A stretch of 64,000 nt of DNA, from assembly GCA_008632985.1 (NCBI GenBank), contig QPGO01000004.1, positions 124,001 to 188,000 of the forward strand, in the 5' to 3' direction. Positions 1 through 64,000 of this stretch are shown here, piece after piece. How positions within the stretch are numbered: the stretch's first letter is position 1; each line of letters opens with the position of its first letter. This stretch comes from Psammoneis japonica (lineage: Eukaryota). A program made the position numbers and the translations under genes. The notes under the pieces were generated by a model. That model saw nothing but the letters and a program-made list of their open reading frames with translations. It searched no databases and was not told where the DNA came from.

Positions 1-418
1 TTGACGAATGACACACGGCTTGAATCAAATCTTGCTTATCCTCAAAGGACGTCTGTAAGAAGGACTTGCGTTGTGGAAAAACCTGATGATAGGCGATGCC
101 AGTAATCCCGCTCCGTTCTTGCAATTGTTCAAAGGCTTCTTGATCAATCAGTTTATCCATTTGCTGTCGCAGAGGTGCCAACAAACGTCCTCGCGCTCCT
201 CCTTGTTGTTCGACCTCGTCTGAAATTTGAATCGTCGCGTCCAAGACCTTGTGGGGGTGAATACCACATGCATGGGCGGCAACGGCAATAGCACCAGCGG
301 ACGACCCCGCAATTGGTGTTTCTGGTGTCAAGTACCCCTTGTCTTGCAAGGTTGTCAACACGCCCATGTGATAGGGCAACAACAAACCGCCGGGGGAGAG
401 AGAAAAACCAATCGTCAT
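1..418 (-). CDS. Patatin-like phospholipase, 5' part (runs off the window start); paralogue of 2923..3774
   Basis: Reverse complement from ATG at 418 reads MTIGFSLSPGGLLLPYHMGVL...PIAGSSAGAIAVAAHACG: glycine-rich loop plus GxSxG nucleophile motif, nearly identical to the N-terminus of 2923..3774. Confidence 0.85.
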   Translation of the reverse strand, partial: MTIGFSLSPGGLLLPYHMGVLTTLQDKGYLTPETPIAGSSAGAIAVAAHACGIHPHKVLDATIQISDEVEQQGGARGRLLAPLRQQMDKLIDQEAFEQLQERSGITGIAYHQVFPQRKSFLQTSFEDKQDLIQAVCHSS

Positions 419-963
419 GGTGGTCAAGTCAAGAGCAGGAGTGTCAACCACCACAGCGGTTGTGGGAATGCTCACCACCTGCCTTGACAGCGGCGGAAAA
501 GAGGCGGGATTGGATTGGAACTGTGACGTGGCAAAAAATCAAACTGAAAAACTTCCCTCCACTATTCGACAGGCGCGCACAACGTACAAAGTGTACTGTG
601 TTCTACATGAATGAGAAGCCGTCTGTCTGCATTCGGATTCGTTGACATCCTGTTGACAACGATGCACGATGCGAAGAATGCGAACTGGAAGAGATCAAAT
701 ATATAATGCAATGAACGTTGAAAGTGGATGGAATGGTACTGGGACAATCGACCGCAACAGCAGCATCGCTTAGGTATGTATCTATTCTCTTGCAAAAAAG
801 GTCAAGTCCATGTTCGTGTTGAGCGCGTAGGAGAATTGGAAAGACGGATTTGCTGCTATCCATAGTAGGGTAGGAGACTCCGCCCCACTACGTCCGTACG
901 ATCCTTTCTAACACACCAGTCTTTCAACTCTTCAATTAAGTTTTCTTCATATCATAACACAAG

Positions 964-2796
964 ATGATGATCCTTGGTCTGTGTTTGACGTTACTTGCTG
1001 GCGTCTCTTGCGCCCAAGCATACAGGAAACCAAATTTCATCGTCATCCTGACCGATGATCAGGGGTTCGATGATTATGGTTTTCGCCAGCCGCCGTTGGA
1101 AACACCAAACATGGACAAGTTGATGAACCATGGCGTGCAGTTTACCCGTTTCTATACCGCATCTGCTTGCGCTCCTACCCGCTCACAACTAATGACGGGG
1201 CGGAACTTTTGGCGCACGGGAACAGCCTCGGTGGGCTTTGGTGGAGATGCGCCACACCTCGATGAGTACCTTCTGGGAGAAGCCTTGCAAGATGCAGGAT
1301 ATGTAACGGGAATGGTTGGAAAATGGAACCTTGGTACATCCGACGCGGACCTTCCGCATCGGCGTGGCTTCAATGAAACTTGGGAAGTGATTGCAGAAGA
1401 AATAAGAAGCCGTGGCAAGTATTTTCCTTTCAGTGCGCCATTTGCTCACAACGGGTCTCCTGTTGGTGAAATACGGGGCTGGCAAGTAGAACGCATCACT
1501 GATAAAGGACTTGACTTTATTGAACGCCATACAGAAGAACCTTTCTTCCTTTATCTTCCCTATCCTCAACCACATGAACCGTGGGCTTGCCGATGGAAGT
1601 ATCAAGAGAAGTACATCAACAAGGGCATTGGAGAGTCCTACGCCATGCTCCTTGGTAATCTAGAGCAACTCGATTCCCAAGTTGGGCGAATTCTTGAAAC
1701 CTTGGAGAGGAACGACCTCTCTGATGACACTATTGTGTTTTTCTTTGGTGACAACGGCCCTACGCCCAAAACTCGACTCCTCCGTTGGCAAAACGACAGA
1801 TTCGAGCTGACTGGAGCTGAGTACACACTTAACGATACGGAGTGGGCTGCACGGAACCCTACAGGTCTGAGATCAAAAAAGGCAACTGGATGGGAGAATG
1901 CGGTTCGTAACCGGCTTGCTGTTTATTGCCCGGCTAAATTCAGGGCGAAAGAAGTTCAAGAAATGACTGTGGTGTACGATATCTATCCCACATTGCTGCA
2001 ATTGGCGGGATATTTAGATGTACGCAAAACACTACGCCCGCGCATGAATGGAAGAAGTTTTCAGCGATTGCTGGTTCGTGACAATGCCTACTGGCCACAA
2101 CAACGCGCGTACTTTACTGGCGAGACTGGTAAACCTAAGGCTTACAAGGCATCAGATGGCTGGTCCTACCGTTTCACCAAGTCGCATTCACTTCCAATCG
2201 ATGAGAGAAGCACTTCTTTTGTACTGGGTGACTGGGTAGTCGTCAATGATAATGGCACCTGGGGACTGTTTGACCTGTCGCGCGACCCGAAACAGGAGAA
2301 AGACCTCAAAGACATTTTGCCCGCAACCTTTCACAGAATGCAGCAAGGCTATTTCTCAGAGCTGGAAAGCATCCGTGGGGAACCTCATGCGTGGTCAGAC
2401 CCAGTTCAACTTATTGGCCTTCCCGGTGTTGAGCAACCGTACCTAGAGATGGAGTATGCATACCGCTTCAAGGGTAAGAACGCCTTCACATGGGCGAATT
2501 CGTTTTTCGAGGAAGTTGGAGCCACCCAGGAAATGAAAGTCAGAGTCCTCGAGAGAGCAACGTACGATGTTGAACTTCGCGCTGAGAGGGTACCGGGGGG
2601 AACAACGATCCAGCTTCGAGGTGGTTGGGACACGCGCACTGTTCTTTTGAATACAGAAAAGAAGTACCACTATATTGGCCGCTTCACCTTCCCTGTAGGA
2701 GATCAATCCATATCAACAACAGTTGTCGACTCCCATGATTGGGAAGGTCTGAGAAAAATGTTGGCTTGGAGTTTGCGTCTCACGAAAGTGTACTAG
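964..2796 (+). CDS. Secreted formylglycine-dependent sulfatase (arylsulfatase-like, family S1)
   Basis: 610 aa intronless ORF; signal peptide, KPNFIVILTDDQG, CAPTR (CxPxR) motif, GKWNLG, PFFLYL..PHEP, FFGDNG, LFDLSRDPKQE. Confidence 0.93.
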   Translation: MMILGLCLTLLAGVSCAQAYRKPNFIVILTDDQGFDDYGFRQPPLETPNMDKLMNHGVQFTRFYTASACAPTRSQLMTGRNFWRTGTASVGFGGDAPHLDEYLLGEALQDAGYVTGMVGKWNLGTSDADLPHRRGFNETWEVIAEEIRSRGKYFPFSAPFAHNGSPVGEIRGWQVERITDKGLDFIERHTEEPFFLYLPYPQPHEPWACRWKYQEKYINKGIGESYAMLLGNLEQLDSQVGRILETLERNDLSDDTIVFFFGDNGPTPKTRLLRWQNDRFELTGAEYTLNDTEWAARNPTGLRSKKATGWENAVRNRLAVYCPAKFRAKEVQEMTVVYDIYPTLLQLAGYLDVRKTLRPRMNGRSFQRLLVRDNAYWPQQRAYFTGETGKPKAYKASDGWSYRFTKSHSLPIDERSTSFVLGDWVVVNDNGTWGLFDLSRDPKQEKDLKDILPATFHRMQQGYFSELESIRGEPHAWSDPVQLIGLPGVEQPYLEMEYAYRFKGKNAFTWANSFFEEVGATQEMKVRVLERATYDVELRAERVPGGTTIQLRGGWDTRTVLLNTEKKYHYIGRFTFPVGDQSISTTVVDSHDWEGLRKMLAWSLRLTKVY

Positions 2797-2922
2797 GGAA
2801 CATAGCTTGTCCTCTTCGTAGCCTTAATTTCGTGGACATACCGGTATATGGTCCTACCACCCACTTATATGTTGCGTGTAGCTTTGAGGGCTGCAAAAAT
2901 ACAATCGATGAAAATCTCTACT

Positions 2923-3774
2923 CTAGTTTAGTAGAAAAGAATCAGTCTGATTTTCTTCCCATTTTTGTTGTCGTCGACGAACTTCTTTTTGACACCATTT
3001 TTCCGCATCGGCCATACCCGACTCGTACATTTCATTCATGACTTCTGGTGATGACGACTGGAGGACAAGCTTCAGTAGAGTTAGGATACTGTTTGTTTTG
3101 CTGCAGGGACTGATTTCATCATTTGTGTCTGCGTCGTCTGACGGATTCCTCAGGCGAATCTTACTAAGAGGAATCACAGACACATTCACGGTCCGCTTGA
3201 CTTGCGAACCATGCGTTTCTCGCAGGACTTTCAAGTCGGGACAACCAAATCGACAATGAGAAACAGTAAAAATCCCATCCACTAGCAGCCGTGGCAACCA
3301 TCCCTCACCACTCGTATCAATGGCAAAGGGCAAGTTGGTGGTGAAGAAAGGAAAAGCAGACGAGTGACAAATTGCTTGGATCAACTCTTGTCGGCTTTGG
3401 AATGAAGTTTGTAAGAAGGACTTGCTTCGAGGAAACACTTGACGATACGCCACTCCGGTGATTCCGCTCCGTTGTTGCAATCGAACAAAAGCGGCTTCAT
3501 CAATCATTTTCTCCAATTGTTGACGAAGCGGCTTCAACAATCGTCCTCGGGCACCTCCTTGCTGTTCGGCAGCGTTCGAAATTTGAATCGTGGCATCCAC
3601 GACCTTGAGGGGATGAATACCACAGGCATGGGCTGCAACAGCAATCGCACCTGCCGATGAGCCCGCAATGGGCGTTTCGTCCGTCAAGAAGCCATTGTCC
3701 TCCAGGTTTTTCAACACACCCATGTGGTAGGGCAACAACAAACCTCCGGCTGAAAGAGAGAAAGCAATCGTCAT
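2923..3774 (-). CDS. Patatin-like phospholipase
   Basis: 283 aa; SAGGLLLPYHMGV, GSSAG and LVDG motifs of the patatin Ser-Asp dyad. Confidence 0.88.
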   Translation of the reverse strand: MTIAFSLSAGGLLLPYHMGVLKNLEDNGFLTDETPIAGSSAGAIAVAAHACGIHPLKVVDATIQISNAAEQQGGARGRLLKPLRQQLEKMIDEAAFVRLQQRSGITGVAYRQVFPRSKSFLQTSFQSRQELIQAICHSSAFPFFTTNLPFAIDTSGEGWLPRLLVDGIFTVSHCRFGCPDLKVLRETHGSQVKRTVNVSVIPLSKIRLRNPSDDADTNDEISPCSKTNSILTLLKLVLQSSSPEVMNEMYESGMADAEKWCQKEVRRRQQKWEENQTDSFLLN

Positions 3775-4165
3775 GGTGAAGAAGGAATTTTCAAGAGGTG
3801 CAGTCGTCCGCTTGGTTTAGTTGAACATGACTTGGTCCGCGTTGATCCATCACATCCGTCATCCCCTCTCAGTTTTCAAATAATAATCATCGCCAATCAA
3901 CGTCGCAAAAAATGAGGGAAAATCCGGATGCGACAAATCATAATCCATATGTAAATTTTTATCCTTATATTCATTCACAAAGATTCTATGCATCAAAGAT
4001 TTTCTGAAGATTTTTCGAAAAAATCGCATCATGATTTGTCATGAGTCATGATGGCGAGCATTCTCAACGAACATTGCTTCCCTTATTCTGTTTGCTGCAT
4101 GCTCTTGCTTTGCTAGATAGACGCTGTTCTCTTTCAAAGTGTATTTGTAAACATTCATCACGCTC

Positions 4166-5246
4166 ATGATTATAATCAACCCTCCTCTTGCTATTTACAA
4201 ACACTTGGCAGCACTGAGTTTCTTTCTCGCCGGTATCTTTAGCGATCTCTTGATTATTCGCCTCTGTTTGTCCTCGGCCTATGTCTTTCTCATTACAAAT
4301 TGTCTCTGCGGATCACCGTTTTGGCCATATCTGCTTCGTCCCAATCACTTGACGGTGGACATGTTGGTGTGGGGTGTTTGTTGCTTTTACGTTCACATGG
4401 CGAGCGTCGTTCGACTGCTCTTGGACGAACAACATGTCGAGCTCGACGAACATCAAGAAGCGCTGTGGAGAATGTTTTATCGTGTAGGAGGGCTGTCGAG
4501 AAAGATATTTCAGCATCAGATTGCAAAATACATGGAGGTGGCTGTCTATAAGGAGGGTGAGAAAATTCCGGTCGATCAATACTTTCACATTACCTATCAA
4601 GGATGTGTTGAAATTCAAGTGTACGAGGAAGACGCCGGTAAAGAAAATCCGTCATTCCCATACTGCCGTCGATGGCAGTGGGTGCATGTTTGATTTCAAA
4701 AATCTCGGATTACTACAACCAAATACCAATCCCATGACCAAACACAAGCTCAAGGTGACGGCGAAAAGCAAGTGCACCTTTTTCCAGTTTGCCAATGAGG
4801 ATATTCACAAAATTGTACATTCCAATGTCAATCAAAAGTCTGTTTGGCAAACTGTCTTTATCGGAATATTGGCTCGCATTGCGGTTCAACGAATTCAAGA
4901 AGACCAAGTCGATCCCAAGCGAGCCGATCCGCAACACTTGGATCCGCTCTTTTTGCCACTGAATCCATCGGAAAAGCCCAATCCCGTTCTTGCCGGATCG
5001 GGTCAAGCTCTAACGCAGCCTTTGCAGCACATTGCGTATTGTATGAATCGATTCTTTACACCACCGTGGCCCTTTTCGGCGCACATGATTGGAGTTCGTC
5101 ACGCCATGATGCCTGCTCCGATACCCAGTGACGAAATGACGGAAACCCTGAGAGAAAGTATTCAAATGAATGATGAAGATGAATACAAAGCCTTGTTGCA
5201 AAACAGAGATGCCACGAGTTCTAGCAAATACAAGGCGATTGTTTAA
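4166..5246 (+). CDS. Popeye-domain (BVES/POPDC-like) membrane protein, split by an apparent frameshift near 4640-4660
   Basis: ORF 4166..4693 has three hydrophobic helices (HLAALSFFLAG..DLLIIRLCL..DMLVW) then a cNMP-fold-like start; it continues in ORF 4521..5246 (GSGCMFDF...VTAKSKCTFFQF). Confidence 0.6.
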
Positions 5247-5853
5247 AAGTGTTGCACTCTTGGCTAGCTCGAGGGCTAACGATTTTGTCTCGAAATTTTG
5301 AAAATGCACCGCACCTTATTATGAACATGTACAGTACATACAAGAAATCTTTTTTCCATAATTCACAAATTCACCAACTCGTCACTTTTCTGGACTCTAG
5401 AGCTCTAGCCTCTCTCTAGAGAGCTAGCTACTATAAAATATATAAAGTAGTGTAAGCTTGACACATTCGCAAAAGGAAAGAGAAAAAATTCACGCAGATT
5501 CACGCGAGAAGCGGTCGATCAAGAAGCAGTCGAATTAGTCTTGGAAATGAGAAAGAATATTACTCTGCATACATGGCAATATATATTCGTAATGACGACG
5601 CACAGTTCGCATCCAAGCGGTATGAAAAACATTCAGGCATATTTATTCTATTGAAAACTCACGTCAGCTCCAACACAAAACTCCGAGATTGTTGCGGGAA
5701 GAAGTGAGCTGGAGAATGGCGTGGCTGTGCAGTGTTCATTGAATTTGGAGAGGAGACGGTGTCAACCAACAGCCAATAATTTTGTCTGTCTCTTGAAAGC
5801 AGAAAGCAGTGTCAGCAGCGCCAAACAAAAAGTTAGTTGTTTTGTTGTTAACC

Positions 5854-7542
5854 ATGACTAGTACGTCTCGACGACGACATGACGACGATGATGCTCCTCC
5901 TCCCGAAGTAGAAGAGCCGTCATATGAAAGGAGCAGCATTCAAGCCCGCATTGAAGATCCTCGTGAATGGGAACTCTGTCTGTTGGATCCACACAAGGCA
6001 TCGCCCGATTCCAAATACGAACGATACGATGTCACGGTCGATCACGAAGCGGGTGATCGAGCGACACAAATCAAGTTGTGCAGTTTCAAACGTCCTCATA
6101 TGCGTGCCATGCACTGTGCGTGGATCTCGTTCTTTTTGGCTTTTACGATTTGGTTTGCGCCCGCTCCGCTTCTCAAGGAGATTCAAGATGATTTAGATCT
6201 AACCAAACAAGAAGTGTGGACGTCGAGCATCACGAATGATCTGACAGCCTTTTTCATGCGAGTCATTATGGGACCCATTTGTGATTCTCATGGTGCGCGA
6301 CTTCCCATGGCGGCTGTTTTGATTGTGGCATCGATCCCCACCGCCATGGTGGGACTTGTGGGCAGTGCTGCGGGCCTGTCGGTACTTCGTTTCTTTATTG
6401 GAATTGCTGGAAGTTCCTTTGTCATGGCTCAAGTGTGGCCGTCTCGTATGTTTTCTCGTGAAGTATCTGGTACAGCAAACGGTCTAGTTGGAGGATGGGG
6501 AAACTTGGGAGGAGCCTTTACACAAGCCTTTATGGGTTCGCTCTTGTTTCCAGCCTTTACGGATCTATACGATGGTGATTCGGAAAAGGCCTGGCGCACC
6601 ATTTGTGTCATTCCCGCAGCCATGGCTTGCACGTGGGGGTTTATTCTACCCTTTATTTCAGACGATGCTCCCATGGGCAATTACCGTGAAATGCGAAAGA
6701 ACGGAAGCATGGATCGAATCCTCTTTACCACCTCGTTGCGACAGGGAGTTACGATCAATACGTGGATGTTGTTTTTGCAATACGCGTGTTCGTTTGGTGT
6801 GGAACTCGTAATGAACAATGCCGCAGTGTTGTACTATACGAGTGAGTTTGGTTTGTCCACCGAAGAAGCTGCCGGCTTGGGATTTATCTATGGCTCCATG
6901 AACATTTTTGCGCGTGGTCTCGGTGGATGGCTCAGTGATCGTCTCAATCTCAATACGGTATGCGAGGTCGCTTGTGGCTACAGACGATTCTGCTCTTGCT
7001 GGAAGGAGCCATTGTTTTGTCTTTGCTATACAAAAACTCTTGCGGCTGCGGTGGTGACCATGTGTATCTTTTCCATCTTTACCCAAGCCGCCGAGGGTGC
7101 GATTTATGGCGTGGTTCCATATGTGAGCAAACTGTACACGGGATCCGTGGCGGGTATTGTCGGTTCTGGAGGAAACGCGGGCAGTGTCATTTTTGGTCTT
7201 GGATTTCGTGGTTTGGATTACAGAGACGCCTTCATCATGATGGGAAGTTTCGCCATGGCCTCGTCGGCATTGAGCTTTTTCATTCGCATCCCCTGCCACG
7301 CGGGCTTGATTTCGGGTGAGGACAATCACGCGGTAATTCAAGCACGAGAACGCCACATGCGCCGTCGCGAGTTGGAGCGACAAGCCGAGGCTGCTCGTCA
7401 AGCTGCCGGCGAGACGATTGACAATTCCGACGGTGATGTCGACGCCAGCGATGATAACGATGAGGTCCATGAAAAGGAGGTTGATGTGAAGGAGCCTCAG
7501 GTTACCTCTGAGCAGAACGAGGCGGGCTCTGACGACGTTTGA
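5854..7542 (+). CDS. NRT2: High-affinity nitrate transporter, NRT2/NNP family (MFS)
   Basis: RPHMRAMHCAWISFFLAFTIWFA, GTANGLVGGWGNLGGA, YACSFGVEL, FARGLGGWLSD, GIVGSGGNAG. The conserved MRGRLW segment lies in another frame (6960-7020) between compensating indels. Confidence 0.93.
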   Translation: MTSTSRRRHDDDDAPPPEVEEPSYERSSIQARIEDPREWELCLLDPHKASPDSKYERYDVTVDHEAGDRATQIKLCSFKRPHMRAMHCAWISFFLAFTIWFAPAPLLKEIQDDLDLTKQEVWTSSITNDLTAFFMRVIMGPICDSHGARLPMAAVLIVASIPTAMVGLVGSAAGLSVLRFFIGIAGSSFVMAQVWPSRMFSREVSGTANGLVGGWGNLGGAFTQAFMGSLLFPAFTDLYDGDSEKAWRTICVIPAAMACTWGFILPFISDDAPMGNYREMRKNGSMDRILFTTSLRQGVTINTWMLFLQYACSFGVELVMNNAAVLYYTSEFGLSTEEAAGLGFIYGSMNIFARGLGGWLSDRLNLNTVCEVACGYRRFCSCWKEPLFCLCYTKTLAAAVVTMCIFSIFTQAAEGAIYGVVPYVSKLYTGSVAGIVGSGGNAGSVIFGLGFRGLDYRDAFIMMGSFAMASSALSFFIRIPCHAGLISGEDNHAVIQARERHMRRRELERQAEAARQAAGETIDNSDGDVDASDDNDEVHEKEVDVKEPQVTSEQNEAGSDDV

Positions 7543-7749
7543 GTCACGACCTGATGCTCTCTTTCAGCTCTGCGGCATGGTGGAACGAACCCAACCGCAA
7601 AACACATGGGCTACGCTATTCTATCAATTTTGTCGTCGAGCGGAACACTTTTTTAGTCTCATCTGGTTCCGTCGACTTTTGTTAAACTACATAAGAGTAT
7701 GTGTTGCATCGACAGCAACCATTTGTTACTTGGTAACTAATACGTACTA

Positions 7750-9046
7750 TTATCGAAATCCACACTTTTTGATTTCGTTCTGATATTCAAAGGTGGTTCC
7801 GCTTCGAGCGTTGCACTGATAGTTCGTGTTGAGGCTGACAATAAAGTGAAACCAATAGGTTGGCAAGTACATTGCGTCCCCCGCCTGCATGACGACTTCG
7901 TTCACTTGAGCATTGCCAAAGTCGGGAAATTCCTTGAGATCGGGCTTGGACCAATTTACGGCCGAGTGCCGTCCAGACGGATGAGTTTGCGGGAACAGCA
8001 CCATATTTTTGCATTGATTGGGATGTGCCAGTATATACCGACGCTCACCACCCAACAAGACAATAAAATTGCGGCTCTGATCGTAATGCGTTTCTGCAAT
8101 AACACCCTTCATGCCAAATCGCAATTGATCCCACGTTGATCCTTTGGATTCACCATGAAAAATGACGGTTTCTTGGGAGAAAACATGGGCAACTCATTGT
8201 ACATGAATCCACTTTGTCCTTTGTAGGCGGCATTGATTCTCAAATACCAATGCTCGTGTTCTGCTTGGTTGTCATATCGTTCAATCGCTTCTGCCTTTTC
8301 AAGCCACTCCCGTACGAAAGTTTGGTGATCTCCGTTGGTTCCGTCCATCCGGGTGGAAGATTCCTTCGGTTTTTCCAGTACATCATGTGATTGTTCTTAC
8401 TGTATTCCGTCTTGTACTGTTGATGATGCAATAGATCAAACAAATAATGCCCATCGTTTCGATTCCAACGTTCTGAAGTTTGCCATAGGTCTGGATGATT
8501 TTGAATGACAAAAGGCACTTCTGCTTCACGATATCGCAGTGCTTTCTCGTAGTCATTTTCCCAGTCAAATATACAGAGGCCTTGAAAAATCCGTTTTGGT
8601 TCTGGTAGCGATGTATCATCGGGATTCCAGTTTCCAATTACATCCATAACGTTCCAAGCCATGGGGTAACCCTTGGGCGGATCTGCTGGGCAGTTGTGAA
8701 TGTCATACGGCATGCCGGATTGAGTCTGATAGGTATTTCTTCTCAGCCCAGTAACATAATCATGAATGCGCTTTCGATCTGACGGTGGAAACATTGATTC
8801 AAAATCATACTTTAGTCTTTTGAACTTGTCCAATGCCTTTGGATCAACAATTTTAGAGCGGCCATAAGGATCTACCCGGTCATGCACCCCAAGCATTGAC
8901 AGATCGACTTGGGCCGGATTTTCATTTTCCAGCTCATTCAAAGAGTGATGCAAAACAATGCCAGTCAGAATAAAAGTAACAACTGCACACACGATCAATC
9001 GTCCAACGACGACGCTGTTCTTCATGAAGTGCTGCGATGCCGCCAT
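7750..9046 (-). CDS. JmjC/cupin-like 2OG-Fe(II) oxygenase with N-terminal membrane anchor; two apparent frameshifts (~8310, ~8120)
   Basis: Three overlapping ORFs (8240..9046, 8109..8348, 7750..8124) join into one protein; HYD...GERRYILAHP...AGDAMYLPTYWFHFI gives the HxD...H triad; TM segment LIVCAVVTFILTGIVL. Confidence 0.8.
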
Positions 9047-11632
9047 GGTGGGTCAACTTTGTCGTGTCGCTGTCGTGTCGAGTGTTGTGTGCAGTGAAAA
9101 GCGGAAGAGAATTTTTGCGCTGCGCGGAGTTCGCAGTTCGGATCTTTTTGATGGATCTTGAAGCCATGTCCGTCCCTGTTGACTCTGGGGGCACCGTATG
9201 AGTTGAGACAGTGCCCTTTCTGAAGGCTGCGCTAGCTGCAGAGGAGAGCTGTGCCCAGAAACAAGAGAGCCCTCTAGAAAAGGTAGACAATGGAGGATGA
9301 TGCAACCAAGACTGTGCACAGGCTCATTGGAAAGCGCTGAAACTGTGCCAAGAGGATGTGTGAGAAATGAGCGCATGATGTCGTCAACACAGGGAACAAA
9401 CTCTCAGTGGCATCCACCAACAAATGACAAACAACCAGTTGCAATGACAATGACCAGCTGTGGCAACTGATGGAGCTCTGTTCACAAATGCTCAGCCTTG
9501 TCAGCGGCTGCACACCTGCGTGCGCTGTGCACCCGCCAGACACTTGTTGAGTCACGAGATGCCTGTTCTCTGGGGGGCCTGCAATGCCTCAAGTTCATGA
9601 TGTGTGTGCAAGTGCCCATCCCACACTCTTGCCCCCCACTCCGGGGCAAAGCGGTGGCTACGCTGCATGTCTGCAGAACCTCAAGTTCATGATGTGCACG
9701 AAGTGCCCCATCCCCACATTCCACGACCACACCCATCCAGGGTGTCACACCCAAAGCCATGTGCGCAATGACAACGTTGATGTCTGTTCATCAGAAGAGT
9801 TGCACACACAGCCAGGAAGTGCCAACAGTTTTTCTGACATTGTGGCTGACCAGTTGCTGCCAACAAGAAATCAGCAGCCCGCTGACAACTTACGACTGAG
9901 ACAATGGCAGCTCTCTCTCAATGGGCTGTGTTGAAGGCAATCAATTGGCTTCTTTTGGGAGTGATCGGCCCCATTGTCAAGAACAAAAGAGCATGACTGC
10001 AACAAAGAAAACTGCCAAATTCGTCATGTCATTGTCTTGCCATTGGCCTGGCAACACTTACCATGTGGCAGACCCATGTTCCCCAGTGCATCAAAGATGC
10101 TGCAGGGACCATGACTGTGGCAACATTTTATGTCGGTCACAACAAGACAATTGGTGGTGCTTGTTGTGCATGAAAACTGCAGCTGAAGACCAGACAAGCC
10201 CAGTCCACACCCAGTGGGATGGAGGCGCCAACAACACAGCAGAAAAAATGTGCGCCTGTCTTCAAAAGTCTGCTTCCTGGAAGGTGCAAGAGCTTCACAG
10301 CCATTTCTAGATCAGCCTGGAAGATGATGGCAAATGCTGAAAGAAGCACATTTGCAAACAATGCCGGCACACACTGTTGACAATCAACTGTGCAGAGCTT
10401 GACATGAGGAAGTGCCGAGAGGCCATGAAGTGAGTTTCAGAGGAACAATGAAAAGAAAATGATTGGCTCGGCAAATGCAGTCATCCATGTGGAAAAATCA
10501 GGTGCAGTTGGAAGAAGTGACCACTGCAAACATGTTCTCTCTTGAGAGGCCAAAGAAACAAGACAAGAAATGTGAGAATGTCATGGAGGCAGAATTGCAC
10601 AGAAAAAATGTGCTGCCATTGGGAACAAGAACGCAAAGAGCACAGCTGCCATGTCAGCAACGCTGCTCCTGAACAAAGGCACAGTGGATCATCCCCTCCA
10701 ACACCTTTGGTGTCTCTGTCATGGCACAGCTGCCATTTGTTCTAAAGTGCCCAAGGAGGTTGGCACAGTGCCAAAACTCTTGCTTGGGACAATCCCATGG
10801 GTGCTTGCGCAGAAAAGCAGGAAACTGCAGTGAATGAAAACATTGAGGCTCATTTCTGTGCACACACACCCAAGTTGTTGATCCTTGGTTGTCGTTGTTC
10901 ATTGGCCAGAGCACACTGACAATTTGAGCTGTTTGCTTGTCAGCTGGTGTGCTTTCTGCAATTTTGGCTTTCAGCGACACTTGCTTGCCACCCTGGCAAT
11001 GTTGACAATGTTCAGTGCATGCTCTCATGCTCTTGCTCCATGCTGTCATTCTGTCACCTTTGCTCCCTCTGTTCTTCAAACCACCACCCCGTTGTTTGCC
11101 CCATTGCCTCTTGCAGCCTGCCCTGCATCTTGGCATTCTTGGCTGTGCTGGTTGGCTGGCTCATCATGCCTGCTCCAATCTTTCATGCTTCAAAGAGAGC
11201 CAGTTTTTGTGACAGCTTTTTGTTGCAAGATGTGAAAGAAAAATCCCTGGCACGTTTTCTTTGGCAAGTGTGGTGCAATGCTGCTGTTTTTGCTCACCTG
11301 TGTGCAACGCTGCAGCACTTTGTTTCTTGTCCTTGGCTGATTTTGTCAACTTGTCTGAGTTTCAAGAAATGAAAAAGCACAAAAGGAAAGCAGCAGTTTG
11401 TTGTTGTTTGCCACAAGCTGCCTGCTCCCGTGTCAAACCTCTGACCTCTTGTCTTTCCCGCGGCGCTGGCATTTCTTTGTGTTGGCAGGTGCAGAGCCCT
11501 GGGTGTTGTTGGTGCCTTCAATCAGGTGCAGCACCTGTGTTTTCAAAGAGGACTTGTGTTTTGGCTCTTGTGATCTCGGCCAGCTCTTTGTGAGAAAGAC
11601 ATTTCACATTTGTGCTGACCTCTGCACACCAG

Positions 11633-11856
11633 CTTGTTTGTTTGTTTGTTTGTTTGTTTGCTTGCTTGCTTGCTTGTTTGTTTGTTTGTTTGTTTGTTTG
11701 TTTGTTTGCTTGTTTGCTTGTTTGCTTGTTTGTTTGCTTGTTTGTTTGCTTGTTTGTTTGCTTGTTTGCTTGCTTGCTTGCTTGCTTGTTTGTTTGTTTG
11801 TTTGTTTGTTTGTTTGTTTGTTTGTTTGTTTGTTTGTTTGTTTGTTTGTTTGTTTG
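11633..11856. repeat. (TTTG)n/(CTTG)n tetranucleotide microsatellite
   Basis: Directly visible ~224 bp tract. Confidence 0.97.
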
Positions 11857-12669
11857 TGTCTGGGGCTGCTGCTGGCACTGCAGAGCTGACATCTTTGTTG
11901 TGGCTGATCCACACAACCAACCCAGCAAGCAGCAGCAGCAGGCTGAGGGCACTGGCGGTCTTTGGCAGATCCCAGCAACGCTCCATGAACTGTGGTTGAG
12001 CGCCAAGCAGCGCAAGAAGGCTGGTGTTGTGCAGCTGTGGTGCCCTGTCTTCCCCTCCCTGCCAGAAGTGACGAGCACTTCAAACTGCAAACTCCAGAAC
12101 AAAAAAACCCATGGCAGTGCCAGCCAACCTGGCAGCAGCAAGCCGAGGGCATTGACAGTCTCTTGTGGACCCCAGGCAATGGTGCGGCAACTGCGGTTGA
12201 GCAGCGCAGCACCTTTTTGTGTGGCTGTGGCCCCACGTCACCATGTCCCAACAGGAGGAGCAAACTTGAAACTTCCTTGCTCCAAAGTGAAAGGACCACA
12301 AGGCAGCGCCAACAAACCCAACACCAGCTGCAAACTGAAGACACTGACGGCATCTGGCTGACCACAGGTGGCACTTTGAGGGTGGTTGTTGGGCACTGCA
12401 AGACTGGTCTTGTGATGTTGTGGCCCCATGTCACCTTGTGGTCACCGCGACTGCAGCCAGCAGACTTGACACCAAAGAAAGCCTGTTGGATGGACAACCT
12501 TTGTTCTGAGCTGCAAGCAGAAATCAAAGGCAGCATTTGTGTGACAAACACACACTTGCGCGACAAACATGGTGCAGGAGCAACACAGGCTCAAATGCAA
12601 GGCAACAGCTTTCTGTTTTTCAGCACCCCCAACAGACCCAACAAGCTGAGTGGAACCCTGGCACTGTGC

Positions 12670-13530
12670 AGCAGCTTTGTCAGCTTTGGCAAATTTGTCA
12701 ACTTTGGCAAGTTTGTTGACTCTGCCAGCTTTGTCAACTTTGGTGAAGAGTTTGGCTGCTTTGCAAACTTTGGTGGCTTTGTCTGCTTTGTCAATTTTGT
12801 CAACTTTGGCGACTTTTGTTGGCTCTGGCAACTCTGGCGAATTTGCCAACTTTGGCAAGTTTGTCAAATCTGTCAGCTTTGGCAAGTTTGTCAACTCTGT
12901 CAGCTTTGGCAATGTTGCCAACTTTGGCGAGTTTGTTGACTTTGAACTTTGGCACCTTTGTCTGCTTTGTGGCAATTTTGTCAACTTTGTCGACTTTGGT
13001 GACTTCGTCAGCTTTGTTGACTTTGGCAAATTTGTCAACTTTGGCAAGTTTGTCAGCTCTGTCAGCTTTGGCAAATTTGGCAAATTTGTCAGCTTTGTCA
13101 ACTTTGGTGACTTTGTCAGCTTTGGCAATTTTGCCAACTTTGTCAGCTTTGGCAACTTTGGCGAATTTGTTGACTTTGGCAAGCTTGTCAACTCTGTCAG
13201 CTTTGGCAACCTTGTCAAGTTTGTCAACTTTGTCAGCTGTGGTGCCAGCTTTGGTCAGTTTGGCGACTTTGCAGACTTTGGTGATTTCATCTTTTTTGGC
13301 AATTTTGTCAACTTGGTGCATTTGTCAGCTTTGTCAACTTTGGCGACTTTCTCACATTTGTCAGCTTGTTTGGGCAACTTTGTCAACTTTGCCAAGTTTG
13401 GCAACCTCGCCAGCTTTGGCAAGTTTGGCAACCTTGTCAAGAACTTTGGTGGTGAGTTTTGGTGACATTTTCAACTTTGGCGACTTTGTCAGCCAAAGGT
13501 GACAAAGTTGCCAAAGCTGACAAAGTGCCA
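12670..13530. repeat. Degenerate 9-bp-unit tandem array (AACTTTGGC / AAGTTTGTC / AGCTTTGTC variants), last units inverted
   Basis: Visible 9-bp periodicity; orientation flips at ~13495. Confidence 0.9.
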
Positions 13531-16500
13531 AAAACAGCCTCTCTCACACCTTTTTTTCTTTTCTTGTTTTCTCCTTTGACAACTGCCCCATCTTTTGTCA
13601 AAGCTGTCTTTTTTTGCTGCTTTCTGTCCACCACAGTTCACCAGCAGCACTTTGTTTTTCCAGCCTGCTCACATTTGTTTTAAACACATTTTCTTGCAAC
13701 ACACATGGCGGTTGATGGCTTGCTCATGTGTGTGCAATTGATGGTGAAAAAGAGATGCAGCGCAGAAGCCCAGCCCAAATCTCCTCATGAGGCTCCTCCT
13801 GTGGCATTGTCCCTGTTGCTGGCCAGTGTGTCAGCTGTTGCTTGTCATGCCATGTCAGGGTTGGGGCAAGGGATGTGGGAGAGGGAAAGAGAGAGACAGG
13901 AGAAACCAGCAGCCAAAATTGGGGTTGTGGGCAGCAGGGCTCACATTGCGCAATTTGTGCTCAGGTGGTGGGTGGGTCAGGTGGTGAGAGGAGAAAATGT
14001 TGCCCTTGATTTTTGTGTCTGTTTGCACTGTTGTTGGGTGATTTAAGTGGGTCTTGTGTTGCACTCATGTTTGGGAAAGTTGGGGGTGGTGTCAAGGGTG
14101 CACAAGTTGCAGAGATGGGCTGAAAGAGCAGCTCTTTAACACGCAAGTGTGTGAGCCACAAGTGTGTCTGAGGAGCCTGTGATCCCTTGGTCACAGCACA
14201 TGTTGTTTTCTTGGACTGGCTGTGCCAAGAGCCAAGTCAATCATTTGGGTGTCCATCAATGCACCGTTTCCTGAATGTGCCATCAAAATCTCCAATTCCT
14301 TTGTTTTGTCATGGCTTTGCTTGACTGCAAGAGCTGCGTCAGCTGTGGCAGCAAATTTCATCTCTTTTTGCTCTTTTCATCATGCGCGATGATTCCTGGT
14401 GCCCATTTTCATGTCATGGGCACTGCTTGTGCTCATGATGATTGTCGCAGTCATTTTGATTGTTGTTGCTGTCATCACTGTTTTGTTTTTGAGCTTTTTT
14501 GAAGACACGCTTTGACATTTTACAACCAGCCATGCTGTGGAGGTGTGTTTGATGTGCAGTTTCTTTTCACTGCAATGCTCTTTGTCAGCTTGCCTTGAGG
14601 GTCTTCTTGGTTGGTTGCCAAGTCATTGTTGCACATTTGTGCTTGTCTTTCAGCTCTGGCTGCTCAAGCCTCCTTTGAGGCAGGCTGTTGGGAAACAGTG
14701 TCATGGCATCTTGGTCTCCAGCTTGCAGCTGCTTGCTGATGGTGCCACCCGTTGTTGGTCACATGAAGCAATGCATGTTCACACTGCTTGTCCACAACTT
14801 CAGGTTGTGGAGTGCCTCTCCATCTTCACCTGCACCCAGCATCAAACATTCAAGACACTGGCGAGCTGCAAAGGACTCTGTTGTGCATGTTTCTGCAAAG
14901 ACAACTCTTCCAGTTGTTTGAGCTCCCAGGGTGTGTGGCCTGAGTGCACCTCAGATTGTTTTCAAGAGAATGAGTTTTGGCTTGGTGAGTTGATGCCAGC
15001 TCTGGATGGTGCTCATTGTGCGGTTGTTCTTGTGTTTTCTGTGGGAATCTCTTTGTTTGCATTGTCAAAGTCCCTGACAGTGTTGCCATGTGCTGAGTTG
15101 CACGCCACATTGAATTTTGCCCATCCTCCTGCTTCACAGGGCTTGTTTTCAATGACTCAGTTTGTCTCTTCCCAAACAGCACCATGCTTCAGGTTTGCTG
15201 TTTTCCGTTCCAGCAGCAAAGCATTTTGTTTCATGTTCAGGGTCATCCTGGAGTGTGCAAGAGTGACAAACTCTGCTTGCTCAATTTTTTGTCTGTTTTT
15301 CAGGGAGAGTTGACCCTTCAACCACCGGACTTTGCTCACTTGCGTCACAAATGACATGGCAAATGAAGCAATTTTCAGAAGATGGGCACGACACTTCACT
15401 CGCGCGATTTTGTTTTGGAGCGCGCATTCGCCAAAAATCTGGGGGAACCCTTTTTGCAATTTAGAAAGTTCAGTGTCAACTTTTGACACCGGGTTTTTTG
15501 CAAGCTTCATCTGTGAATGGAGAGGAGCCAAATCTCAACCTTTGACAATGGAGGTTGCCATGAGCTGCTGTCACAAACAGACAAACAATGCCACACCCTT
15601 GGAGCAAATCTCCGCCGGCGGAGATTTGCTCCCAATTGGCAAATGCGTGTGGCACACTTCACACAAATTGTGCGCCATGTGACATTTTCATGCTGTGCCC
15701 ATCACATTGTTGTTGCTTTGTTTTGTTGCAAGGAGCGCCATCAAAGGCTTGCTTGCCATGCTTGAAATCTGACTGAGTCATCTTTGGCAAATGATTGTGA
15801 GTCATGCTGCTCAAAAGAAATCTTGGATCCTTGCGAGCCATTTCTTGCATGACACACAGAGGTGAGCACATTGCATCAAGTTTGCAGCTGCGCTGTCTGT
15901 CAAAAAGGAATTGGCTCAATGAGAAGTTCATTTTGAAAGGAGAGTCTTTTTGTTGTTGTCAATCATGCAACAAGGAACACATTGGATTGAGGGGTGCACC
16001 ACTGTTGTGAGACACAGCGGATTGATGGCTGAGTTGTTGTTTGGTGTGTGGTGCCCCACACAACAACAAGGCACATGCGGCAGACACACTGGAAAAAGCA
16101 ATGGGCAACTGAGCTGAAGCTCTTTTAAATGAACAAATCAACTCTGAACAAGATGCTGGGCTACAAAACAAAGCACAAATCGACGACCGTTGAAAAATTG
16201 GCTGTCAACCTCAAACAACGACAAGGCGGCACCAGATTTGTGAGACTGACAATGAAGATCCAGCATCAGAACATTGTTTGGAATCTAATTGCAGGGATCA
16301 CCTTGGTTGAACTTTGAAAACTTGTGACACCTGTGAAGAGTGCTGTCACAGGCACAAAATTTTTTGATTTTTGTCAACGGATCTTCTCATTGCAAGAGTG
16401 AAAAGAACATGTTGCACACAGGGGTCTCCAAAGGTTTTTCTTCCATGTTAAATTGTCTGAGCCAACTGGCAATGGCAAACTGTGGCATTGTCATCAATGT

Positions 16501-17156
16501 TGTCAGCAATCAGTTGACCAGTGCTTGGCACCACCAAAAGTCATGGGCCGCTCCTGCATGGACATTCGAGAGCCAGGTGTGGGAGCGATGCTGCTCCAAT
16601 CAAAATGCTCTGTGACCCACATGTTCAAGTCAGACAACTTTATGATTTTAAGCACAAGCTTGCAGCTGGCAAGTGGGGGCTGGGCAGAAGCACGTGAAAG
16701 CCCCAGAAGTTCAGAGAGTGTGGCACACAGCACACACAGAGAGCTGTTTTTCTTCCATCCAGGAGCACACCCGCCCAACTTGTCAGAAGACGGAGTTGCC
16801 CATGACACAATCCTGTGCCCCCCCATGAGTGTGCTGCAAGTTGATTAATTAGAATGACAGAAAAATCTGCGGTCTCCATGCTGAGACGATGGAATGCTGA
16901 TGCATGCGTCGCGGTTGGAAAAATGGGAAGGGGATCGGAACGTCGGTCACATCCGGTCCGAATGACGTCACAGGAATGACTGTTTCCCTGGCATGTGACC
17001 GCGCGACCGCGTCGCTCACTTTTTTCGAGGTTGGATCGGGATTCCAGATTCGGGAGGCATCTTTGGTTGGATCGACGTCGTTGCCAACCTTTGAAGCAGA
17101 GTGGAGTGCTGTGTCCTGGTTGCCGCCCTTTTAAGCAGTTTACGAGGAACTTGTGA

Positions 17157-18749
<1,593 letters not shown>

Positions 18750-18821
18750 GACGTGGCTTTCAACTCGTCTCGGAGCCTAATTTTATTCTTCTTGTAGTCA
18801 ATGCTTTTACTAACTCACTAT

Positions 18822-19215
18822 ACTAGCTCTAGAAAGTAGTGTTACGTCGAAGACAATCTACAGTAGCAAGAACCAGACGACGGCAGACACCGCAGGTAGA
18901 TGGGATGATAGAAGCTAGCTAGCTCGAAAGCTTGAATCTAGACCTAGGTACCTCTACAGTTAAGTACTTAGCTACTGGCCTCTCTACTAGAGAGAGACAG
19001 TCTAGTAGAGAAGCCTCCTACTAGAGCTCTCTACTACTTCTAGCCGCAGTGCGTGTTGTAAATCAAAGCCCTCTCTAGAGAGAGTAGTCATAGAAGTAGC
19101 TAGCCATAGCTCTCTCTACTCTAGTAGATAGCTCTCTGCTTTTCTCTCTACTAGCTAGCTACTCTCTACTCTCTCTCTACTAGCTACTCTCTCTCTATGA
19201 ATAGAGAGTAGTCCT
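18822..19215. repeat. Low-complexity CTAG/CTCT/TAG-rich intergenic tract
   Basis: Dense ctag, tagc and ctctctac units between the GH1 stop and the Nop25 start. Confidence 0.8.
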
Positions 19216-19413
19216 CTCAGAGCGAATAGCTGTTACTATTTTTTGCAGGCAGAGCTGTCCGCCCGTCCATCCGTCCACAACTCCGCCTGGCCTCCTTCGG
19301 GGGCCGCCGCCACCGTCCACACACGACACTTGAGGCACAATAACGCGACGTTCGACCATTATTTTCATCATTACAAAGCTTTGTGTTCGGCTCTCGCCAT
19401 TTTGTATGTGACC

Positions 19414-20172
19414 ATGGCACCAACAAAGGGAAAACGTCAACAACGCGGGCCTCCACGAAAGGAATTCACAAAGAAGCGAAGAAAGCGCCAAATCGTTTTT
19501 GATCCGGAAGCAAGGCGAGAGTATTTATGCGGTTTCTCGGAGCGCAAACGGCAACGCCGCGCTTATGGATTGGCCATGCAAAAGTGTAAGGACCGCCAGC
19601 AGAAACTAGAAGACCGTAGAGAAACAAAAAAAGCGGAAATGGAACAAGTCTTGGAGGCAGAACGACTCAAGCAACAAGATGATGGTGTTGTAGTTGATGC
19701 AATCGACGATGACGACGACCGGAAACAGGAACAGCCCGTATCTGCTTCCAATGACGGCGACGAGGGAGAAAGCAAACATACGGCTCGCTCAGACGATAAC
19801 AGAGTCACATATCAAGATGTAGCAACCATGAAGCAGTTTGGTGGTGCCGTGATTGTTACGACATCAACCATGCCAAACAATAGCGATAGCGATGAAGACA
19901 TTATTCAGCCAAAGAAGAATAAACATTCGATTGACGAAGAGCAGCGCTACGCAGGAAATGTAAACAAGTTCTTACACGAACTCAAGGGACGCATGCCCAG
20001 TAAAAAGAAAAAGCTTCATGCCGGTGGTGGTGGTCATCATAAAGGCAAACATGGGGCGTCGACCATGAAGGGCATGGGCGGCGCTTCGGATATGAAATTG
20101 GCTAGAAAAACTCTAACAAAAGCACAACAACAAGGTCAAGGACGGAAGCGTGGTTATCACAAGAAGCGGTAG
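19414..20172 (+). CDS. RRP17: Nucleolar protein 12 / Nop25 / Rrp17 family
   Basis: IVFDPEARREYLCGFSERKRQRR signature; acidic middle and Lys/Arg-rich tail. Start taken at MAPTKGK. Confidence 0.85.
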   Translation: MAPTKGKRQQRGPPRKEFTKKRRKRQIVFDPEARREYLCGFSERKRQRRAYGLAMQKCKDRQQKLEDRRETKKAEMEQVLEAERLKQQDDGVVVDAIDDDDDRKQEQPVSASNDGDEGESKHTARSDDNRVTYQDVATMKQFGGAVIVTTSTMPNNSDSDEDIIQPKKNKHSIDEEQRYAGNVNKFLHELKGRMPSKKKKLHAGGGGHHKGKHGASTMKGMGGASDMKLARKTLTKAQQQGQGRKRGYHKKR

Positions 20173-20896
20173 CTAGTTTTAGCTAGATGGAGAAAAAAAC
20201 TTGGCTCATGATAAGTTTAACGACTCTTGTGTTTTCTGAGGGACCTTCATCCTCGCTACGTCTTCTTCTTCTCGTCCTTCTCTGTGGTCGGAAAGGGCCG
20301 TGCCCTTGTGATAGAAACGGAAGTAGGAGGCAATCCACGTGTTTGCCTCTCCGAATTCGAAGGTCTACAAAGCATCGTGAAGAAATTTATCCTCCAGAAT
20401 CAGCGAAAATCAGTGTAGAGAACGGCGATGCTGACACGACCACACACAGAGGCTACACTTTTGACGGTTTTCCAACCTCTCGACCGAATCGTTCCCCGAT
20501 TGCTCGTTGTCATTTCTTAAAAAAATCAGGAACTCTGCATTGTGATCAATGGACCCAAATTTTGCGTGGAGGAATAGATATATGAAGTGTTGAGCGTTGT
20601 GAGTGCTTTGTCGATATACATGCTTTTGCCGATTACGCAGTCACTGCTTCATCAGATGCAGGGCCAACAGCCTACACCGCACTTTCAAGTTATAGAATGA
20701 GGCATGCAGAAGAGTCATTTTGAATATAAGTTGATTTCTTTGGAGTGTTTGATTTATTACTTTTTGACTAAGACCTACTATCATGGGGCACCGCATCATA
20801 TCCGGAGAAGTGCGGTCCCATTCCTACTCATGGTTTGCAAAACTAACATTGGCTTCTTCAGCGAAACTCCGATTGTGATTGCTTGACAAATTCTCC

Positions 20897-21394
20897 TTAC
20901 TCCTCCATCTTCTCCTCGGGTAGCTGTGGATGGGGGTTAGAAGTGATGGTGATCGTCTGAGTCTTCGGCTCTTCCGGCTCTTTCTTTGGAGCGGTGATGG
21001 TCATGACACCGTCAGCAAGGTTCGCAGCAAGCTTGGTCTTGTCAACATTGTCTCCAATCGTGAAGCTCTTTTCAAACTTGGTCTCGGAAACACTGTTATC
21101 CTTGACGACCTTGCGGCCTCCGTGAACTTTCAGCACGCGTCCATCGTTGACAAGCTCGACCTTCATGTCGTCGGGGCGGACACCAGGCAAGTCCATGGAG
21201 ATCTGAAACTGCTTGTCATTCTCGTTGATTTCGAATCCTGGAGAAGCTCTGCGAAGAATAGAATCGGGCTCAGCGGCACGGCGAGATGCCAACACCGGCA
21301 TCAAGTCCAAACTCGAAGTGAAGAATGCCGGGCTTGGTTCAAAGATATCATCAAAGCCGCTGGAGAAGAAAGGATCGTAGCGTCGTAGCGACAT
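20897..21394 (-). CDS. Small heat-shock protein (Hsp20/alpha-crystallin domain)
   Basis: MSLRRYDPFF...EINENDKQFQISMDLPGV...FEKSFTI...ANLADGVMTITAPK. Confidence 0.93.
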   Translation of the reverse strand: MSLRRYDPFFSSGFDDIFEPSPAFFTSSLDLMPVLASRRAAEPDSILRRASPGFEINENDKQFQISMDLPGVRPDDMKVELVNDGRVLKVHGGRKVVKDNSVSETKFEKSFTIGDNVDKTKLAANLADGVMTITAPKKEPEEPKTQTITITSNPHPQLPEEKMEE

Positions 21395-21719
21395 GGCGTT
21401 GTAGTTGTTTGGTTGACTGATGGGATGGTAACAGTTGACTGTATTTCGTTGTTGTTTCAAATTGTGAGAAGAAAAAGTGAATGATTGAAAGCCGATTTTT
21501 TTGCTTTCGTCGTCGGTGTCAGGTTTTCGAAAGCAATAGAATTCTTCGATTCCCTTCTTCGAAGATCTTTGTGACGTCATATGTAGAACTGTTACCAAAT
21601 CTAACGTTGGTGGTGGTCAACAGGGAATATCAAACAACGCGTGCGCGCGAATTTGGCAGCTGGAAGCGAGATTGGAGATGAGAGATGACGATGATGTGCA
21701 GTAGCGCCTCCGGATCTCG

Positions 21720-22718
21720 ATGTCAAACATCACCGCAGTCTCACGCAACAACACTTCAAAAATCAGAATGCTGTCTAGTTCCTTATCCACAGAATCACAA
21801 TCTTCATCTTTGATGGAACAGTATAAAAAGAACGGCTTTGTGGGACCACTTTGCGTCCTTTCCCAAAGCGAAGCCCGAGAATCACTGAACGAGTTCTTGT
21901 TGTGGGCGAACAATGTGTCGACTCAAGATAATGGCAAGAATGCTATCGTCACGGGAGACCTGCGTTTCAAGCCTCATTTGCACCTACCGTTTGTGAATCG
22001 AATTGCGCACCACCCCAACTTGGTGGAGGCAGTCAAAACTGTTCTCAATTCCAAGAATATAATCTTGTGGTCGTCGGACTTTAATGTCAAAGAACCTCAT
22101 TCTCTTGGGTACTTTCCCGCCCATCAAGATTCAGTTTATGCCGGTTTGGTGCCTGCGTATAAATGTCTCACGGCATGGGTAGCATTGTCCGATCCCGTTC
22201 ACGAACAACAAGGCTGTTTGTGTTTTTGGGCTGGATCACATTTGAACGGACAGCTCTTGCATGTAGAAGGCTCCAATGACCGTGATGAAACTGACGACAG
22301 CAACAACATGCTCAGTCGGAAGCAAAGAGTTGCTGAAGATGTTAGTGATGAGCTAAATGCGATTCCTGTGACATTACGAGGAGGAGAGGCATCGCTTCAT
22401 CATTTTCATACGCTTCACCGGAGCGGACCCAATCGAAGCGACAAGCCTCGCGTTGGATTGGCTTTGCGTTATTGCGATGCCTCGGTTCGTCAAACGGGTA
22501 ACGTAAGAGAAAGTGTCACCCTTATATCAGGAAAGATGGAGCATGATGGATTTGATCTAGAGCCAATCTTGCCTCTCGAGGGTGAAATTTCTGAAGCTGA
22601 CTATCAACGGGGACGAGCCGCTCATGCGGAAGCGCTGCGAAGAGAGAGTGCCAACTATTTTGAGGGAACCGACGCCGTGAAAGCATATGATCAAGTGCAT
22701 GGTAAGATAGAAACATAA
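21720..22718 (+). CDS. Phytanoyl-CoA dioxygenase (PhyH) family 2OG-Fe(II) oxygenase
   Basis: YKKNGFV, AHQD, LTAWVALSD, GCLCFWAGSH, LHRSGPNRSDKPRVGLALRY. Confidence 0.9.
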   Translation: MSNITAVSRNNTSKIRMLSSSLSTESQSSSLMEQYKKNGFVGPLCVLSQSEARESLNEFLLWANNVSTQDNGKNAIVTGDLRFKPHLHLPFVNRIAHHPNLVEAVKTVLNSKNIILWSSDFNVKEPHSLGYFPAHQDSVYAGLVPAYKCLTAWVALSDPVHEQQGCLCFWAGSHLNGQLLHVEGSNDRDETDDSNNMLSRKQRVAEDVSDELNAIPVTLRGGEASLHHFHTLHRSGPNRSDKPRVGLALRYCDASVRQTGNVRESVTLISGKMEHDGFDLEPILPLEGEISEADYQRGRAAHAEALRRESANYFEGTDAVKAYDQVHGKIET

Positions 22719-22821
22719 AAATCAAAATGTGGGGTTGGTGATGGCGAATTTCGTCCTTCCCGTAAAGCCGAGCTAGTGGGACGAGCAGACACTCGCCACG
22801 TTGCAAGGTAACACTGTAGCC

Positions 22822-23925
22822 CTATTGTGTGCTAATTCCAACCAGCTCCTTCAGCATGGCAGGGATTACAAGCGCTGCAAACAGCGGATTATTTCTCACA
22901 TAGTCAACAGGCCGGAAATGAAAGAGAGAGGCGCCAATGGAAATGCCTTTGCCTGCATAATCCACTCTGTGCCACATCCAAGTTGGTACCCAGAGAGCAT
23001 CTCCAGCTTTTGTAACCACGTGATATCGCGGTACGTGATTGAGATGTGAAGCAAAGGATGCAAAAAACGCACGGCCATCAGGAGCTAATGCTGGTCGAAG
23101 TTGGAAGGAATACTGTTGTGAAACAAGTGTCCATTTCTTTTCTCCCATGAGTTGGACAGCGACATTTCCAATCGGTTCACAATGCAAATCCGTCCGAGGC
23201 TGGGCTGGTGTCGATTTATTTTCTCTGCCAACATTTCCAGCAGCAACGAATAGAGGGACGGTAGTCAATGCAGGAAGCAAACGAAATGGCCCACTCCCAA
23301 CTAAATCTTGAGGCTCAAAGTAACTCCCAAAGAGTCGGGTTAGTACGTTGTTCGGTGCCACTTCTTGAACAAGATCGGGGTAGGTCTGCAACAGTAATTG
23401 AGTACCAATCTTGTGTGGGTAACCCATTCGTGAAATATTAAAGACAACCTGCCCAAGAGGAGCTTCGCTATCAGGGGTAAGTGCCAACTCCTTGGTTGCG
23501 TCACTAAAGTATGGCACTCTCAGTTTCTCTCGGAGCAAGCCTTCCAATGATAAGTTTCGGTGGGGATCATGAAGCGTTGAAGAATTCCATAAGCCTTTCA
23601 GATATAATGGACGTTGGCGCCAATCTTTCCCGTGTAGTTCCTCCACTCGTGATAAAATATCATCTCTCCGAAACGTCACGTCCAGCACGGGAACATCCAA
23701 CACGAAATCATTTTCGTTCGACGTGAACAAGTCCCATGCTTTCTGTTGCATCATGGACGCTTTTGAGCGAAGGAGAGGAGTAAGGCCGGGTATCATTTGA
23801 GCAGCAATCCATATTAACTTGGTTGAAACCGGGGAATTACATCCCCCATTCCACAAAGCTATCGAGGCGGAGAACACGGGCACCGCAATAACCACAGCAG
23901 AGACCCGCCACGCACGCATCGGCAT
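22822..23925 (-). CDS. JmjC/cupin-like domain protein with hydrophobic N-terminus
   Basis: TDLHCEP...QLMGEKKWTLV...GDALWVPTWMWHRV (HxE...H). Start placed at MPMRAW; uncertain. Confidence 0.8.
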   Translation of the reverse strand: MPMRAWRVSAVVIAVPVFSASIALWNGGCNSPVSTKLIWIAAQMIPGLTPLLRSKASMMQQKAWDLFTSNENDFVLDVPVLDVTFRRDDILSRVEELHGKDWRQRPLYLKGLWNSSTLHDPHRNLSLEGLLREKLRVPYFSDATKELALTPDSEAPLGQVVFNISRMGYPHKIGTQLLLQTYPDLVQEVAPNNVLTRLFGSYFEPQDLVGSGPFRLLPALTTVPLFVAAGNVGRENKSTPAQPRTDLHCEPIGNVAVQLMGEKKWTLVSQQYSFQLRPALAPDGRAFFASFASHLNHVPRYHVVTKAGDALWVPTWMWHRVDYAGKGISIGASLFHFRPVDYVRNNPLFAALVIPAMLKELVGISTQ

Positions 23926-24179
23926 GGAAAAACTCTGGCTCCCCTGGTGTTTAGTATCTTTTGACGATAGCAAAATCTCCAATTGCCATGGTGAAACGAC
24001 ATATCCCCGTGCGCATCGCGTCTCCGATCTCGTTTTCGCGCCGGTTTTGAAGCGCGAGCGACGAGCGAGCGAGCGATGGGCGGAGCGAGCATGTGTCTCT
24101 GTCGTCGCATTGTCTTTTGCATGAACATGGGGACATTTTGATCGTAACACAAACGCAATCTATGTGTCTAATTATTGAC

Positions 24180-25200
24180 TTGCCAACACAGGTCTGTTTG
24201 ACTTGCTGCCAGGGGGCTTGAGTGCCCTTGTTGCCAGCAATGGTGTGCTGGGGGAGCAGCGCAACAACAGGAGCAGTGACCACGAGGTTGGCTGCACCAA
24301 GAACTTGCCATGCAATGTCAGAGTGTGTCTCATTGGTGGAAGCAATGTGAAGGTGAGGCTAAGTGAAATTGCATCCTGTGCTGCAGTGAGAATGAAATGT
24401 CCTCACACATCACCCCCACAACAAAGGCCATCGGTGGCTCGGTTGGGCGTGGGAGCACCCTCACAAAGAGACCGGCTGTCATTGTGGACGAGACAGCCAG
24501 CTGCTTTCTGTCACATGTCAAGAGCAGGAATTTCAGTCAACAAATCAGGACAATTTCTGCCAGGCAGGGGGGCCAAGTCTGGTGAGTGGCTGCAACCTCC
24601 TGGAGACAGGAAGAGGGGCACCATGGGAAGCAGAGCCGCAGTGACAGCTTGGGCACCAGCTTTGGCAGGAGCACCAAAATAAAAATGCCACAACAAGACA
24701 GGCTTGTGGTTTCTTTCTCCACAAAGTGGGCCTGCTTAAATGGCATCATGAGGATGCCCAGTGTGGGGGAAGTTGCGAAAGTGGCAGCACGATCATTTTG
24801 GGCAGACAAGAGACACAAAACACCCCTCTTGAAATGTCATTGGATGGAACCAACAACCATGGAGACTGCTTTGCCAACAACATCCCAAAAGTTGCTGGTG
24901 AGCTCCAGCTTGTTGCCCTTGTTGATGAAAGGCTCTGGAGCTTGGCAGCCGGCACAAGACATTCCTGCCGCCGCAGACCATCATCAGGAATTGATCTGTC
25001 TGACCATGGGTGTGATTGCAGATGTTGCTGGGATTGGTGTCATGCAACAGAGGAAAGTGACAAGGATGGTGGCCATGATGGTGTAGAGCAGTGTTCAGAA
25101 GGAGAGAACATGCCAGTGTGAATGAGAGCGAAAAACCCAAAACTGTGAGAGTTGTGAGACTCTGTTCAGAAAACTGCACAGAAATCCACAGAAAAAACGC
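24180..25200. other. CpG/TpA-depleted hypermutated domain 2
   Basis: ~1 kb with almost no TA and few CG between two ordinary genes; origin not recognisable. Confidence 0.75.
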
Positions 25201-25446
25201 TATCTAATGTGTTTGGAGGGACAGCTCTAGCCGAAGCAATGTGGCATGCACTCAGATTGACACATGCTATCTATTGATAGATCTACTCTACCAGAGTGGC
25301 TCCAATGTGTTTCTCTCTAGATGCTAGATCCATCTACTAGAGCTTGGATGAAGATCCGAATGGTGGAAGTCACGAGACATCGTTCGATCGGTGGAGATTT
25401 TGTCGAGAGAGTATCTTCGTCCTGTGCAAATCTAACAGAATCAGCA

Positions 25447-27082
25447 TTATCTGCAGATAGACTCCCTAGCATCGATTTTGTGCTTTAGAGAGTCACTCCC
25501 AAGAGAGTTTAGACTCAGCTTCTCCAGATCCTTATTCGCATCGCTGCTTAATCGTTCTGCGTATTCGCTGCAGAAGTGCGTTGCTGGTGATCCGTGAACG
25601 CAACAGGGGCAAAAAAGGAATCGAACAGAACCTTTACAGTCCCGGTACCCATCTTTGAAGGTTCTGTTCGGCGATGAATAACCTTTCGATGTCGAATGGA
25701 TAAAGTAGGGGCCTTTGTCTCTTCGGAGCTTGAGTTCCATACCTACATGCCTAAAGTTCAGAGCTGGAATAGCACGGAAACCAAACATCATGTGTGTAGA
25801 ATTGGGCAACTTTGTTATCGGATCGCGGTGGTTCGCTACGCGGAGTACGTATAACTTGCGTTGTTTTTCTATAACCTATGTAGTTGCACAGGCACAAAGC
25901 GTGATTCTTAAACATCGCGTTTCTCGAGTCAAAGGAACAGAGACAATTTGCAATGGTCAGAACTGCAATAGAGCTAGTTCTACCGGACTTACCTCTACAG
26001 CATCGCGAAACGAGTCATTCCCAACCCGTGGAGACGCAAAGTTTAACGAGATCACCGGCAAAGTGATGTGGGGATTCGATGCAGTTGCAGCAGAAAAGAC
26101 AAACAAGGTGCTTAATGCAGCCCCGAGGCTGTGACCGGTTGAAAAGAGGTGGAACCCAGGATTCTCCTTCAATACGCCCTCCACCTCGCTCATAATTTTG
26201 TCAAATTTGCATATCTTTTGGTTCCTGCCTGTGCCGTAGAGGTATTGATGAAAACCAGCGTGAATCTTCAAGCCTTTTTCCATCGAAGCCACAGGGTTCG
26301 GTATGGTTTTCATCGATACATTTGCGTCTATCATCCAATCTTTCGGTGTCACTGAAAGACAATGCATTCACAAAAGTGAGGGAATTTTTTAATCTTACGA
26401 AATAGAGCGCTTCATTCGCAAGAAAGCATGCAAAGAGCTCACCTGATCCGCGAAATGTCACGACGACCCGTTTGTAAAGGCTGAAGGGAATTGAATCAAA
26501 GATCATATGAGACACCCTATCACACCCTTAGGACAAAAAGAACAGCACACATCCAAAATCCCACTCAGAGGGCTTACCGGTCCACTACTATCGAATACAC
26601 ACATTCGCTTTCGTTGTTCTCATCGTCAAACACCGACACTGTAGCTGGCGGTGCTGCACCTCTCGCGAAATCCAATTCCTTTCGTACTGCATCGATACAT
26701 CCCATGTATAATTCAGTCCCCTTTTTACCGAAGAATCGTTTTACTTCATCCTTGTGTTCCTCAAATGCATCGAACGCGAATTGGTCCGCTTTGCCTTCAT
26801 CTATTGAAAGGATTTCTTCTGCGGCGGACTCTCCGAGTTTACCTTTTCGCGCCAACTCCCTCAAGTCAGCAATTGCATATGTGAGGATGGAAGCTATATC
26901 GAGAGTTGAAACAGCAAATGGAAACCGTTTGTGGGCTCTACGCGCAGTGCACCTCAAACCGAGAACACACATCTTGACGTACCTCCAAGCAACAATTTCA
27001 AATCCTTGTACAAAGTATTTTCCGAAAGAGGGATTTCACCAGGCTTTGGAGACCTTTCCACTGCCATTTGCTTTGTCTCCAT
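25447..27082 (-). CDS. Class 3 lipase, multi-exon, copy 1
   Basis: Exons encode METKQMAVERSP..., VYSIVVD, VVVTFRGS, IHAGF, STGHSLGAAL, NFASPRVGN, RVANHRDPI; GT-AG introns. Confidence 0.88.
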
Positions 27083-27421
27083 CAGGGAATCGTCGCCCCC
27101 TGCTGTGTTCTTTGAAGTGCTGAGGTCGTTGTGCGTTTTTTTAGAAGAGACGCAGAACTCTAGCTAAGATAGAGTAGTCTGTCCGTCAGTTTTCTTGATT
27201 GATCGGCCATTGACCCCCGTTGATTAACGGTTTTGATGGCGGAAATGGCCTTCTCGGCTCGAGCTCGGCTTCTCACTAAATCGTTAGCTTTGCCGTGTTG
27301 AGAATGTTGAAGGTGTTTACGTAGAATCGTTCGTAGCCCCTGGTATGTTGGGGGCCCTACGACTGAATGTACTGGGTGGTGTGTGCCGAGGGGCCTCCAT
27401 CATCACAAAAAGAGCAAGAAA

Positions 27422-28886
27422 ATGGCGCGCCCGAAGAAAAAGGCGAGGCACCAGGGAAGGTTTGGTGCCCGAGCCCCTTCCGTATATGATGAAAATGGGC
27501 AAAGGCGTTTTCATGTTGGTCATCAGCATCGACTCCGCATGGTTTCTGATGGTGATGATGTGTGGAGACGCCGAAATGACAGTGACAGACGAAAGGGCAT
27601 GTGGGACTCTATCGTGCATCGTCATGGACGAGAAATGGGATTTTTGAGTCAGGACTCAAGCCCAGAGCTTGAAGAATGTGAGTCATCAAACCCTCTGTTT
27701 CAAGAAACGAGGGTGCGTGTAAACTCCATCCAGCACAAGCCCAAGAAATGCGCGGCTCGGGCCACGACCCAGAGCAATTTCGAGTGCTTTTTGAAGGCAA
27801 AATTCCCGAATGATCCACACACGCAGCATCTGAATGGATTGCTCCAAAAAACAGAGGATCGTCATATGAACCCATCAGTTGTTCTAATGAGACAGAAGTT
27901 GGAGCCACCGCGAGAAGAAAGTCTCATTCTGTCTTGCACGAAGTGCTTGCGAGACGGGGCTCCTGTTGGCAGGAGTTTGAAGCACGGAATGACATCCCTT
28001 GAGCTCAATTTATTGTCATGTACATTGATTAAGTTTTCACACTCGAAGGGTCTGAATTGCACTGCTGAGATTAAAAGGTGTTGGAGTCATGTGAGGAGGA
28101 GGATGATGTTGCTCGTGCTGAAGCTTTTGATCTCAAGGTTTTTCTGCCCAAGGCTTGGGATCAGCTCTGGCGACAAACTCCAGGCCTTTCTCACACAAAA
28201 AAAAGGTTCGCATTTGGTTGAGACTGCTTGGTCAGCTCTCTGTCATTGGGCATGCATCAGATGTGTCTGAGCACTGTCCTTTGGTGTCTAAGACAACTCT
28301 GCCTCCTGGGTCGTCGACTGCAAATTGGCTAAAGGATGGGACGCCTTGGCACTTGGACATTTCTTTTGTCGACTGGAAGGGCAGGAAAGCAACAAACGTC
28401 GGGAATCCACACCACATTCGAATTTGTCATAATCCAAAAAACTTGAAATATGACCCAGTGACTTGGATGCTTAAGGAACGGCGTTGTCGTGGTGAAGTCG
28501 AAACAAGGAAGCCGGACGCTCCAGCATTTTTTTTCGTTTCGGAGCAAACTTGGAACAAGCAGCTCAAGAGGTGCATTTGCAAGCCACTGGGACTGTCACA
28601 CACGTCCCACAGCATTCGCCGCTCGGCCGCTCAGTGGGCTTCTCGTTGCGGTGCCAACATTGCCGTTGTTCGAAACGTTGGTCGATGGGAGTGTCTGGCG
28701 GAATTACTTGAGTGCGTCGCCAAGGGAAACAAACGGAATCGTCTTGCGAGTGAAGACGACGAAGACCCAATTTTTAAGTTTTGGCCGTTCTTTCCCAAAA
28801 CGTCCGTGACGGCCTTGGCCACCACCACAGAACAAGCCAATGCAATGCAGTCAAGGGCGCCAACGGTCCGTTTCAACCAGTTTTAA
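27422..28886 (+). pseudogene. Tyrosine recombinase (Crypton/DIRS-type YR), left arm, frameshifted and hypermutated
   Basis: Joined ORFs 27383..28270 and 28155..28886: MARPKKKAR (NLS-like)...IG[H]ASD...WKGRK...HSIRRSAAQWA...VGRW...LLE[C]V, matching R..K..HxxR..W..Y once CGT>CAT and TAC>TGC are reverted. Confidence 0.8.
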
Positions 28887-30041
28887 AAACAACAGCAGTC
28901 ATTCTCATGTTGAACTCTTGTCTTTTTTTGAAACTAGAGGCAGTCGCTCTGCTGTTGTCAGTTTTGTCTTGACATGACTGATGCAAGTCTCGCACGACTG
29001 ATGTCAGTCTCATGCCAGAAGTTGACACAAAGCTGTTTTGGACATCTGCCACTCGTCGGCTTTCTTGATTCGCCGAGTCGCCCGTAGAATGATTGTTGTG
29101 CTGGTTGGACGCAAGCTTCTCCCAGTCTGGATTTTGAATCTGAGCTTCAGTCTTCAGCTCGCTACATTTTGACAACATTTCTGCCTGCTTGAGATTGATC
29201 TCATGTGGCAGTGTTCCAAGTTTCTTAATCGTCCAATGAGCTTTTCGGCACTGTGCAAGCTTCGAGTCACCGCCAAGATTGTGCCTCTTGAGTTCAGCAG
29301 ACGACCACAGGTGGATTGGAGAATGCACTTGATTTCTTGTTTCATCTGCAACCTTTTCTTCATGTGCACGGACCACTGCAGTGGCATGTGTCTCCTCTTC
29401 TGTTTTAAAATGCAACTTTGAAACAAAATTCTTGTTCCCCCCACCTTGTGGTAGAGTCAATGTCGACGGAGGCAACCGCTTGCCAAGTGGTGCTGAGTCC
29501 GGCACTTGTTCTTGCCGGGGAGGAGCTGGCAGGCAAGAAGGATCCATCACATGATTTGCCTGCACCTGGCGAAACCCATGACAAATCATTTCATCTCTCA
29601 TGGCTTCTGTTGAAACAGAAAACAATTCGTCAGTGAATGGATTTGCAAAAAACAACGCATCTTTGAAAAGAGCGACTTGCTCCAACACAATCGGCCGTGT
29701 AGACTGATTGGTCACTCCGGCCCCAGCAACGGCACCACACTCGTTGATGCCACATTTTGTCAAATGGCACTCGGCATCCCTTTCAAAGGAGTCCAGGTTG
29801 AACTCCCCAAATTCCTTGTCCCAATCCCTTGTTGCTGACATCGTGTCGAACAACTCTTCAACAGTTTGTGACGGTGGATGGGGGCAAATCGAAGCCATCT
29901 CGCCATCAGAGTCTCCAGCTTTGGCATCATTGGCCATGTTGTCAGCCATGTCGAGGGCTTGATTCACATCTGACGAGTCTAAAAACGGCGACGTGACACA
30001 TGAAAATGCAGCTCGTCATCATCGTTCTTTTGAGAAATCAT
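28873..30041 (-). pseudogene. ORF2 of the YR element (unknown protein, ~390 aa), left arm, convergent with YR
   Basis: 364 aa ORF 28873..29967; probable upstream ATG at 30041 separated by an indel; mirrored at 30393..31560. Confidence 0.6.
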
Positions 30042-30392
30042 CAGCTGGAGCTCGGAGGGAGAGGTGGGGTTTCCCGTGTTGACCGGGGGTTCGAGTCTCG
30101 TTGATCACCGCAGACGCTCCGCAGGTGCCTGCACTGGAGGTTTCGTTCATCGAGGCCCTCGATCAATGATCGACCCACAGAAAGCTGCCTCCACAGCTGG
30201 CAGGTCACGCTTGCACCCCCTGCGCACTGCTCTGTTGGTTCAGAGGTGGCTTTCTGCGGGTCGATCATTGATCGAGGGCCTCGATCAACGAAGCCTCCAG
30301 TGCAGGCACCTGCGGAGCATCTGCGGTGATCAACAAGACTTGAACCCCCGATCAACGTGGGAAACCCCACCTCTCCCTCTGAGCTCCAGCTG

Positions 30393-31560
30393 ATGATTTC
30401 TCAAAAGAACAATGATGACGAGCNTGCATTTTCATGCGTCGTGTCACCGTTTTTGGACTTGTCAGATGTGAATCAAGCCCTCAACATGGCTGACAACATG
30501 GCCGATGATGCCGAAGCCGGAGACTCTAATGGCGAGATGGCTTCGATTCACCCCCATCCAGTCACAAACTGTTGAAGAGTCATTCGACGCGACATCAGCA
30601 ACAAGGGATTGGGACAAGGAATTTGGGGAGTTCAACCCGGACTCCTTTGAAAGGGATGCCGAGTGCCATTTGACAAAATGTGGCATCAACGAGTGTGGTG
30701 CAGTTGCTGGGGCCGGAGTGACCAATCAGTCTACACGGCCAATTGCATTGGAGCAAGTCGCTCTTTTCAAAGATGTGTCACCTTTTGCGAATCCATTCAC
30801 TGACGAATTGTTTTCTGTTTCAACAGAAGCCATGAGAGACGAAATGATTCGTCGTGGGTTTTGCCAGGTGCAGGTGAATCATGTGATGGATCCTTCTTGC
30901 CTGCCAGCTCCTCCCCGGCAAGAACAAGTGCCGGATTCAGCACCACTTGGCAAGCGGTTGCCTCCGTCGACGTTGACTCTACCACAAGGTGGGGGGAATA
31001 AGAATTTTGTTCCAAAGCTACATTTTAAAACAGAAGAGGAGACACATGCCACTGCAGTGGTCCGTGCACATGAAGAAAAGGTTGCAGATGAAACAAGAAA
31101 TCAAGTGCATTCTCCAATCCACCTGTGGTCATCTGCTGAACTCAAGAGGCACAATCTCGGCGGTGACGCGAAGCTTGCGCAGTGCCGAAAAGCTCATTGG
31201 ACAATTAAGAAACTTGGAACACTGCCACATGAGATCAATCTCAAGCAGGCAGAAATGTTGTCAAAATGTAGCGAGCTGAAGACTGAAGCTCAGATTCAAA
31301 ATCCAGACTGGGAGAAGCTTGCATCCAACCAGTGCAACAATCATTCTGCGGGCAACTCGGCGAATCAAGAAAGCCGACGAGTGGCAGATGTCTAAAATGG
31401 CTTTACGTTAACTTCCAGTGTGAGACTGACATTGGTCACATGAGACTTGCACCAGTCATGTCAAGACAAAACTGACAACAGCAAAGCGACTGCCTCCAGT
31501 TTCAAAAAAAGCTGAGAATTCAATGTAAGAATGACTGCTGTCATTTTTTAAACTAGTTGA
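30393..31560 (+). pseudogene. ORF2 of the YR element, right arm (frameshift ~30560, premature stop 31395)
   Basis: ORFs 30357..30575 and 30505..31395 nearly identical to 28873..29967. Confidence 0.6.
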
Positions 31561-33007
31561 AACGGACCATTGGTGCCCTTGACCGCATTGCATTGGCTTG
31601 TTCTGTGGTGGTGGCCAAGGCCGTCACGGACGTTTTGGGAAAGAACGGCCAAAACTTAAAAATTGGGTCTTCGTCGTCTTCACTCGCAAGACGATTCCGT
31701 TCATTTCCCTCGGCGACGCACTCAAGTAATTCCGCTAGACACTCCCATCGACCAACGTTTCGAACAACGGCAACATCGGCACCGCAACAAGAAGCCCACT
31801 AAGCAGCCGAGTGGTGAATGCTGTGGGACGTGTGTGACAGTCCCAGTGGCTTGCAAATGCACCTCTTGAGCTGCTTGTTCCAAGTTTGCTCCGAAACAAA
31901 AAAAAATGCTGGAGCATCCGGCTTCCTTGTTTCGACTTCACCACGACAACGCCATTCCTTAAGTGTCCAAGTCACTGGGTCGCATTTCAAGTTTTTTGGA
32001 TTATGACAAATTCGAATGTGGTGTGGATTCCCGACATTTGTTGCTTTCCTGCCCTTCCAGTTGACAAAAGAAATGTCCAAGCACCGAGGCGTCCCATCCT
32101 TTGGCCAATTTGCAGTTGATGACCTAGGAGGCAGAGTTGTCTTGGACACCAAAGGACAGTGCTCAGACACATCTGATGCATGCCCAACAACAGAGAGCTG
32201 GCCAAGTAGCCTCGACCAAATGCGAACCTTTTTCGTGCAAGAAAGGCCTGGAGTTTGTCACCAGAGCTGATCCCAAGCCTTGGGCAGAAAAACCTCGAGA
32301 TCAAAAGCTTCAGCGCGAGCAACATCATCCTCCTCCTCATGTGATTCCAACACCTTTTTAATCTCAGCAGTGTGATTCAGACCCTTTGAGTGTGAAAACT
32401 CAATCAATGCACATGACAACAAATTGAGCTCGAGGGATGTCATTCCATGCTTCAAACTCCCACCAATGGGAACCCCGTCTCGCAAGTGCTTCGTGTGAGA
32501 CAGAATGAGACTTTCTCGCAGTGGCTCCAACTTCTGTCTCATTAGAACAACTGATGGGTTCACATGACGATCCTCTGTTTTTTGGAGCAATCCATTCAGA
32601 TGCTGCGTGTGTGGATCATTTGGGAATTTCGCCTTCAAAAAGCACTCGAAATTGCTCTGGGTCGTGGCCCGAGCCGCACATTTCTTGGGCTTGTGCTGGA
32701 TGGAGTTCACATGCACCCTCGTTTCTTGAAACAGAGGGTTTGATGACTCACATTCTTCAAGCTCTGGGCTTGAGTCCTGACTCAAAAATCCTGTTTCTCG
32801 TCCATGACGATGCACGATAGAGCCCCACATGCCCTTTCGTCTGTCACTGTCATTTCGGAGTCTCCACACATCATTGCCATCAGAAACCATGCGGAGTCGA
32901 TGCTGATGACCAACATAAAAACGCCTTTGCCCATTTTCATCATGTGCGGAAGGGGCTCGGGCACCAAACCTTCCCTGGTGCCTCGCCTTTTTCTTCGGGC
33001 GCGCCAT
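31548..33007 (-). pseudogene. Tyrosine recombinase, right arm, disrupted
   Basis: ORFs 32258..33046 and 31799..32170 mirror the left-arm YR; HSIRR has become HSIHH; internal stops. Confidence 0.78.
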
Positions 33008-33879
33008 TTTCTTGCTCTTTTTGTGACGATGGAGGCCCCTCGGCACACACCACCCAGTGCATTCAGTCGCAGGGCCCCCAACATGCCAGGGGCTGTGAAC
33101 GATTCTACGTGAACACCTTCAACATTCTCAATGGCAAAGCCAACGATTTAGTGAGAAGCCGAGCTCGAGCCGAGAAGGCCATTTCCGCCATCAAAACCGT
33201 TAATCAACGGGGGTCAATGGCCGATCAATCAAGAAAACTGACAGACAGACTGCTCCATCTTAGCCAGAGAGAGGGCCTCTGCTCTGGAGGCAAAAAAAGG
33301 GTTCAGGGGGGGAGGTGGGGCTCCCCAGTTTATTTGTCTGGCAAGATGGGTTATGAGCCACTAGGAGGTGCCACGTAGGAGCAGTCTCCAGCACGCACTC
33401 AGCAGCACGTGGCACGGACCACGACGAGAGCATGGTGCACAGAGCACGGTCACAGTGCACGCAAACTGCAATGAAGATGCCATCCATTGCAAGAAGATGC
33501 CATTGAACAAACACACCATGGAAGATGATGCGCCTGCTGCGGATGAGTCTTTTCTCTCCTGAGGAACTTGTTCAATGAGAACCAAACAAGAGTTCTCAGA
33601 CAAGATCGCACACTCTCTCTCTTTCTTGCATGCAGCAAAAGGCCTGTCTGGGTGCCTGGCCAGAGCAGACTGCAGTTTGATGTGTGCAATGGATTGCATG
33701 ATGATGGTTCAACCTAGACTGGTGCCATGCTGTAGAGGGCATAATCCCCAGGTTTGACAGGCAGTGTGATGCATTCCAAAAACTGGGCCCCCACTTTTTT
33801 GTCGGGGGGGGGGTCCCTTTTTGTTGCGAAGTGCTCCCCCCACAGCTCTGTGTCAGAGGAAGCCACCAATCGAGCCAAG

Positions 33880-35575
33880 CTGCACTTGTTTTGCGCCATG
33901 CCATGCCACAAGTGCAGGTGTGAAGTGCCGCGGGACTACAAACATGCCTTGGCCCTTGATGAGCACAATGGCAGCCACAAGTGGGGAGATGCAACAGACC
34001 TCAAGATGACTCAACTGGGCAAGTGCAAAGTCTTCCATGATTGTGGGCACTGCAAGGACTCTGGCACCCCACCAGCAGGGCACAAGAAGATTTGGGCGCA
34101 CCTTGTCTGCGATGTCAAACATGACGGCAGGCACGAAGCATGGCTGTTTGCTGATGGGCACCTCACAGACATGCCCGCAGACAGTGTCCATTCTGGTGCA
34201 GCATCCCTCCCTGGCCTCCGACTGATGATCTTCCCAGCTGAGCTCAATGAGCTGCTGGAGACATGGGCAGCCAATGCTGGCAATTCCCGCCTCGAAGCCA
34301 CAGCCAAGGAGAAACTGCACATCATTGCAGGTCCCGAATTTTTAGATTTGGAAGGACACACCCTTGTCATCCACAAGGCTCTGCATGGTCTCTGCAGCTC
34401 TGGCCTCAGGTGGCATGAGCATTTTGCCAATTGTCTGCGAGCTGAAGGGCTCTTCCCACACTGTGCCAAACCCGACATCTGGTTGCACTGGAATGGTGAC
34501 CACCATTGTGATCATGTGGCAGCACATGCAGACGACCTGGCCTTTGCCATGAAAGATCCCCAGGTCTTTGTCTGCAATCTCATGGAGAAACGCAAGCTCA
34601 AGCTCAAGGGCACTGGACCACTGGAGTTTCACCTTGGTTGCAACTTCTCTTGCAACTCCGATGGCACATTGTGCCTTGCTCCTTGCAAGCATGTTGAATG
34701 CATGGTTGAGAATTGCGCGTGCCTTTTTGAGGAGAATCCTTGTGCTGATGTGCTGCCCCCTCTCAAAAAGGGAGACTGCCCCAAGCTCAACACCTTCAAA
34801 GAACTGCTGGAACCCGATGGCAGCATCCTCTTCAACTTCAGTCCTCAGTTGGTTCCCTGCAATGGGCTGCATTGCTTGGTCACATTGACATCACTGTGGC
34901 TGTCATGTCTCTCTCTCTCTTTCTGGCTTCCACATGGCACCCTGTCAAGGCCATCTGGACCATGCCAAATGGTGTCTGTGGACACTTGTCCAAGATGTGA
35001 CATGGTGCCCTGTGTGTGCACACCACTGAGGAACCTGATGTGGAGGAATTGATTCCCAAAGATGTGCCCAAGCCTCTTGGCAAGTTTGTCACCAGCATGA
35101 CTCACTGTGCTGTGATTTGAGCTTGTTCCATTGCATGCTCGCTGGACGTTCCGTCACAGCAGGCATCACTCATTTCCTCAACAAGTTTCTGGCTGATCAG
35201 TTCTCCCAAGAAACAAGCCAAGGTTGAGACTGCAACTTGTAGATCTGAGTTTGTTGCTGCCAGGACATGTGTTGAACAGATCATCAATCTGCACATCACA
35301 TTGCATTGCCTTGGCATCCTCATCTGTGGCACATGTTGCATGTTTGGGGACAACAAGTTTTTGTTGTGGACAGTGCCACCATCCTGCACTCCAAGTTGCA
35401 CAACAAGCAACAACCACCTTCTCATTCCATTGTGCGCATGAGGTGATTGCCTCTGGTTTCCTTGAGTTTCACTTTGTCAAAGGTTTTCCTGCAACCATGC
35501 TGACACCCTCAGCAAACACTGGGGTCACTCCCAGCCAGGTTTGGAACCTTCTCTGTCCCCTCATGTTTTGGAGCT
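33880..35575 (+). mobile_element. Ty1/copia LTR-retrotransposon relic (reverse transcriptase + RNase H), hypermutated
   Basis: PRDYKHALALD..KW, HLVCDVKHDGRHEAWLFADGHLT, KALHGLCSSG, VAAHADDL (from YVDD); downstream KKQAKVETAT.SEFVAARTCVEQ, MFGDNK, HEVIASG, ADTLSKHWG. No LTR recognised. Confidence 0.92.
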
Positions 35576-36495
35576 TCAATCCTGAGGCCTTCAGTCAATC
35601 CAACTTTGAAGCTGTTGCTGTGGACTCCTCAAGCAAAACTGTGGAATGACAGGATTTAAACAAGATTTTAGTTTGTCGCGCACAATTGTGTGTGCTCTTG
35701 GCTCCACATGCAACTTTTGATGCAGTTTTCTTTTGAGCCACTTGGCTCACAAGAACAATGGCAGCATTGCCAACATTGCTCAACCCCAGTCTTTTGGTTC
35801 CTGCAATGGTCTCTGCACAGAGATTCATCTGCCATTTAGACAGCAGAAAGGAGTCATTGGTTTCTTCCACCCATTTCCTCTTCAATTCTGTGAGGGAGGT
35901 TGCACACTGCAATGTTGTGATCATTTGACAAACAGCCAAAAGATGCAAAATGTCTTTTGAAATGTTGGTGGGAACCAATGACTGGGTTTGCTTCACCGAT
36001 GACATCCAAGCCAGCAAACTTCAACTTTTTTTGCTGTTGTTGATGAAAAGCAAGGCTGGGGCTCAGCAGCTGGCAGCATGATTTTTTGATGACCACAGAC
36101 CACCTTGAGGAGTTTGTCCAACTGATCAGGGTGAGTTTGTTCATCTGACCAGGGTGTGACTGCAAATGTTGGAATTGGTGTTGTGACAGAGAGAGAAGAA
36201 AGCAACAAGCAAAGTGCGCCATCAGATTTGTCGAAAGCTGCCAGCAGCTGCACATGCCAAAAATCACAGCAGACAGCAACACAAGCTTTTTGATTTGAGA
36301 TTGAGTGACACACATTTTGTCACACAAATGGGTGCATAAAAACAAGCACCACAATGATGAGAAAGAGCACAGCAGCAGCACGATGCTGGCTCTCTCTGGC
36401 AATGTTCCACAGCCACGGTGCGCGCACTGACATGCCATGTCATGAAAGAGGGGCCTCAAGGATGGGAGCAGATGAAGAAGAAAGTCACAAAAAAA

Positions 36496-36727
36496 AAGGC
36501 TTGCAGAGATTCTCTGGATTCAAATTGTCAATCGGATGGACAGAAATTCCAGAAGAAGAGGGGCACAACACTGTGAAAAAAGCAAGGTCAACCTCACAGG
36601 GGAAACAGGACAAGAACAACAAACAGTTCACTCATGTCACGCCGTTCAAGGACAATGTTGGGGAACCAGAAAAGGAGACAGAAAAGGAGAGCAGCACCAA
36701 CACAGAAGGCTTGCAGAGATTCTCTGG
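36496..36727. repeat. 22-bp direct repeat AAGGCTTGCAGAGATTCTCTGG, two copies 210 bp apart
   Basis: Copies at 36496-36517 and 36706-36727; each contains the inverted repeat CAGAGA-T-TCTCTG. Confidence 0.85.
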
Positions 36728-37283
36728 GTCCAACACATGAATCCGGCAAGAGGTTGAAGGCACAAAGTCGACGCTGTGCCAGATCAAGCCAGACAAATGG
36801 AGGAACTCGGGGTGCCAGTGGTCACATGTTTGACTGCATGAACAGACAGTTGGAAAAGGGTGATTTTTCTGTGTGGAAGACTCATTTTGTAACTGATCCC
36901 ATGTTGCCAACTGCCTGCCAGGAACAATGAGGAGGATTGCTTGCGGGTCGGCCTGCCTCGTCTCGTCGTCCGTCGTCTGTCCTCCAAGAGCCTGGCTGCC
37001 GATCAAGCACTGAGATCCTTTTCATTGTGCTTTGCCTGTCGTTGTCTTGGCTGCTGAGAGGTAGGGCCCTAACTATCTAGTTGAAGGGATGTCTCTAGCC
37101 GAAGCAATACGGCATGTACTGAGATTGATACATGATGTCTCTATTGATAGCTCTAATCTACCAGTAAAGATCCCTCTAGGGCAAGGATCAAGATCCGAAT
37201 AGTAGTCACGAGCACGTCATTCGATCGATGGAGATTTCGTCGAGAGAGTTCCTTTGTCCTGTGCAAATCTAGCTGAATCAGCA

Positions 37284-38906
37284 TTATCTGCAGATAGACT
37301 CCCTAGCATCGATGTTGTGCTTTAGAGCGTCACTCCCAAGAGAGTTCAGACTCATCTTCTCCAGATCCTTATTCGCATTGCTGCTTAATCGTTCTGCGTA
37401 TTCACTGCAGAAGTGCATTGGTGGATATCCATGAACGAAACAAGGACAAATAAGACATCGAAAAGAACCTTTACAGTCCCGGTACGCATCTTTGAAGGTC
37501 CTATTCGGTGATGAGTAACCTTTCGATGTCGAATGGATGAAGTAGGGGCCTTTGTCTCTTCGGAGCTTGAGTTCCATACCTACATGTCTAAAGTTTAGAG
37601 CTGGAATTGCGCGGAAACCAAACATCATTTGTGTAGAATTGGGCAACTTTGTTACCGGATCGCGGTGGTTCGCTACTCGAAGAACGTATAACTTGCGTTG
37701 TTTTTCTAGAACCTGTGTAGTTGCACAGGCAGAAGCGTGATTCTTAAACATCGTGTTTCTCAAGTCAAAGGAGCAGAGACAATTTGCAACTGTCAGAACT
37801 ACAATAGAGCTAGGCCCTAGTTCTGCTTGACTTACCTCTACAGCATCACGAAACGAGTCATTCCCAACCCGTGGAGACGCAAAATTTAACGAGATCACCG
37901 GCAAAGTGATGTGGGGATTCGACGCAGTTGCTGCTGAAAAGGCAAAAAGAGTGCTCAAAGCAGCCCCGAGGCTGTGACCGGTTGAAAACAGGTGGAACCC
38001 AGGATTCTCCTTCAATACGCCCTCCACCTCGCTCATAATTTTGTCAAATTTGCATATCTTTTGGTTCCTGTCTGTGCCATAGAGGTACTGATGAAAACCA
38101 GCGTGAATCTTCAAGCCTTTTTTTATTGAAGGCACAGGGTTTGGCATGGTTTTCATCGATACAGTTGCGACTATCATCCAATCTTTCGGTGTCACTGAAA
38201 GACAATGCATTCACAAAAGTGAGGGAATTTTTTATTTTACGAAATAGAGCGCTTCATTCGCAAGAAAGCATGCAAAGAGCTCACCTGATCCACGAAATGT
38301 CACGACAACCCGTTTGTAAAGACTGAAGGGAATCAACTCAAAGATCATTTAGGACAAAAAGAACAGCACACATCCAAAATCCCACTCAGACAGGGCTCAC
38401 CGGTCCACTACAATCGAATACACACATCCGCTTTCGTTGTTCTCATCGTCAAACACCGACATTGTAGCTGGCGGTGCTGAACCTCTTGCAAAATCCATTT
38501 CCTTTCGTATTTCATCGATACATCCCATGTACAATTCAGTGCCCTTTTCACCGAAGAATCGTTTTACTGCATCCTTGTGTTCCTCAAATGCATCGAACGC
38601 GAATTGGTCCGCTTTGCCTTCATCTGTTGACAGGATTTCTTCTGCGGCGGACTCTCCGAGTTTGCCTGTTCGCGCCAACTCCCTCAAGCCAGCAATTGCA
38701 TATGTCAGGATGGAAGCTATATCGAGAGTTGAAACAGCAAATGGAAACCGTTTTGTGGGCTCTACACGCAGTGCACCTCAAACCAAGAACACACATCTTG
38801 ACGTACCTCCAAGCAGCAGTTTCAAATCCTTGTACAAAGTATTATCCGAAATGGGGATTTCACGAGGCTTTGGAGACCTCTCCACTGCCATTTGCTTTGT
38901 CTCCAT
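37284..38906 (-). CDS. Class 3 lipase, multi-exon, copy 2 (recent duplicate of copy 1)
   Basis: Same exon structure and GHSLG motif; introns and 3' flank (from ~37093) align with 25224-27110. Confidence 0.88.
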
Positions 38907-39225
38907 CAGGGAATGGTCGACTCCTGCTGTGTTGCCGACGTTGTAGAGTAATTATTACTGTATGCCGCGTAGCGCGAAGCGATGGAATGCCGAAATGAAA
39001 AGAGATTTCCCGCGCGTCTGTCCTCTGTCCGCTAGGTTATTGAGTACCGGGCCAGTACAAGTAGACTACCAGTATGCATACGGTACAAGAGCATAATCTG
39101 CAATCTGCAATGCGGATTATTTTTTCTACTACAAGCTAAATTTCGAACATCAAGGCTAGTAAAGGCACTTGTCTTTAGCAAGAATAATCTCAACAAAGAG
39201 TAGCATGGTATCTCTAAACGATGCT

Positions 39226-40798
39226 TTACCTACAATTCGATTCCTTCAAATTGATTTCCCTTTTGTGCGAGTCGTTCCAAAGATGGCTGAGTTTAAGTGA
39301 TTCCAGTTTCTTTGAAGCTTTGTTCAAACGTTTTAGGTACGTCGCACAGAAGTGCAAACCAGGAGATCCGTGAACAAAGCAGCTCGATGCATCTCTGACG
39401 TTATGACCCATGTCTTTGAAGAATGTAGATATGGGTAAGTAACCCCTGGATGTTGAATGGATAAAAGCGGTTTGCCCCCCTTTCTTCAGTTTCAACTCCA
39501 AACCTGCATGCCGATAATTACGTGACTTAAGTAGCCGAACGCCACAGAAAGCAGTTCCAGAGTTGGGCATTGTCGTAACTGGATCACGGTGATTTGCTAC
39601 TCGGAGTAAGTACAACTTGCGCTGCTTTTCAAGAACCTGTCTCAGCGCACAGCAGACTTGTCAGTTCCTGTGTGACAAGTGGTGTAGCGATGCGATATCA
39701 TTCTTTGTGGTCGTTTCTCACTCACCTCCACAGCATCGCGAAAGACATCGTTACCGACCCGAGGTGAAGCAAAGTTAACAGCCACCACGGGTTCTGGTAT
39801 GATTGGATTCGACGCGGTTGCTGCTGAAAAGGCAAAAAGAGTGCTCAAAGCAGCCCCGAGAGAGTGCCCTGTCGACCAGAGTCGAAATCCAGGATTTTCA
39901 TTTAATAACTCTGTCGCCTCGCTCATAATTTTGTCGAATGTACTTTTCTCTTGGTGGTGATGCTTTTTGTAGAGGTAGTTGTAAAAGCCAGTATGTATGT
40001 TCAAGTGCTTCCTTTCTACAGACTCTACTGGGTTCGGAAGATGCTTCATGGATGAGTCTGCATCGATCAGCCAGTCCCTTGGTGTCACTAAGAAATAAGG
40101 TCAGAGTTGAAAAACAAAGTCCTACTCGCCCAAGGCACTCTTCACGTTCGACTCACCTGATCCACGAAATATAACCACAACCCGTTTTAATTGCCTAGCA
40201 AGAAGTGCATCATAAGTGCAACGTGAGATGCAATAACAACTAATCCGATAGCCCGCCAACAAAAAGTAAATCACTCACTTATCAACCCCAATCGCATACA
40301 CACATCCACTTTCATTGTGCTCATCGTCGATCACTCCTCTCGTGAATGGTGGAGTCCCGCCTTGCTCAAAATTCAATTCTTTTTGCACATCTTCAATACA
40401 TCCCAAGTATGTTTCAGTCCCCTTTTCACCGAAATTCTTGATAATGGCTTGTCTGTTTGCTTGAAAGGCGTCGAAAAGGTAAGGGTCCTTTTCTCCGTAC
40501 TCATCAGAGAGAATATCTTTTTCAAGTTGAGCATCACCCAGTTTTCCTTTTCTCGCCAACTCTCTGAGTTGAGTAACTCCGTAGATCCAAACAGATCCTA
40601 TGGAAAAAATGCAGAGCGAAAATTTCGATTGAAGATATCATGGAATGTTAGGGAAATAACAATGTTTGGCCCAGACTGACGTTTAATCAACTCCAAACTA
40701 ACGAACTGCGCTGGTATCTTACCCGCGAGAAGAAGTTTCAAATCCTTAAACAAGGAATGATCGGAAACAGGGCCCGCTTCTTCTTCTTTGTTTGGCAT
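39226..40798 (-). CDS. Class 3 lipase, multi-exon, copy 3 (more diverged)
   Basis: MPNKEEEAG...LFKDLKLLLAG, VYAIGVD, IHTGF, STGHSLGAAL, NFASPRVGN, RVANHRDPV; equivalent intron positions. Confidence 0.86.
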
Positions 40799-41208
40799 TA
40801 TCGTCGTAGTCGCATACATCAAACTCGCAACAGCGTTACGCTTCAAGCACCATGCCCACCGACGCTGCTCGCTAGAGTAGGTACCGGTAGGTCGTCATGG
40901 CAGATTCTTGCAAGATAATATTATGATGACGACTCTTCGCGATCTTTTGCGCGCGAGTGCCTTCGCGCGCCACCTGCAAAGGAATGAGGAATTTTGAAGT
41001 CACAAATCGCATTTTGCATTTCCCATCATCTCAGGACGGAGACGGAGCGGACACAATGAGCGATGAGAGGAGACTTCCCGCTTGCTTTGTCTTGTGGTGG
41101 TTGTTGTTTGTTCAGTACAACTTTAGTATCGTTGGTACAGTATCACCCTGTTGCCATAGAGGGAGTAATATCTTCTCGGTATCATAGAGGAATTCGGCCA
41201 CGAAAATA

Positions 41209-42441
41209 ATGTTGCGATTGTCTTTCACCTCGTCATGCCCACGTCGGCTTTTTGCTGTTTACAACCTCCGCGGTGCAACAGCAGCAGTAGCCCCAATCAG
41301 CACAATGGCAAACGAATTCCCTTTACCGAAACGACATTCACGTCATGGTCCACCACCAACGTGTACTTCCAGAGCTCAGCTAAAAGAACTGACGCAAGAA
41401 TTACTCGAATCAAAACCCGGTTCGCTCTTTACATACAACCACAAGCCATCGTTTGATGTTGTCGATGATAGTGCCTATGCGTGGAACGCTGCTGATACCG
41501 CCGTTCAACAAATTGAATATGTAGTTCGAGGACATGCTGCTCAGATTCCAGATACCATTTGTTGGAACGAACAAAAAAGAAAGAACGAGAGCGCTGCAGC
41601 ACCTTCTGAATCACCCGAGAGCTGTATTAAAGCCATCAAATCGCTAGTCAACCGATTGGATCAAGAAGGACAAATGTATATGAAGCTGAGGGATGAAGTT
41701 CGGCGAACACGACACTTCGAAACTATGGGGAGCAGCGATAAAGGCGAAGCTCCAAGTGAAGGCAATGAGCAAGCTGTTGAAAGCAACGAGGGAGCAAAGG
41801 AAGCGCCTGTTTCGTACCTGGAAGATTTTGCTGCGCCTGGCCCCACCGTTGTCATGTATGACGCTCTTTTAGATTCCATGGCCATTGCAACATCTCCGAA
41901 AACCCCAAAAGCAGTAGGAACAGTGCTAGAGACTGTCATGGATCGGTATTATCAAGACGGTGGTTCGGGCCGTGATGGCGGCATTATCAATTCAAACGTT
42001 TACACGGTTCCAACCATTTTGACGTTTAATGCCGTGCTTCGTGCGATTGCCAACACTCCATATGATGGTAACGATGAGAAGACCCGTGACGATGCCGTGT
42101 ACTATACATTTGCCACCTATGATGGCATGCGTGAAGTTGTCCACCGAAACTCAGCCACGTACACGTACATGCTTGAAACGGTTGCAAAGTACTTTCCCAC
42201 CTCAAGGACCAAGGGCAACATTGCCCATACTCTGTGGATGCAAGCTCGCCAAGAGCGAGTAGTCAATCAAGAAATAATTCAAGCGTTGCAGAGAGCCAAC
42301 GAGCCAAGCAATGGGAAAGAGTTTGACGAGTGGATGGACAAGTACATGAAAGAAGAGGGAGAGATCATCACAGAGGTGCCTCTCAAGTTTCGACGCAACG
42401 AGAAGAATCGCAGGTTTAATAAACGATACGTAACGTACTAA
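41209..42441 (+). CDS. Probably mitochondrion-targeted protein with degenerate PPR-like repeats
   Basis: Arg/Ser-rich presequence MLRLSFTSSCPRR; PTVVMYDALLDSMA, PTILTFNAVLRAIA, RNSATYTYMLETVA resemble PPR helices. Confidence 0.6.
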   Translation: MLRLSFTSSCPRRLFAVYNLRGATAAVAPISTMANEFPLPKRHSRHGPPPTCTSRAQLKELTQELLESKPGSLFTYNHKPSFDVVDDSAYAWNAADTAVQQIEYVVRGHAAQIPDTICWNEQKRKNESAAAPSESPESCIKAIKSLVNRLDQEGQMYMKLRDEVRRTRHFETMGSSDKGEAPSEGNEQAVESNEGAKEAPVSYLEDFAAPGPTVVMYDALLDSMAIATSPKTPKAVGTVLETVMDRYYQDGGSGRDGGIINSNVYTVPTILTFNAVLRAIANTPYDGNDEKTRDDAVYYTFATYDGMREVVHRNSATYTYMLETVAKYFPTSRTKGNIAHTLWMQARQERVVNQEIIQALQRANEPSNGKEFDEWMDKYMKEEGEIITEVPLKFRRNEKNRRFNKRYVTY

Positions 42442-43080
42442 GAGACTTTGAAACAAACGTAACTTGTAGCTTTTCGTGTGTACTTATACTTAGCAAGCGC
42501 ATGCTGCAATACTGTAATGACTCAGACTTATACCAACGCATGCATCGCGAACCTGCGCCTGCACGTGAAAGGTTAGAGATTTGGAGTCAGCCGACTACTC
42601 GAGCAATCACATTTGCGACATCATAGTCTAAAAGACCAAAACTGACAAATGAAAATTTCTATACATTCTTTTCCCTCTAAACACAAATTCATATAATAAT
42701 GCATCATCTTTTGGATGCACGACATTCACTTTTTTCTTCTTTTCAATCTATATGGATACAATCAACATAGCTCAGGTTTCTTCTTCTTTTTATACAACAA
42801 TGGAGGCCATGCATGTTTGCGTGCTTGAAAAATGCCTCCCAGTGGCGCTTTCGTGGCGACATCAACAAGCGATATACATAACGAAACTATACATTCTTCC
42901 TTGGGGTTCTCTGTGTTGATCCAATCAACACAGTACCTTCTCTTGATGGTTTTCATGTGAAACAATAAAAATTAGAGCCTCTTTGGATAGCTCTCAATGG
43001 AAAATGGCACTGCGCTCTCCCAAGGCGAAAAGAGGGGAACGCGGTGTATTCCATCACGCAGTGTCTTGCACTCTCTCTCT

Positions 43081-43904
43081 CTAGACACCGCGGTATGGTA
43101 GTTTCCAGTCGGGGTGCTGCTCCCAAGTGCATGCAAGCATTTGCCTGTAAACGCGTGCGGTTTGCTCATGATCTGGACCAAACTCAGTTAAGACGAGTGG
43201 AAGCGCTTCGGAGTAGGCCAGGCGGGCCATTTTCGGTTCTCCCAATTGCTCGTGGATTTCTGCAATCTTGAAGAGGTTCCGCATGACTGAATGCAAAACG
43301 ATGAAACGAGGTGATTAGAAAGAGAAAGACGATAAAAGCGGCGAAAAAGGCACTTTCTACGTTTCTGATTCTGTTACACAGATCCTCCTGACTCACCTTG
43401 CGAATTGGAAAAGTAGGATTTCGTACAAGTCTTCTTGAGCTCCCAACTAGCTCGGAGGTACTCGAGCGCCTCCCGCAGGTTCTTCATTTGAATGTAGACT
43501 TCACTGATTGCTTTCATAATACCCGAGACACTGCGGACAACAACACGGTCCTTCAAATTAGGCTCGTCTCCACTAAACGTGTCATAGATTTCACGCAAGT
43601 GTTGCTTGAGCGCCTTGAGACGAGCCTGGTACGCCAGAGTCATGGATTGCTCTGCCGACGGAATTGTCGAGGTAGGCGACACAAGAGGCGATATCCCAGG
43701 CGACAATTGATGCTGGTTGCTATGGTGACTGTACGGAGAAGAACGGGGCGAGATCCTCGAATACATGAGGTCATCGATCTTCTCTTCGTGATTCCAACGG
43801 TAATGTCGATCGGTCTCTCGTAGAACCTTGGATTTAACGGTCGCAAGACAGTTGTTTAGCGGGTAGTTCTTGGGATGGGCATTCGGCTTCCATATGACGT
43901 TCAT
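43081..43904 (-). CDS. Two-exon TPR-like repeat protein
   Basis: Exon 1 ends at a GTGAGT donor (~43396); acceptor TTCAG ~43288 gives VMRNLFKIAEIHEQLGE...AYSEAL..LTEFGPDHEQTARVY, resembling kinesin-light-chain-type TPRs. Confidence 0.65.
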
Positions 43905-44690
43905 TGTGTTCTCTTCCGAGCGGGGATAGAACTGAAGTTGCTATCTTTGAGCGTCGTTGGAAGGGCAATGGGACTGGTCTTGAGCGATGATGCAAGTGAT
44001 GATGCGAAGGGAAGCACGGAAAATCTGGCTGATGTGATTTGTTCGTTTGCGCTTCAAATCTCGCGCTGGTAGGAAATTGCTGTACAATTCTACGGCGAAA
44101 ACCTTAGCCTATCCGATTCAGTTCAAAAAAGGCACGGACGGCTCCGCACGTGAATTCGCGCGACCTCTGACACGTTTCACGATTCCATTCACCTTCAACG
44201 TGGGGTTGAAGATGATGTGCCTGACGTCGGGAAGGCTTTTGTGTGTAGGTAGCGGATGCCTCTTCCGCTACTTTGGTTTAGATATTATCCCGTCCATGGT
44301 CTAGATATCTTGCTCATGCTTGGGACTAGGTAGTTTTTTGAGCTTCAGAACCCAACTACAATAACTTCAGAATTACCTGTAGCTAGAGACGAGAAACAAC
44401 TAGTCTAGAGCACCTAGCCAGAGTACATGCAAGATAAAGATGGGCATGCACTGCGATTCTTCTCGTTTAGTTCGGAAGAAAGAAAATGGAAAAACCTTGA
44501 ATGAACAACTTTCGATATCGAGAAATGCTGCGCGTCGCGGGCATAAGTAGCACCAGTCCGTGAGAGACTCGCTTTCTTGGAGTTGCTTGGAGCGTCCTAT
44601 TCGGCACGAAAGAAGCAGATAATTGCTGGAGAAAGAGTTTCTGGAGTGATGCTGTGGCTTCATCTTGACAGGTCAATGTCGCATCCAAGA

Positions 44691-45188
44691 TTACCCGCTA
44701 CTAGACAGCTCGTTTTGGTTGGTTCTCAAGTACAAAACAAGCCCGATTGCAAAGGTCCAACAGTTGTTGGTTATCAAATGCAGCTGATCAGGATATGACT
44801 GTGCATATTCGAAAGCTAACGCCACCAGCTTGTCGTCTCCAGGCACATTCTCGTCCGGAGCTAGCGGAAGTCCATTGTTTGCCGAGCCTGTTTTCTTGAC
44901 GTTTGCTTCCTCTTCGGCTGGCTTTGGCTTTAGGCTTCGATGTCGGATTTCTCCTGGAACAGATTTCAGCATGAATAACTTCTTTGCAGTTTCCAGAGAA
45001 GTTGGATTCAATGGCAAAAAGTCCCACACATGGTCATCACACACTACGACTTTGACGTGTAAAGGCAGCCAACGAGGTCCTCCTACCAAAGGGGAGGCAC
45101 GCAGTTGAACCAATGCGTTCGAAAGGGTAGTGAAACACGACAGGATCACCATGACAAAAGCTAAAACCTCCAGGTCTTGTCTCTTCAT
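44691..45188 (-). CDS. Small hypothetical protein with signal peptide; possible permuted papain-like (PPPDE-type) H...NC motif
   Basis: 165 aa; hydrophobic N-terminus; LHVKVVV and LHLITNNCWTFA. Confidence 0.55.
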   Translation of the reverse strand: MKRQDLEVLAFVMVILSCFTTLSNALVQLRASPLVGGPRWLPLHVKVVVCDDHVWDFLPLNPTSLETAKKLFMLKSVPGEIRHRSLKPKPAEEEANVKKTGSANNGLPLAPDENVPGDDKLVALAFEYAQSYPDQLHLITNNCWTFAIGLVLYLRTNQNELSSSG

Positions 45189-46339
45189 TGTTTATTACTT
45201 CCAAGTGATCTTGAGCAACAAATCAATCGCTTCTCCCTGTTCAAGTTAGGTCCACGGAACCGGATATGCAAGAGAAGTACTCAGTGGCCTTCACCCACCA
45301 GCATCGACAGAGCGATCCAATAGAGGGGAATCAGCACAGGAAGAAGAAGAAGACTAAGGAAGAAACTCAACAATGAACAGGAGCAGCAACACAGGATGGA
45401 ATCATGTAACACCACAGGCAAAACAACACGGAACAACAAAAACAACGCGAGAAGAGATGATGGAAAACAAGGGAGAAAAGCAGGAAAAGGGGACTGACGT
45501 CAGAACAGTCATTTTGAAACGAGGGCATTAGCCTTCAGACAATTATGAGGGCAATTTTATGACTAACTGAATTTGTCCAGGCAATTGTAATCAGGCAATA
45601 TCAGTAATTCAAGTACATTAAGTAAAATTATGATGACCGAGGAAACGGACAACGTACATACAGTATGGAGAACACTATGCGTACAAGTGATTAACGTATG
45701 TACAATTTGTACGAAATGCTACGTGGTTTGAACTTGCCTCAATGCGCGACACCGCACGCCAAATCGCTCGCTCGCGTCCATTCTGCAAAACGAAGAGAAA
45801 TCATTCACCGGGTAAGTAGACCATGGCCGCGATCGAGCGGTTCACGGAATCGCCGCTTATTTCTTTCGCTGTTGGAGCGTCATGGGACATCCAATAGGGT
45901 GCTGAGTGGAAGGACGCGTCGCGAAACGTCGATTCGCTCTCGGGATGTGCCGCAACCACCGATGCGACTTGCGAAAGTTTTTATTATCGATATTCAGACA
46001 CGTAGAAAATGTGTCGACATCCGTTCAGAAGTTTCGTGCGCGACACTCTCTGCGCGCATGATGGTTCTCGCCATGGCGCATGGCGGACGGAACGAAACAA
46101 CATCACGATGAACAAACAACCTTTCGTCAGTTCAAACCTTGTAGATGCTTCGTTCTAGCTGTGTTTCTGTTGAAAGATATCGTGATTCGTGCGCGATTTG
46201 GAGGAATGAGCTTTGTCATATTTGCACTTCTAATTATTGTGTTTGGCTTTCTCACCAATCATCTTCTTCCTCCGTCTTTTATCGTAGTTGTGTTCTGGAC
46301 ATTCTTGAAAGCTGATTCTACAAGGGTTTGGGGAAAGGT

Positions 46340-48593
46340 ATGGGTCTAGCCTCCAAGCGTAGGGGTGGATCCGGTAGCTCGGGTAACGGTGGGGGGAGCC
46401 TCGCTCCTCCAAGAGCTCCACCAATCGCATAAAGGAAAAGGGTTACAAAGGCGATGACTCGGACGGCAAACTCTCACGCAACGGTGCTGCAAGAAGTCGC
46501 CCTAACCGTCGTTCAGCATCCCCTACACCTGAATCGTCACGACGCCGTCGAAACCTCGATCTTGCCAAATTAGCAAGGGGAATGTCGTCACGATTGGTAG
46601 GCGCCAGAGTCAGTCAGCAGTTGCCTATCTTAACTCCAGATGAGATCGAACGCGATTTGCGACATATGGAGGCATATGAAAACGCTTGTACGGCTTATTC
46701 GCAGCAGCTGTTTATCTTTAACAATCAAGCGTTAGTCCAGAGTGGTCATTTCGGCCCTCTCTCCGCCCCAGGTTCGACCGCTGCGGACAATTATGGCGGT
46801 AGCGGCGGAGTAGTGGATGGCTACGGCTACCAGGGCCATCAGGGAGGCTACGATGGCGGCCATTACGGGGCACAGCGACAGGAAGCCAGCCCTCGAAGCC
46901 GGCGAGGAGGATCTCAGTTTGCTATGCCTGTTCGAATCGATCCAGAAGAAGAAAAGAGGGTGGCCATGCTTCGTAAGCGGATCGCTGCTTCAGAAGCTCA
47001 ACGTGAGGTACTTGAAACGGAGTACATTTCACTTAGAGCCCATTATGTAAACGAAAGCCAGAGGCTCTTAAGAACAAGGCATAATTCCGACGGGCAACTG
47101 AAGATGCTTCAAGAACTGATTCAGAAGCGCGGGGACGTTCTCGCCTTGAAACGAGTTCGATGTGCCATTGCCAGAGACATTCTGAGCTGTCTTGAACGAA
47201 GGACTCTTTTGCTTCAAAGCCAGGAAGGTGAGAGTAGCGCTGAGAACCCTGTGAACCCTGAGGAAGTAAAGAACTCCGAAGAGCCGCAACCCATGGAGGG
47301 CGTCGTGCGAACAGCAGAAGTGAACGGTAGCAAGGGGGGACCTGAAAATGATCTTGCAGACATCTTGGATGTATGGAACTCAATCGAAGAGCAACTTCGG
47401 GAAGCGGAACAAGCTTGTATTAATAATGTTACGACTCCCACATTGCCAGATAGCAAAAATTCTCGACAGAAGAAGTCCGCAAATGGGAGTTCCAAGAAGA
47501 AATCTACGTCTGGAGAAAAGAAGAAGGAAGCAACTGCCGATGATGGCGAGGACGAACCTGTTGTTCTTTGGGAATCACAGACCATGCCGCGCGCCCCATA
47601 CGGAGTGCCTCTGTTGTTGTCGTATTTGAGTTCAGTTCCTGATAAGGCCGCTGGATTTGGTAAGTACAGGTATTGATGCGTGCGTTGGTACGATCTCGTT
47701 TCTTCCCACCCTATCCGGAGTTCTCATGTTTCTCATCGCGCATCCCTCAACTGTGTTCTTCGTGCAGCTTGTGGCGGTATGTTTGGTAGCAAGAAACACA
47801 CAATGTGTTGGTTGGAGGCAAACATCCCAGAGTCGTTTGAGGATATGGAGTCTGAACGCGAGGATTTGCTCCGTCTTCGAGAGGAGTCTGAGTTTTTGGC
47901 TCAAGAACTCGAGAAAGAGAGAGACACAAACAAAGAGCTTCAGCGCCAAATTATAAGTGGTAGGAAACGAAGCGATGAAATGTGTTCAATGATGACAATG
48001 TTACGGAGCGAGACTGAGGCTGTTTTGGAGAGGTAAGAACGTTTGTTGCTTTTGTTGGTATCCATTTTCCCTGTGCTTCCTACTAACAATTCTTCTCCAC
48101 TTTGCTTTGTTGAAGGCATAATGTGCTTCTTTACACTCCGGAGGCTCGTGCGGCATTGGAGGCAGTTGATTCGCAACCGCTAGAGGATCTTGAACAGAAC
48201 GATGCGTACGACGAAGACCTTGACCGCGAGGCCGGCGATGAAGGTTATCAGTCGAAGAATCATCGGGGATCTATGAGCCCAGAAGAGGGAGAAGTTCAAG
48301 AAGACGACGGCCGTGTGTTAAGTAAACACAGACAACTACACGATGAAGATTTAAACGATGGGGATGATGAGTTCGAGGAGGAAGACGGTGAGATTCTCGA
48401 AGACGACCGACGGAAACCACCGGACGAAGTATACGTTGGCGGTAAAGGTGATAATCACAATGATACGGGTCTGGAATGGAAGAATGATGAAGAATTGGGA
48501 CGCAAGCGGAGTATCGCCGATAGAGACGGCGAGAATGGCGGGGACTCTCCGCACGGATCATTTATAAGCGGAAAACGTAGGCGGAGGGCATAA
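46340..48593 (+). CDS. Three-exon hypothetical coiled-coil, probably nuclear protein
   Basis: ORFs 46582..47676, 47680..48036 and 48123..48593 linked by GTAAG..AG introns (~47660-47768, ~48032-48116); C-terminal GKRRRRA. ATG 46340 is one base out of frame across a G-run at ~46391. Confidence 0.7.
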
Positions 48594-49383
48594 GTGATGC
48601 GGTTGAGTTTGCAGTATGTGTCTCTTTCGGTTTATAGGAAAGGTGAAATGGCTTTGGAAACGCATGGCTGCTGAAATCGACGGCTCATTGCAAAAAGGAG
48701 ACTGTTCTCTCTTGTAGTTATTGCTTCAACAATTACTGTATTGAGAGCTGCCCTTTCTACTTAAAGCAATGTGTCGATTGTTTCCTCTCCAAACCTGCTA
48801 CGAGTAGACCTATTTTGTTCCCTCTCTACTCTAGCTAGTAGGGCCTATTCTAGCTTCACTTGCTTGTTTTTGTGGCCGCTGTTGGAATGGGAAAGCCCTG
48901 CAAGGTGGAGCGAGGAAATCAATATGTCGGAAAATGCAGGCCCATACCTTGCTACAGGACATCAGTTTTTTGATACTAAATTCGTCGATGACATAATCTC
49001 TTACGTAACGCATAATGCTAATGCTATATTCCAATTTTATGACTATAAAATAATATAATCGCCCGTTGGGATATGTTCGTCTCAAAAACATTCCAATATC
49101 ATCATTTTTCGTCAAGGTGGGGTGGCTGAAGCGAAACGGTCCCTCGTAGGTTGATACCAGGATCTCTTTGCCAGCGATTGCCGTTGGATGAGAAACGCGT
49201 GTTTAGTATGTATTCATTCTGAAGGAGTTATATTTCCTCTTGCTGTCACACGGCTCGCCGCGTGTGATTTTTCACACAATTTTGCCTGCCGCGTTCGCCC
49301 GTTCGCTCGTCGCTTGTTTTGAACTGCATCACCCTCATTTTTGTCGTTTGTGCGAGTTGCATCGCTTATCAACGCCGTTTGCA

Positions 49384-52300
49384 ATGGAAATGCGACAATA
49401 TAAGTCTCCGAGGCGTGGTGTTGGTCTTTCGGCAGCTTCAAGAGACGACGAAGCAAGTTGTGTGAGTTTCGGGAGCGCATCAACAGCTCTGACCGCAACA
49501 AAGAAACTTTCGCCTCTTGTATCATCATGCAAACACTTGCTGCAACCCAATGGAAGCATAAATGGACGAAATGTAGTCCGCACAGTACTACCACTGTTCC
49601 CATCCATGTGCTCCGCCATTCCAGCAGATTCTAGTATGGGCTCACATCCTGCGCTCGGTAGCATTGATGGACGCCGCCCAATCTCGCATACGCGGGTTAG
49701 AGATTTTATTCTTAGTGAATTTGGAAACGATCTGCATTCACTAGGTTATGGACGTGGCCATAGAATTGCGGTTGTGTTACCGAACGGCCCTGAGTTGGCT
49801 CTGGCAATATTGGCTATTGCAAACTGGGCCTCTTGCGTGCCCCTCAACGCTGCGGGAGCAAAGTCAGAGCTCGAAGCAGACTTGCAGAGATGTGGAGCTG
49901 ACTTGGTCATTGGACCGTACACTGGAGAGCTTTTGCATCAGCGATCGACGGGTCCACCCACTGTGGTAGGACCACGAGACTCCATGCATGATCGATTTGC
50001 TGTGTTGCCTGCAACAGCTGACGGAGGACGAGACTCCGCTGAGTACATGGCGTACGAACACGTACGTTCAAGGCTAGGATGTGTTCTTTTCTTTTTTCTC
50101 TCTCGTCGTTCACCAATACTTACATTGCTGTATTTTTTGTAGGTGAGAGAATCGGCGAACCGACTAGGCATTCCATTCGTTGGACTCCTACCGTGTAAGG
50201 AGGAGGCTGGTATCTTTAGACTTATATCAGAAGACAACCATGAACAGGTAGTAGCCAAGCATTCCCGAGCAACCCAGCCATCTCGTGTCTACCGGAATGG
50301 CGGAGAAGAAGCCGATCGTTCTGCAGGCATGTCGCAAATGTTGGACGGAATCATTCGTTCCACGTCAGGGGAAAGTCACATCACGCACTACACTGAAATG
50401 CACGACGATTTACAGGATGATCAAGTGTCTCGGTTTCTGGCGAATTCACACAACGATGAAGTTCTTGTGCTCTTTACAAGTGGTACCACTGGCAACAAGA
50501 AGGTGGTCCCTCACAAGTTAGGTGATATGTTGGTTGCCACCGCCACGATTGCACTCAGTTGGAATTTGACACCATCCGACATCAATTGCAATCTTATGCC
50601 CCTCTTTCATGTTGGAGGAATCGTTCGCCAAGTCTTTTCTCCCGTCTTGAGTGGCGGTTGTGTTATTTGCTGCCCGTCATTTGATCCCAGTATCTTCTGG
50701 GCCCTGCTCGGAAGGCAGGCGTTTACATGGTATTATGCCGCACCCACAATGCATCAATTGATTTTGCAAACGGGCAAAGAACCTGTGGAATTACATGGCG
50801 GAGATTCTAGTCTTTTGCAGGAAACGAGACCGAGACTACGAATGATTGCAAATGCCGCTGGAGGGCTCTTGCCATCACTAGCGCGAGAATTGAGAGAGGC
50901 TTTTCATGCCAATGTCCTGCCCTCCTATGGAATGACTGAATGTATGCCTATATCATCTCCACCAGCCACTTACAAGTTGGAGAAGCCGGGAACGTCGGGA
51001 GTTGCTGTTGGTCCAGAAATTGCCATCATGGATACTTCGAGTCTAACAAGTCTGCCACCTGGCAAGGAAGGAAATATTTGCGTCCGTGGAGCACCCTGCT
51101 TCCACGGGTACTGGCAAAACTTAACAGAACCCAATTCTGAGCTCCCTGAAGCTTCGTTTTTAGAGGGAGGATGGTTTAATACAGGGGATTTAGGATATTT
51201 GGATGACGATGGCTATCTTTACATTACTGGTCGGTCTAAGGAAGTTATCAATAGGGGCGGTGAAATCATCAGTCCCATGGAAGTGGAGGAGGCCGTCTTG
51301 AGTCACCCAGACGTTCAAGCGTGCGCCGCATTTTCTGCACCCCATAGCGTTCTACAAGAGGTGGTAGGTATTGTCCTGGTGACTACGCCGGGTCGACCCA
51401 GACTTGATTTGCATACACTTCACGAGTATCTCGGAGACGAGCGACTTGCTGCACCAAAATGGCCACAGTGCATTGTCTTCATGAACGACTTACCGAAGAG
51501 TCATACTAACAAGTTGCTACGCGTGAAACTTCGAGAACGGCTGGGATTGCCGGAGTTAAATGATGGCATGTACCCCGTAGAACGAACATTTCAAGCGAAG
51601 TGTCCAGCAAAGGGGACATCCTTGACTACGGCGATTCCATCCGAATGCGTCCCCATATCGCCTTTAGAAGTGCAGGAAAGGCTTCGAGAAAGATTATTAG
51701 TTTCCGACACACGTCATATAGTTGATCCAGTGGGGAAAAAGCTTTTGTTTGTGGTGCCACATCCGTCAAGAATCGGGGCATTGGTCTGTCATGTTCGAGA
51801 TATTGACCGTGTTCGGGCAATTCAAGTTGCGCAGGAGACGTTGCACCGATACGCGGTACCAAGTCATTTTGTCGAAATCAAACGCGACCTCTCTTCATTC
51901 ACTGAACGGGATTTCTTGCCTCCCACTTCGCAAGATGCAGTTTCCTTCATCATTCAATGCAGTTTGTCACCACAGACTGGTCCTGCGGATGAGCTTGTCG
52001 AGGAAATGCAGCAGCTTTTTACAGACCTCTTGGATCTCGATTGCTTCCCTGCACCGGATACCAACTTTTTCAATTTGGGCGGTAGCTCAATGTTGGCGTC
52101 TCAATTGGCAAGCAAGATTCGCAAGAGGCACAACATCCCGTTTAGCGGTGCAGAGGTGTTTCACCACGCAAGTTGCAACGCTATGGCTACAACAATTCGA
52201 GAACGTGGCGAGGAGGCAGCCGCGATGGTCGTCGCCATGAATGGAAGTACCCAGGGCCCAGGTGCTAGACACACATCTGCTCACGCTTCAGTTGGCTCTG

Positions 52301-54804
52301 GCAACTCAGCAAGCCTCGATTCATCCTCACTTCCATCGTCAAAGGGAACGAGATCGTCGGCAGCTTCGTCCTATTTCAAGAATGTCGACACACAAGGTGC
52401 ACCGTTTGCTGCAGCTCCGCTGAAACCTGAAACAAGTTTCTTCAGATCACTCTTTCAGCTGGTGCCACTGTTTGTTGTGTTTCCGATTTTCCAGGTGTCA
52501 AGATTCTTTTTGTTCTTTTCAACCTTGCTGCTTGTGTTGCATCAAGTGCCTGTTGAACGGAACTTTTTCACATTCGTCATCTCAGTGGCCGGTTTTCATG
52601 TTCTGTGGGTGGTGCTTTCTCCGCTTGTTTTTGTCTTCATCAAGTGGATCGTGATTGGAAGGTACAAGCCTGGCCGTTATGCTATTTACAGCACTTACTA
52701 CTTGCGGTGGTGGTTTGTAGATGTGTGTCGTAAGCTATTTGGTAGGGGCATCTGGGGCTCGAACGAGGTTTTGCTGAACTTTTACTACAGGCTATTGGGT
52801 GCAGATATTGGCCAAGGAGTGCACATTTCTCCGGATGCTGAAGTTGCAGAGTTTGATTTGGTGTCTGTAGGCGATTTCGCCGCAATTGAATACTCTACGC
52901 TCCGTGGTTTTGGTGTCGACAACGGCTGCATGATTCTCGGCCCTGTGACAGTCGGTATGCATGCTAGCGTCGGAGTCAGATCCGTGGTAGCCCCCTACAC
53001 TTCAATTCCTGATGGTGCTCACCTCGGGGCAATGTCTTCAAGCTACGAGTTAGGCCCGTCATTGGATCCCAAGAATGCCCGATACAACCGTCAAGCTATG
53101 CCGCAGCCTAACTTTTTGTGGCAGATGCTTGTGGGAAACCCAATAGCATTTTTTGTCGATACTTGCTCCCACATCCCTTCCATGCTTATTTTATTTTGGA
53201 TGATTAACCTACCACTGAAACAAGACAAGGAGTTCTCTACCATGAGTGACATGATGGAGTGGCTGTGTGATGTGAGGCGTATACCCTTCTATATTGGTAT
53301 CCGATTGGCACGAGCCTTGCTATCCCCCTTGGTTTACATGCTATTTGCCGTCTTAGTAAAGTGGTTTGTAATTGGGAAGTTTCAGCCGGGTCCAAGGGAC
53401 ACGTCCTCGCAATGGCAGCTTACGAGGCATTGGTTGGCGGCTACGCTTTTTTCACGAGATAATATGAACGGCGTGTCAGAGCTCTTGGGTCGACACTACT
53501 GGCTGGTCAGTTGCCTCTTTCGACTGCTCGGTGCAAAGGTTGGACAACGTGTATTCTGGCCCGGACACTTGCCTGTCTTCTCAGGTGAATTCGATTTGTT
53601 AGAAATCGGTGACGATGTCGTCTTTGGATCTCGTTCAGTAATGATCTGCACAACGCTGGACTCGTGTGAGAAAATCATTCTTTGTGCAGGTTCCAACGTC
53701 GCTGACAACTGCGCAGTTCTTCCTGGTAGTATCATTGGTAAGAACGCAGTGTTGGGATCTAATTCTGTGTGCCCGCAAGGATGGTATCTTCCTGAATCCA
53801 GTGTTTGGTTCGGAGCACGCGGTTGCGAGCCTGTCATGCTCGAGAAAGGAGTAGACGTCGACATCGACAAAGGCTTAGGACCTATATTGGCTTCAGACGT
53901 CGAGGTTGAAAAACTCCCCTTCGAAGGCGACAAGACCACTCTTCGACCTTTCGGAAAAGCCTTCTACGAAAGAGATGCTGACTATTTTGTTTGGCCATTG
54001 AGCATCATTATTCTCCTAACTGCAGCGTCAAAGGCGATGGTTGCATCCGTTCATACTATTCCTCTCTTGGGTGCACTCCACGTTGCCGCAGGATTCATGT
54101 ATGGCTATCCGATCAGTGAAAGAGACTATGACGCAGAGCAGTACTCCTCTCTTACTACATACTTGATTTTGCTATCCGTTTTCTTCTTCACCCACTTCGT
54201 TCGGGTCATGCTTTGGTTGATGATTGAACTTGGAGGAAAGTGGGGTTTCATGGGGCAACGGGAGGAAGGGCGGTACAATTACGATTGCTCCGATTACGCG
54301 CAGAGGTGGGAGCTGTACCAGCTTATCACACGGCTCCGAAACTTTCATCGACTGAACATGCTGGATTTTATTGCCGGATCACCGTTCATGTCAGCTTTCT
54401 ACAGGTTGAACGGGAGTAAGATTGGCCCAGACTGCTGCCTCTATCCCGCAGGCGGGGATCCCTACATGCCTGAACCTGATCTCGTCTCCATAGGCAAGAA
54501 TTGCGTTTTGGATTGCGCGTCTATTGTGTGCCATCTCAATACCCGGGGAAATTTTGAGTTGGCAAAAATTACCATTGATGATTACGTCACACTTCGCACG
54601 CAGTCGCGTCTCCAAGAGGGAGTTCACATGGAATCTGGCTCAATGATCCTTGAGAAAAGTCTTGCCATGACTGGAGAGGTAATAGAAGCCGGTAGTGTAT
54701 GGCAGGGTGCTCCGGCAGCACGTATGTTTGAATACCAGCTATACTCTCCATCAAGATCATTTGGAAATGAACCCGACCCTTCGTTTGACGGAGCAATTGT
54801 TTAG
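49384..54804 (+). CDS. Membrane-bound single-module NRPS-like enzyme: adenylation domain + carrier domain + Pls-type terminal domain (TM helices with three left-handed beta-helix-like repeats)
   Basis: Exon 49384..50061, intron 50062..50142, exon 50143..54804. LFTSGTTGNKK, MPLFHVGG, YGMTE, FNTGDLG, GRSKEVINRGGE, LPKSHTNKLLR; FFNLGGSSMLA; KWIVIGRYKPGRYAIYSTYYLRWW; LLGADIG.., LLGAKVG.., LNGSKIG.. repeats. Confidence 0.88.
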
Positions 54805-55239
54805 CGAAAACATGAAGGATTCGCTGGGTAAGGACTCTCTCCCTCTCTAGTATTACAAAACAATTATAGTTAAGTATCAGGCTTTGACGGATGAAGTCAA
54901 ATTAAGTTACAACGAAGTACTCTTCAGCCAAGATCTGTCTTGTTGTGGCATGGTATTTGTAGCTTCCTGATTGTGATCGGTCGCTCGTCGCGGTATCGTC
55001 GCTCCGGATTGAGCCAGCATTGGGCTTCGCGGCCGGAATCGCGGCGGCAGATTTATTGGAAATCCGTGTCTTCCCCCCTTTCACCACTGCAGCAGCAAAA
55101 TTAAGATCGGCCACAACAACGGCGGCCGCCGGCGCTTCGAACAGGACAGCTTCATCATTTATGGAGTTCGAGCTCAGACATGCTCATCATGGAGCTGGCC
55201 ATTAAAAAGCCAGCTCCTGTGGGAGGGAGGGTCTTTTAG

Positions 55240-58200
55240 GAGGGTCTTTTAAGCTGCCCGCTTGCTTGTTCAAAGAATGAATTCATTGGTCCCAAAAAAG
55301 GCATTGCAAATGTTGAAATGGTCAAGCAGGAGGCAAGCCCCCAGGCATCTGTCCATGGAAGGACAGACTGAAGGTGATCAACAGGTGCCTTGCACCATCT
55401 TCCCGATTCTGCAGTGGCAGCCAACTCAGTGCCAAGCACACTGGGAGGCAGAGGTCCATTTGCAGAGCTCCAGCTCCAGCTCCAGGCTCACACTTGCCAC
55501 AGAGCTGCCCAACAGAAAGCTGGCTCCAAGGCCACTTTTGCTGGCACAAACCTGGAAAGTGGGGGCAACATCAATCTTGAGAAAGAGTGCAACATGAGTC
55601 GGTGTTTTTATTTGGGGTCAAGGAGCAAGGACCAGAGGGGTTGTTCAGCTTGGATGTGGGTGCATTGGAGCATTTTGCTGGAGAGTGCCAACATCCAATG
55701 AGGAGACAAACAATGTTGCAGTTGACTTCTTGGGAGTGTGCAGGGACACTGTCAGGTAAGAAACCACAAGCAAGAAAGCAAAAGACAGCAACAGCATGGT
55801 TCAAAAGAATGTGGGTCATGTTGCAGAGTGTGTGACAAGTTTGAAGGCATTGCCTTCATGATTGTGAGGCAAGAGACACATGTGGAGGAGAGGTGCTGTG
55901 TTCGTGCACAGGTGAAGATTGCATGGCAAACTGCAGCCAGAGGTCTGGGGCCAGGCAGAGTGGAAAATCTCCACTTTCTGCATGAAAAGCTGATGACTTT
56001 GCCCACACACTGCTCTTTTGATCTGTGCACTTGAGGACAGAGAAGGTGGTGGAGGCCCCCACAGCTCAGAACTGGTGGCTGGTGTGTGCAGAGATTGTGA
56101 TGCATGGGACTGGTGATTTTGACTTTACACAGTCAAAATGGGGGGCAGCATTGGGTGGTGCAGCTCTGCAATGTTTGCCAGGCTGGAGCCAAAAGCAGGC
56201 CAGTGCAATCGTGCCAGTGGTGTGGTGTGTGCACAGCCCACAAGTGTGGCTTTGGAGCAAGAGAGGCAGCAGCCATGACATTTTAAAGCAGCCATGGGTC
56301 CTGGTGGAGAAAATGGGGCTGGCAGAGTGTTTGTTGGGTTCAGAAGAGTGGCCCCCATTCAATGTTTTTATGTTTGCACTCAAAAACTTGTCTCTTGTTG
56401 CCATTGCTGCACGACAATGATTTCTGCAGTTGCACCTTTGTCAGGGGCTGGGGGTGAGGGGGTGCTCACAGAACCAAACTGGCTCTGTGACTTTGCACAG
56501 CAGGTGCATTGCTGGGGCAAATTGAGGGTGACTCATGTGTGAGTTCACAGATTGGAAGCTTGCAAAGGTGATTCTGGATGTGTTTTTGTGTGGGTTCTGA
56601 TGTGCACACAGTTCAAACCAAAGGAAAAACCTGTTTGACAATGTCTTTTTATGTTCATCATTCAAAGTGAGCAACTCTACAGTCTCAAAAACGTCAACCT
56701 TCTAAACCTTCTGTAAGTCAACACACAGAACCCCTGGGCTGAGAATCCTGTTTTTTGCTGCAGTGAGCAAGCTGATGGTGGACACAAAGTCTGTGCCCAC
56801 TTGCTGGAAACCCCTGCTGCCATGAATGTGGCATCCACCAACAGTGCTGGGATGAGCAACAAGTTCATGTGGCAGCAGTGCTGGGCAAAGAAGGAGGAAG
56901 GAAACAGGGTCTTTGACCTCTTGTTGAAAGGAGGCTGGGGCAGAAAGCCCCCCCCAGCTGCCAGTGCTCCTTCTGTGCTCATTGTTTTGATGACAATGGC
57001 ACACCCCACCTGCCACAATCATCCATGGTGTGTCCCAGTTGCATGTCCAACAGCAACAATGAATGTGCTCTCCATTGACATTTTCAAAGGCATGCCCCCA
57101 ATGTTCTTCTTTCTTGCAGTTTGGGCTCAACAATGCACATCCATCTCCCCATTGTCTCCTCAGCAATGCCACTGCATTTTGATCTTCAGATCTGTCAGGA
57201 TCTCTCAGCAGCTGTTTCTTTGACTCAAGTCCCAATGGACTCATGTTCTTGTCCATTCCAGGTGGTGGTGATTTGACTTCAGCATCTCCCTCTTTTTGTT
57301 TGTCCTTCCTGATTTTTAATTCATGAACAATGGTCTTGTCTCAGCCAGTGGACAAGGTGGCAAGTGGGGTGTCAATGACGATGGTGATTCTCAAAATTTG
57401 CCAGAGGTGGAGCACATTTGTGCTGGCTCTCAGGCTCAGCAGATCTCTGATGACAGCTTGTTCCATGATGTGCTTCTTTTGAAGGAGGAGTTTGGCATCA
57501 TGCTTTCAGCATCTTTTCACTCCTCCTTGCACTCAGTGGACATCAACAGAAGCATTGTCATTGATGATGATGACAATGGCATGCACTGTTTTGATCAACT
57601 TGACTTGGAGGAAATGGAAGAAGCTCAACTTTTGAGACATCCAGAGTTGGTTGTCATCATGAAGAAACATCATCTTTCCTGCAGCTTGTGCAAGGCTTTT
57701 TTCTGCTTTTTGGCCAGACTTGCCAAGAAGAAGAGTGACTGGGTCTGCAAGCACAAGTTTTTATCCTGCTCTGCTGGCTTGAGATGCATGAAAGCAAAGT
57801 GTGCTGATCATGTTGGGCTGGAGCTGCTCCACTGTGCATGTTGGACCCAAGTTTTCCTCTGCTATTTTTTCTTTTTTGCATTGTGTGAGAAGGGTGTTCT
57901 GTGATCCCAAGGTTGTCCAGCAGCACCAGTGGTCACATGAAGAGAAGTGATGTTCCCAAAGCAACAAGCACATTTGTGACTCTCTGAACATGGACAATTG
58001 GTGAAAGCAAGCCAAGGATGATCTTCAAATGTCTCTTGCTGAACTTGGAAATGAGTGCACCAGCACCATGTCTCTGAGAGCTTGACCAATTGCCTTGCAG
58101 AGGAAGTGTCAAACCCTTTCCCTCTGCCACCTCCACAATGACCATTGCTCCTGGCATGGCCAGCTCCACAACCACCTGCACAACAAGAGCAGATTGATGC

Positions 58201-61200
58201 AACAAAAGCTGAGACATGAACCTTCTACAAATGCAAATGCGTTGTGTCAGATTTAATCACTGTCAGCTGCACAACAACTTGTGAACAAAAAATTGTGCAA
58301 CAATGTAGACCAACAGAACACAACTCACTTGTGTCAACTCAAATGATTGAAATCTGCACAAACATGTGTGATCATGGAATTTTAAAAAATGGCCACTTGC
58401 AAAATGACACAGACAATGATCACTGGGCCAACTGGCTTGGCATCACACAAAAGAACACATCATCACCACCACACAAAACAACACAAAACTTGGAATGCAT
58501 CCAAACATCCTGGGTGCAAAATGATGGCATTGTGGGAAGGCACCAACAAAGCCAAGGACTGTGCCCACTCAAAAATTTAAAAAAAGCCATGGGAGGAAAG
58601 GCAAAAGGTCAGAAGTGTGGTGCAAGTGCAGACAGCTTCTTTCAGAACAGTGCAAAATGCTGGCACTTTTGCCTGTCCTTGATCCTCGGATGAGTTGACA
58701 TGAGTTGCACCAGCAGGGGAAACACCATGCTGCAACACTGCACCATCAAGGTCAGCAGAAAAAGCATCATTGTGAAATGGCTGCCGAACCAAACATGAGG
58801 GACCCACAACTGCTCTGCTCCCTTCTGTCAAGCATTGCTGGCCTGTGGCCTTCCTTGTGGGATGAGCAACATGCACAGACTCTCATTGAAAGACAAACAA
58901 TGGGAGCATGATGCCAATTGGAGCATGGACACTGACTGGAGTTTGGAGCATGACACAAGGCAGCACAGCCAAGAATGACAAGATGCTGCACAGACAGCAA
59001 AAGACAATGGGAGAACAAAAAGAAATGACAGAGTGAAGACAAGGCAGCAGGCAACACAGAACAAAGAAAGGTGCAGCACAGAAAGTTGACAAATTGCAAA
59101 ATGTGCAAATCAAGTTGTCAGCATTGCACAGGCAACAAAAAAGAGAACTGTGATGAGATTGATTTGCGTGGTTTCTGTGATCCATGTTTTTGGCAATTTG
59201 TCACAGGCCCGCTGTTGTTGGAGTCAAGAACTGACAAGTCACATGTGTTCCTGCTTCACTCCATTGACTTGATTGTCAATGCAATGACTGCACTGCAAAC
59301 CAAGTGCAAACATGTGCAAAATCCATCTCATCAAGATCTCATGAATCACAAAACCAAATTTCCTTGAGCCTGGTCTCCTGTTTTGCAAATTGCTCAATCA
59401 TTTTAAAAACTCTTTAATGCAATTAGAAAAAAGCACCACTTGTGGTGTTGACAACAACTTTTCAATGCCATGCGTGAAGTTTTAAAATTTTGTTTCAGCA
59501 ATCACATGCCCTGGATTGATGCGCAACAAATTTTCCATCCTCAAAAACACACATTTCCACTCTTTGGTCATCTTCAAGTGACAATCCATCATTGGGCAGT
59601 GCCCTCTCAAAATTTGCTCATTTTCATGGAAATTTTGTGCAACAACTGCTCAGACCATGGCAGAGCCTGCTGCATCACCTGGCAAGGAAGAACATTCTCT
59701 CCATGCTGCTCTCTCATCTTGGGACACACAGACAACACACAGACATTTGTTGACAGGAATGCCATGCCAGTTGCAGAGTCATGACCCAGTGCTTTTGAGG
59801 GTTGCAGCAAATTGAAGCAATGATGAATGACATGCTGCCACACACCTGCCACAAGTCAAAAGTCCAGGAGTCAACTTTCTCATGCTAAAAAGAAGCTTGT
59901 TTGTTCCACCAGTCACAAACAAACCATGCCCCAACTTTGAGCTTTGAAAAGCAACAATTCACCATGGGTGTCTGACTCAGATGATGGCTCTGACTGTGAT
60001 CCATGTAACAATGCATGGCTGTCATGGGACTCCAGTCCTGCAGCTGCAGAAAAGCAACATGTTGCAAGGAGAACAATGACAGCAACAATGACGCTGGCAA
60101 CAACAGCACACACAGAATCACCAGAGGCAATGAGTGGAGTGAACACTCAGATTGCTTGAGGCTGGTTGATCATTTGGTCTTGAAGTTTGATCTTTGTGTT
60201 GAAGATGAGGATTTGTTTTTAAACAATGAATTGTTTTGACACAATGAATTGCACTCTGGCATGGACCATGCACAAATGTTGCTGCCAGCTTTGACATTGG
60301 GTGATTGCTTGTTGCAACACACAAAACAGGGAGTGTTGCACAAAAGAAACACTTGCCAGCTCCAACGGCATTGGCGACATTTTCCTTGTTGTTTTCAGAC
60401 ACATTTGGTGTCAAATGGAAATGCAGTTGCTGTCAAATGCAAAATGATGACAAAAATGACAACACAACAGCTCTGCAGCTCACTTCACCTCCTCTTTGAG
60501 GGAGTGACATTGACTGCAAGAATCTTGCACATGTTTTGACTCGTGAACAGATTAAAAGTCAGTCATGAACCCAAATGTTGCTTTGACATTTAGGTCCCAA
60601 CACCACATTTGGTGTAAGAAACATCTTAAAACAGCCTCTTTCTAACTGGCATTGATCACACTTGAGGAGAACTTGTTGACAACAAGCCACAGATTAACTC
60701 TGAACAAGAGCAACAACATTTTGTTCCAGGTGCAGAAGACAATTCCAAAAAGTGGTGTCAAGAAGTGGTGCTTGCTTGTGGATGTCGTCAGTCATTTGCA
60801 GGATTGTTGAGACAGCTGCAGCTTTGCTGGTGGCAGCCAGTCATGGACCCCTTGCAGCGCCAGTGCATGTGACAGCCAAGTGGTTCTGTCTGTGACACAT
60901 TTTGGTGGCAGTTTGCTCTCTTGCCAATGCCAAGGCAACAACATGTGCCCAGTTGGTGGAGAAGGCTGCCACCAGCAACTTTGAGGTTGGAGTTGGCAAT
61001 GGCACAAGAGTGGGCCAGTTGACCTGCTCTCTCACAGGATTTTGCCAGATGGGTGACAAGGGTTGGCAATGCTGTGCTGTGAGAGCTGGTTGTTCATGGA
61101 CAATGGCAACAAAAGTTTCCCCTGACACCCCTGACACAAGGTCTGAAAGGGCAATTGACAGCATGCAGCCATGGCCTGTGACAACCAGACACTTCCTGCA

Positions 61201-64000
61201 CCAAGCTCCAACATGCAGTGAAAGCCAAAGAGCGCAAGTGGAAGCAAAGCCAGCTCTCATGCAAACCAGCTGGGTGCTTGGCTGAGCCCCTGTGCAACCA
61301 GCAGAAATTGTTCAAAGTTTGGCAGAGCTCCTTGTGGAGGCTGAGAAGAGCTGTGAATGGGTGCTGGAGACTGCAAAGGCAGAGTGTGAGCATTGCCCCT
61401 GGATGATGAAAAGCAACCATGGGACATGTGCTCAAAAAGCTCTGGCGCAGGACAGAAACACATCAAGGAGAAAATGATTGAAGCACTGTGCAGTGACCCC
61501 ACAGACAAGTCCATGCAATGTGTTGCCAAGGACACTGGAAGATGGCTCTCAATGACAAATGTCAGCAATTGGCTGCAGCTGGCCACACAAAAAGTGCACT
61601 GCACACATGGAGCACATGCTTCCTCTTTGGTGCCATGACTCCTTCAGAGCCACCGGCATTGTTGGCAAATGGAAGGTCTCTTTGGATGAACTGGGGTGAG
61701 AAATGGTTGTCAAGTTGGCTGGGGTGGAAGTGCAAAACTGCACAAGCAGCTTGGGCAGAGAAAAGCTTCTTGTGCCATGTGCACCACAGATTTCACATTG
61801 ACAAGCCCAGCTGGGTGTGCTTTTGATGGCACCAATGTTGAGAGTGGCAGCAGTGGGGAACAAAACAGCAATGCACTGGGTCCAGGGTGTGTGGACCATC
61901 ACAAAAAAGAAAGCATGCAAGAGCAGGGTTGCTGCTGACAAGGGAAATGGGGTGTGTGATGGAGAAGCTGCTGGAGAGAAAGGAGACATTTGTGCTGCTG
62001 ACTGCAACATTGTTGGATCACCCAAAGGCACTTCTGACAAGCCAAACTTCTCTTTCGTGCATGTTTTGAGAACAAGTTGTTTCCATGAGTTGAGAAGTTG
62101 TTGGCTGCCCCCAGTGGACCACATGAGGGAACATGTTTTCCAGCTCTGGCTGAGACTCCATGAGTGATGCTGGGGGCCTGCAGAGTTTGGTGTGCACAAG
62201 CTCTGCATCAAAGTCATTGGGTGATGAACAAATCAATGACTGTCAACAGCAAAAAAAAAGAGGCAGTTGTGCAATTGCACAAAATCGCTCGTGCTTGAAG
62301 CACATTGTTTCTGGTTTGCCTCAGTGTGCTGCTCTTCAGATGTCAAAAAACACACCCAACCCACCATTTTTGTTCTTAGAAACAGCAAAAACAAAACACA
62401 AATGGCTTCACAAAGTGGGGAGCAATGAAAAATTTTGCAAAGGAACTCTCATGTAGAAACACACATGTGTGACGTGCAGTGCATGATGAAAAAATGTTTG
62501 AGTGATGGTGAAGTGCTGCGGGGCCCCACCCCTTGAGCTGGAGAGGAGCACATTGGATGTGTTTGCCAAGGTGATGGCTCCACTTTCTGCCAAGACAAAG
62601 CATTTGCAGAGTGGGGCGGGCCCACCAAGGAGGTTTGGAGTGAACTCCCAAGTGCTTGCAGTTTTTTGTTCTTGCAAGTGCTTTGTCCCAGCACTGCTGC
62701 TGCATGTTTTGGGGGCTCCTGCAGGACAGCTGTGAATGTCTCTGTTGCCCCTGTGCATGACCAACTTTTTTGTGTGCCTCTGTCATGGCAAATCAAGACT
62801 CCAAAAAGGGCACAGCCAGTGCTCTCCTCATGGACATTGCTGTGTGGTGCTCCAACAACATCCTCATCCCTGAAGTTGCAAAACACCTGGACAGCACTTG
62901 TGCGGCAATGTCCCTGTCAAGCTGGGTGAAATTTCTTAGGATGAACACATGCAATCCAATGGTTGGTTTGTTAAAATGTCACTGGACATGCCCTCAATGA
63001 ACCCACCTAGCTGGAAACCAGCAGCCCTGCCAGCACATCACCTGTTTTGCTCCTCTTCAAGAAAGAGACATTCAAGGCAATGACTTCACACTGGGTGACA
63101 ACACTTTGACTTGTCTTTCATGACAGATGTTGGGATGCAACAAGATCCAACTTGCTCTCTCAAGGCTTGCCTCACAAGAGCAAACGTTGCAGTTGGCACG
63201 GTGCATGTCTTCTTTAACCAAGATGCACAGCACTCTTGCAGGAGCTGTGGAACAAGTTCTTGGACCCCCATTTCCTGCCCAAGCACCATCTGCCAAATCA
63301 GGCTCAATCAACATCTTCAATTCTGTTGATGCACTGAGCAACAGCTGTGCACACTTTGAACAGCAAGACACCTGCACTGTCTTTGCAATCAAGCTAAAAG
63401 TGCCTGTTCAACCACCATCATTTTGATCAGAAGAAGGTCTCCAACAAAGCAGTGCTCCAGATGTTGCTTGTGTGCCATTTGCCAGCAGCAATCAGTGCCA
63501 TTTGGACTGAACCAACCACCTTGTGCTGGCTGATGGAGATTGCTGCTCATCGTCAGTGCAGCAACAGGTCACAAAGCTTTGCTTTGTGAACCAAGTTTGT
63601 GCTGTGATGTTTTTGCTACATGGCACTGCTGCTGACCAGTGGCACCTCAATTTTCAGCAGTGTGCAGCTGACTGTGGATGCTGTGTTCATCCATTGTGAC
63701 ATTTCTTTTGCAACTGTGGTGAAGACTGGGGTTTCACCATCAGAAATGACCCCACTGACAACTTGCTGCAACAGATGCACACTCATTGGCTCAAGTCATT
63801 GTGCATGATTCACAAGCTGCTGCTGTGATCCCACACATTCCCCCAAAGAACAGCAGACTCCACTGTGTTGTTGCTTCTTCTTGCTGAAGCAGCAGCTGCA
63901 GCACACTGAAGCAGATTCTTTTCCAAGTGCATCCAGCATTCTGCAAGAAAGTGCACCAGGCCCAGTGGACTCTCACCCAAAACAGGGAAATCTGTCAATT
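55240..64000. other. CpG/TpA-depleted hypermutated domain 4 (runs off the window end)
   Basis: Near-complete absence of CG and TA over ~8.7 kb; most surviving TA are in TTAA/TTTA contexts. Confidence 0.88.
61620..62080 (+). mobile_element. Probable Tc1/mariner-like transposase relic
   Basis: LWMNWGEKW resembles the H(I/Y)DEKWF first-Asp motif; followed by HHRFHIDK, AFDG, DGE..EKGD..ADCN..GS.KGTSDKPNFS. Recognised from memory of algal mariner-like proteins; heavily decayed. Confidence 0.45.

What the first reader, a model, noticed from the sequence alone, without database searches (positions are those of the whole stretch)
9290..16845. Sharply bounded TA/CG-free domains make up roughly 40% of the window
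Seen: four domains (about 9.3-16.8, 24.2-25.2, 27.6-37.1, 55.2-64 kb) share the same dinucleotide voids. They switch to normal composition within a few hundred bases of intact genes. Loss of TA removes TAA/TAG stops and Tyr codons, giving dense Cys/His/Gln/Trp-rich pseudo-ORFs in all frames. Inference: a two-compartment genome in which the mutagenic process is domain-targeted, probably chromatin-guided. Gene predictors would overcall proteins here.
Basis: partly seen in the sequence, partly recalled or inferred. Interest (0 to 1): 0.75.

Follow-up and report, generated by a model that had tools for sequence, protein, structure and literature searches.

The report
Diatom repeat domains stripped of TA
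In this probable diatom, blocks made largely of old mobile DNA have had nearly every TA letter pair mutated to TG or CA on the chromosome, and CG lost more slowly, by a targeted process that resembles one reported so far only in an unrelated alga.

Summary
Confirmed. Four domains (37-42% of the window) have TA o/e 0.08 against 0.65 in flanking non-ORF DNA, and CG 0.31 against 1.00, at nearly unchanged GC; TG+CA gains equal the losses. The host is probably a diatom. Three domains are transposon/repeat mosaics; the 1-kb one has no second copy found. In a young copia family elsewhere in the genome, T[A>G] hit 854 of 5,572 strand-sites, other A>G 94 of 28,275 and CpG 110 of 7,889. Both strands are hit equally, after insertion (LTR pairs differ), so TA loss is a fast in-situ process and CG loss a slower, co-localised one. 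Identical LTRs have opposite fates by position, a tandem gene duplicate is spared, and the context ranking (TAC>TAT>TAG>TAA; AAR/CAR near background) matches TadA-derived adenine base editors. Best reading: an adenine-directed DNA mutator spreading in cis over silenced mobile DNA; enzyme and chromatin guide are inferred, not shown. Closest known: TpA hypermutation in Bigelowiella natans (bioRxiv 2026), not fungal RIP. Seven paper searches found no diatom report. This scan had already noted the same process on other pieces of this genome.

The parts
9288..16843 (.). Domain 1: TA/CG-void mosaic of degenerate repeats (TA o/e 0.03, CG 0.26)
   Evidence: 59% of its bases match other fetched loci of the genome
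10809..11519 (.). Dispersed degenerate repeat, related to a stretch in domain 4
   Evidence: 43 of 49 non-self matches fall here (67-83% identity); inverted match 11100-11150 / 58961-59011
11634..11857 (.). 4-bp microsatellite, 56 copies
12675..13440 (.). 9-bp minisatellite, 84 copies, with relatives on other contigs
14460..16714 (.). Repeat shared with G000:C29 (87% and 95%), interrupted at about 15311-15708 by a ~400-bp high-copy insert
   Evidence: (32 near-full-length matches of the insert; 40 of 327 candidates scored); a contig skips 15311-15708
24176..25198 (.). Domain 2: TA/CG-void stretch with no second copy found (TA o/e 0.07, CG 0.20)
   Evidence: self match only; the tool warns that this does not prove rarity; one contig spans 21538-25467 at depth 62.9 vs 59.8 for the neighbouring gene contig
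27158..33269 (.). Head-to-head pair of a multi-copy ~3-kb element with a probable tyrosine-recombinase ORF; partly converted (TA o/e 0.18, CG 0.74)
   Evidence: arms 27158-30191 / 30243-33269; 187 substitutions = 35 TA vs TG/CA, 30 TG vs CA double sites (60 bases), 69 CG vs TG/CA, 17 other transitions, 6 transversions; other copies; Phage_integrase only E 0.079, motif otherwise read by eye
33270..36944 (+). Ty1/copia remnant; reverse transcriptase frame 33745-35049 with Tyr replaced by His/Cys (TA o/e 0.07, CG 0.23)
   Evidence: RVT_2 E 1.1e-5, under the curated cut-off; 67% aa identity to the pol frame of L262 over 33868-34821; 52 non-self matches; 14 conserved Tyr columns read H7 C4 Y1 R1 F1
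55261..64000 (.). Domain 4: oldest-looking void (TA o/e 0.06, CG 0.07), degenerate dispersed repeats; continues about 7 kb past the window
   Evidence: 50 non-self matches, 65-81% identity; L055
25213..27109 (.). Control: lipase-region duplicate, copy 1, not converted
   Evidence: 89% identical to 37081-38933; 58 TA kept, 12 TA>TG/CA vs 8 in the reverse direction; 53 of 136 substitutions are transversions
37081..38933 (.). Control: lipase-region duplicate, copy 2, not converted (Lipase_3 frame 37284-38210, minus strand)
8240..9052 (-). Flanking ORF with normal TA, about 240 bases from domain 1
   Evidence: paralogue in L057
17157..18749 (+). Flanking GH1 glycosidase gene with normal TA, about 310 bases from domain 1
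   Evidence: PF00232 E 6.5e-171
22822..24159 (-). Flanking cupin/JmjC frame with normal TA, abutting domain 2
50143..54804 (+). Flanking AMP-binding/PP-binding gene with normal TA, 457 bases from domain 4

Best explanation
The domains are mutational scars on mobile/repeated DNA. SHOWN: (1) A:T>G:C transitions at TpA, on either strand, accumulate in chromosomal copies after insertion until TpA is nearly gone; once a TA has become TG or CA it is no longer a target. (2) CpG>TpG/CpA runs about ten times slower but is raised in the same zones, so old domains lose both while GC stays level. (3) Where a base lies matters more than its sequence or copy number: each family has its own first-hit region and the loss fades along the element and apparently into the flank. 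(4) The base 3' of the adenine ranks C>T>G>A. INFERRED: the target is silenced (probably CG-methylated) chromatin that nucleates and spreads in cis (about 0.65); the TA chemistry is deamination of adenine to hypoxanthine in DNA by a TadA/ADAT2-type enzyme, fixed at replication (about 0.5); the CG part is ordinary 5mC deamination (about 0.8); the effect is genome defence, killing elements by missense change (Tyr>His/Cys) rather than by stops.
For: L021 vs L047 (89.6%): 109 of the 123 aligned TA became CA (55) or TG (54), 1 became CG; 25 of 122 CG lost. Family A, 11 of 14 full-length copies scored at sites where the 3 least-touched natural copies agree: T[A>G] 854/5572, A 38/8611, C 39/9663, G 17/10001, C[G>A] 110/7889, transversions 32/67613. 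Strand odds 0.98 (0.79-1.24) after context; adjacent changes on the same strand 396/768 vs 397 by permutation. 32 LTR pairs: 206 TA vs TG/CA sites, 27 TG vs CA, 27 CG vs TG/CA, 30 other transitions, 14 transversions. Family A keeps TA in the 3' LTR (86 vs 3), the other families in the 5' LTR (93 vs 24). Pooled loss per 500 bp along family A.48 .68 .68 .52 .48 .42 .27 .20 .19 .11 .09 .01 .02. TA in the first 200 bp of the 5' flank falls with 5' LTR loss (rho -0.70, p 0.005, n 14). CG loss 71/2418 in high-TA-loss zones vs 21/3553 in low zones. Context TAC .229, TAT .158, TAG .112, TAA .073; in high zones AAC+CAC 33/1192 vs 4/1799 in low zones, and AAR+CAR 7/2669; a passage of PMC10879117 gives ABE editing as highest at TAY and lowest at MAR. 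Survival of TA 4-mers in the window's own domains follows these rates (rho -0.72, p 0.019, n 10). Polarity in the window: conserved Tyr to His/Cys in 11 of 14 columns while Pro 14/14, Gly 19-20/23, Leu 20/22 are kept. ADAT2-like, TadA-like and two A_deamin genes and several C5-DNA-methyltransferase genes are present.
Against: No enzyme is tied to the process; the deaminases found are of kinds expected for tRNA editing, and GAN contexts (6/2786) are as low as MAR. Amphioxus ADAT2, the natural DNA-editing precedent, preferred GAA and TCG in E. coli, not TAY (PMC10354150 passages). T[A>G]Y is the same event as R[T>C]A, so sequence cannot say which base is attacked. No methylation, chromatin or RNA data were available. 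The 11 copies are not fully independent (L119/L120/L121 and L127/L129 share 3' flanks; same-direction changes 62.7% vs 57.7% expected). The flank correlation lacks empty-site alleles and could be spreading inward. Domain 2 and parts of domains 1 and 4 were not identified as mobile DNA. Outside this genome the signature was found in 1 of 120 RT homologues (P0209, 8 of 19 conserved Tyr), 0 of 80 metagenome loci, 0 of 120 long polyproteins and none of 10 clusters of close copies; all these sets favour intact elements.
Confidence: 0.72

Rival explanations
1. Same targeting, but the attacked base is thymine (an oxidised or otherwise modified T in RTA that mispairs with G), or adenine is first methylated at TpA and then deaminated.
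For: R[T>C]A is indistinguishable from T[A>G]Y in sequence. Modified thymines at TA steps in dinoflagellates are recalled, from no call.
Against: The ranking, including the minor AAC/CAC/AAT targets, matches a known adenine deaminase profile. The Tet_JBP search was blank but rang in no control, so it carries no weight.
Confidence: 0.13
2. Error-prone patch repair by a pol eta-type polymerase, triggered by T:G mismatches from 5mC deamination, as in the A:T phase of somatic hypermutation.
For: CG loss and TA loss co-localise; five Y-family polymerase loci are present.
Against: In high zones AA sites change 23/2119 vs TA 648/1519, and only 2 transversions occur at A; no strand-coordinated runs; TA loss reaches 100% where CG is almost intact. 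The pol eta spectrum (WA, many transversions) is recalled, from no call.
Confidence: 0.07
3. A true RIP-like trigger: pairing of homologous copies induces the TA mutation, whatever the chromatin state.
Against: The 1.9-kb, 89% tandem lipase duplicate is spared; three 6.6-kb copies about 98.5% identical to 11 others are nearly untouched, and identical LTRs differ in fate; domain 2 has no second copy found.
Confidence: 0.05
4. Editing of transposon RNA or cDNA (ADAR-like or reverse-transcriptase error) during transposition.
For: ADARs favour a 5' U (stated in the B. natans preprint); two A_deamin genes exist; L128 has 99.7% identical LTRs around a converted body.
Against: LTRs, identical at insertion, differ at TA in both directions; no strand bias; a DNA element, minisatellite-bearing DNA and flanks are hit too.
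Confidence: 0.02
5. Reverse polarity (TA-rich copies made by RIP-type CA>TA), foreign low-TA DNA, chance or assembly artefact.
For: None found.
Against: Conserved Tyr are lost in the void copy; TA-rich copies share their TA sites and have 1,419-1,431-aa frames with 3% Tyr; TA+CG loss equals TG+CA gain; run contigs agree.
Confidence: 0.01

Closest known systems
TpA hypermutation of integrated NCLDV and virophage DNA in Bigelowiella natans (Mettrop et al., bioRxiv 10.64898/2026.01.13.699255; parts 1-4 of 5 read, figures and supplements not seen)
   Same: TpA>TpG/CpA on both strands, in situ, confined to regions of foreign/mobile origin, not needing a second copy there; low-TpA CDS enriched for transposon domains; ADAT2 proposed as candidate.
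   Different: Rhizarian, not stramenopile; there the long-term scar is mild (rho TpA 0.45 in the NCLDV region; 124 low-TpA clusters) whereas here it is near-saturating (0.03-0.14) over about 40% of this window; here CpG decay is coupled, minor non-TpA targets, a 3'-base ranking and cis gradients are seen (the words diatom, CpG and trinucleotide occur 0 times in its text). Their rate was measured in mutation-accumulation lines; here it is inferred from copies.
Repeat-induced point mutation (RIP) of ascomycete fungi (features recalled; RIPCAL abstract start seen)
   Same: Transition hypermutation of repeats on both strands at a YpR step, giving a two-compartment genome with sharp edges and dead transposons.
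   Different: RIP is C:G>T:A, mostly CpA>TpA, lowers GC and creates stops; here TpA>CpA/TpG is the exact reverse, GC is level and stops are removed. Homology alone did not predict hits here.
TadA-derived adenine base editors and amphioxus ADAT2/3 (PMC10879117 and PMC10354150, passages)
   Same: A>G in DNA; ABE ranks TAY highest and MAR lowest, as measured here.
   Different: ABE is engineered and guide-targeted; amphioxus ADAT2 favoured GAA/TCG. No enzyme was tested here.
5mCpG decay in CG-methylated diatom transposons (DNMT5; PMC9998398, passages)
   Same: Explains the slower CG>TG/CA component; diatom TEs are CG-methylated in the species studied there.
   Different: Does not account for TA loss, which is faster and comes first; methylation was not measured in this genome.

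Membership tests
B. natans-type TpA hypermutation | T/A>C/G transitions at TpA on both strands | tested here: met
B. natans-type TpA hypermutation | Acts on chromosomal DNA in place | tested here: met
   LTR pairs
B. natans-type TpA hypermutation | Confined to regions of foreign or mobile origin, host genes spared | tested here: met
   domain 2 unidentified
B. natans-type TpA hypermutation | Mutations only on TpA | tested here: inconclusive
   648 of 706 A>G changes in high-loss zones are at TpA; AAC/CAC/AAT and CpG are also raised; the published sample (about 230 events) may be too small to show this
B. natans-type TpA hypermutation | About 1000-fold rate, episodic among clonal lines | not testable with these tools
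   needs mutation accumulation; copy-to-copy patchiness is compatible
B. natans-type TpA hypermutation | ADAT2 homologue with HxE-PCxxC and the N113-type residue | tested here: inconclusive
   L066 shows HAE, EPC and a GCRNDRFGG stretch in separate exons, read by eye; that N is described as conserved in eukaryotic ADAT2, so it does not discriminate
Fungal RIP | C:G>T:A polarity with CpA>TpA preference | tested here: not met
   T[G>A] (=CpA>TpA) 16/9740 vs T[A>G] 854/5572
Fungal RIP | Triggered by duplication irrespective of function | tested here: not met
   lipase duplicate spared; near-identical copies and LTRs differ in fate; selection on the lipase copies cannot be excluded
Fungal RIP | Premeiotic timing | not testable with these tools
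   no life-cycle data
Fungal RIP | Dependence on RID/DIM-2 type methyltransferases | not tested
   PF00145 loci exist but were not classified
Pol eta-type A:T mutagenesis | WA targets with substantial AA and transversion share (recalled) | tested here: not met

The most novel reading that the evidence does not exclude
This diatom lineage has a natural adenine base editor: a TadA/ADAT2-type deaminase recruited to silenced chromatin, nucleating at family-specific sites and spreading in cis, which rewrites mobile DNA to saturation. If the same enzyme class acts in Bigelowiella, adenine-directed genome defence is an old, patchily retained SAR pathway parallel to fungal RIP.
Probability: 0.4. Interest if true: 0.92.

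Novelty: new variant of a known kind. Interest (0 to 1): 0.74.

Why it matters
It would be the second eukaryotic lineage with TpA-directed A:T>G:C hypermutation of foreign DNA and the first where it saturates a large genome fraction and can be read as a time series in young elements. The 3'-base ranking gives a direct assay for finding the enzyme, and a natural double-stranded-genome adenine editor would interest base-editing work. Practically, converted elements keep open frames of up to 2,279 aa and old domains spawn Tyr-free ORFs, so gene counts, LTR dating and standard RIP indices mislead in such genomes.

Tried and rejected
No RNA holder listed for window 17000-24100, so expression was not tested. 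Rfam: 0 matches. Tet_JBP search blank and uninformative. A general 5'-to-3' polarity, suggested by family A, was rejected: the other families keep TA in the 5' LTR. An apparent sense-strand bias (462 of 779) vanished after context correction. Strand-coordinated processive runs: none. Breadth beyond this genome: 0 of 80 metagenome loci (the best 80 of 508), 0 of 120 long polyproteins under 1.5% Tyr, no Tyr>His/Cys excess in 10 clusters including two with Fragilaria crotonensis members (some short members gave no alignment) or among 3 Cylindrotheca closterium copies; all biased to intact elements, so absence elsewhere is not shown. No contig joint across a whole domain appeared among the joints shown (4 joints not shown). 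Domains 1, 2 and 4 could not be given a transposon class. Paper searches for a diatom description: searches found none; the library lacks most subscription papers. Papers seen: Mettrop preprint parts 1-4 of 5 and a term search (supplements closed, figures not held; its Fig. 2B and Table S2 may bear on context); PMC9998398, PMC10879117, PMC10354150 passages only; all others search listings only.
Full report
Observation. The voids are real. A two-state HMM marks 36.9% of the window, 42.4% if the third block is counted whole. TA o/e is 0.08 in the domains, 0.54 in outside ORFs and 0.65 in outside non-ORF DNA; CG o/e is 0.31, 0.95 and 1.00; GC is 0.486, 0.483 and 0.456. Domain 1 has 17 TA against 364 expected. 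The sum of TA, CG, TG and CA per kb is the same inside and outside (238.9 vs 237.8), so the missing TA and CG reappear as TG and CA. The CG void is not uniform (0.07 to 0.74). Contigs of a public DNA run reproduce the listed pieces of domain 1 without substitutions (possibly the same sample). The pseudo-ORF claim holds: 53 ORFs vs 4.3 in base shuffles, Tyr 0.1%; 0 of 55 selected domain ORFs have a Pfam match.

Host and content. The window is G000:C5:124001-188000 of a 91.4-Mb assembly. All 9 organism-labelled homologues among the 120 listed for the PhyH gene are diatoms (classification recalled), so the host is probably a diatom. Normal-composition parts hold intron-poor genes. Domain 3 is a head-to-head pair of a multi-copy element with a probable tyrosine recombinase (Pfam support weak) followed by a copia remnant. 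Domains 1 and 4 are mosaics of dispersed repeats, a microsatellite and a minisatellite; 59% and 24% of their bases match other loci I fetched (a lower bound). Domain 2 found only itself.

Polarity. At 14 Tyr columns conserved among 120 homologues, the window's reverse transcriptase reads His 7, Cys 4, Tyr 1, Arg 1, Phe 1, while Pro, Gly and Leu columns are largely kept. Between the two arms of the inverted repeat, 164 of 187 substituted bases lie at TA, CG or TG/CA sites. Between a TA-normal and a TA-void copia copy, 109 of 123 TA became CA (55) or TG (54) and 25 of 122 CG were lost.

Time series. I fetched 16 stretches; 14 hold a full-length 6.58-kb copia of one family (L131 served domain 1 and L132 did not match). 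Scoring 11 copies at sites where the three least-touched natural copies agree: T[A>G] 854/5572, A[A>G] 38/8611, C[A>G] 39/9663, G[A>G] 17/10001, C[G>A] 110/7889, transversions 32/67613. So TA loss is about 11 times faster than CpG loss and comes first. There is no strand bias after context (odds 0.98, 0.79-1.24) and no strand coordination (396/768 vs 397). Across 32 LTR pairs (14 of this family, 18 of the 20 stretches; L244 and L259 showed no pair) 206 sites are TA vs TG/CA, 27 TG vs CA, 27 CG vs TG/CA, with 30 other transitions and 14 transversions. LTRs are identical at insertion (established), so the process acts on the chromosome. The copies are not wholly independent: some share 3' flanks and same-direction changes slightly exceed expectation (62.7% vs 57.7%).

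Targeting. In family A the loss is highest 0.5-1.5 kb into the element and fades to 1-2% at the 3' end; the 5' LTR lost 61/121 and the identical 3' LTR 4/110. In the other families the 5' LTR is the part that keeps TA (93 vs 24). TA in the first 200 bp of the 5' flank falls as the 5' LTR is more converted (rho -0.70, n 14). In the window, the arm end next to a host gene keeps TA that the other arm has lost, and an 89% tandem lipase duplicate between two domains is spared. CpG loss is five times higher where TA loss is high (71/2418 vs 21/3553). I read this as nucleation and spreading in cis, as heterochromatin does; that step is inference, since no methylation, chromatin or RNA data were available.

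Chemistry. The base 3' of the adenine ranks C .229, T .158, G .112, A .073 (direction fit 1: 0.43: 0.27: 0.22). In high-loss zones AAC and CAC are also raised (33/1192 vs 4/1799 in low zones) while AAR and CAR stay at 7/2669 and GAN at 6/2786. Surviving TA 4-mers in the window's domains follow this ranking, TTAA surviving best. A passage of PMC10879117 reports ABE editing highest at TAY and lowest at MAR, which points to a TadA/ADAT2-type deaminase. Against a firm call: the event could equally be written R[T>C]A; amphioxus ADAT2 preferred GAA and TCG (PMC10354150 passages); and the deaminase genes found (9 PF00383 matches, 4 PF02137 matches in two genes) are of ordinary kinds. Pol eta-type repair is disfavoured by the near absence of AA targets and transversions (its spectrum is recalled).

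Comparison. The closest system is TpA hypermutation of integrated viral DNA in Bigelowiella natans (bioRxiv 10.64898/2026.01.13.699255; parts 1-4 of 5 read), a lead that came from earlier scan notes and that I checked. It has the same step, direction and in-situ action, and also names ADAT2 as candidate. It does not mention diatoms, CpG or trinucleotide context, and its long-term scar is much milder. The finding works like RIP in logic but fails RIP's polarity and duplication tests. Seven searches found no diatom description. Outside this genome I found the signature in one unnamed protein of 120 (P0209) and not in 80 metagenome loci, 120 long polyproteins or 10 clusters of close copies; those samples favour intact elements, so the distribution is open, though the process may be patchy.

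Verdict. Observation confirmed; interpretation partly supported. New variant of a recently described kind: interest 0.74. This scan had already noted the same process on other pieces of this genome; I did not see the 3'-base ranking, the family-specific cis gradients or the TA-CG coupling in the few lines shown of those notes.

Noticed in passing
L075-L077, L081 (G000:C301, C297): Multi-copy C5-DNA-methyltransferase-domain genes, 91-96% alike, are themselves TA-void with CG largely kept; host duplicates or element-borne enzymes.
   Followed up: partly
L128 (G000:C103:35600-45300): LTRs 99.7% identical around a body with 146 TA changes: either very fast in-situ conversion that spared the LTRs or transposition from an already converted parent.
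   Followed up: no
L243-L262: Converted copia copies keep open frames of 1,400-2,279 aa with 0.6-1.5% Tyr and would be annotated as intact.
   Followed up: partly
L153-L156 (G000:C40, C79): Two separate A_deamin (ADAT1/ADAR-type) genes; no other Pfam domain in the exons scanned.
   Followed up: partly
L065:313-1785 (-): Frame joining a zinc deaminase domain to a 2OG-Fe(II) oxygenase.
   Followed up: no
P0209 (unnamed ENA protein): Copia reverse transcriptase from another source with 8 of 19 conserved Tyr changed to His/Cys and other residues kept.
   Followed up: partly
L119/L120/L121 and L127/L129: Full-length copies that share a 3' flank but not a 5' flank: recombinants, segmental duplicates or assembly chimeras.
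   Followed up: no
window 49207-54804 (+): NRPS-like gene (AMP-binding, PP-binding, hexapeptide repeats) split over two adjacent frames.
   Followed up: no
window 39707-40772: Third, more distant copy (68-80%) of the lipase-region duplicate.
   Followed up: no
window 19110-19197: Short CT/CTAG-rich tandem repeat between genes that keeps its TA.
   Followed up: no

Follow-up and report, generated by a model that had tools for sequence, protein, structure and literature searches.

The window analyzed here is a 64,000-nucleotide stretch of contig QPGO01000004.1 from Psammoneis japonica, the host being a diatom, as the initial annotation had supposed. A 6.1 kb palindrome (27158-33269, delimited by inverted-repeat pairs and arm alignment) and a truncated Copia element sit between two tandem lipase genes, and three blocks of the window are poor in both TA and CG:

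9000-17130, no strand: block B1, TA-poor and CG-poor by composition, including short-period tandem arrays
25225-27157, no strand: lipase gene copy 1, a control with an ordinary substitution spectrum
27158-30191, + strand: the palindrome's left arm, one of two dead copies of the Crypton-like tyrosine-recombinase element (inverted-repeat pairs, arm alignment)
27422-28883, + strand: recombinase gene of the left arm, split by a frameshift into 27422-28270 and, in the following frame, 28131-28883
28873-29949, - strand: the element's second ORF, of 358 aa, with a mirror copy at 30505-31395 (+ strand)
30192-30242, no strand: central non-palindromic spacer of 51 nt, the gap between the inverted-repeat arms
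30243-33269, - strand: right arm, inverted copy of the Crypton-like element (inverted-repeat pairs, arm alignment)
31555-33007, - strand: recombinase gene of the right arm, interrupted by two in-frame stops, of which one arose by CAG->TAG (homologue alignment)
33270-37060, no strand: block B2, TA-poor and CG-poor, the Copia remnant and its flanks
33808-35574, + strand: 5'-truncated, hypermutated Copia retrotransposon, of which the region for reverse transcriptase and RNase H is left
37093-38990: lipase gene copy 2, a control with an ordinary substitution spectrum
55000-64000, no strand: block B3, TA-poor and CG-poor by composition, extending beyond the window end

Each arm has a gene for a putative tyrosine recombinase, and the element may be a Crypton. 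The left-arm protein carries HSIRRSAAQWASRCGA...GRW, and an alignment to 14 homologues includes both its HSIRR box and GRW; the catalytic tyrosine, invariant in 14/14 of these, is cysteine in both arms (codon TGC at 28713-28715 in the left and at 31718-31720 in the right), and in the right arm three invariant arginines are also changed (R->H, R->H and R->C). A Pfam search with the recombinase gave no match, and the second ORF belonged to no Pfam family and had no usable match in the ESM Atlas. A six-frame phmmer search of the window with 10 full-length Copia polyproteins matched only 33808-35574, and Pfam searches with 38 ORFs from the three blocks retrieved 0 families. As neither method recognized a mobile-element protein in B1 or B3, the status of these two blocks as mobile DNA is an assumption. 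A purine/pyrimidine-coded self-comparison of the window, aimed at diverged copies that would allow polarization in three ways, returned only the palindrome and the lipase duplicates.

Global alignment of the two arms (3073 columns, 34 of them gaps) revealed 190 mismatches, comprising 181 transitions and 9 transversions. YpR steps hold 165 of the 181 transitions, against the 46% expected from composition (binomial P 4e-38), and these pair CG or TA in one arm with CA or TG in the other. When tabulated by aligned dinucleotide, the arms agree on CG at 102 sites and on TA at 15, differ as CG versus TG or CA at 69 and as TA versus TG or CA at 35 (strand-symmetrically, with TA->TG 17 and TA->CA 18), and show TG versus CA at 30 and CG versus TA at 0. 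This tabulation bears out the proposal of the initial annotation that two context-specific transition processes, TpA->TpG/CpA and CpG->TpG/CpA, have acted on this DNA and that the arm differences are enriched at TA and CG; of the two 50-nt strings which it quoted, one is present at 27329-27378 and the other, as its reverse complement, at 33051-33100. Near the centre, at ~30186, the agcTGcc/agcCAcc pair is likewise present, but the ancestral TA read from it does not follow: a CG hit on opposite strands yields the same pair, so that TG against CA does not prove an ancestral TA and this pair cannot be polarized. Nor are the arms by themselves the direct evidence they were taken for, as two arms give no direction, which is supplied by outgroup proteins and composition.

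Per dinucleotide, TpA is altered at ~2.7 times the rate of CpG, and per base at ~80 times the rate of non-YpR transitions. When the inferred losses are added back, the arms regain ~70 TA and 183 CG, which places them near background, and each arm has lost more than half of its ~70 TpA. A homogeneous model expects ~16 discordant TG/CA pairs (~10 from TA and ~6 from CG) as against the 30 observed, and rates therefore differ between sites, the model leaving the cause unexplained. In the outer 1.1 kb of the right arm, on the side of the Copia block, 17 TA were lost versus 2 in the left arm, and a runs test on which arm was hit gives a weak signal (P 0.017 over the 104 events together and 0.08 for those at TA). 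Among the drivers first suggested was a polymerase-eta-like enzyme whose error-prone repair is biased to WA->WG. A->G at TpA is indeed one half of the WA motif, but the ApA half is spared: the AA/AG class (an A/G difference after A, also read as TT/CT) comprises 8 sites between the arms against ~490 AA+TT per arm. A->G is therefore not equally frequent outside TpA, hits at ApA being no less than 60-fold rarer than those at TpA; this, together with the near-absence of transversions, makes such a polymerase a very unlikely driver.

The lipase genes serve as an internal control. The compared copies (25300-27157 and 37137-38990, a tandem pair of ~1.8 kb) are 92.9% identical, a divergence like that of the arms, and differ by 76 transitions and 51 transversions without enrichment in context (YpR share of transitions 42/76). 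In Fisher tests the palindrome departs from these duplicates both in transition/transversion ratio (P 3e-15) and in context (P 3e-10). As a tandem duplication of 93% identity was left untouched, duplication alone seemingly does not trigger the process. Fungal RIP, for which duplication is the trigger, resembles the present case in being a hypermutation made up of transitions alone, specific to a dinucleotide and disabling to mobile DNA present in repeats.

The direction of change can be read from the proteins. None of the 12 conserved tyrosine (TAY) columns of the Copia reverse transcriptase is kept, versus 105/160 of the other conserved columns (P 6e-6); the tyrosines have become 8 His (CAY), 2 Cys (TGY), 1 Arg (CGC) and 1 Phe, and the YxDD motif has become H-A-D-D, its His encoded by CAT at 34525-34527. 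The reverse transcriptase ORF contains 0.2% Tyr, 7.3% Cys and 7.3% His, against medians of 4.3, 1.4 and 3.5 in 150 homologues. In the recombinase, homologues polarize four sites as TA->CA/TG, six as CG->CA/TG and at least two in reverse (CAG->TAG and TGG->CGG), and they polarize to Tyr the TG/CA pair at left-arm codon 28374-28376 (CAC versus TGC between the arms). Residue changes of the CpG type in the elements are Arg to His, Cys or Trp, and Asp to Asn after C. The loss of tyrosines in Copia, the Tyr->Cys change of the recombinase and the base composition thus agree with the polarity first claimed, TA->CA/TG and not the reverse. Nearly all TA and CG of these dead transposons have been turned into CA or TG.

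That RIP runs the opposite way, making TpA by C->T at CpA where here TpA is destroyed, was correctly noted in the initial annotation. A RIP-like polarity, with C->T at CpA making TpA in one copy, might draw on the inability of two copies alone to polarize and on the one real CAG->TAG change; its ancestor, however, would need a TpA observed/expected ratio (O/E) of 0.08, impossible for a coding element. It is refuted by the 3- to 50-fold depletion of TpA (arms, blocks), by the conserved Copia Tyr codons now being CAY or TGY and by the homologue-based polarization of the recombinase, and its probability is practically nil. We attach just as little weight to selection, rather than mutation, having removed UpA and CpG from the RNA of transposons in the way it does in RNA viruses, even if joint depletion of the two is known in cytoplasmic RNAs (from the accessible part of PMC3829696). 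Catalytic residues (YxDD, the recombinase Tyr) are destroyed, which refutes it for both the Crypton-like and Copia elements; there are also stops and frameshifts, replication of the Crypton-like element does not pass through RNA, and the block margins are non-coding. ADAR-type editing of double-stranded RNA, fixed via an RNA intermediate, would put A->G on the transcribed strand alone and does not fit, as both strands of a DNA transposon were hit equally.

Composition extends the pattern to the blocks. TpA O/E is 0.01-0.07 in the three blocks, 0.16-0.20 in the palindrome arms and ~0.55 in genic DNA; in the blocks the depletion is accompanied by CA+TG of 1.8-1.96 along stretches that measure from 3.8 kb to 9 kb or more, and at block edges TA density shifts within ~200 bp. 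The claim that TA loss approaches saturation in mobile DNA thus holds. Of the 78 TpA that survive in the three blocks 23 lie in TTAA, whose background share is 0.04 (P 3e-14), while ATAT and GTAC have 0 survivors. Windows of 500 bp display no CA/TG skew of the kind that RIP-like strand coordination would leave, except in the tandem array at 11501-12000. In a metagenome survey of 80 related Copia loci, chosen by best protein match and hence biased against mutated copies, TpA O/E was 0.33-0.98, and none showed strong TA depletion. Three database proteins from other contigs (P0150, P0204 and P0218) display a loss of tyrosine like that of the Copia copy here, although in P0150 the conserved tyrosines gave 9 Cys to 3 His as against 8 His to 2 Cys.

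These proteins, along with the coherent amino-acid changes in the arms, also speak against an artefact of assembly or base calling where bases are modified, a possibility which the initial annotation raised and for which it can be said that the sequencing platform is not on record. The one supporting run deposited from the same organism, which may be the assembly's own data, contains 70% of the 31-mers sampled from 26500-36400, and contigs of this run agree with neighboring genes save for 1 mismatch in ~4 kb; miscalls at normal TA and CG density would be expected to break nearly every 31-mer. We accordingly deem an artefact highly improbable, even more so than the polymerase. Another run, X2, covers genes only, skips intron-like gaps and may be transcript data; it gives no cover on 27672-36999, which says nothing about expression.

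Contrary to the statement in the initial annotation that no such system had been described, Mettrop et al. (bioRxiv 10.64898/2026.01.13.699255, available in part) report that in the chlorarachniophyte Bigelowiella natans (Rhizaria) the integrated DNA of giant viruses and virophages undergoes TpA-only hypermutation, demonstrated by a mutation-accumulation experiment and attributed by proposal to ADAT2. In the available text nearly all changes are A:T->G:C transitions at TpA, which yield TpG or CpA by strand, as in our 35 TA versus TG/CA pairs, a part of the 30 TG/CA pairs and the Tyr->His/Cys changes at 10 of the 12 conserved Copia columns; they affect foreign DNA alone, comparable to the sparing of the diatom lipase duplicates (with the mobile status of B1 and B3 assumed), and leave clustered TpA depletion and CpA/TpG enrichment over the long term, as seen in the three blocks here. 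The differences lie in the host, in the targets (viral insertions with 3.3% TpA left, as against transposons near saturation here), in the rates (measured de novo there as ongoing, episodic and ~1000 times the genome average, where we have only the relative rate from the arms) and in the CpG->TpG/CpA changes which accompany TpA loss here, whereas the B. natans account has no C->T component. As that study lacks a CpG component, the two cases may be different systems. Its main text, as available, contains 0 mentions of CpG and does not treat flanking context or diatoms. A literature search, with subscription journals outside its coverage, found no diatom report of TpA hypermutation, the B. natans preprint being the sole description; in PMC2806351 the word "transitions" occurs only in an unrelated sense and CpG methylation is commented on once, and the accessible part of a diatom transposon preprint makes no mention of such a process. 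What is new here is the diatom host, the near-saturated transposon targets, the separate footprint of CpG decay and the relative resistance of TTAA.

CpG O/E in the blocks ranges from 0.03 to 0.28 and, with the 69 CG versus TG/CA differences of the arms, is what decay of methylated CpG would leave; DNMT5-dependent methylation of transposons is on record in the diatom Phaeodactylum tricornutum (PMC9998398, in part). Such decay explains only part of the pattern, as TpA loss is faster and has a slightly wider footprint. The block margins (9000-9197, 16850-17132 and 36890-37062) are TA-free yet dense in CpG, and CpG decay is thus probably a process separate from TpA loss. We think it unlikely that a single bifunctional deaminase edits A in TpA and C in CpG independently of 5-methylcytosine. 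TA and CG losses do share the same blocks, and ADAT2 enzymes acting on both A and C in DNA are cited in the available text of bioRxiv 10.64898/2026.01.13.699255; against this stand the differing footprints, the C->T-free B. natans spectrum and the varying ratio of the two losses (TA 0.01-0.03 with CG 0.20-0.28 at 10-16 kb, TA 0.06-0.07 with CG 0.03-0.09 at 56-64 kb).

Taking these findings together, we propose, with a probability of roughly 0.7, that two inverted, inactive Crypton-like copies and the neighboring Copia remnant record two strand-symmetric transition processes, one of them most likely by adenine deamination. A Crypton-like element, already inactive, would have been present as two inverted copies beside the truncated Copia when two processes at the DNA level, limited to mobile or non-genic DNA, acted on it. 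The one, TpA->TpG/CpA (A:T to G:C), is fastest at TAY and slowest at TAA and of the same kind as that in B. natans; the other, CpG->TpG/CpA, would be the usual decay of presumably methylated CpG. Their spectrum, context, polarity and restriction to such DNA are plain from the sequence. For the former, we infer a TadA/ADAT-type deaminase, recruited to silent chromatin, that would turn adenine in DNA into hypoxanthine. By analogy adenine deamination is the likeliest mechanism: TadA/ADAT and ADAR convert A to I with U as the 5' neighbor, TadA recognizing A after U and before C in UACG (PMC13170351, in part) and ADAR preferring a 5' U (discussion of bioRxiv 10.64898/2026.01.13.699255, as available). 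These enzymes naturally act on RNA, whereas here a DNA transposon was altered in place on both strands. The context rule is incomplete, as tyrosine codons are all TAY and the 3' neighbor predicts mostly Cys where 8 His and 2 Cys are seen.

An alternative chemistry would place the lesion on thymine: a JBP/TET-like enzyme would oxidize T in TpA to 5-formyl- or 5-hydroxymethyl-uracil, and mispairing of this base with G, or its faulty repair, would produce T->C on either strand. In double-stranded DNA such a change is indistinguishable from A->G, the events are strand-symmetric, 5-formyluracil is mutagenic, and dinoflagellates put 5-hydroxymethyluracil at TpA. Nothing in the window bears on it, though, and slower loss of TAA than of TAY has no known tie to thymine oxidation, while the U-A-C context is native to TadA; we regard this chemistry as improbable, if slightly less so than the bifunctional enzyme. 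In E. coli, very-short-patch repair depletes CTAG, turning this TA word into CA/TG words through T:G mismatch repair; it is weak and word-specific and would protect CpG, which here is lost.

Extending the adenine-deamination reading, we tentatively suggest, at rather less than even odds, that diatoms possess a chromatin-targeted, TpA-specific DNA adenine-deamination defence that is homologous to that of B. natans, SAR-wide, independent of CpG methylation and more active at TAY than at TAA, and that rapidly erases all tyrosine codons and TAA/TAG stops of transposons. If the diatom process is that of the chlorarachniophyte, it is more than the curiosity of one species and would give eukaryotes a second mutational defence of the RIP-like type, of polarity opposite to RIP and in one of the major groups of marine algae. 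Knock-outs are feasible in some diatoms (PMC9998398, in part), and should the signature be shared there, the enzyme could be found in this way; a natural deaminase of adenine in DNA would be of interest for base editing. The process also hides transposons from protein-domain searches and inflates divergence-based transposon ages. The blocks additionally contain long spurious ORFs on both strands, a result of the removal of TAA and TAG stops by the process.

A 10-kb transposon cluster, consisting of a palindrome and a Copia retrotransposon, lies between two tandem copies of a lipase gene, the second of which has a Pfam Lipase_3 match on 37284-38210.

Features of the transposon cluster and the adjoining genes
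25225-27157, 37093-38990 and 39578-40433: class-3 lipase gene, three tandem copies, the first two 93% identical
27158-30191, + strand: left palindrome arm (arms ~3.05 kb each)
30192-30242: spacer of 51 nt
30243-33269, - strand: right palindrome arm
33808-35574: Copia retrotransposon, reverse transcriptase (RT) and RNase H part, right of the palindrome

The palindrome (27158-33269) is near-perfect, with seven collinear inverted-repeat segments of 89-96% identity merging into the two arms, and both strings cited from it in the initial annotation occur verbatim in the window. Each arm carries a frameshifted protein with the C-terminal HSIRRSAAQWASRCGA...RNVGRW, whose 14 database homologues (E 1e-40 to 2e-5) are all without a name; in alignment with these it looks like a tyrosine recombinase, putatively of the Crypton type. 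The second open reading frame (ORF) of each arm, on the opposite strand to the first, has no recognisable family. The sole N of the window lies at 30424, in the right arm close to the palindrome centre. A 1491-aa AMP-binding/carrier/hexapeptide protein of the window has named relatives exclusively in diatoms, at 50-62% identity (Seminavis, Mayamaea, Stephanodiscus, Nitzschia, Pseudo-nitzschia, Cylindrotheca and Epithemia). The source of the window is therefore a diatom, one without proteins of its own in the database, and not Bigelowiella.

Alignment of the arms yielded 190 mismatches, comprising 181 transitions and 9 transversions. As the initial annotation had anticipated, these differences are enriched at TA and CG: 165 of the transitions, counted on the pyrimidine, fall in pyrimidine-purine (YpR) steps, against an expected 46% (P 4e-38). 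The lipase duplication, which served as a control of like divergence (92.9% identity over 1788 columns), shows 76 transitions, 42 of them at YpR, and 51 transversions, thereby differing from the palindrome both in transition/transversion ratio (P 3e-15) and in context (P 3e-10). Without its YpR events, the palindrome is left with 16 transitions against 8-9 transversions, which resembles the ratio in the control. Among aligned dinucleotides, CG is paired with CG 102 times, with TG or CA 69 times and with TA never, while TA is paired with TA 15 times and with TG or CA 35 times; a further 30 pairs set TG against CA. The changes are strand-symmetric between arms (17 TA->TG, 18 TA->CA), and there is no regional CA/TG skew apart from a tandem array at 11501-12000. 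A polymerase-eta-like process, one of the candidates first proposed, is disfavoured by the ApA control, as A/G differences after A number just 8 sites, for ~490 AA+TT in each arm.

Being only two copies, the arms by themselves cannot polarise these changes; moreover, TG opposite CA need not go back to TA, as the initial annotation read it, since CG in the ancestor yields the identical pair. The direction is instead set by three independent lines, with the outgroup proteins (Copia RT and recombinase) and composition bearing out the proposed polarity of TA->CA/TG. The Copia RT ORF was aligned with 20 homologues, excluding the database relative P0150 because it is itself mutated, and 172 columns were conserved (at least 70% agreement of at least 12 homologues). 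Tyrosine is the consensus at 12 of these columns and the window copy retains none, having 8 His (CAY), 2 Cys (TGY), 1 Arg (CGC) and 1 Phe, as against 105 of the remaining 160 columns retained (P 6e-6). Its YxDD motif reads HADD, and Val->Ala via GCA occurs three times. The CpG-type changes include four Asp->Asn (cAAY), two Glu->Lys (cAAG), Arg->Trp, Arg->Cys and Arg->His. Across the ORF, Tyr, Cys and His stand at 0.2%, 7.3% and 7.3%, compared with medians of 4.3, 1.4 and 3.5 in 150 homologues. In the recombinase, none of the 14 homologues departs from the nucleophilic tyrosine, yet both arms encode Cys (TGC) there, and another conserved tyrosine is CAC in both; a Phe/Tyr column keeps TAT in one arm with TGC in the other, and one TG/CA pair sets CAC against TGC in a column of aromatic residues. 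At residues that are invariant or in the majority there are six more changes, all CG->CA or CG->TG, and two changes run in the opposite direction (CAG->TAG, creating a stop, and TGG->CGG).

With regard to composition, the observed/expected ratio (O/E) of TpA is 0.16-0.20 in the arms and 0.01-0.07 at ~10-16 kb, 34-36 kb and 56-64 kb, where that of CpG is 0.03-0.28 and that of CA+TG 1.8-1.96; the genic parts of the window have values near 0.55 for TpA and 1.0 for CpG. Under a RIP polarity the ancestral TpA O/E would have to be 0.08; that polarity is rejected or very unlikely, as is selection on RNA. Under a homogeneous two-copy model the per-arm loss is 0.54 for TpA and 0.25 for CpG, giving a TpA/CpG rate ratio of ~2.7 and an ancestor with ~70 TA and ~183 CG, near background frequencies. 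By rough arithmetic, the per-base rates exceed that of non-YpR transitions ~80-fold at TpA and ~29-fold at CpG. The same model expects ~16 discordant TG/CA pairs against the 30 observed, and the rate therefore varies among sites. Across 80 related metagenome Copia loci, chosen for good protein matches, TpA O/E ranges from 0.33 to 0.98; the lowest belong to L051 (0.33), L073 (0.33) and L078 (0.43, with CpG 0.23), which could represent environmental diatom copies that are mutated in part.

We also checked for a base-calling or assembly artefact. A deposited run of the same organism, of a platform not on record, contains 70% of 31-mers sampled from 26500-36400, and its contigs differ from the adjacent genes by one mismatch in ~4 kb, although the assembly may itself have been built from this run. 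Its depth is ~60 in genes, 220-375 in the palindrome and as high as 14,000 in the Copia part, and other copies differ mostly by transitions. Furthermore, three of the 150 RT database relatives (P0150, P0204 and P0218) lack Tyr altogether, with Cys and His each making up 5-9% of their residues. We consider the artefact very unlikely.

The changes are confined to the two identified transposons, and the neighbouring gene duplicate is spared. The phenomenon is real and striking, yet it now has a precedent: where the initial annotation knew of no description of such a system, a 2026 preprint on Bigelowiella natans provides one. In that mutation-accumulation study, an integrated giant virus and a virophage took 231 of the 302 point mutations in the nucleus, at ~6e-7 per site per generation and in only some lines; with a single exception these were A->G or T->C changes, every one of which lay at TpA, and the authors put forward an ADAT2-like DNA adenine deaminase (10.64898/2026.01.13.699255). 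The main text of the preprint nowhere mentions CpG, flanking context or diatoms (10.64898/2026.01.13.699255). Our literature search turned up no further example in nature, in diatoms or elsewhere; what is new here is the lineage and the targets, for a type of process first described this year. We propose that the TpA change probably results from enzymatic adenine deamination in DNA, aimed by chromatin state; thymine modification as its source is unlikely. The CpG loss would follow methylation: young transposons in the diatom Phaeodactylum are reported to be controlled by DNMT5a-dependent methylation (PMC9998398), and methylated-CpG decay is hence the ordinary reading of this component.

Three TA-poor blocks (9000-17130; 33270-37060, the Copia remnant with flanks; and 55000-64000) are packed, on either strand, with overlapping ORFs of 110-330 aa; since TAA and TAG have disappeared, TGA is the one stop left in them. 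None of 38 such ORFs tested matched a Pfam family, and they could mislead gene predictors. The first and third blocks are presumed to be mobile or foreign DNA. Within the first, arrays of period 8, 9 and 12 bp at 11582-11917 and 12646-13400, with units including CTTTGGCAA and GTTTGTCAA, give rise to long ORFs in both orientations and to a strong excess of TG over CA at 11501-12000. TA density shifts sharply at block edges, within ~200 bp. Dense CpG persists in TA-free or nearly TA-free margins (9000-9197, 16850-17132, 36890-37062 and 54994-55250), the second of which has 26 CG and 0 TA directly upstream of a GH1 gene start at 17190. Both these margins and the block-to-block variation in TA loss relative to CG loss lead us to assign the two losses to two processes that differ in footprint, with the caveat that old blocks may just have reached equilibrium; a single bifunctional deaminase for both seems quite unlikely.

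TTAA accounts for 23 of the 78 TpA surviving in the three blocks, against a background share of 0.04 (P 3e-14), whereas ATAT and GTAC are each absent and ATAC survives once. In the arms, the 3' neighbour is A at 15 of the 30 strand-targets that survive and at only 8 of the 35 that changed (P 0.037). Loss is therefore fastest at TAY (TAC/TAT) and slowest at TAA. TadA is reported to recognise UACG (PMC13170351), so that the native context of its family is an A after U and before C, in agreement with this order. The rule is incomplete, since at the 12 conserved tyrosine columns the window copy has 8 His to 2 Cys and P0150 has 9 Cys to 3 His, a contrast that suggests either a strand bias specific to the copy or bursts of mutation. 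Over the outer 1.1 kb (27158-28300 versus 32127-33269), TA was lost 17 times in the right arm, whose outer end adjoins the Copia block, and twice in the left arm, whose outer end adjoins a gene; in the inner stretch 28300-29500 the balance is reversed, with 10 losses in the left arm and 4 in the right.

Follow-up and report, generated by a model that had tools for sequence, protein, structure and literature searches.

Protelomerase replicons (TelK, TelA and ResT) have replication intermediates that are inverted dimers, and their enzymes belong to the tyrosine recombinase (YR) superfamily, as does Cre of phage P1, which acts at lox sites made of inverted half-sites around a short spacer. DIRS, Ngaro and VIPER elements combine a YR integrase with RT-RNaseH, gag and either ITRs with an internal complementary region (ICR) or split direct repeats. 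Cryptons have a YR as their sole recognizable enzyme: CryptonF carries an Ndc10-like YR with GCR1_C, CryptonA and CryptonI carry a DUF3504-type YR and no extra gene, and CryptonV and other Repbase-only groups are associated with microsatellite targets. CryptonS elements are known from oomycetes and a diatom, and most measure 2.8-3.7 kb (Kojima and Jurka 2011, PMC3212892). An active Crypton is reported to recombine with separate target sites and to generate inversions; for CryptonF-1_cRei of Chlamydomonas, rearrangements are reported to result from recombination between oppositely oriented copies or between one copy and an unoccupied target, and copy number increases despite excision (10.1101/2022.05.23.493040).

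Here, we analyzed a 64,000-nucleotide stretch of Psammoneis japonica DNA (the window), which harbors a 6-kb inverted structure whose arms were recovered at 27158-30191 and 30243-33269, inverted and in seven collinear pieces. The two arms of the original prediction proved genuine, whereas the 47-bp "spacer" that it had taken for separate DNA belongs to arm B, whose usual right end it forms. Aligned to each other, the arms are identical in 2838 of 3044 columns (~93%; 19 gap columns) and differ by 181 transitions, 6 transversions and 6 indels. Positions 27165-33262 hold the mobile DNA; the 7 bp flanking it at either end behave like target and differ among copies. Symmetry ends on both sides at the left end of the element, and each outer flank fits a target half in 7 of 7 positions. 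At the center, the match of arm A to a right-end query halts at base 73 of 121, at a site homologous to a CTCTA-N6-TAGAG repeat that is undamaged in another copy (C36); the terminus coincides exactly with the half-site edge of this recombinase-like inverted repeat. The central junction retains two TA-derived dinucleotides, a 2-bp departure from what a clean exchange at the internal site would leave. On its right, arm B is followed by a target-like stretch of 36 bp and a distinct repeat of ~420 bp. A lipase paralogue offered no empty site, its homology ending at 27109.

Table 1. Features of the inverted locus (positions in the window)
Feature	Position	Strand	Remarks
Left half of palindromic target (CTCTAGC)	27158..27164	+	Host side, outside the element; across 11 left ends, 1-7 of the 7 positions match
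Arm A	27165..30193	+	Monomer; begins at terminal TA, last 45 bp absent, stops at left half-site of internal CTCTA-N6-TAGAG
Left sub-terminal cis signal, TTGAT-rich	27193..27266	+	69% identity over 74 bp to L072
YR pseudogene, arm A	27422..28886	+	Frameshifts near 28073 and 28197
ORF2, arm A	29038..29949	-	~303 codons
Arm B	30194..33262	-	Complete 3069-bp monomer, reverse orientation
47-bp "spacer"	30194..30240	-	Terminal dinucleotide and last 45 bp of arm B
Internal inverted repeat of arm B, CTCTA-N6-TAGAG type	30230..30245	.	Decayed
ORF2, arm B	30486..31395	+	Frameshift near start
YR pseudogene, arm B	31553..33007	-	Internal stops; catalytic Arg and Tyr codons lost
Right half of palindromic target (GCTAGAG)	33263..33269	+	One base decayed

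The mobile unit is a monomer of ~3.07 kb bounded by TA, pieces of which were found on 22 other contigs of the same genome. These interspersed copies have common ends, both of which are seen in C17, C120, C83 and arm B, and five other right ends (C17, C120, C83, C101 and C36) contain the "spacer" sequence and then give way to unrelated flanking DNA. An element that is palindromic by design, as had been proposed, is not supported: none of the 32 stretches fetched from the same genome contains an inverted second copy. The fallback reading of a one-off inverted duplication agrees with these data, since no other examined copy has an inverted partner. Likewise, no element-scale inversion was observed among 10 metagenome loci, of which L072 and L076 alone are long enough to show it. 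Several candidates were rejected. The pieces of C217 and C155 that lie on both strands cover non-overlapping parts of the unit and represent internal inversions; palindromes of 500-740 bp beside the distant copies L100, L102 and L103 reflect a nested insert that splits ORF2 in one segmentally duplicated copy; and a 600-bp palindrome in L017 has no match to the window. Many relatives reside on contigs of 3.0-3.2 kb, which is compatible with circles and equally with collapsed repeats.

The flanks place the insertion site at the TA within a loosely palindromic target, CTCTAGC-TA-GCTAGAG. Target halves matched at 38 of 63 positions in nine other left flanks and at 23 of 35 in five other right flanks, against about 2.2 of 7 in background sequence; P values for this preference are optimistic, the consensus having been derived from the very flanks that were scored. 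Four of the nine left and two of the five right flanks match at 3 or fewer of 7 positions. TA is repeated directly at both ends, the repeat extending up to CTAGCTA in some copies and being TA or CTA in others, and no long TIR was found in the monomers examined. Pattern searching revealed no integrated right-left junction. L072, a distant element that is intact, carries the left sub-terminal signal at the equivalent place ahead of its YR gene (E = 6e-10 in a two-sequence comparison).

In both arms, the coordinates confirm a YR gene pointing inward and a convergent ORF2 pointing outward. No RT, gag or DDE gene had been predicted, and Pfam gave no such match on the arm frames tested, the two genes filling the arm. 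As read from their codons, both YR copies at the locus are dead: in arm A, the first catalytic Arg codon encodes His (28251) and the catalytic Tyr codon encodes Cys (28713). The Arg-to-His change is common to both arms, and Arg is kept in three other copies, a hint either of a template that was dead beforehand or of sequence exchange between the arms. The ORF2 frame of arm A extends to 28873 because its stop codon reads CAA. ORF2 is conserved, in convergent orientation, in L072, which carries both genes; it has no match in Pfam, PHROGs, NCBIfam, PDB sequences or Atlas. From its conserved position alone, it is most likely a DNA-binding or directionality cofactor.

The arms are sisters, with 0.2% transversions between them versus 3.6-7.3% to six other copies, and 99 alignment columns are private to the two. 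Comparison of the arms gave 31 dinucleotides with changes of opposite direction and 102 that are altered in just one arm, and the direction of change is the same in 48 of 61 cases, versus 59 of 78 in C120 and C36, an unlinked sister pair with 0.46% transversions. Moreover, the Tyr codons are altered in the same way in all copies. The direction of change does not date the duplication relative to hypermutation.

The recombinase belongs to a family of 448 relatives (clusters at 50% identity), in which the catalytic R, K, H-x-x-R, W and Y are conserved and from which both window copies have decayed. In sequence searches, the family profile best matches Cre (E = 9e-09). A predicted model (pLDDT 83.6) aligned with Cre over 283 residues (Z 18.0, rmsd 3.9), with Ndc10 at Z 8.5, with QRICH1 at Z 7.1 and with protelomerases at Z 8.0, 7.6, 6.3 and 4.8 (TelA 8.0, TelK 6.3, ResT 4.8). 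The modeled fold is Cre-like and resembles Cre more than it does the Crypton enzymes of the Ndc10 or DUF3504 type. Cre is the best match in both sequence and structure over the core-binding and catalytic domains, and inverted half-sites around a short spacer are present in both systems; however, identity is only 13-15%, an extra N-terminal region is present here, the context is a eukaryotic transposon, and the sites are 5-bp imperfect half-sites with a symmetric core. A link to telomere resolvases, suggested initially by the inverted arms, is not supported: Cre scores far above TelA, TelK and ResT, none of 58 family members matches a telomere-resolvase Pfam family, and the center is an asymmetric junction rather than a symmetric hairpin-telomere site, with monomers elsewhere, no recurring symmetric center and no second dimer. 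No relative was detected on viral contigs (0 of 61 candidates), and a PF00589 search of the same genome found nothing.

Broadly, the family resembles Cryptons in having an R-H-R-Y YR, no RT, DDE transposase or HUH gene, and interspersed copies with common ends. It comes closest to CryptonS in its size of about 3 kb and low copy number, in ends that lack a long TIR and carry a short direct repeat, of a length that varies among copies, and, tentatively, in the motif order GRASD / CPxH / SHSxRR / GxW / Y, compared by eye (PMC3212892, supplementary file 4). It differs from CryptonS in its ends, where only TA is strictly repeated, the target is a palindrome rather than TATGG, TTACTG or CTGTAAG, and there is no TATGG-type terminal repeat of 5-6 bp, in its conserved convergent ORF2 of no known family in place of a C48 peptidase, and in its YR of 460-530 amino acids, nearest to Cre. 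As for CryptonF, none of the 58 members matches NDC10_II or GCR1_C, and 11 NDC10_II loci of the same genome scored no more than 1.6 bits with the family profile, giving no match to these elements. DUF3504 matched none of the 58 either, and a second gene is present, unlike in CryptonA and CryptonI. A YR integrase is shared with DIRS, Ngaro and VIPER, and a cluster annotated ALOG/Phage_integrase stands at rank 9 of the feature search, but the monomer lacks RT, gag, an ITR with an internal complementary region and split direct repeats. CryptonF-1_cRei differs in its asymmetric target, CAYCG, and in copies lying 233 kb apart, and the available part of that report contains no abutting inverted Crypton pair (10.1101/2022.05.23.493040). 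A literature search, with subscription journals and Repbase outside its scope, returned no account of such an inverted dimer and no description of a two-gene YR family devoid of RT or DDE, the existence of which had been predicted. The locus is apparently a one-off compound of a Crypton-like family that appears to be undescribed.

We consider it probable that a sister copy was inserted, reversed, at the right junction of arm B, including the use of the target and the later decay. By analogy with the Crypton model, the element would excise as a circle and reintegrate through site-specific recombination. An inserted copy would regenerate the target at its right junction because its own right end (CTACTAGC-TA) resembles a target half, and, because the target is symmetric, a second copy could enter in either orientation. 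The daughter, arm A, would thus have entered the right junction of resident arm B in reverse, so that the arms meet by their right ends and are enclosed by the halves of a single original target. We infer a single target at the locus, although any two independent flanks would likewise sum to the consensus palindrome. The loss of 45 bp from arm A may have arisen when the recombinase took the internal CTCTA-N6-TAGAG site as an end, although no other copy was seen to terminate there, or, alternatively, when trimming to one side of the center shortened a palindrome that had at first been perfect; both copies would later have decayed through TpA and CpG mutation. Simple nested insertion of arm B into the internal site of arm A was rejected, the 45-bp tail of arm A being absent to the right of arm B.

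An unlikely alternative is that the host made the inverted duplication without a recombinase: a replication fork or repair end would have changed template where the target halves around arm B create 9 bp of inverted microhomology, run backwards through the element and switched back at the internal CTCTA. Such an origin fits with the arms being nearest sisters and sharing a dead catalytic Arg codon, and, according to one study, palindromic duplications in yeast mutants can be caused by inverted repeats 5-9 bp long (PMC7999016). Nevertheless, both breakpoints fall at recombinase-type sites, TA-derived dinucleotides bound arm A as in a normal insertion, and the opposite and one-arm dinucleotide mutations counted above amount to much decay after the split.

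It is quite improbable that an extrachromosomal inverted dimer, produced by recombination between two circles or by circle amplification, was integrated whole through its two left ends. Both outer ends are indeed left ends, the flanks sum to one perfect target, the arms are nearly identical in transversions, the sites are symmetric, and the short contigs of many relatives would fit circles as well as collapsed repeats; on the other hand, the case is single among the stretches examined, L072 extends about 520 bp beyond the ORF2 start without an inverted repeat, and the enzyme is Cre-like rather than protelomerase-like, with an asymmetric center. Two nearby insertions in opposite orientation, followed by deletion of the intervening DNA and the tip of arm A, are distinctly improbable: unlinked sister pairs such as C120 and C36 imply that sisterhood does not force one event, and independent flanks would also resemble target halves, but three events are needed, and one of the deletion breakpoints would need to coincide precisely with the terminal dinucleotide of arm B.

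Bridging of the locus was checked in contigs from three runs of one sample, probably the source sample, where neither a center-bridging contig nor an empty-site joint appeared among the best 16 of 1147 pieces listed. An assembly artifact, such as a chimera formed by fold-back or a false join at the single N at 30424 (184 bp from the 47-bp spacer), is barely credible despite that N near the center and the missing bridge, because the arms are only 93% identical, with 187 substitutions and 6 indels, differences being present also within the 181 bp on either side of the spacer that lie left of the N, the sequence on both sides of the N is in register with arm A, and one contig (33226-33504) bridges the outer junction of arm B.

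We doubt strongly that the monomer represents a superfamily of its own, comprising eukaryotic two-gene transposons with a Cre-like enzyme, in which symmetric sites let the excised circle form inverted dimers as an amplification step, the locus being a captured dimer. One symmetric site would then be the end junction and the other would lie 45 bp further in, with capture through two left ends; if true, the way in which excising YR transposons gain copies would here have left its first trace in sequence. The reversed insertion of a sister copy remains our preferred reading. The locus is an accident, yet its junctions reveal the ends of the element, a symmetric TA-centered target and, within the right end, another site of recombinase-like type. 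Because Pfam cutoffs miss its members, the family has probably gone unannotated in algal genomes. Intact members such as L072, with both genes, offer a compact test case for how YR DNA transposons multiply and a source of new Cre-like recombinases.

Self-comparison of the window confirmed the original prediction of ~3-kb inverted arms, which comprise seven collinear pieces between the outer limits 27158/33269 and the inner limits 30191/30243, and in both arms a tyrosine recombinase (YR) gene pointing inward and a convergent, outward ORF2 were seen. The arms are identical at 2838 of 3044 alignment columns; the rest comprise 181 transitions, 6 transversions and 19 columns with a gap. A single N occurs in the pair, at position 30424. 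The 47-bp spacer, previously taken as separate DNA, aligned among the copies as the ordinary right terminus of the element and consists of the last 45 bp of arm B plus the terminal dinucleotide. A right-end query of 121 bases gave seven matches; five other copies reach its end, while arm B reaches base 107 and arm A only base 73. These matches and the alignment of the spacer indicate that arm B is whole and arm A is 45 bp short. The outer 7 bp, also counted within the arms at first, are target halves on both sides, each matching at 7/7 positions.

Features of the inverted pair, its surroundings and other repeats (window coordinates unless a fetched stretch, L, is named)
Feature	Location	Strand	Description
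Arm A	27165-30193	+	monomer without last 45 bp
Arm B	30194-33262	-	whole monomer
Lipase_3, first of three in tandem	25213-27109		
Lipase_3, second	37081-38933		~93% identical to first
Lipase_3, third	about 39000-40800		
Repeat, ~420 bp	33299-33721		begins 36 bp beyond arm B on its right; genome has at least 14 further near-full-length copies
Copia-type reverse transcriptase region	33745-35500		decayed; RVT_2, E 1e-05
Tandem array	11580-11920		8- and 12-bp spacing
Tandem array	12650-13500		resembled by 9-bp array of next row
Insert, ~4.3 kb	L100:5613-9888, L102, L103		splits ORF2 of a distant copy; 700-bp palindrome first, then 9-bp tandem array
Fold-back element, 600 bp	L017:7036-7638		AT-rich, not TpA-depleted; 390 bp from the copy on contig C101; CTAGCTAG on both flanks
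CryptonF-type elements	L111:742-3273, L112, L120		P. japonica; NDC10_II above cut-off, long open frames

In the P. japonica assembly (91 Mb, 597 contigs), arm A gave at least 54 matches, two being the arms themselves and the others lying on 22 other contigs; a more distant subfamily turned up with protein queries, on C44, C7, C106, C68, C131 and C54. None of 32 stretches (4.5-10 kb) around other copies carried an inverted second copy, so the element is not palindromic by design, and the original prediction of a giant palindromic element does not hold. Inverted matches within these stretches were rejected as element dimers, being outside the element or nested inserts. Whatever its route, the window pair is very probably a one-off made of two copies of a monomeric element. 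L099, L101 and L104 hold another, more distant subfamily of the YR-ORF2 unit, likewise monomeric. About 10 kb of mobile DNA, inverted pair included, separates the first two Lipase_3 copies.

Transversions amount to 0.2% between the arms, against 3.6-7.3% to six other copies, and 99 transversion columns are private to both arms. A pair at 0.46% transversions, on C120 and C36, indicates that close sisters also occur unlinked. Since the split, the arms have diverged at 31 dinucleotides by changes in opposite directions and at another 102 by a change in just one of them. The TpA observed/expected ratio is 0.0-0.2 in repeats (window 9000-17000, 28000-36500, 55000-64000) against 0.3-0.9 in gene-rich sequence, and in these depleted repeats TA changes to CA or TG. 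In both arms the first catalytic Arg has become His and the catalytic Tyr has become Cys; TpA loss killed both copies. The loss matches the signature reported for Bigelowiella (10.64898/2026.01.13.699255).

Allowing for TpA decay, the aligned copies begin with TA-AGATAGAG and end with CTACTAGC-TA. Left flanks lean to CTCTAGC (38/63 bases, nine other copies) and right flanks to GCTAGAG (23/35 bases, five other copies) over a background of ~2.2/7, both post hoc, with the consensus drawn from the same flanks; flanks are variable and several match the target halves poorly. By these leanings the target is a loose palindrome centred on TA. Since the element's right end is similar to half of a target, an insertion rebuilds a target at its right junction. 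Another inverted repeat, CTCTA-N6-TAGAG, is located 45 bp inward of the right end and is intact in the copy on C36; arm A terminates at its half-site edge. The L017 fold-back element may share this type of target.

The monomer, its ends, its target preference, the Cre-like enzyme, the sisterhood of the arms and the junction position are direct observations. We infer that the element would excise as a circle and reintegrate site-specifically, as proposed for Cryptons (PMC3212892) and in keeping with active Chlamydomonas Cryptons (10.1101/2022.05.23.493040). Given a symmetric target, a daughter copy could insert backwards into the target rebuilt at the right junction of the resident, which would place the arms right-to-right between the halves of a single target. 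The 45 bp missing from arm A might reflect use of the internal site as an end, or a palindrome that was perfect at first and then trimmed on one side; in eukaryotic cells, forks stalled less at inverted Alu repeats when the spacer was near 50 bp (PMC7999016). Reverse entry of a daughter copy is the route we consider probable. That host template switching made the pair is unlikely. Integration of an inverted dimer as such is improbable beside the monomeric copies elsewhere, and two insertions plus a deletion rank marginally lower. An assembly artefact is very improbable: arm divergence makes read fold-back impossible, and contigs from one sample's reads, probably the source sample, span the outer junction of arm B. 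Among the matches listed for that sample no contig bridges the centre, and neither its contigs nor the lipase paralogue yielded an empty site of the pair.

Searching with a decayed YR copy brought up two relatives that are intact, at 50% and 32% identity; the profile built from them collected 448 representatives at E <= 0.001 and 231 at 1e-10. The family conserves R, K, H-x-x-R, W and Y; 27 of 58 members weakly match Phage_integrase, and none of the 58 matches NDC10_II, GCR1_C, DUF3504 or a telomere-resolvase family at E 0.1. The closest solved relative of the profile is Cre (E 9e-09), and the predicted structure (pLDDT 83.6) aligns to Cre at Z 18.0 (rmsd 3.9, 283 aligned), followed by XerH (15.5); the values for Ndc10 (8.5), TelA (8.0), QRICH1 (7.1), TelK (6.3) and ResT (4.8) are far lower, and Foldseek agrees. 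The TelA, TelK and ResT scores against that of Cre speak against the suggested link to protelomerase replicons; the element is not one. The family profile did not match 11 NDC10_II loci of the genome.

ORF2 matched no family in Pfam and further family database searches. It has an intact relative (64% identical) and resembles the convergent frame adjoining the YR in the metagenome locus L072 (29% identity, E 2e-21), which retains a 74-bp left cis signal 69% identical to that of the window element. From these sequence likenesses, the two-gene layout is judged to be old. The ORF2 comparison among metagenome loci covered L072; most of the other nine stop soon past the YR. At L068:12-1406, L069:1-2889, L072:420-1763 and L076:348-1193 and 3325-4347, intact YR relatives have neighbour genes that by eye resemble 2-oxoglutarate/iron dioxygenases and, in L076, a RuvC-like resolvase; Pfam gave no match for these neighbour genes. 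The relatives may be cargo of larger elements.

The element works like a Crypton and fits the broad definition, whereas it lacks the markers of CryptonF and of CryptonA/I and, compared by published description, the termini of CryptonS; nor is it a DIRS-type element. CryptonV, one of the Repbase-only groups, is named in passages of PMC8869645 and PMC5753468, and passages of PMC13465315 and PMC12130899 offer nothing specific for comparison. No description of this family or of such a dimer was found among the literature entries listed. What remains is an apparently new form of YR DNA transposon.
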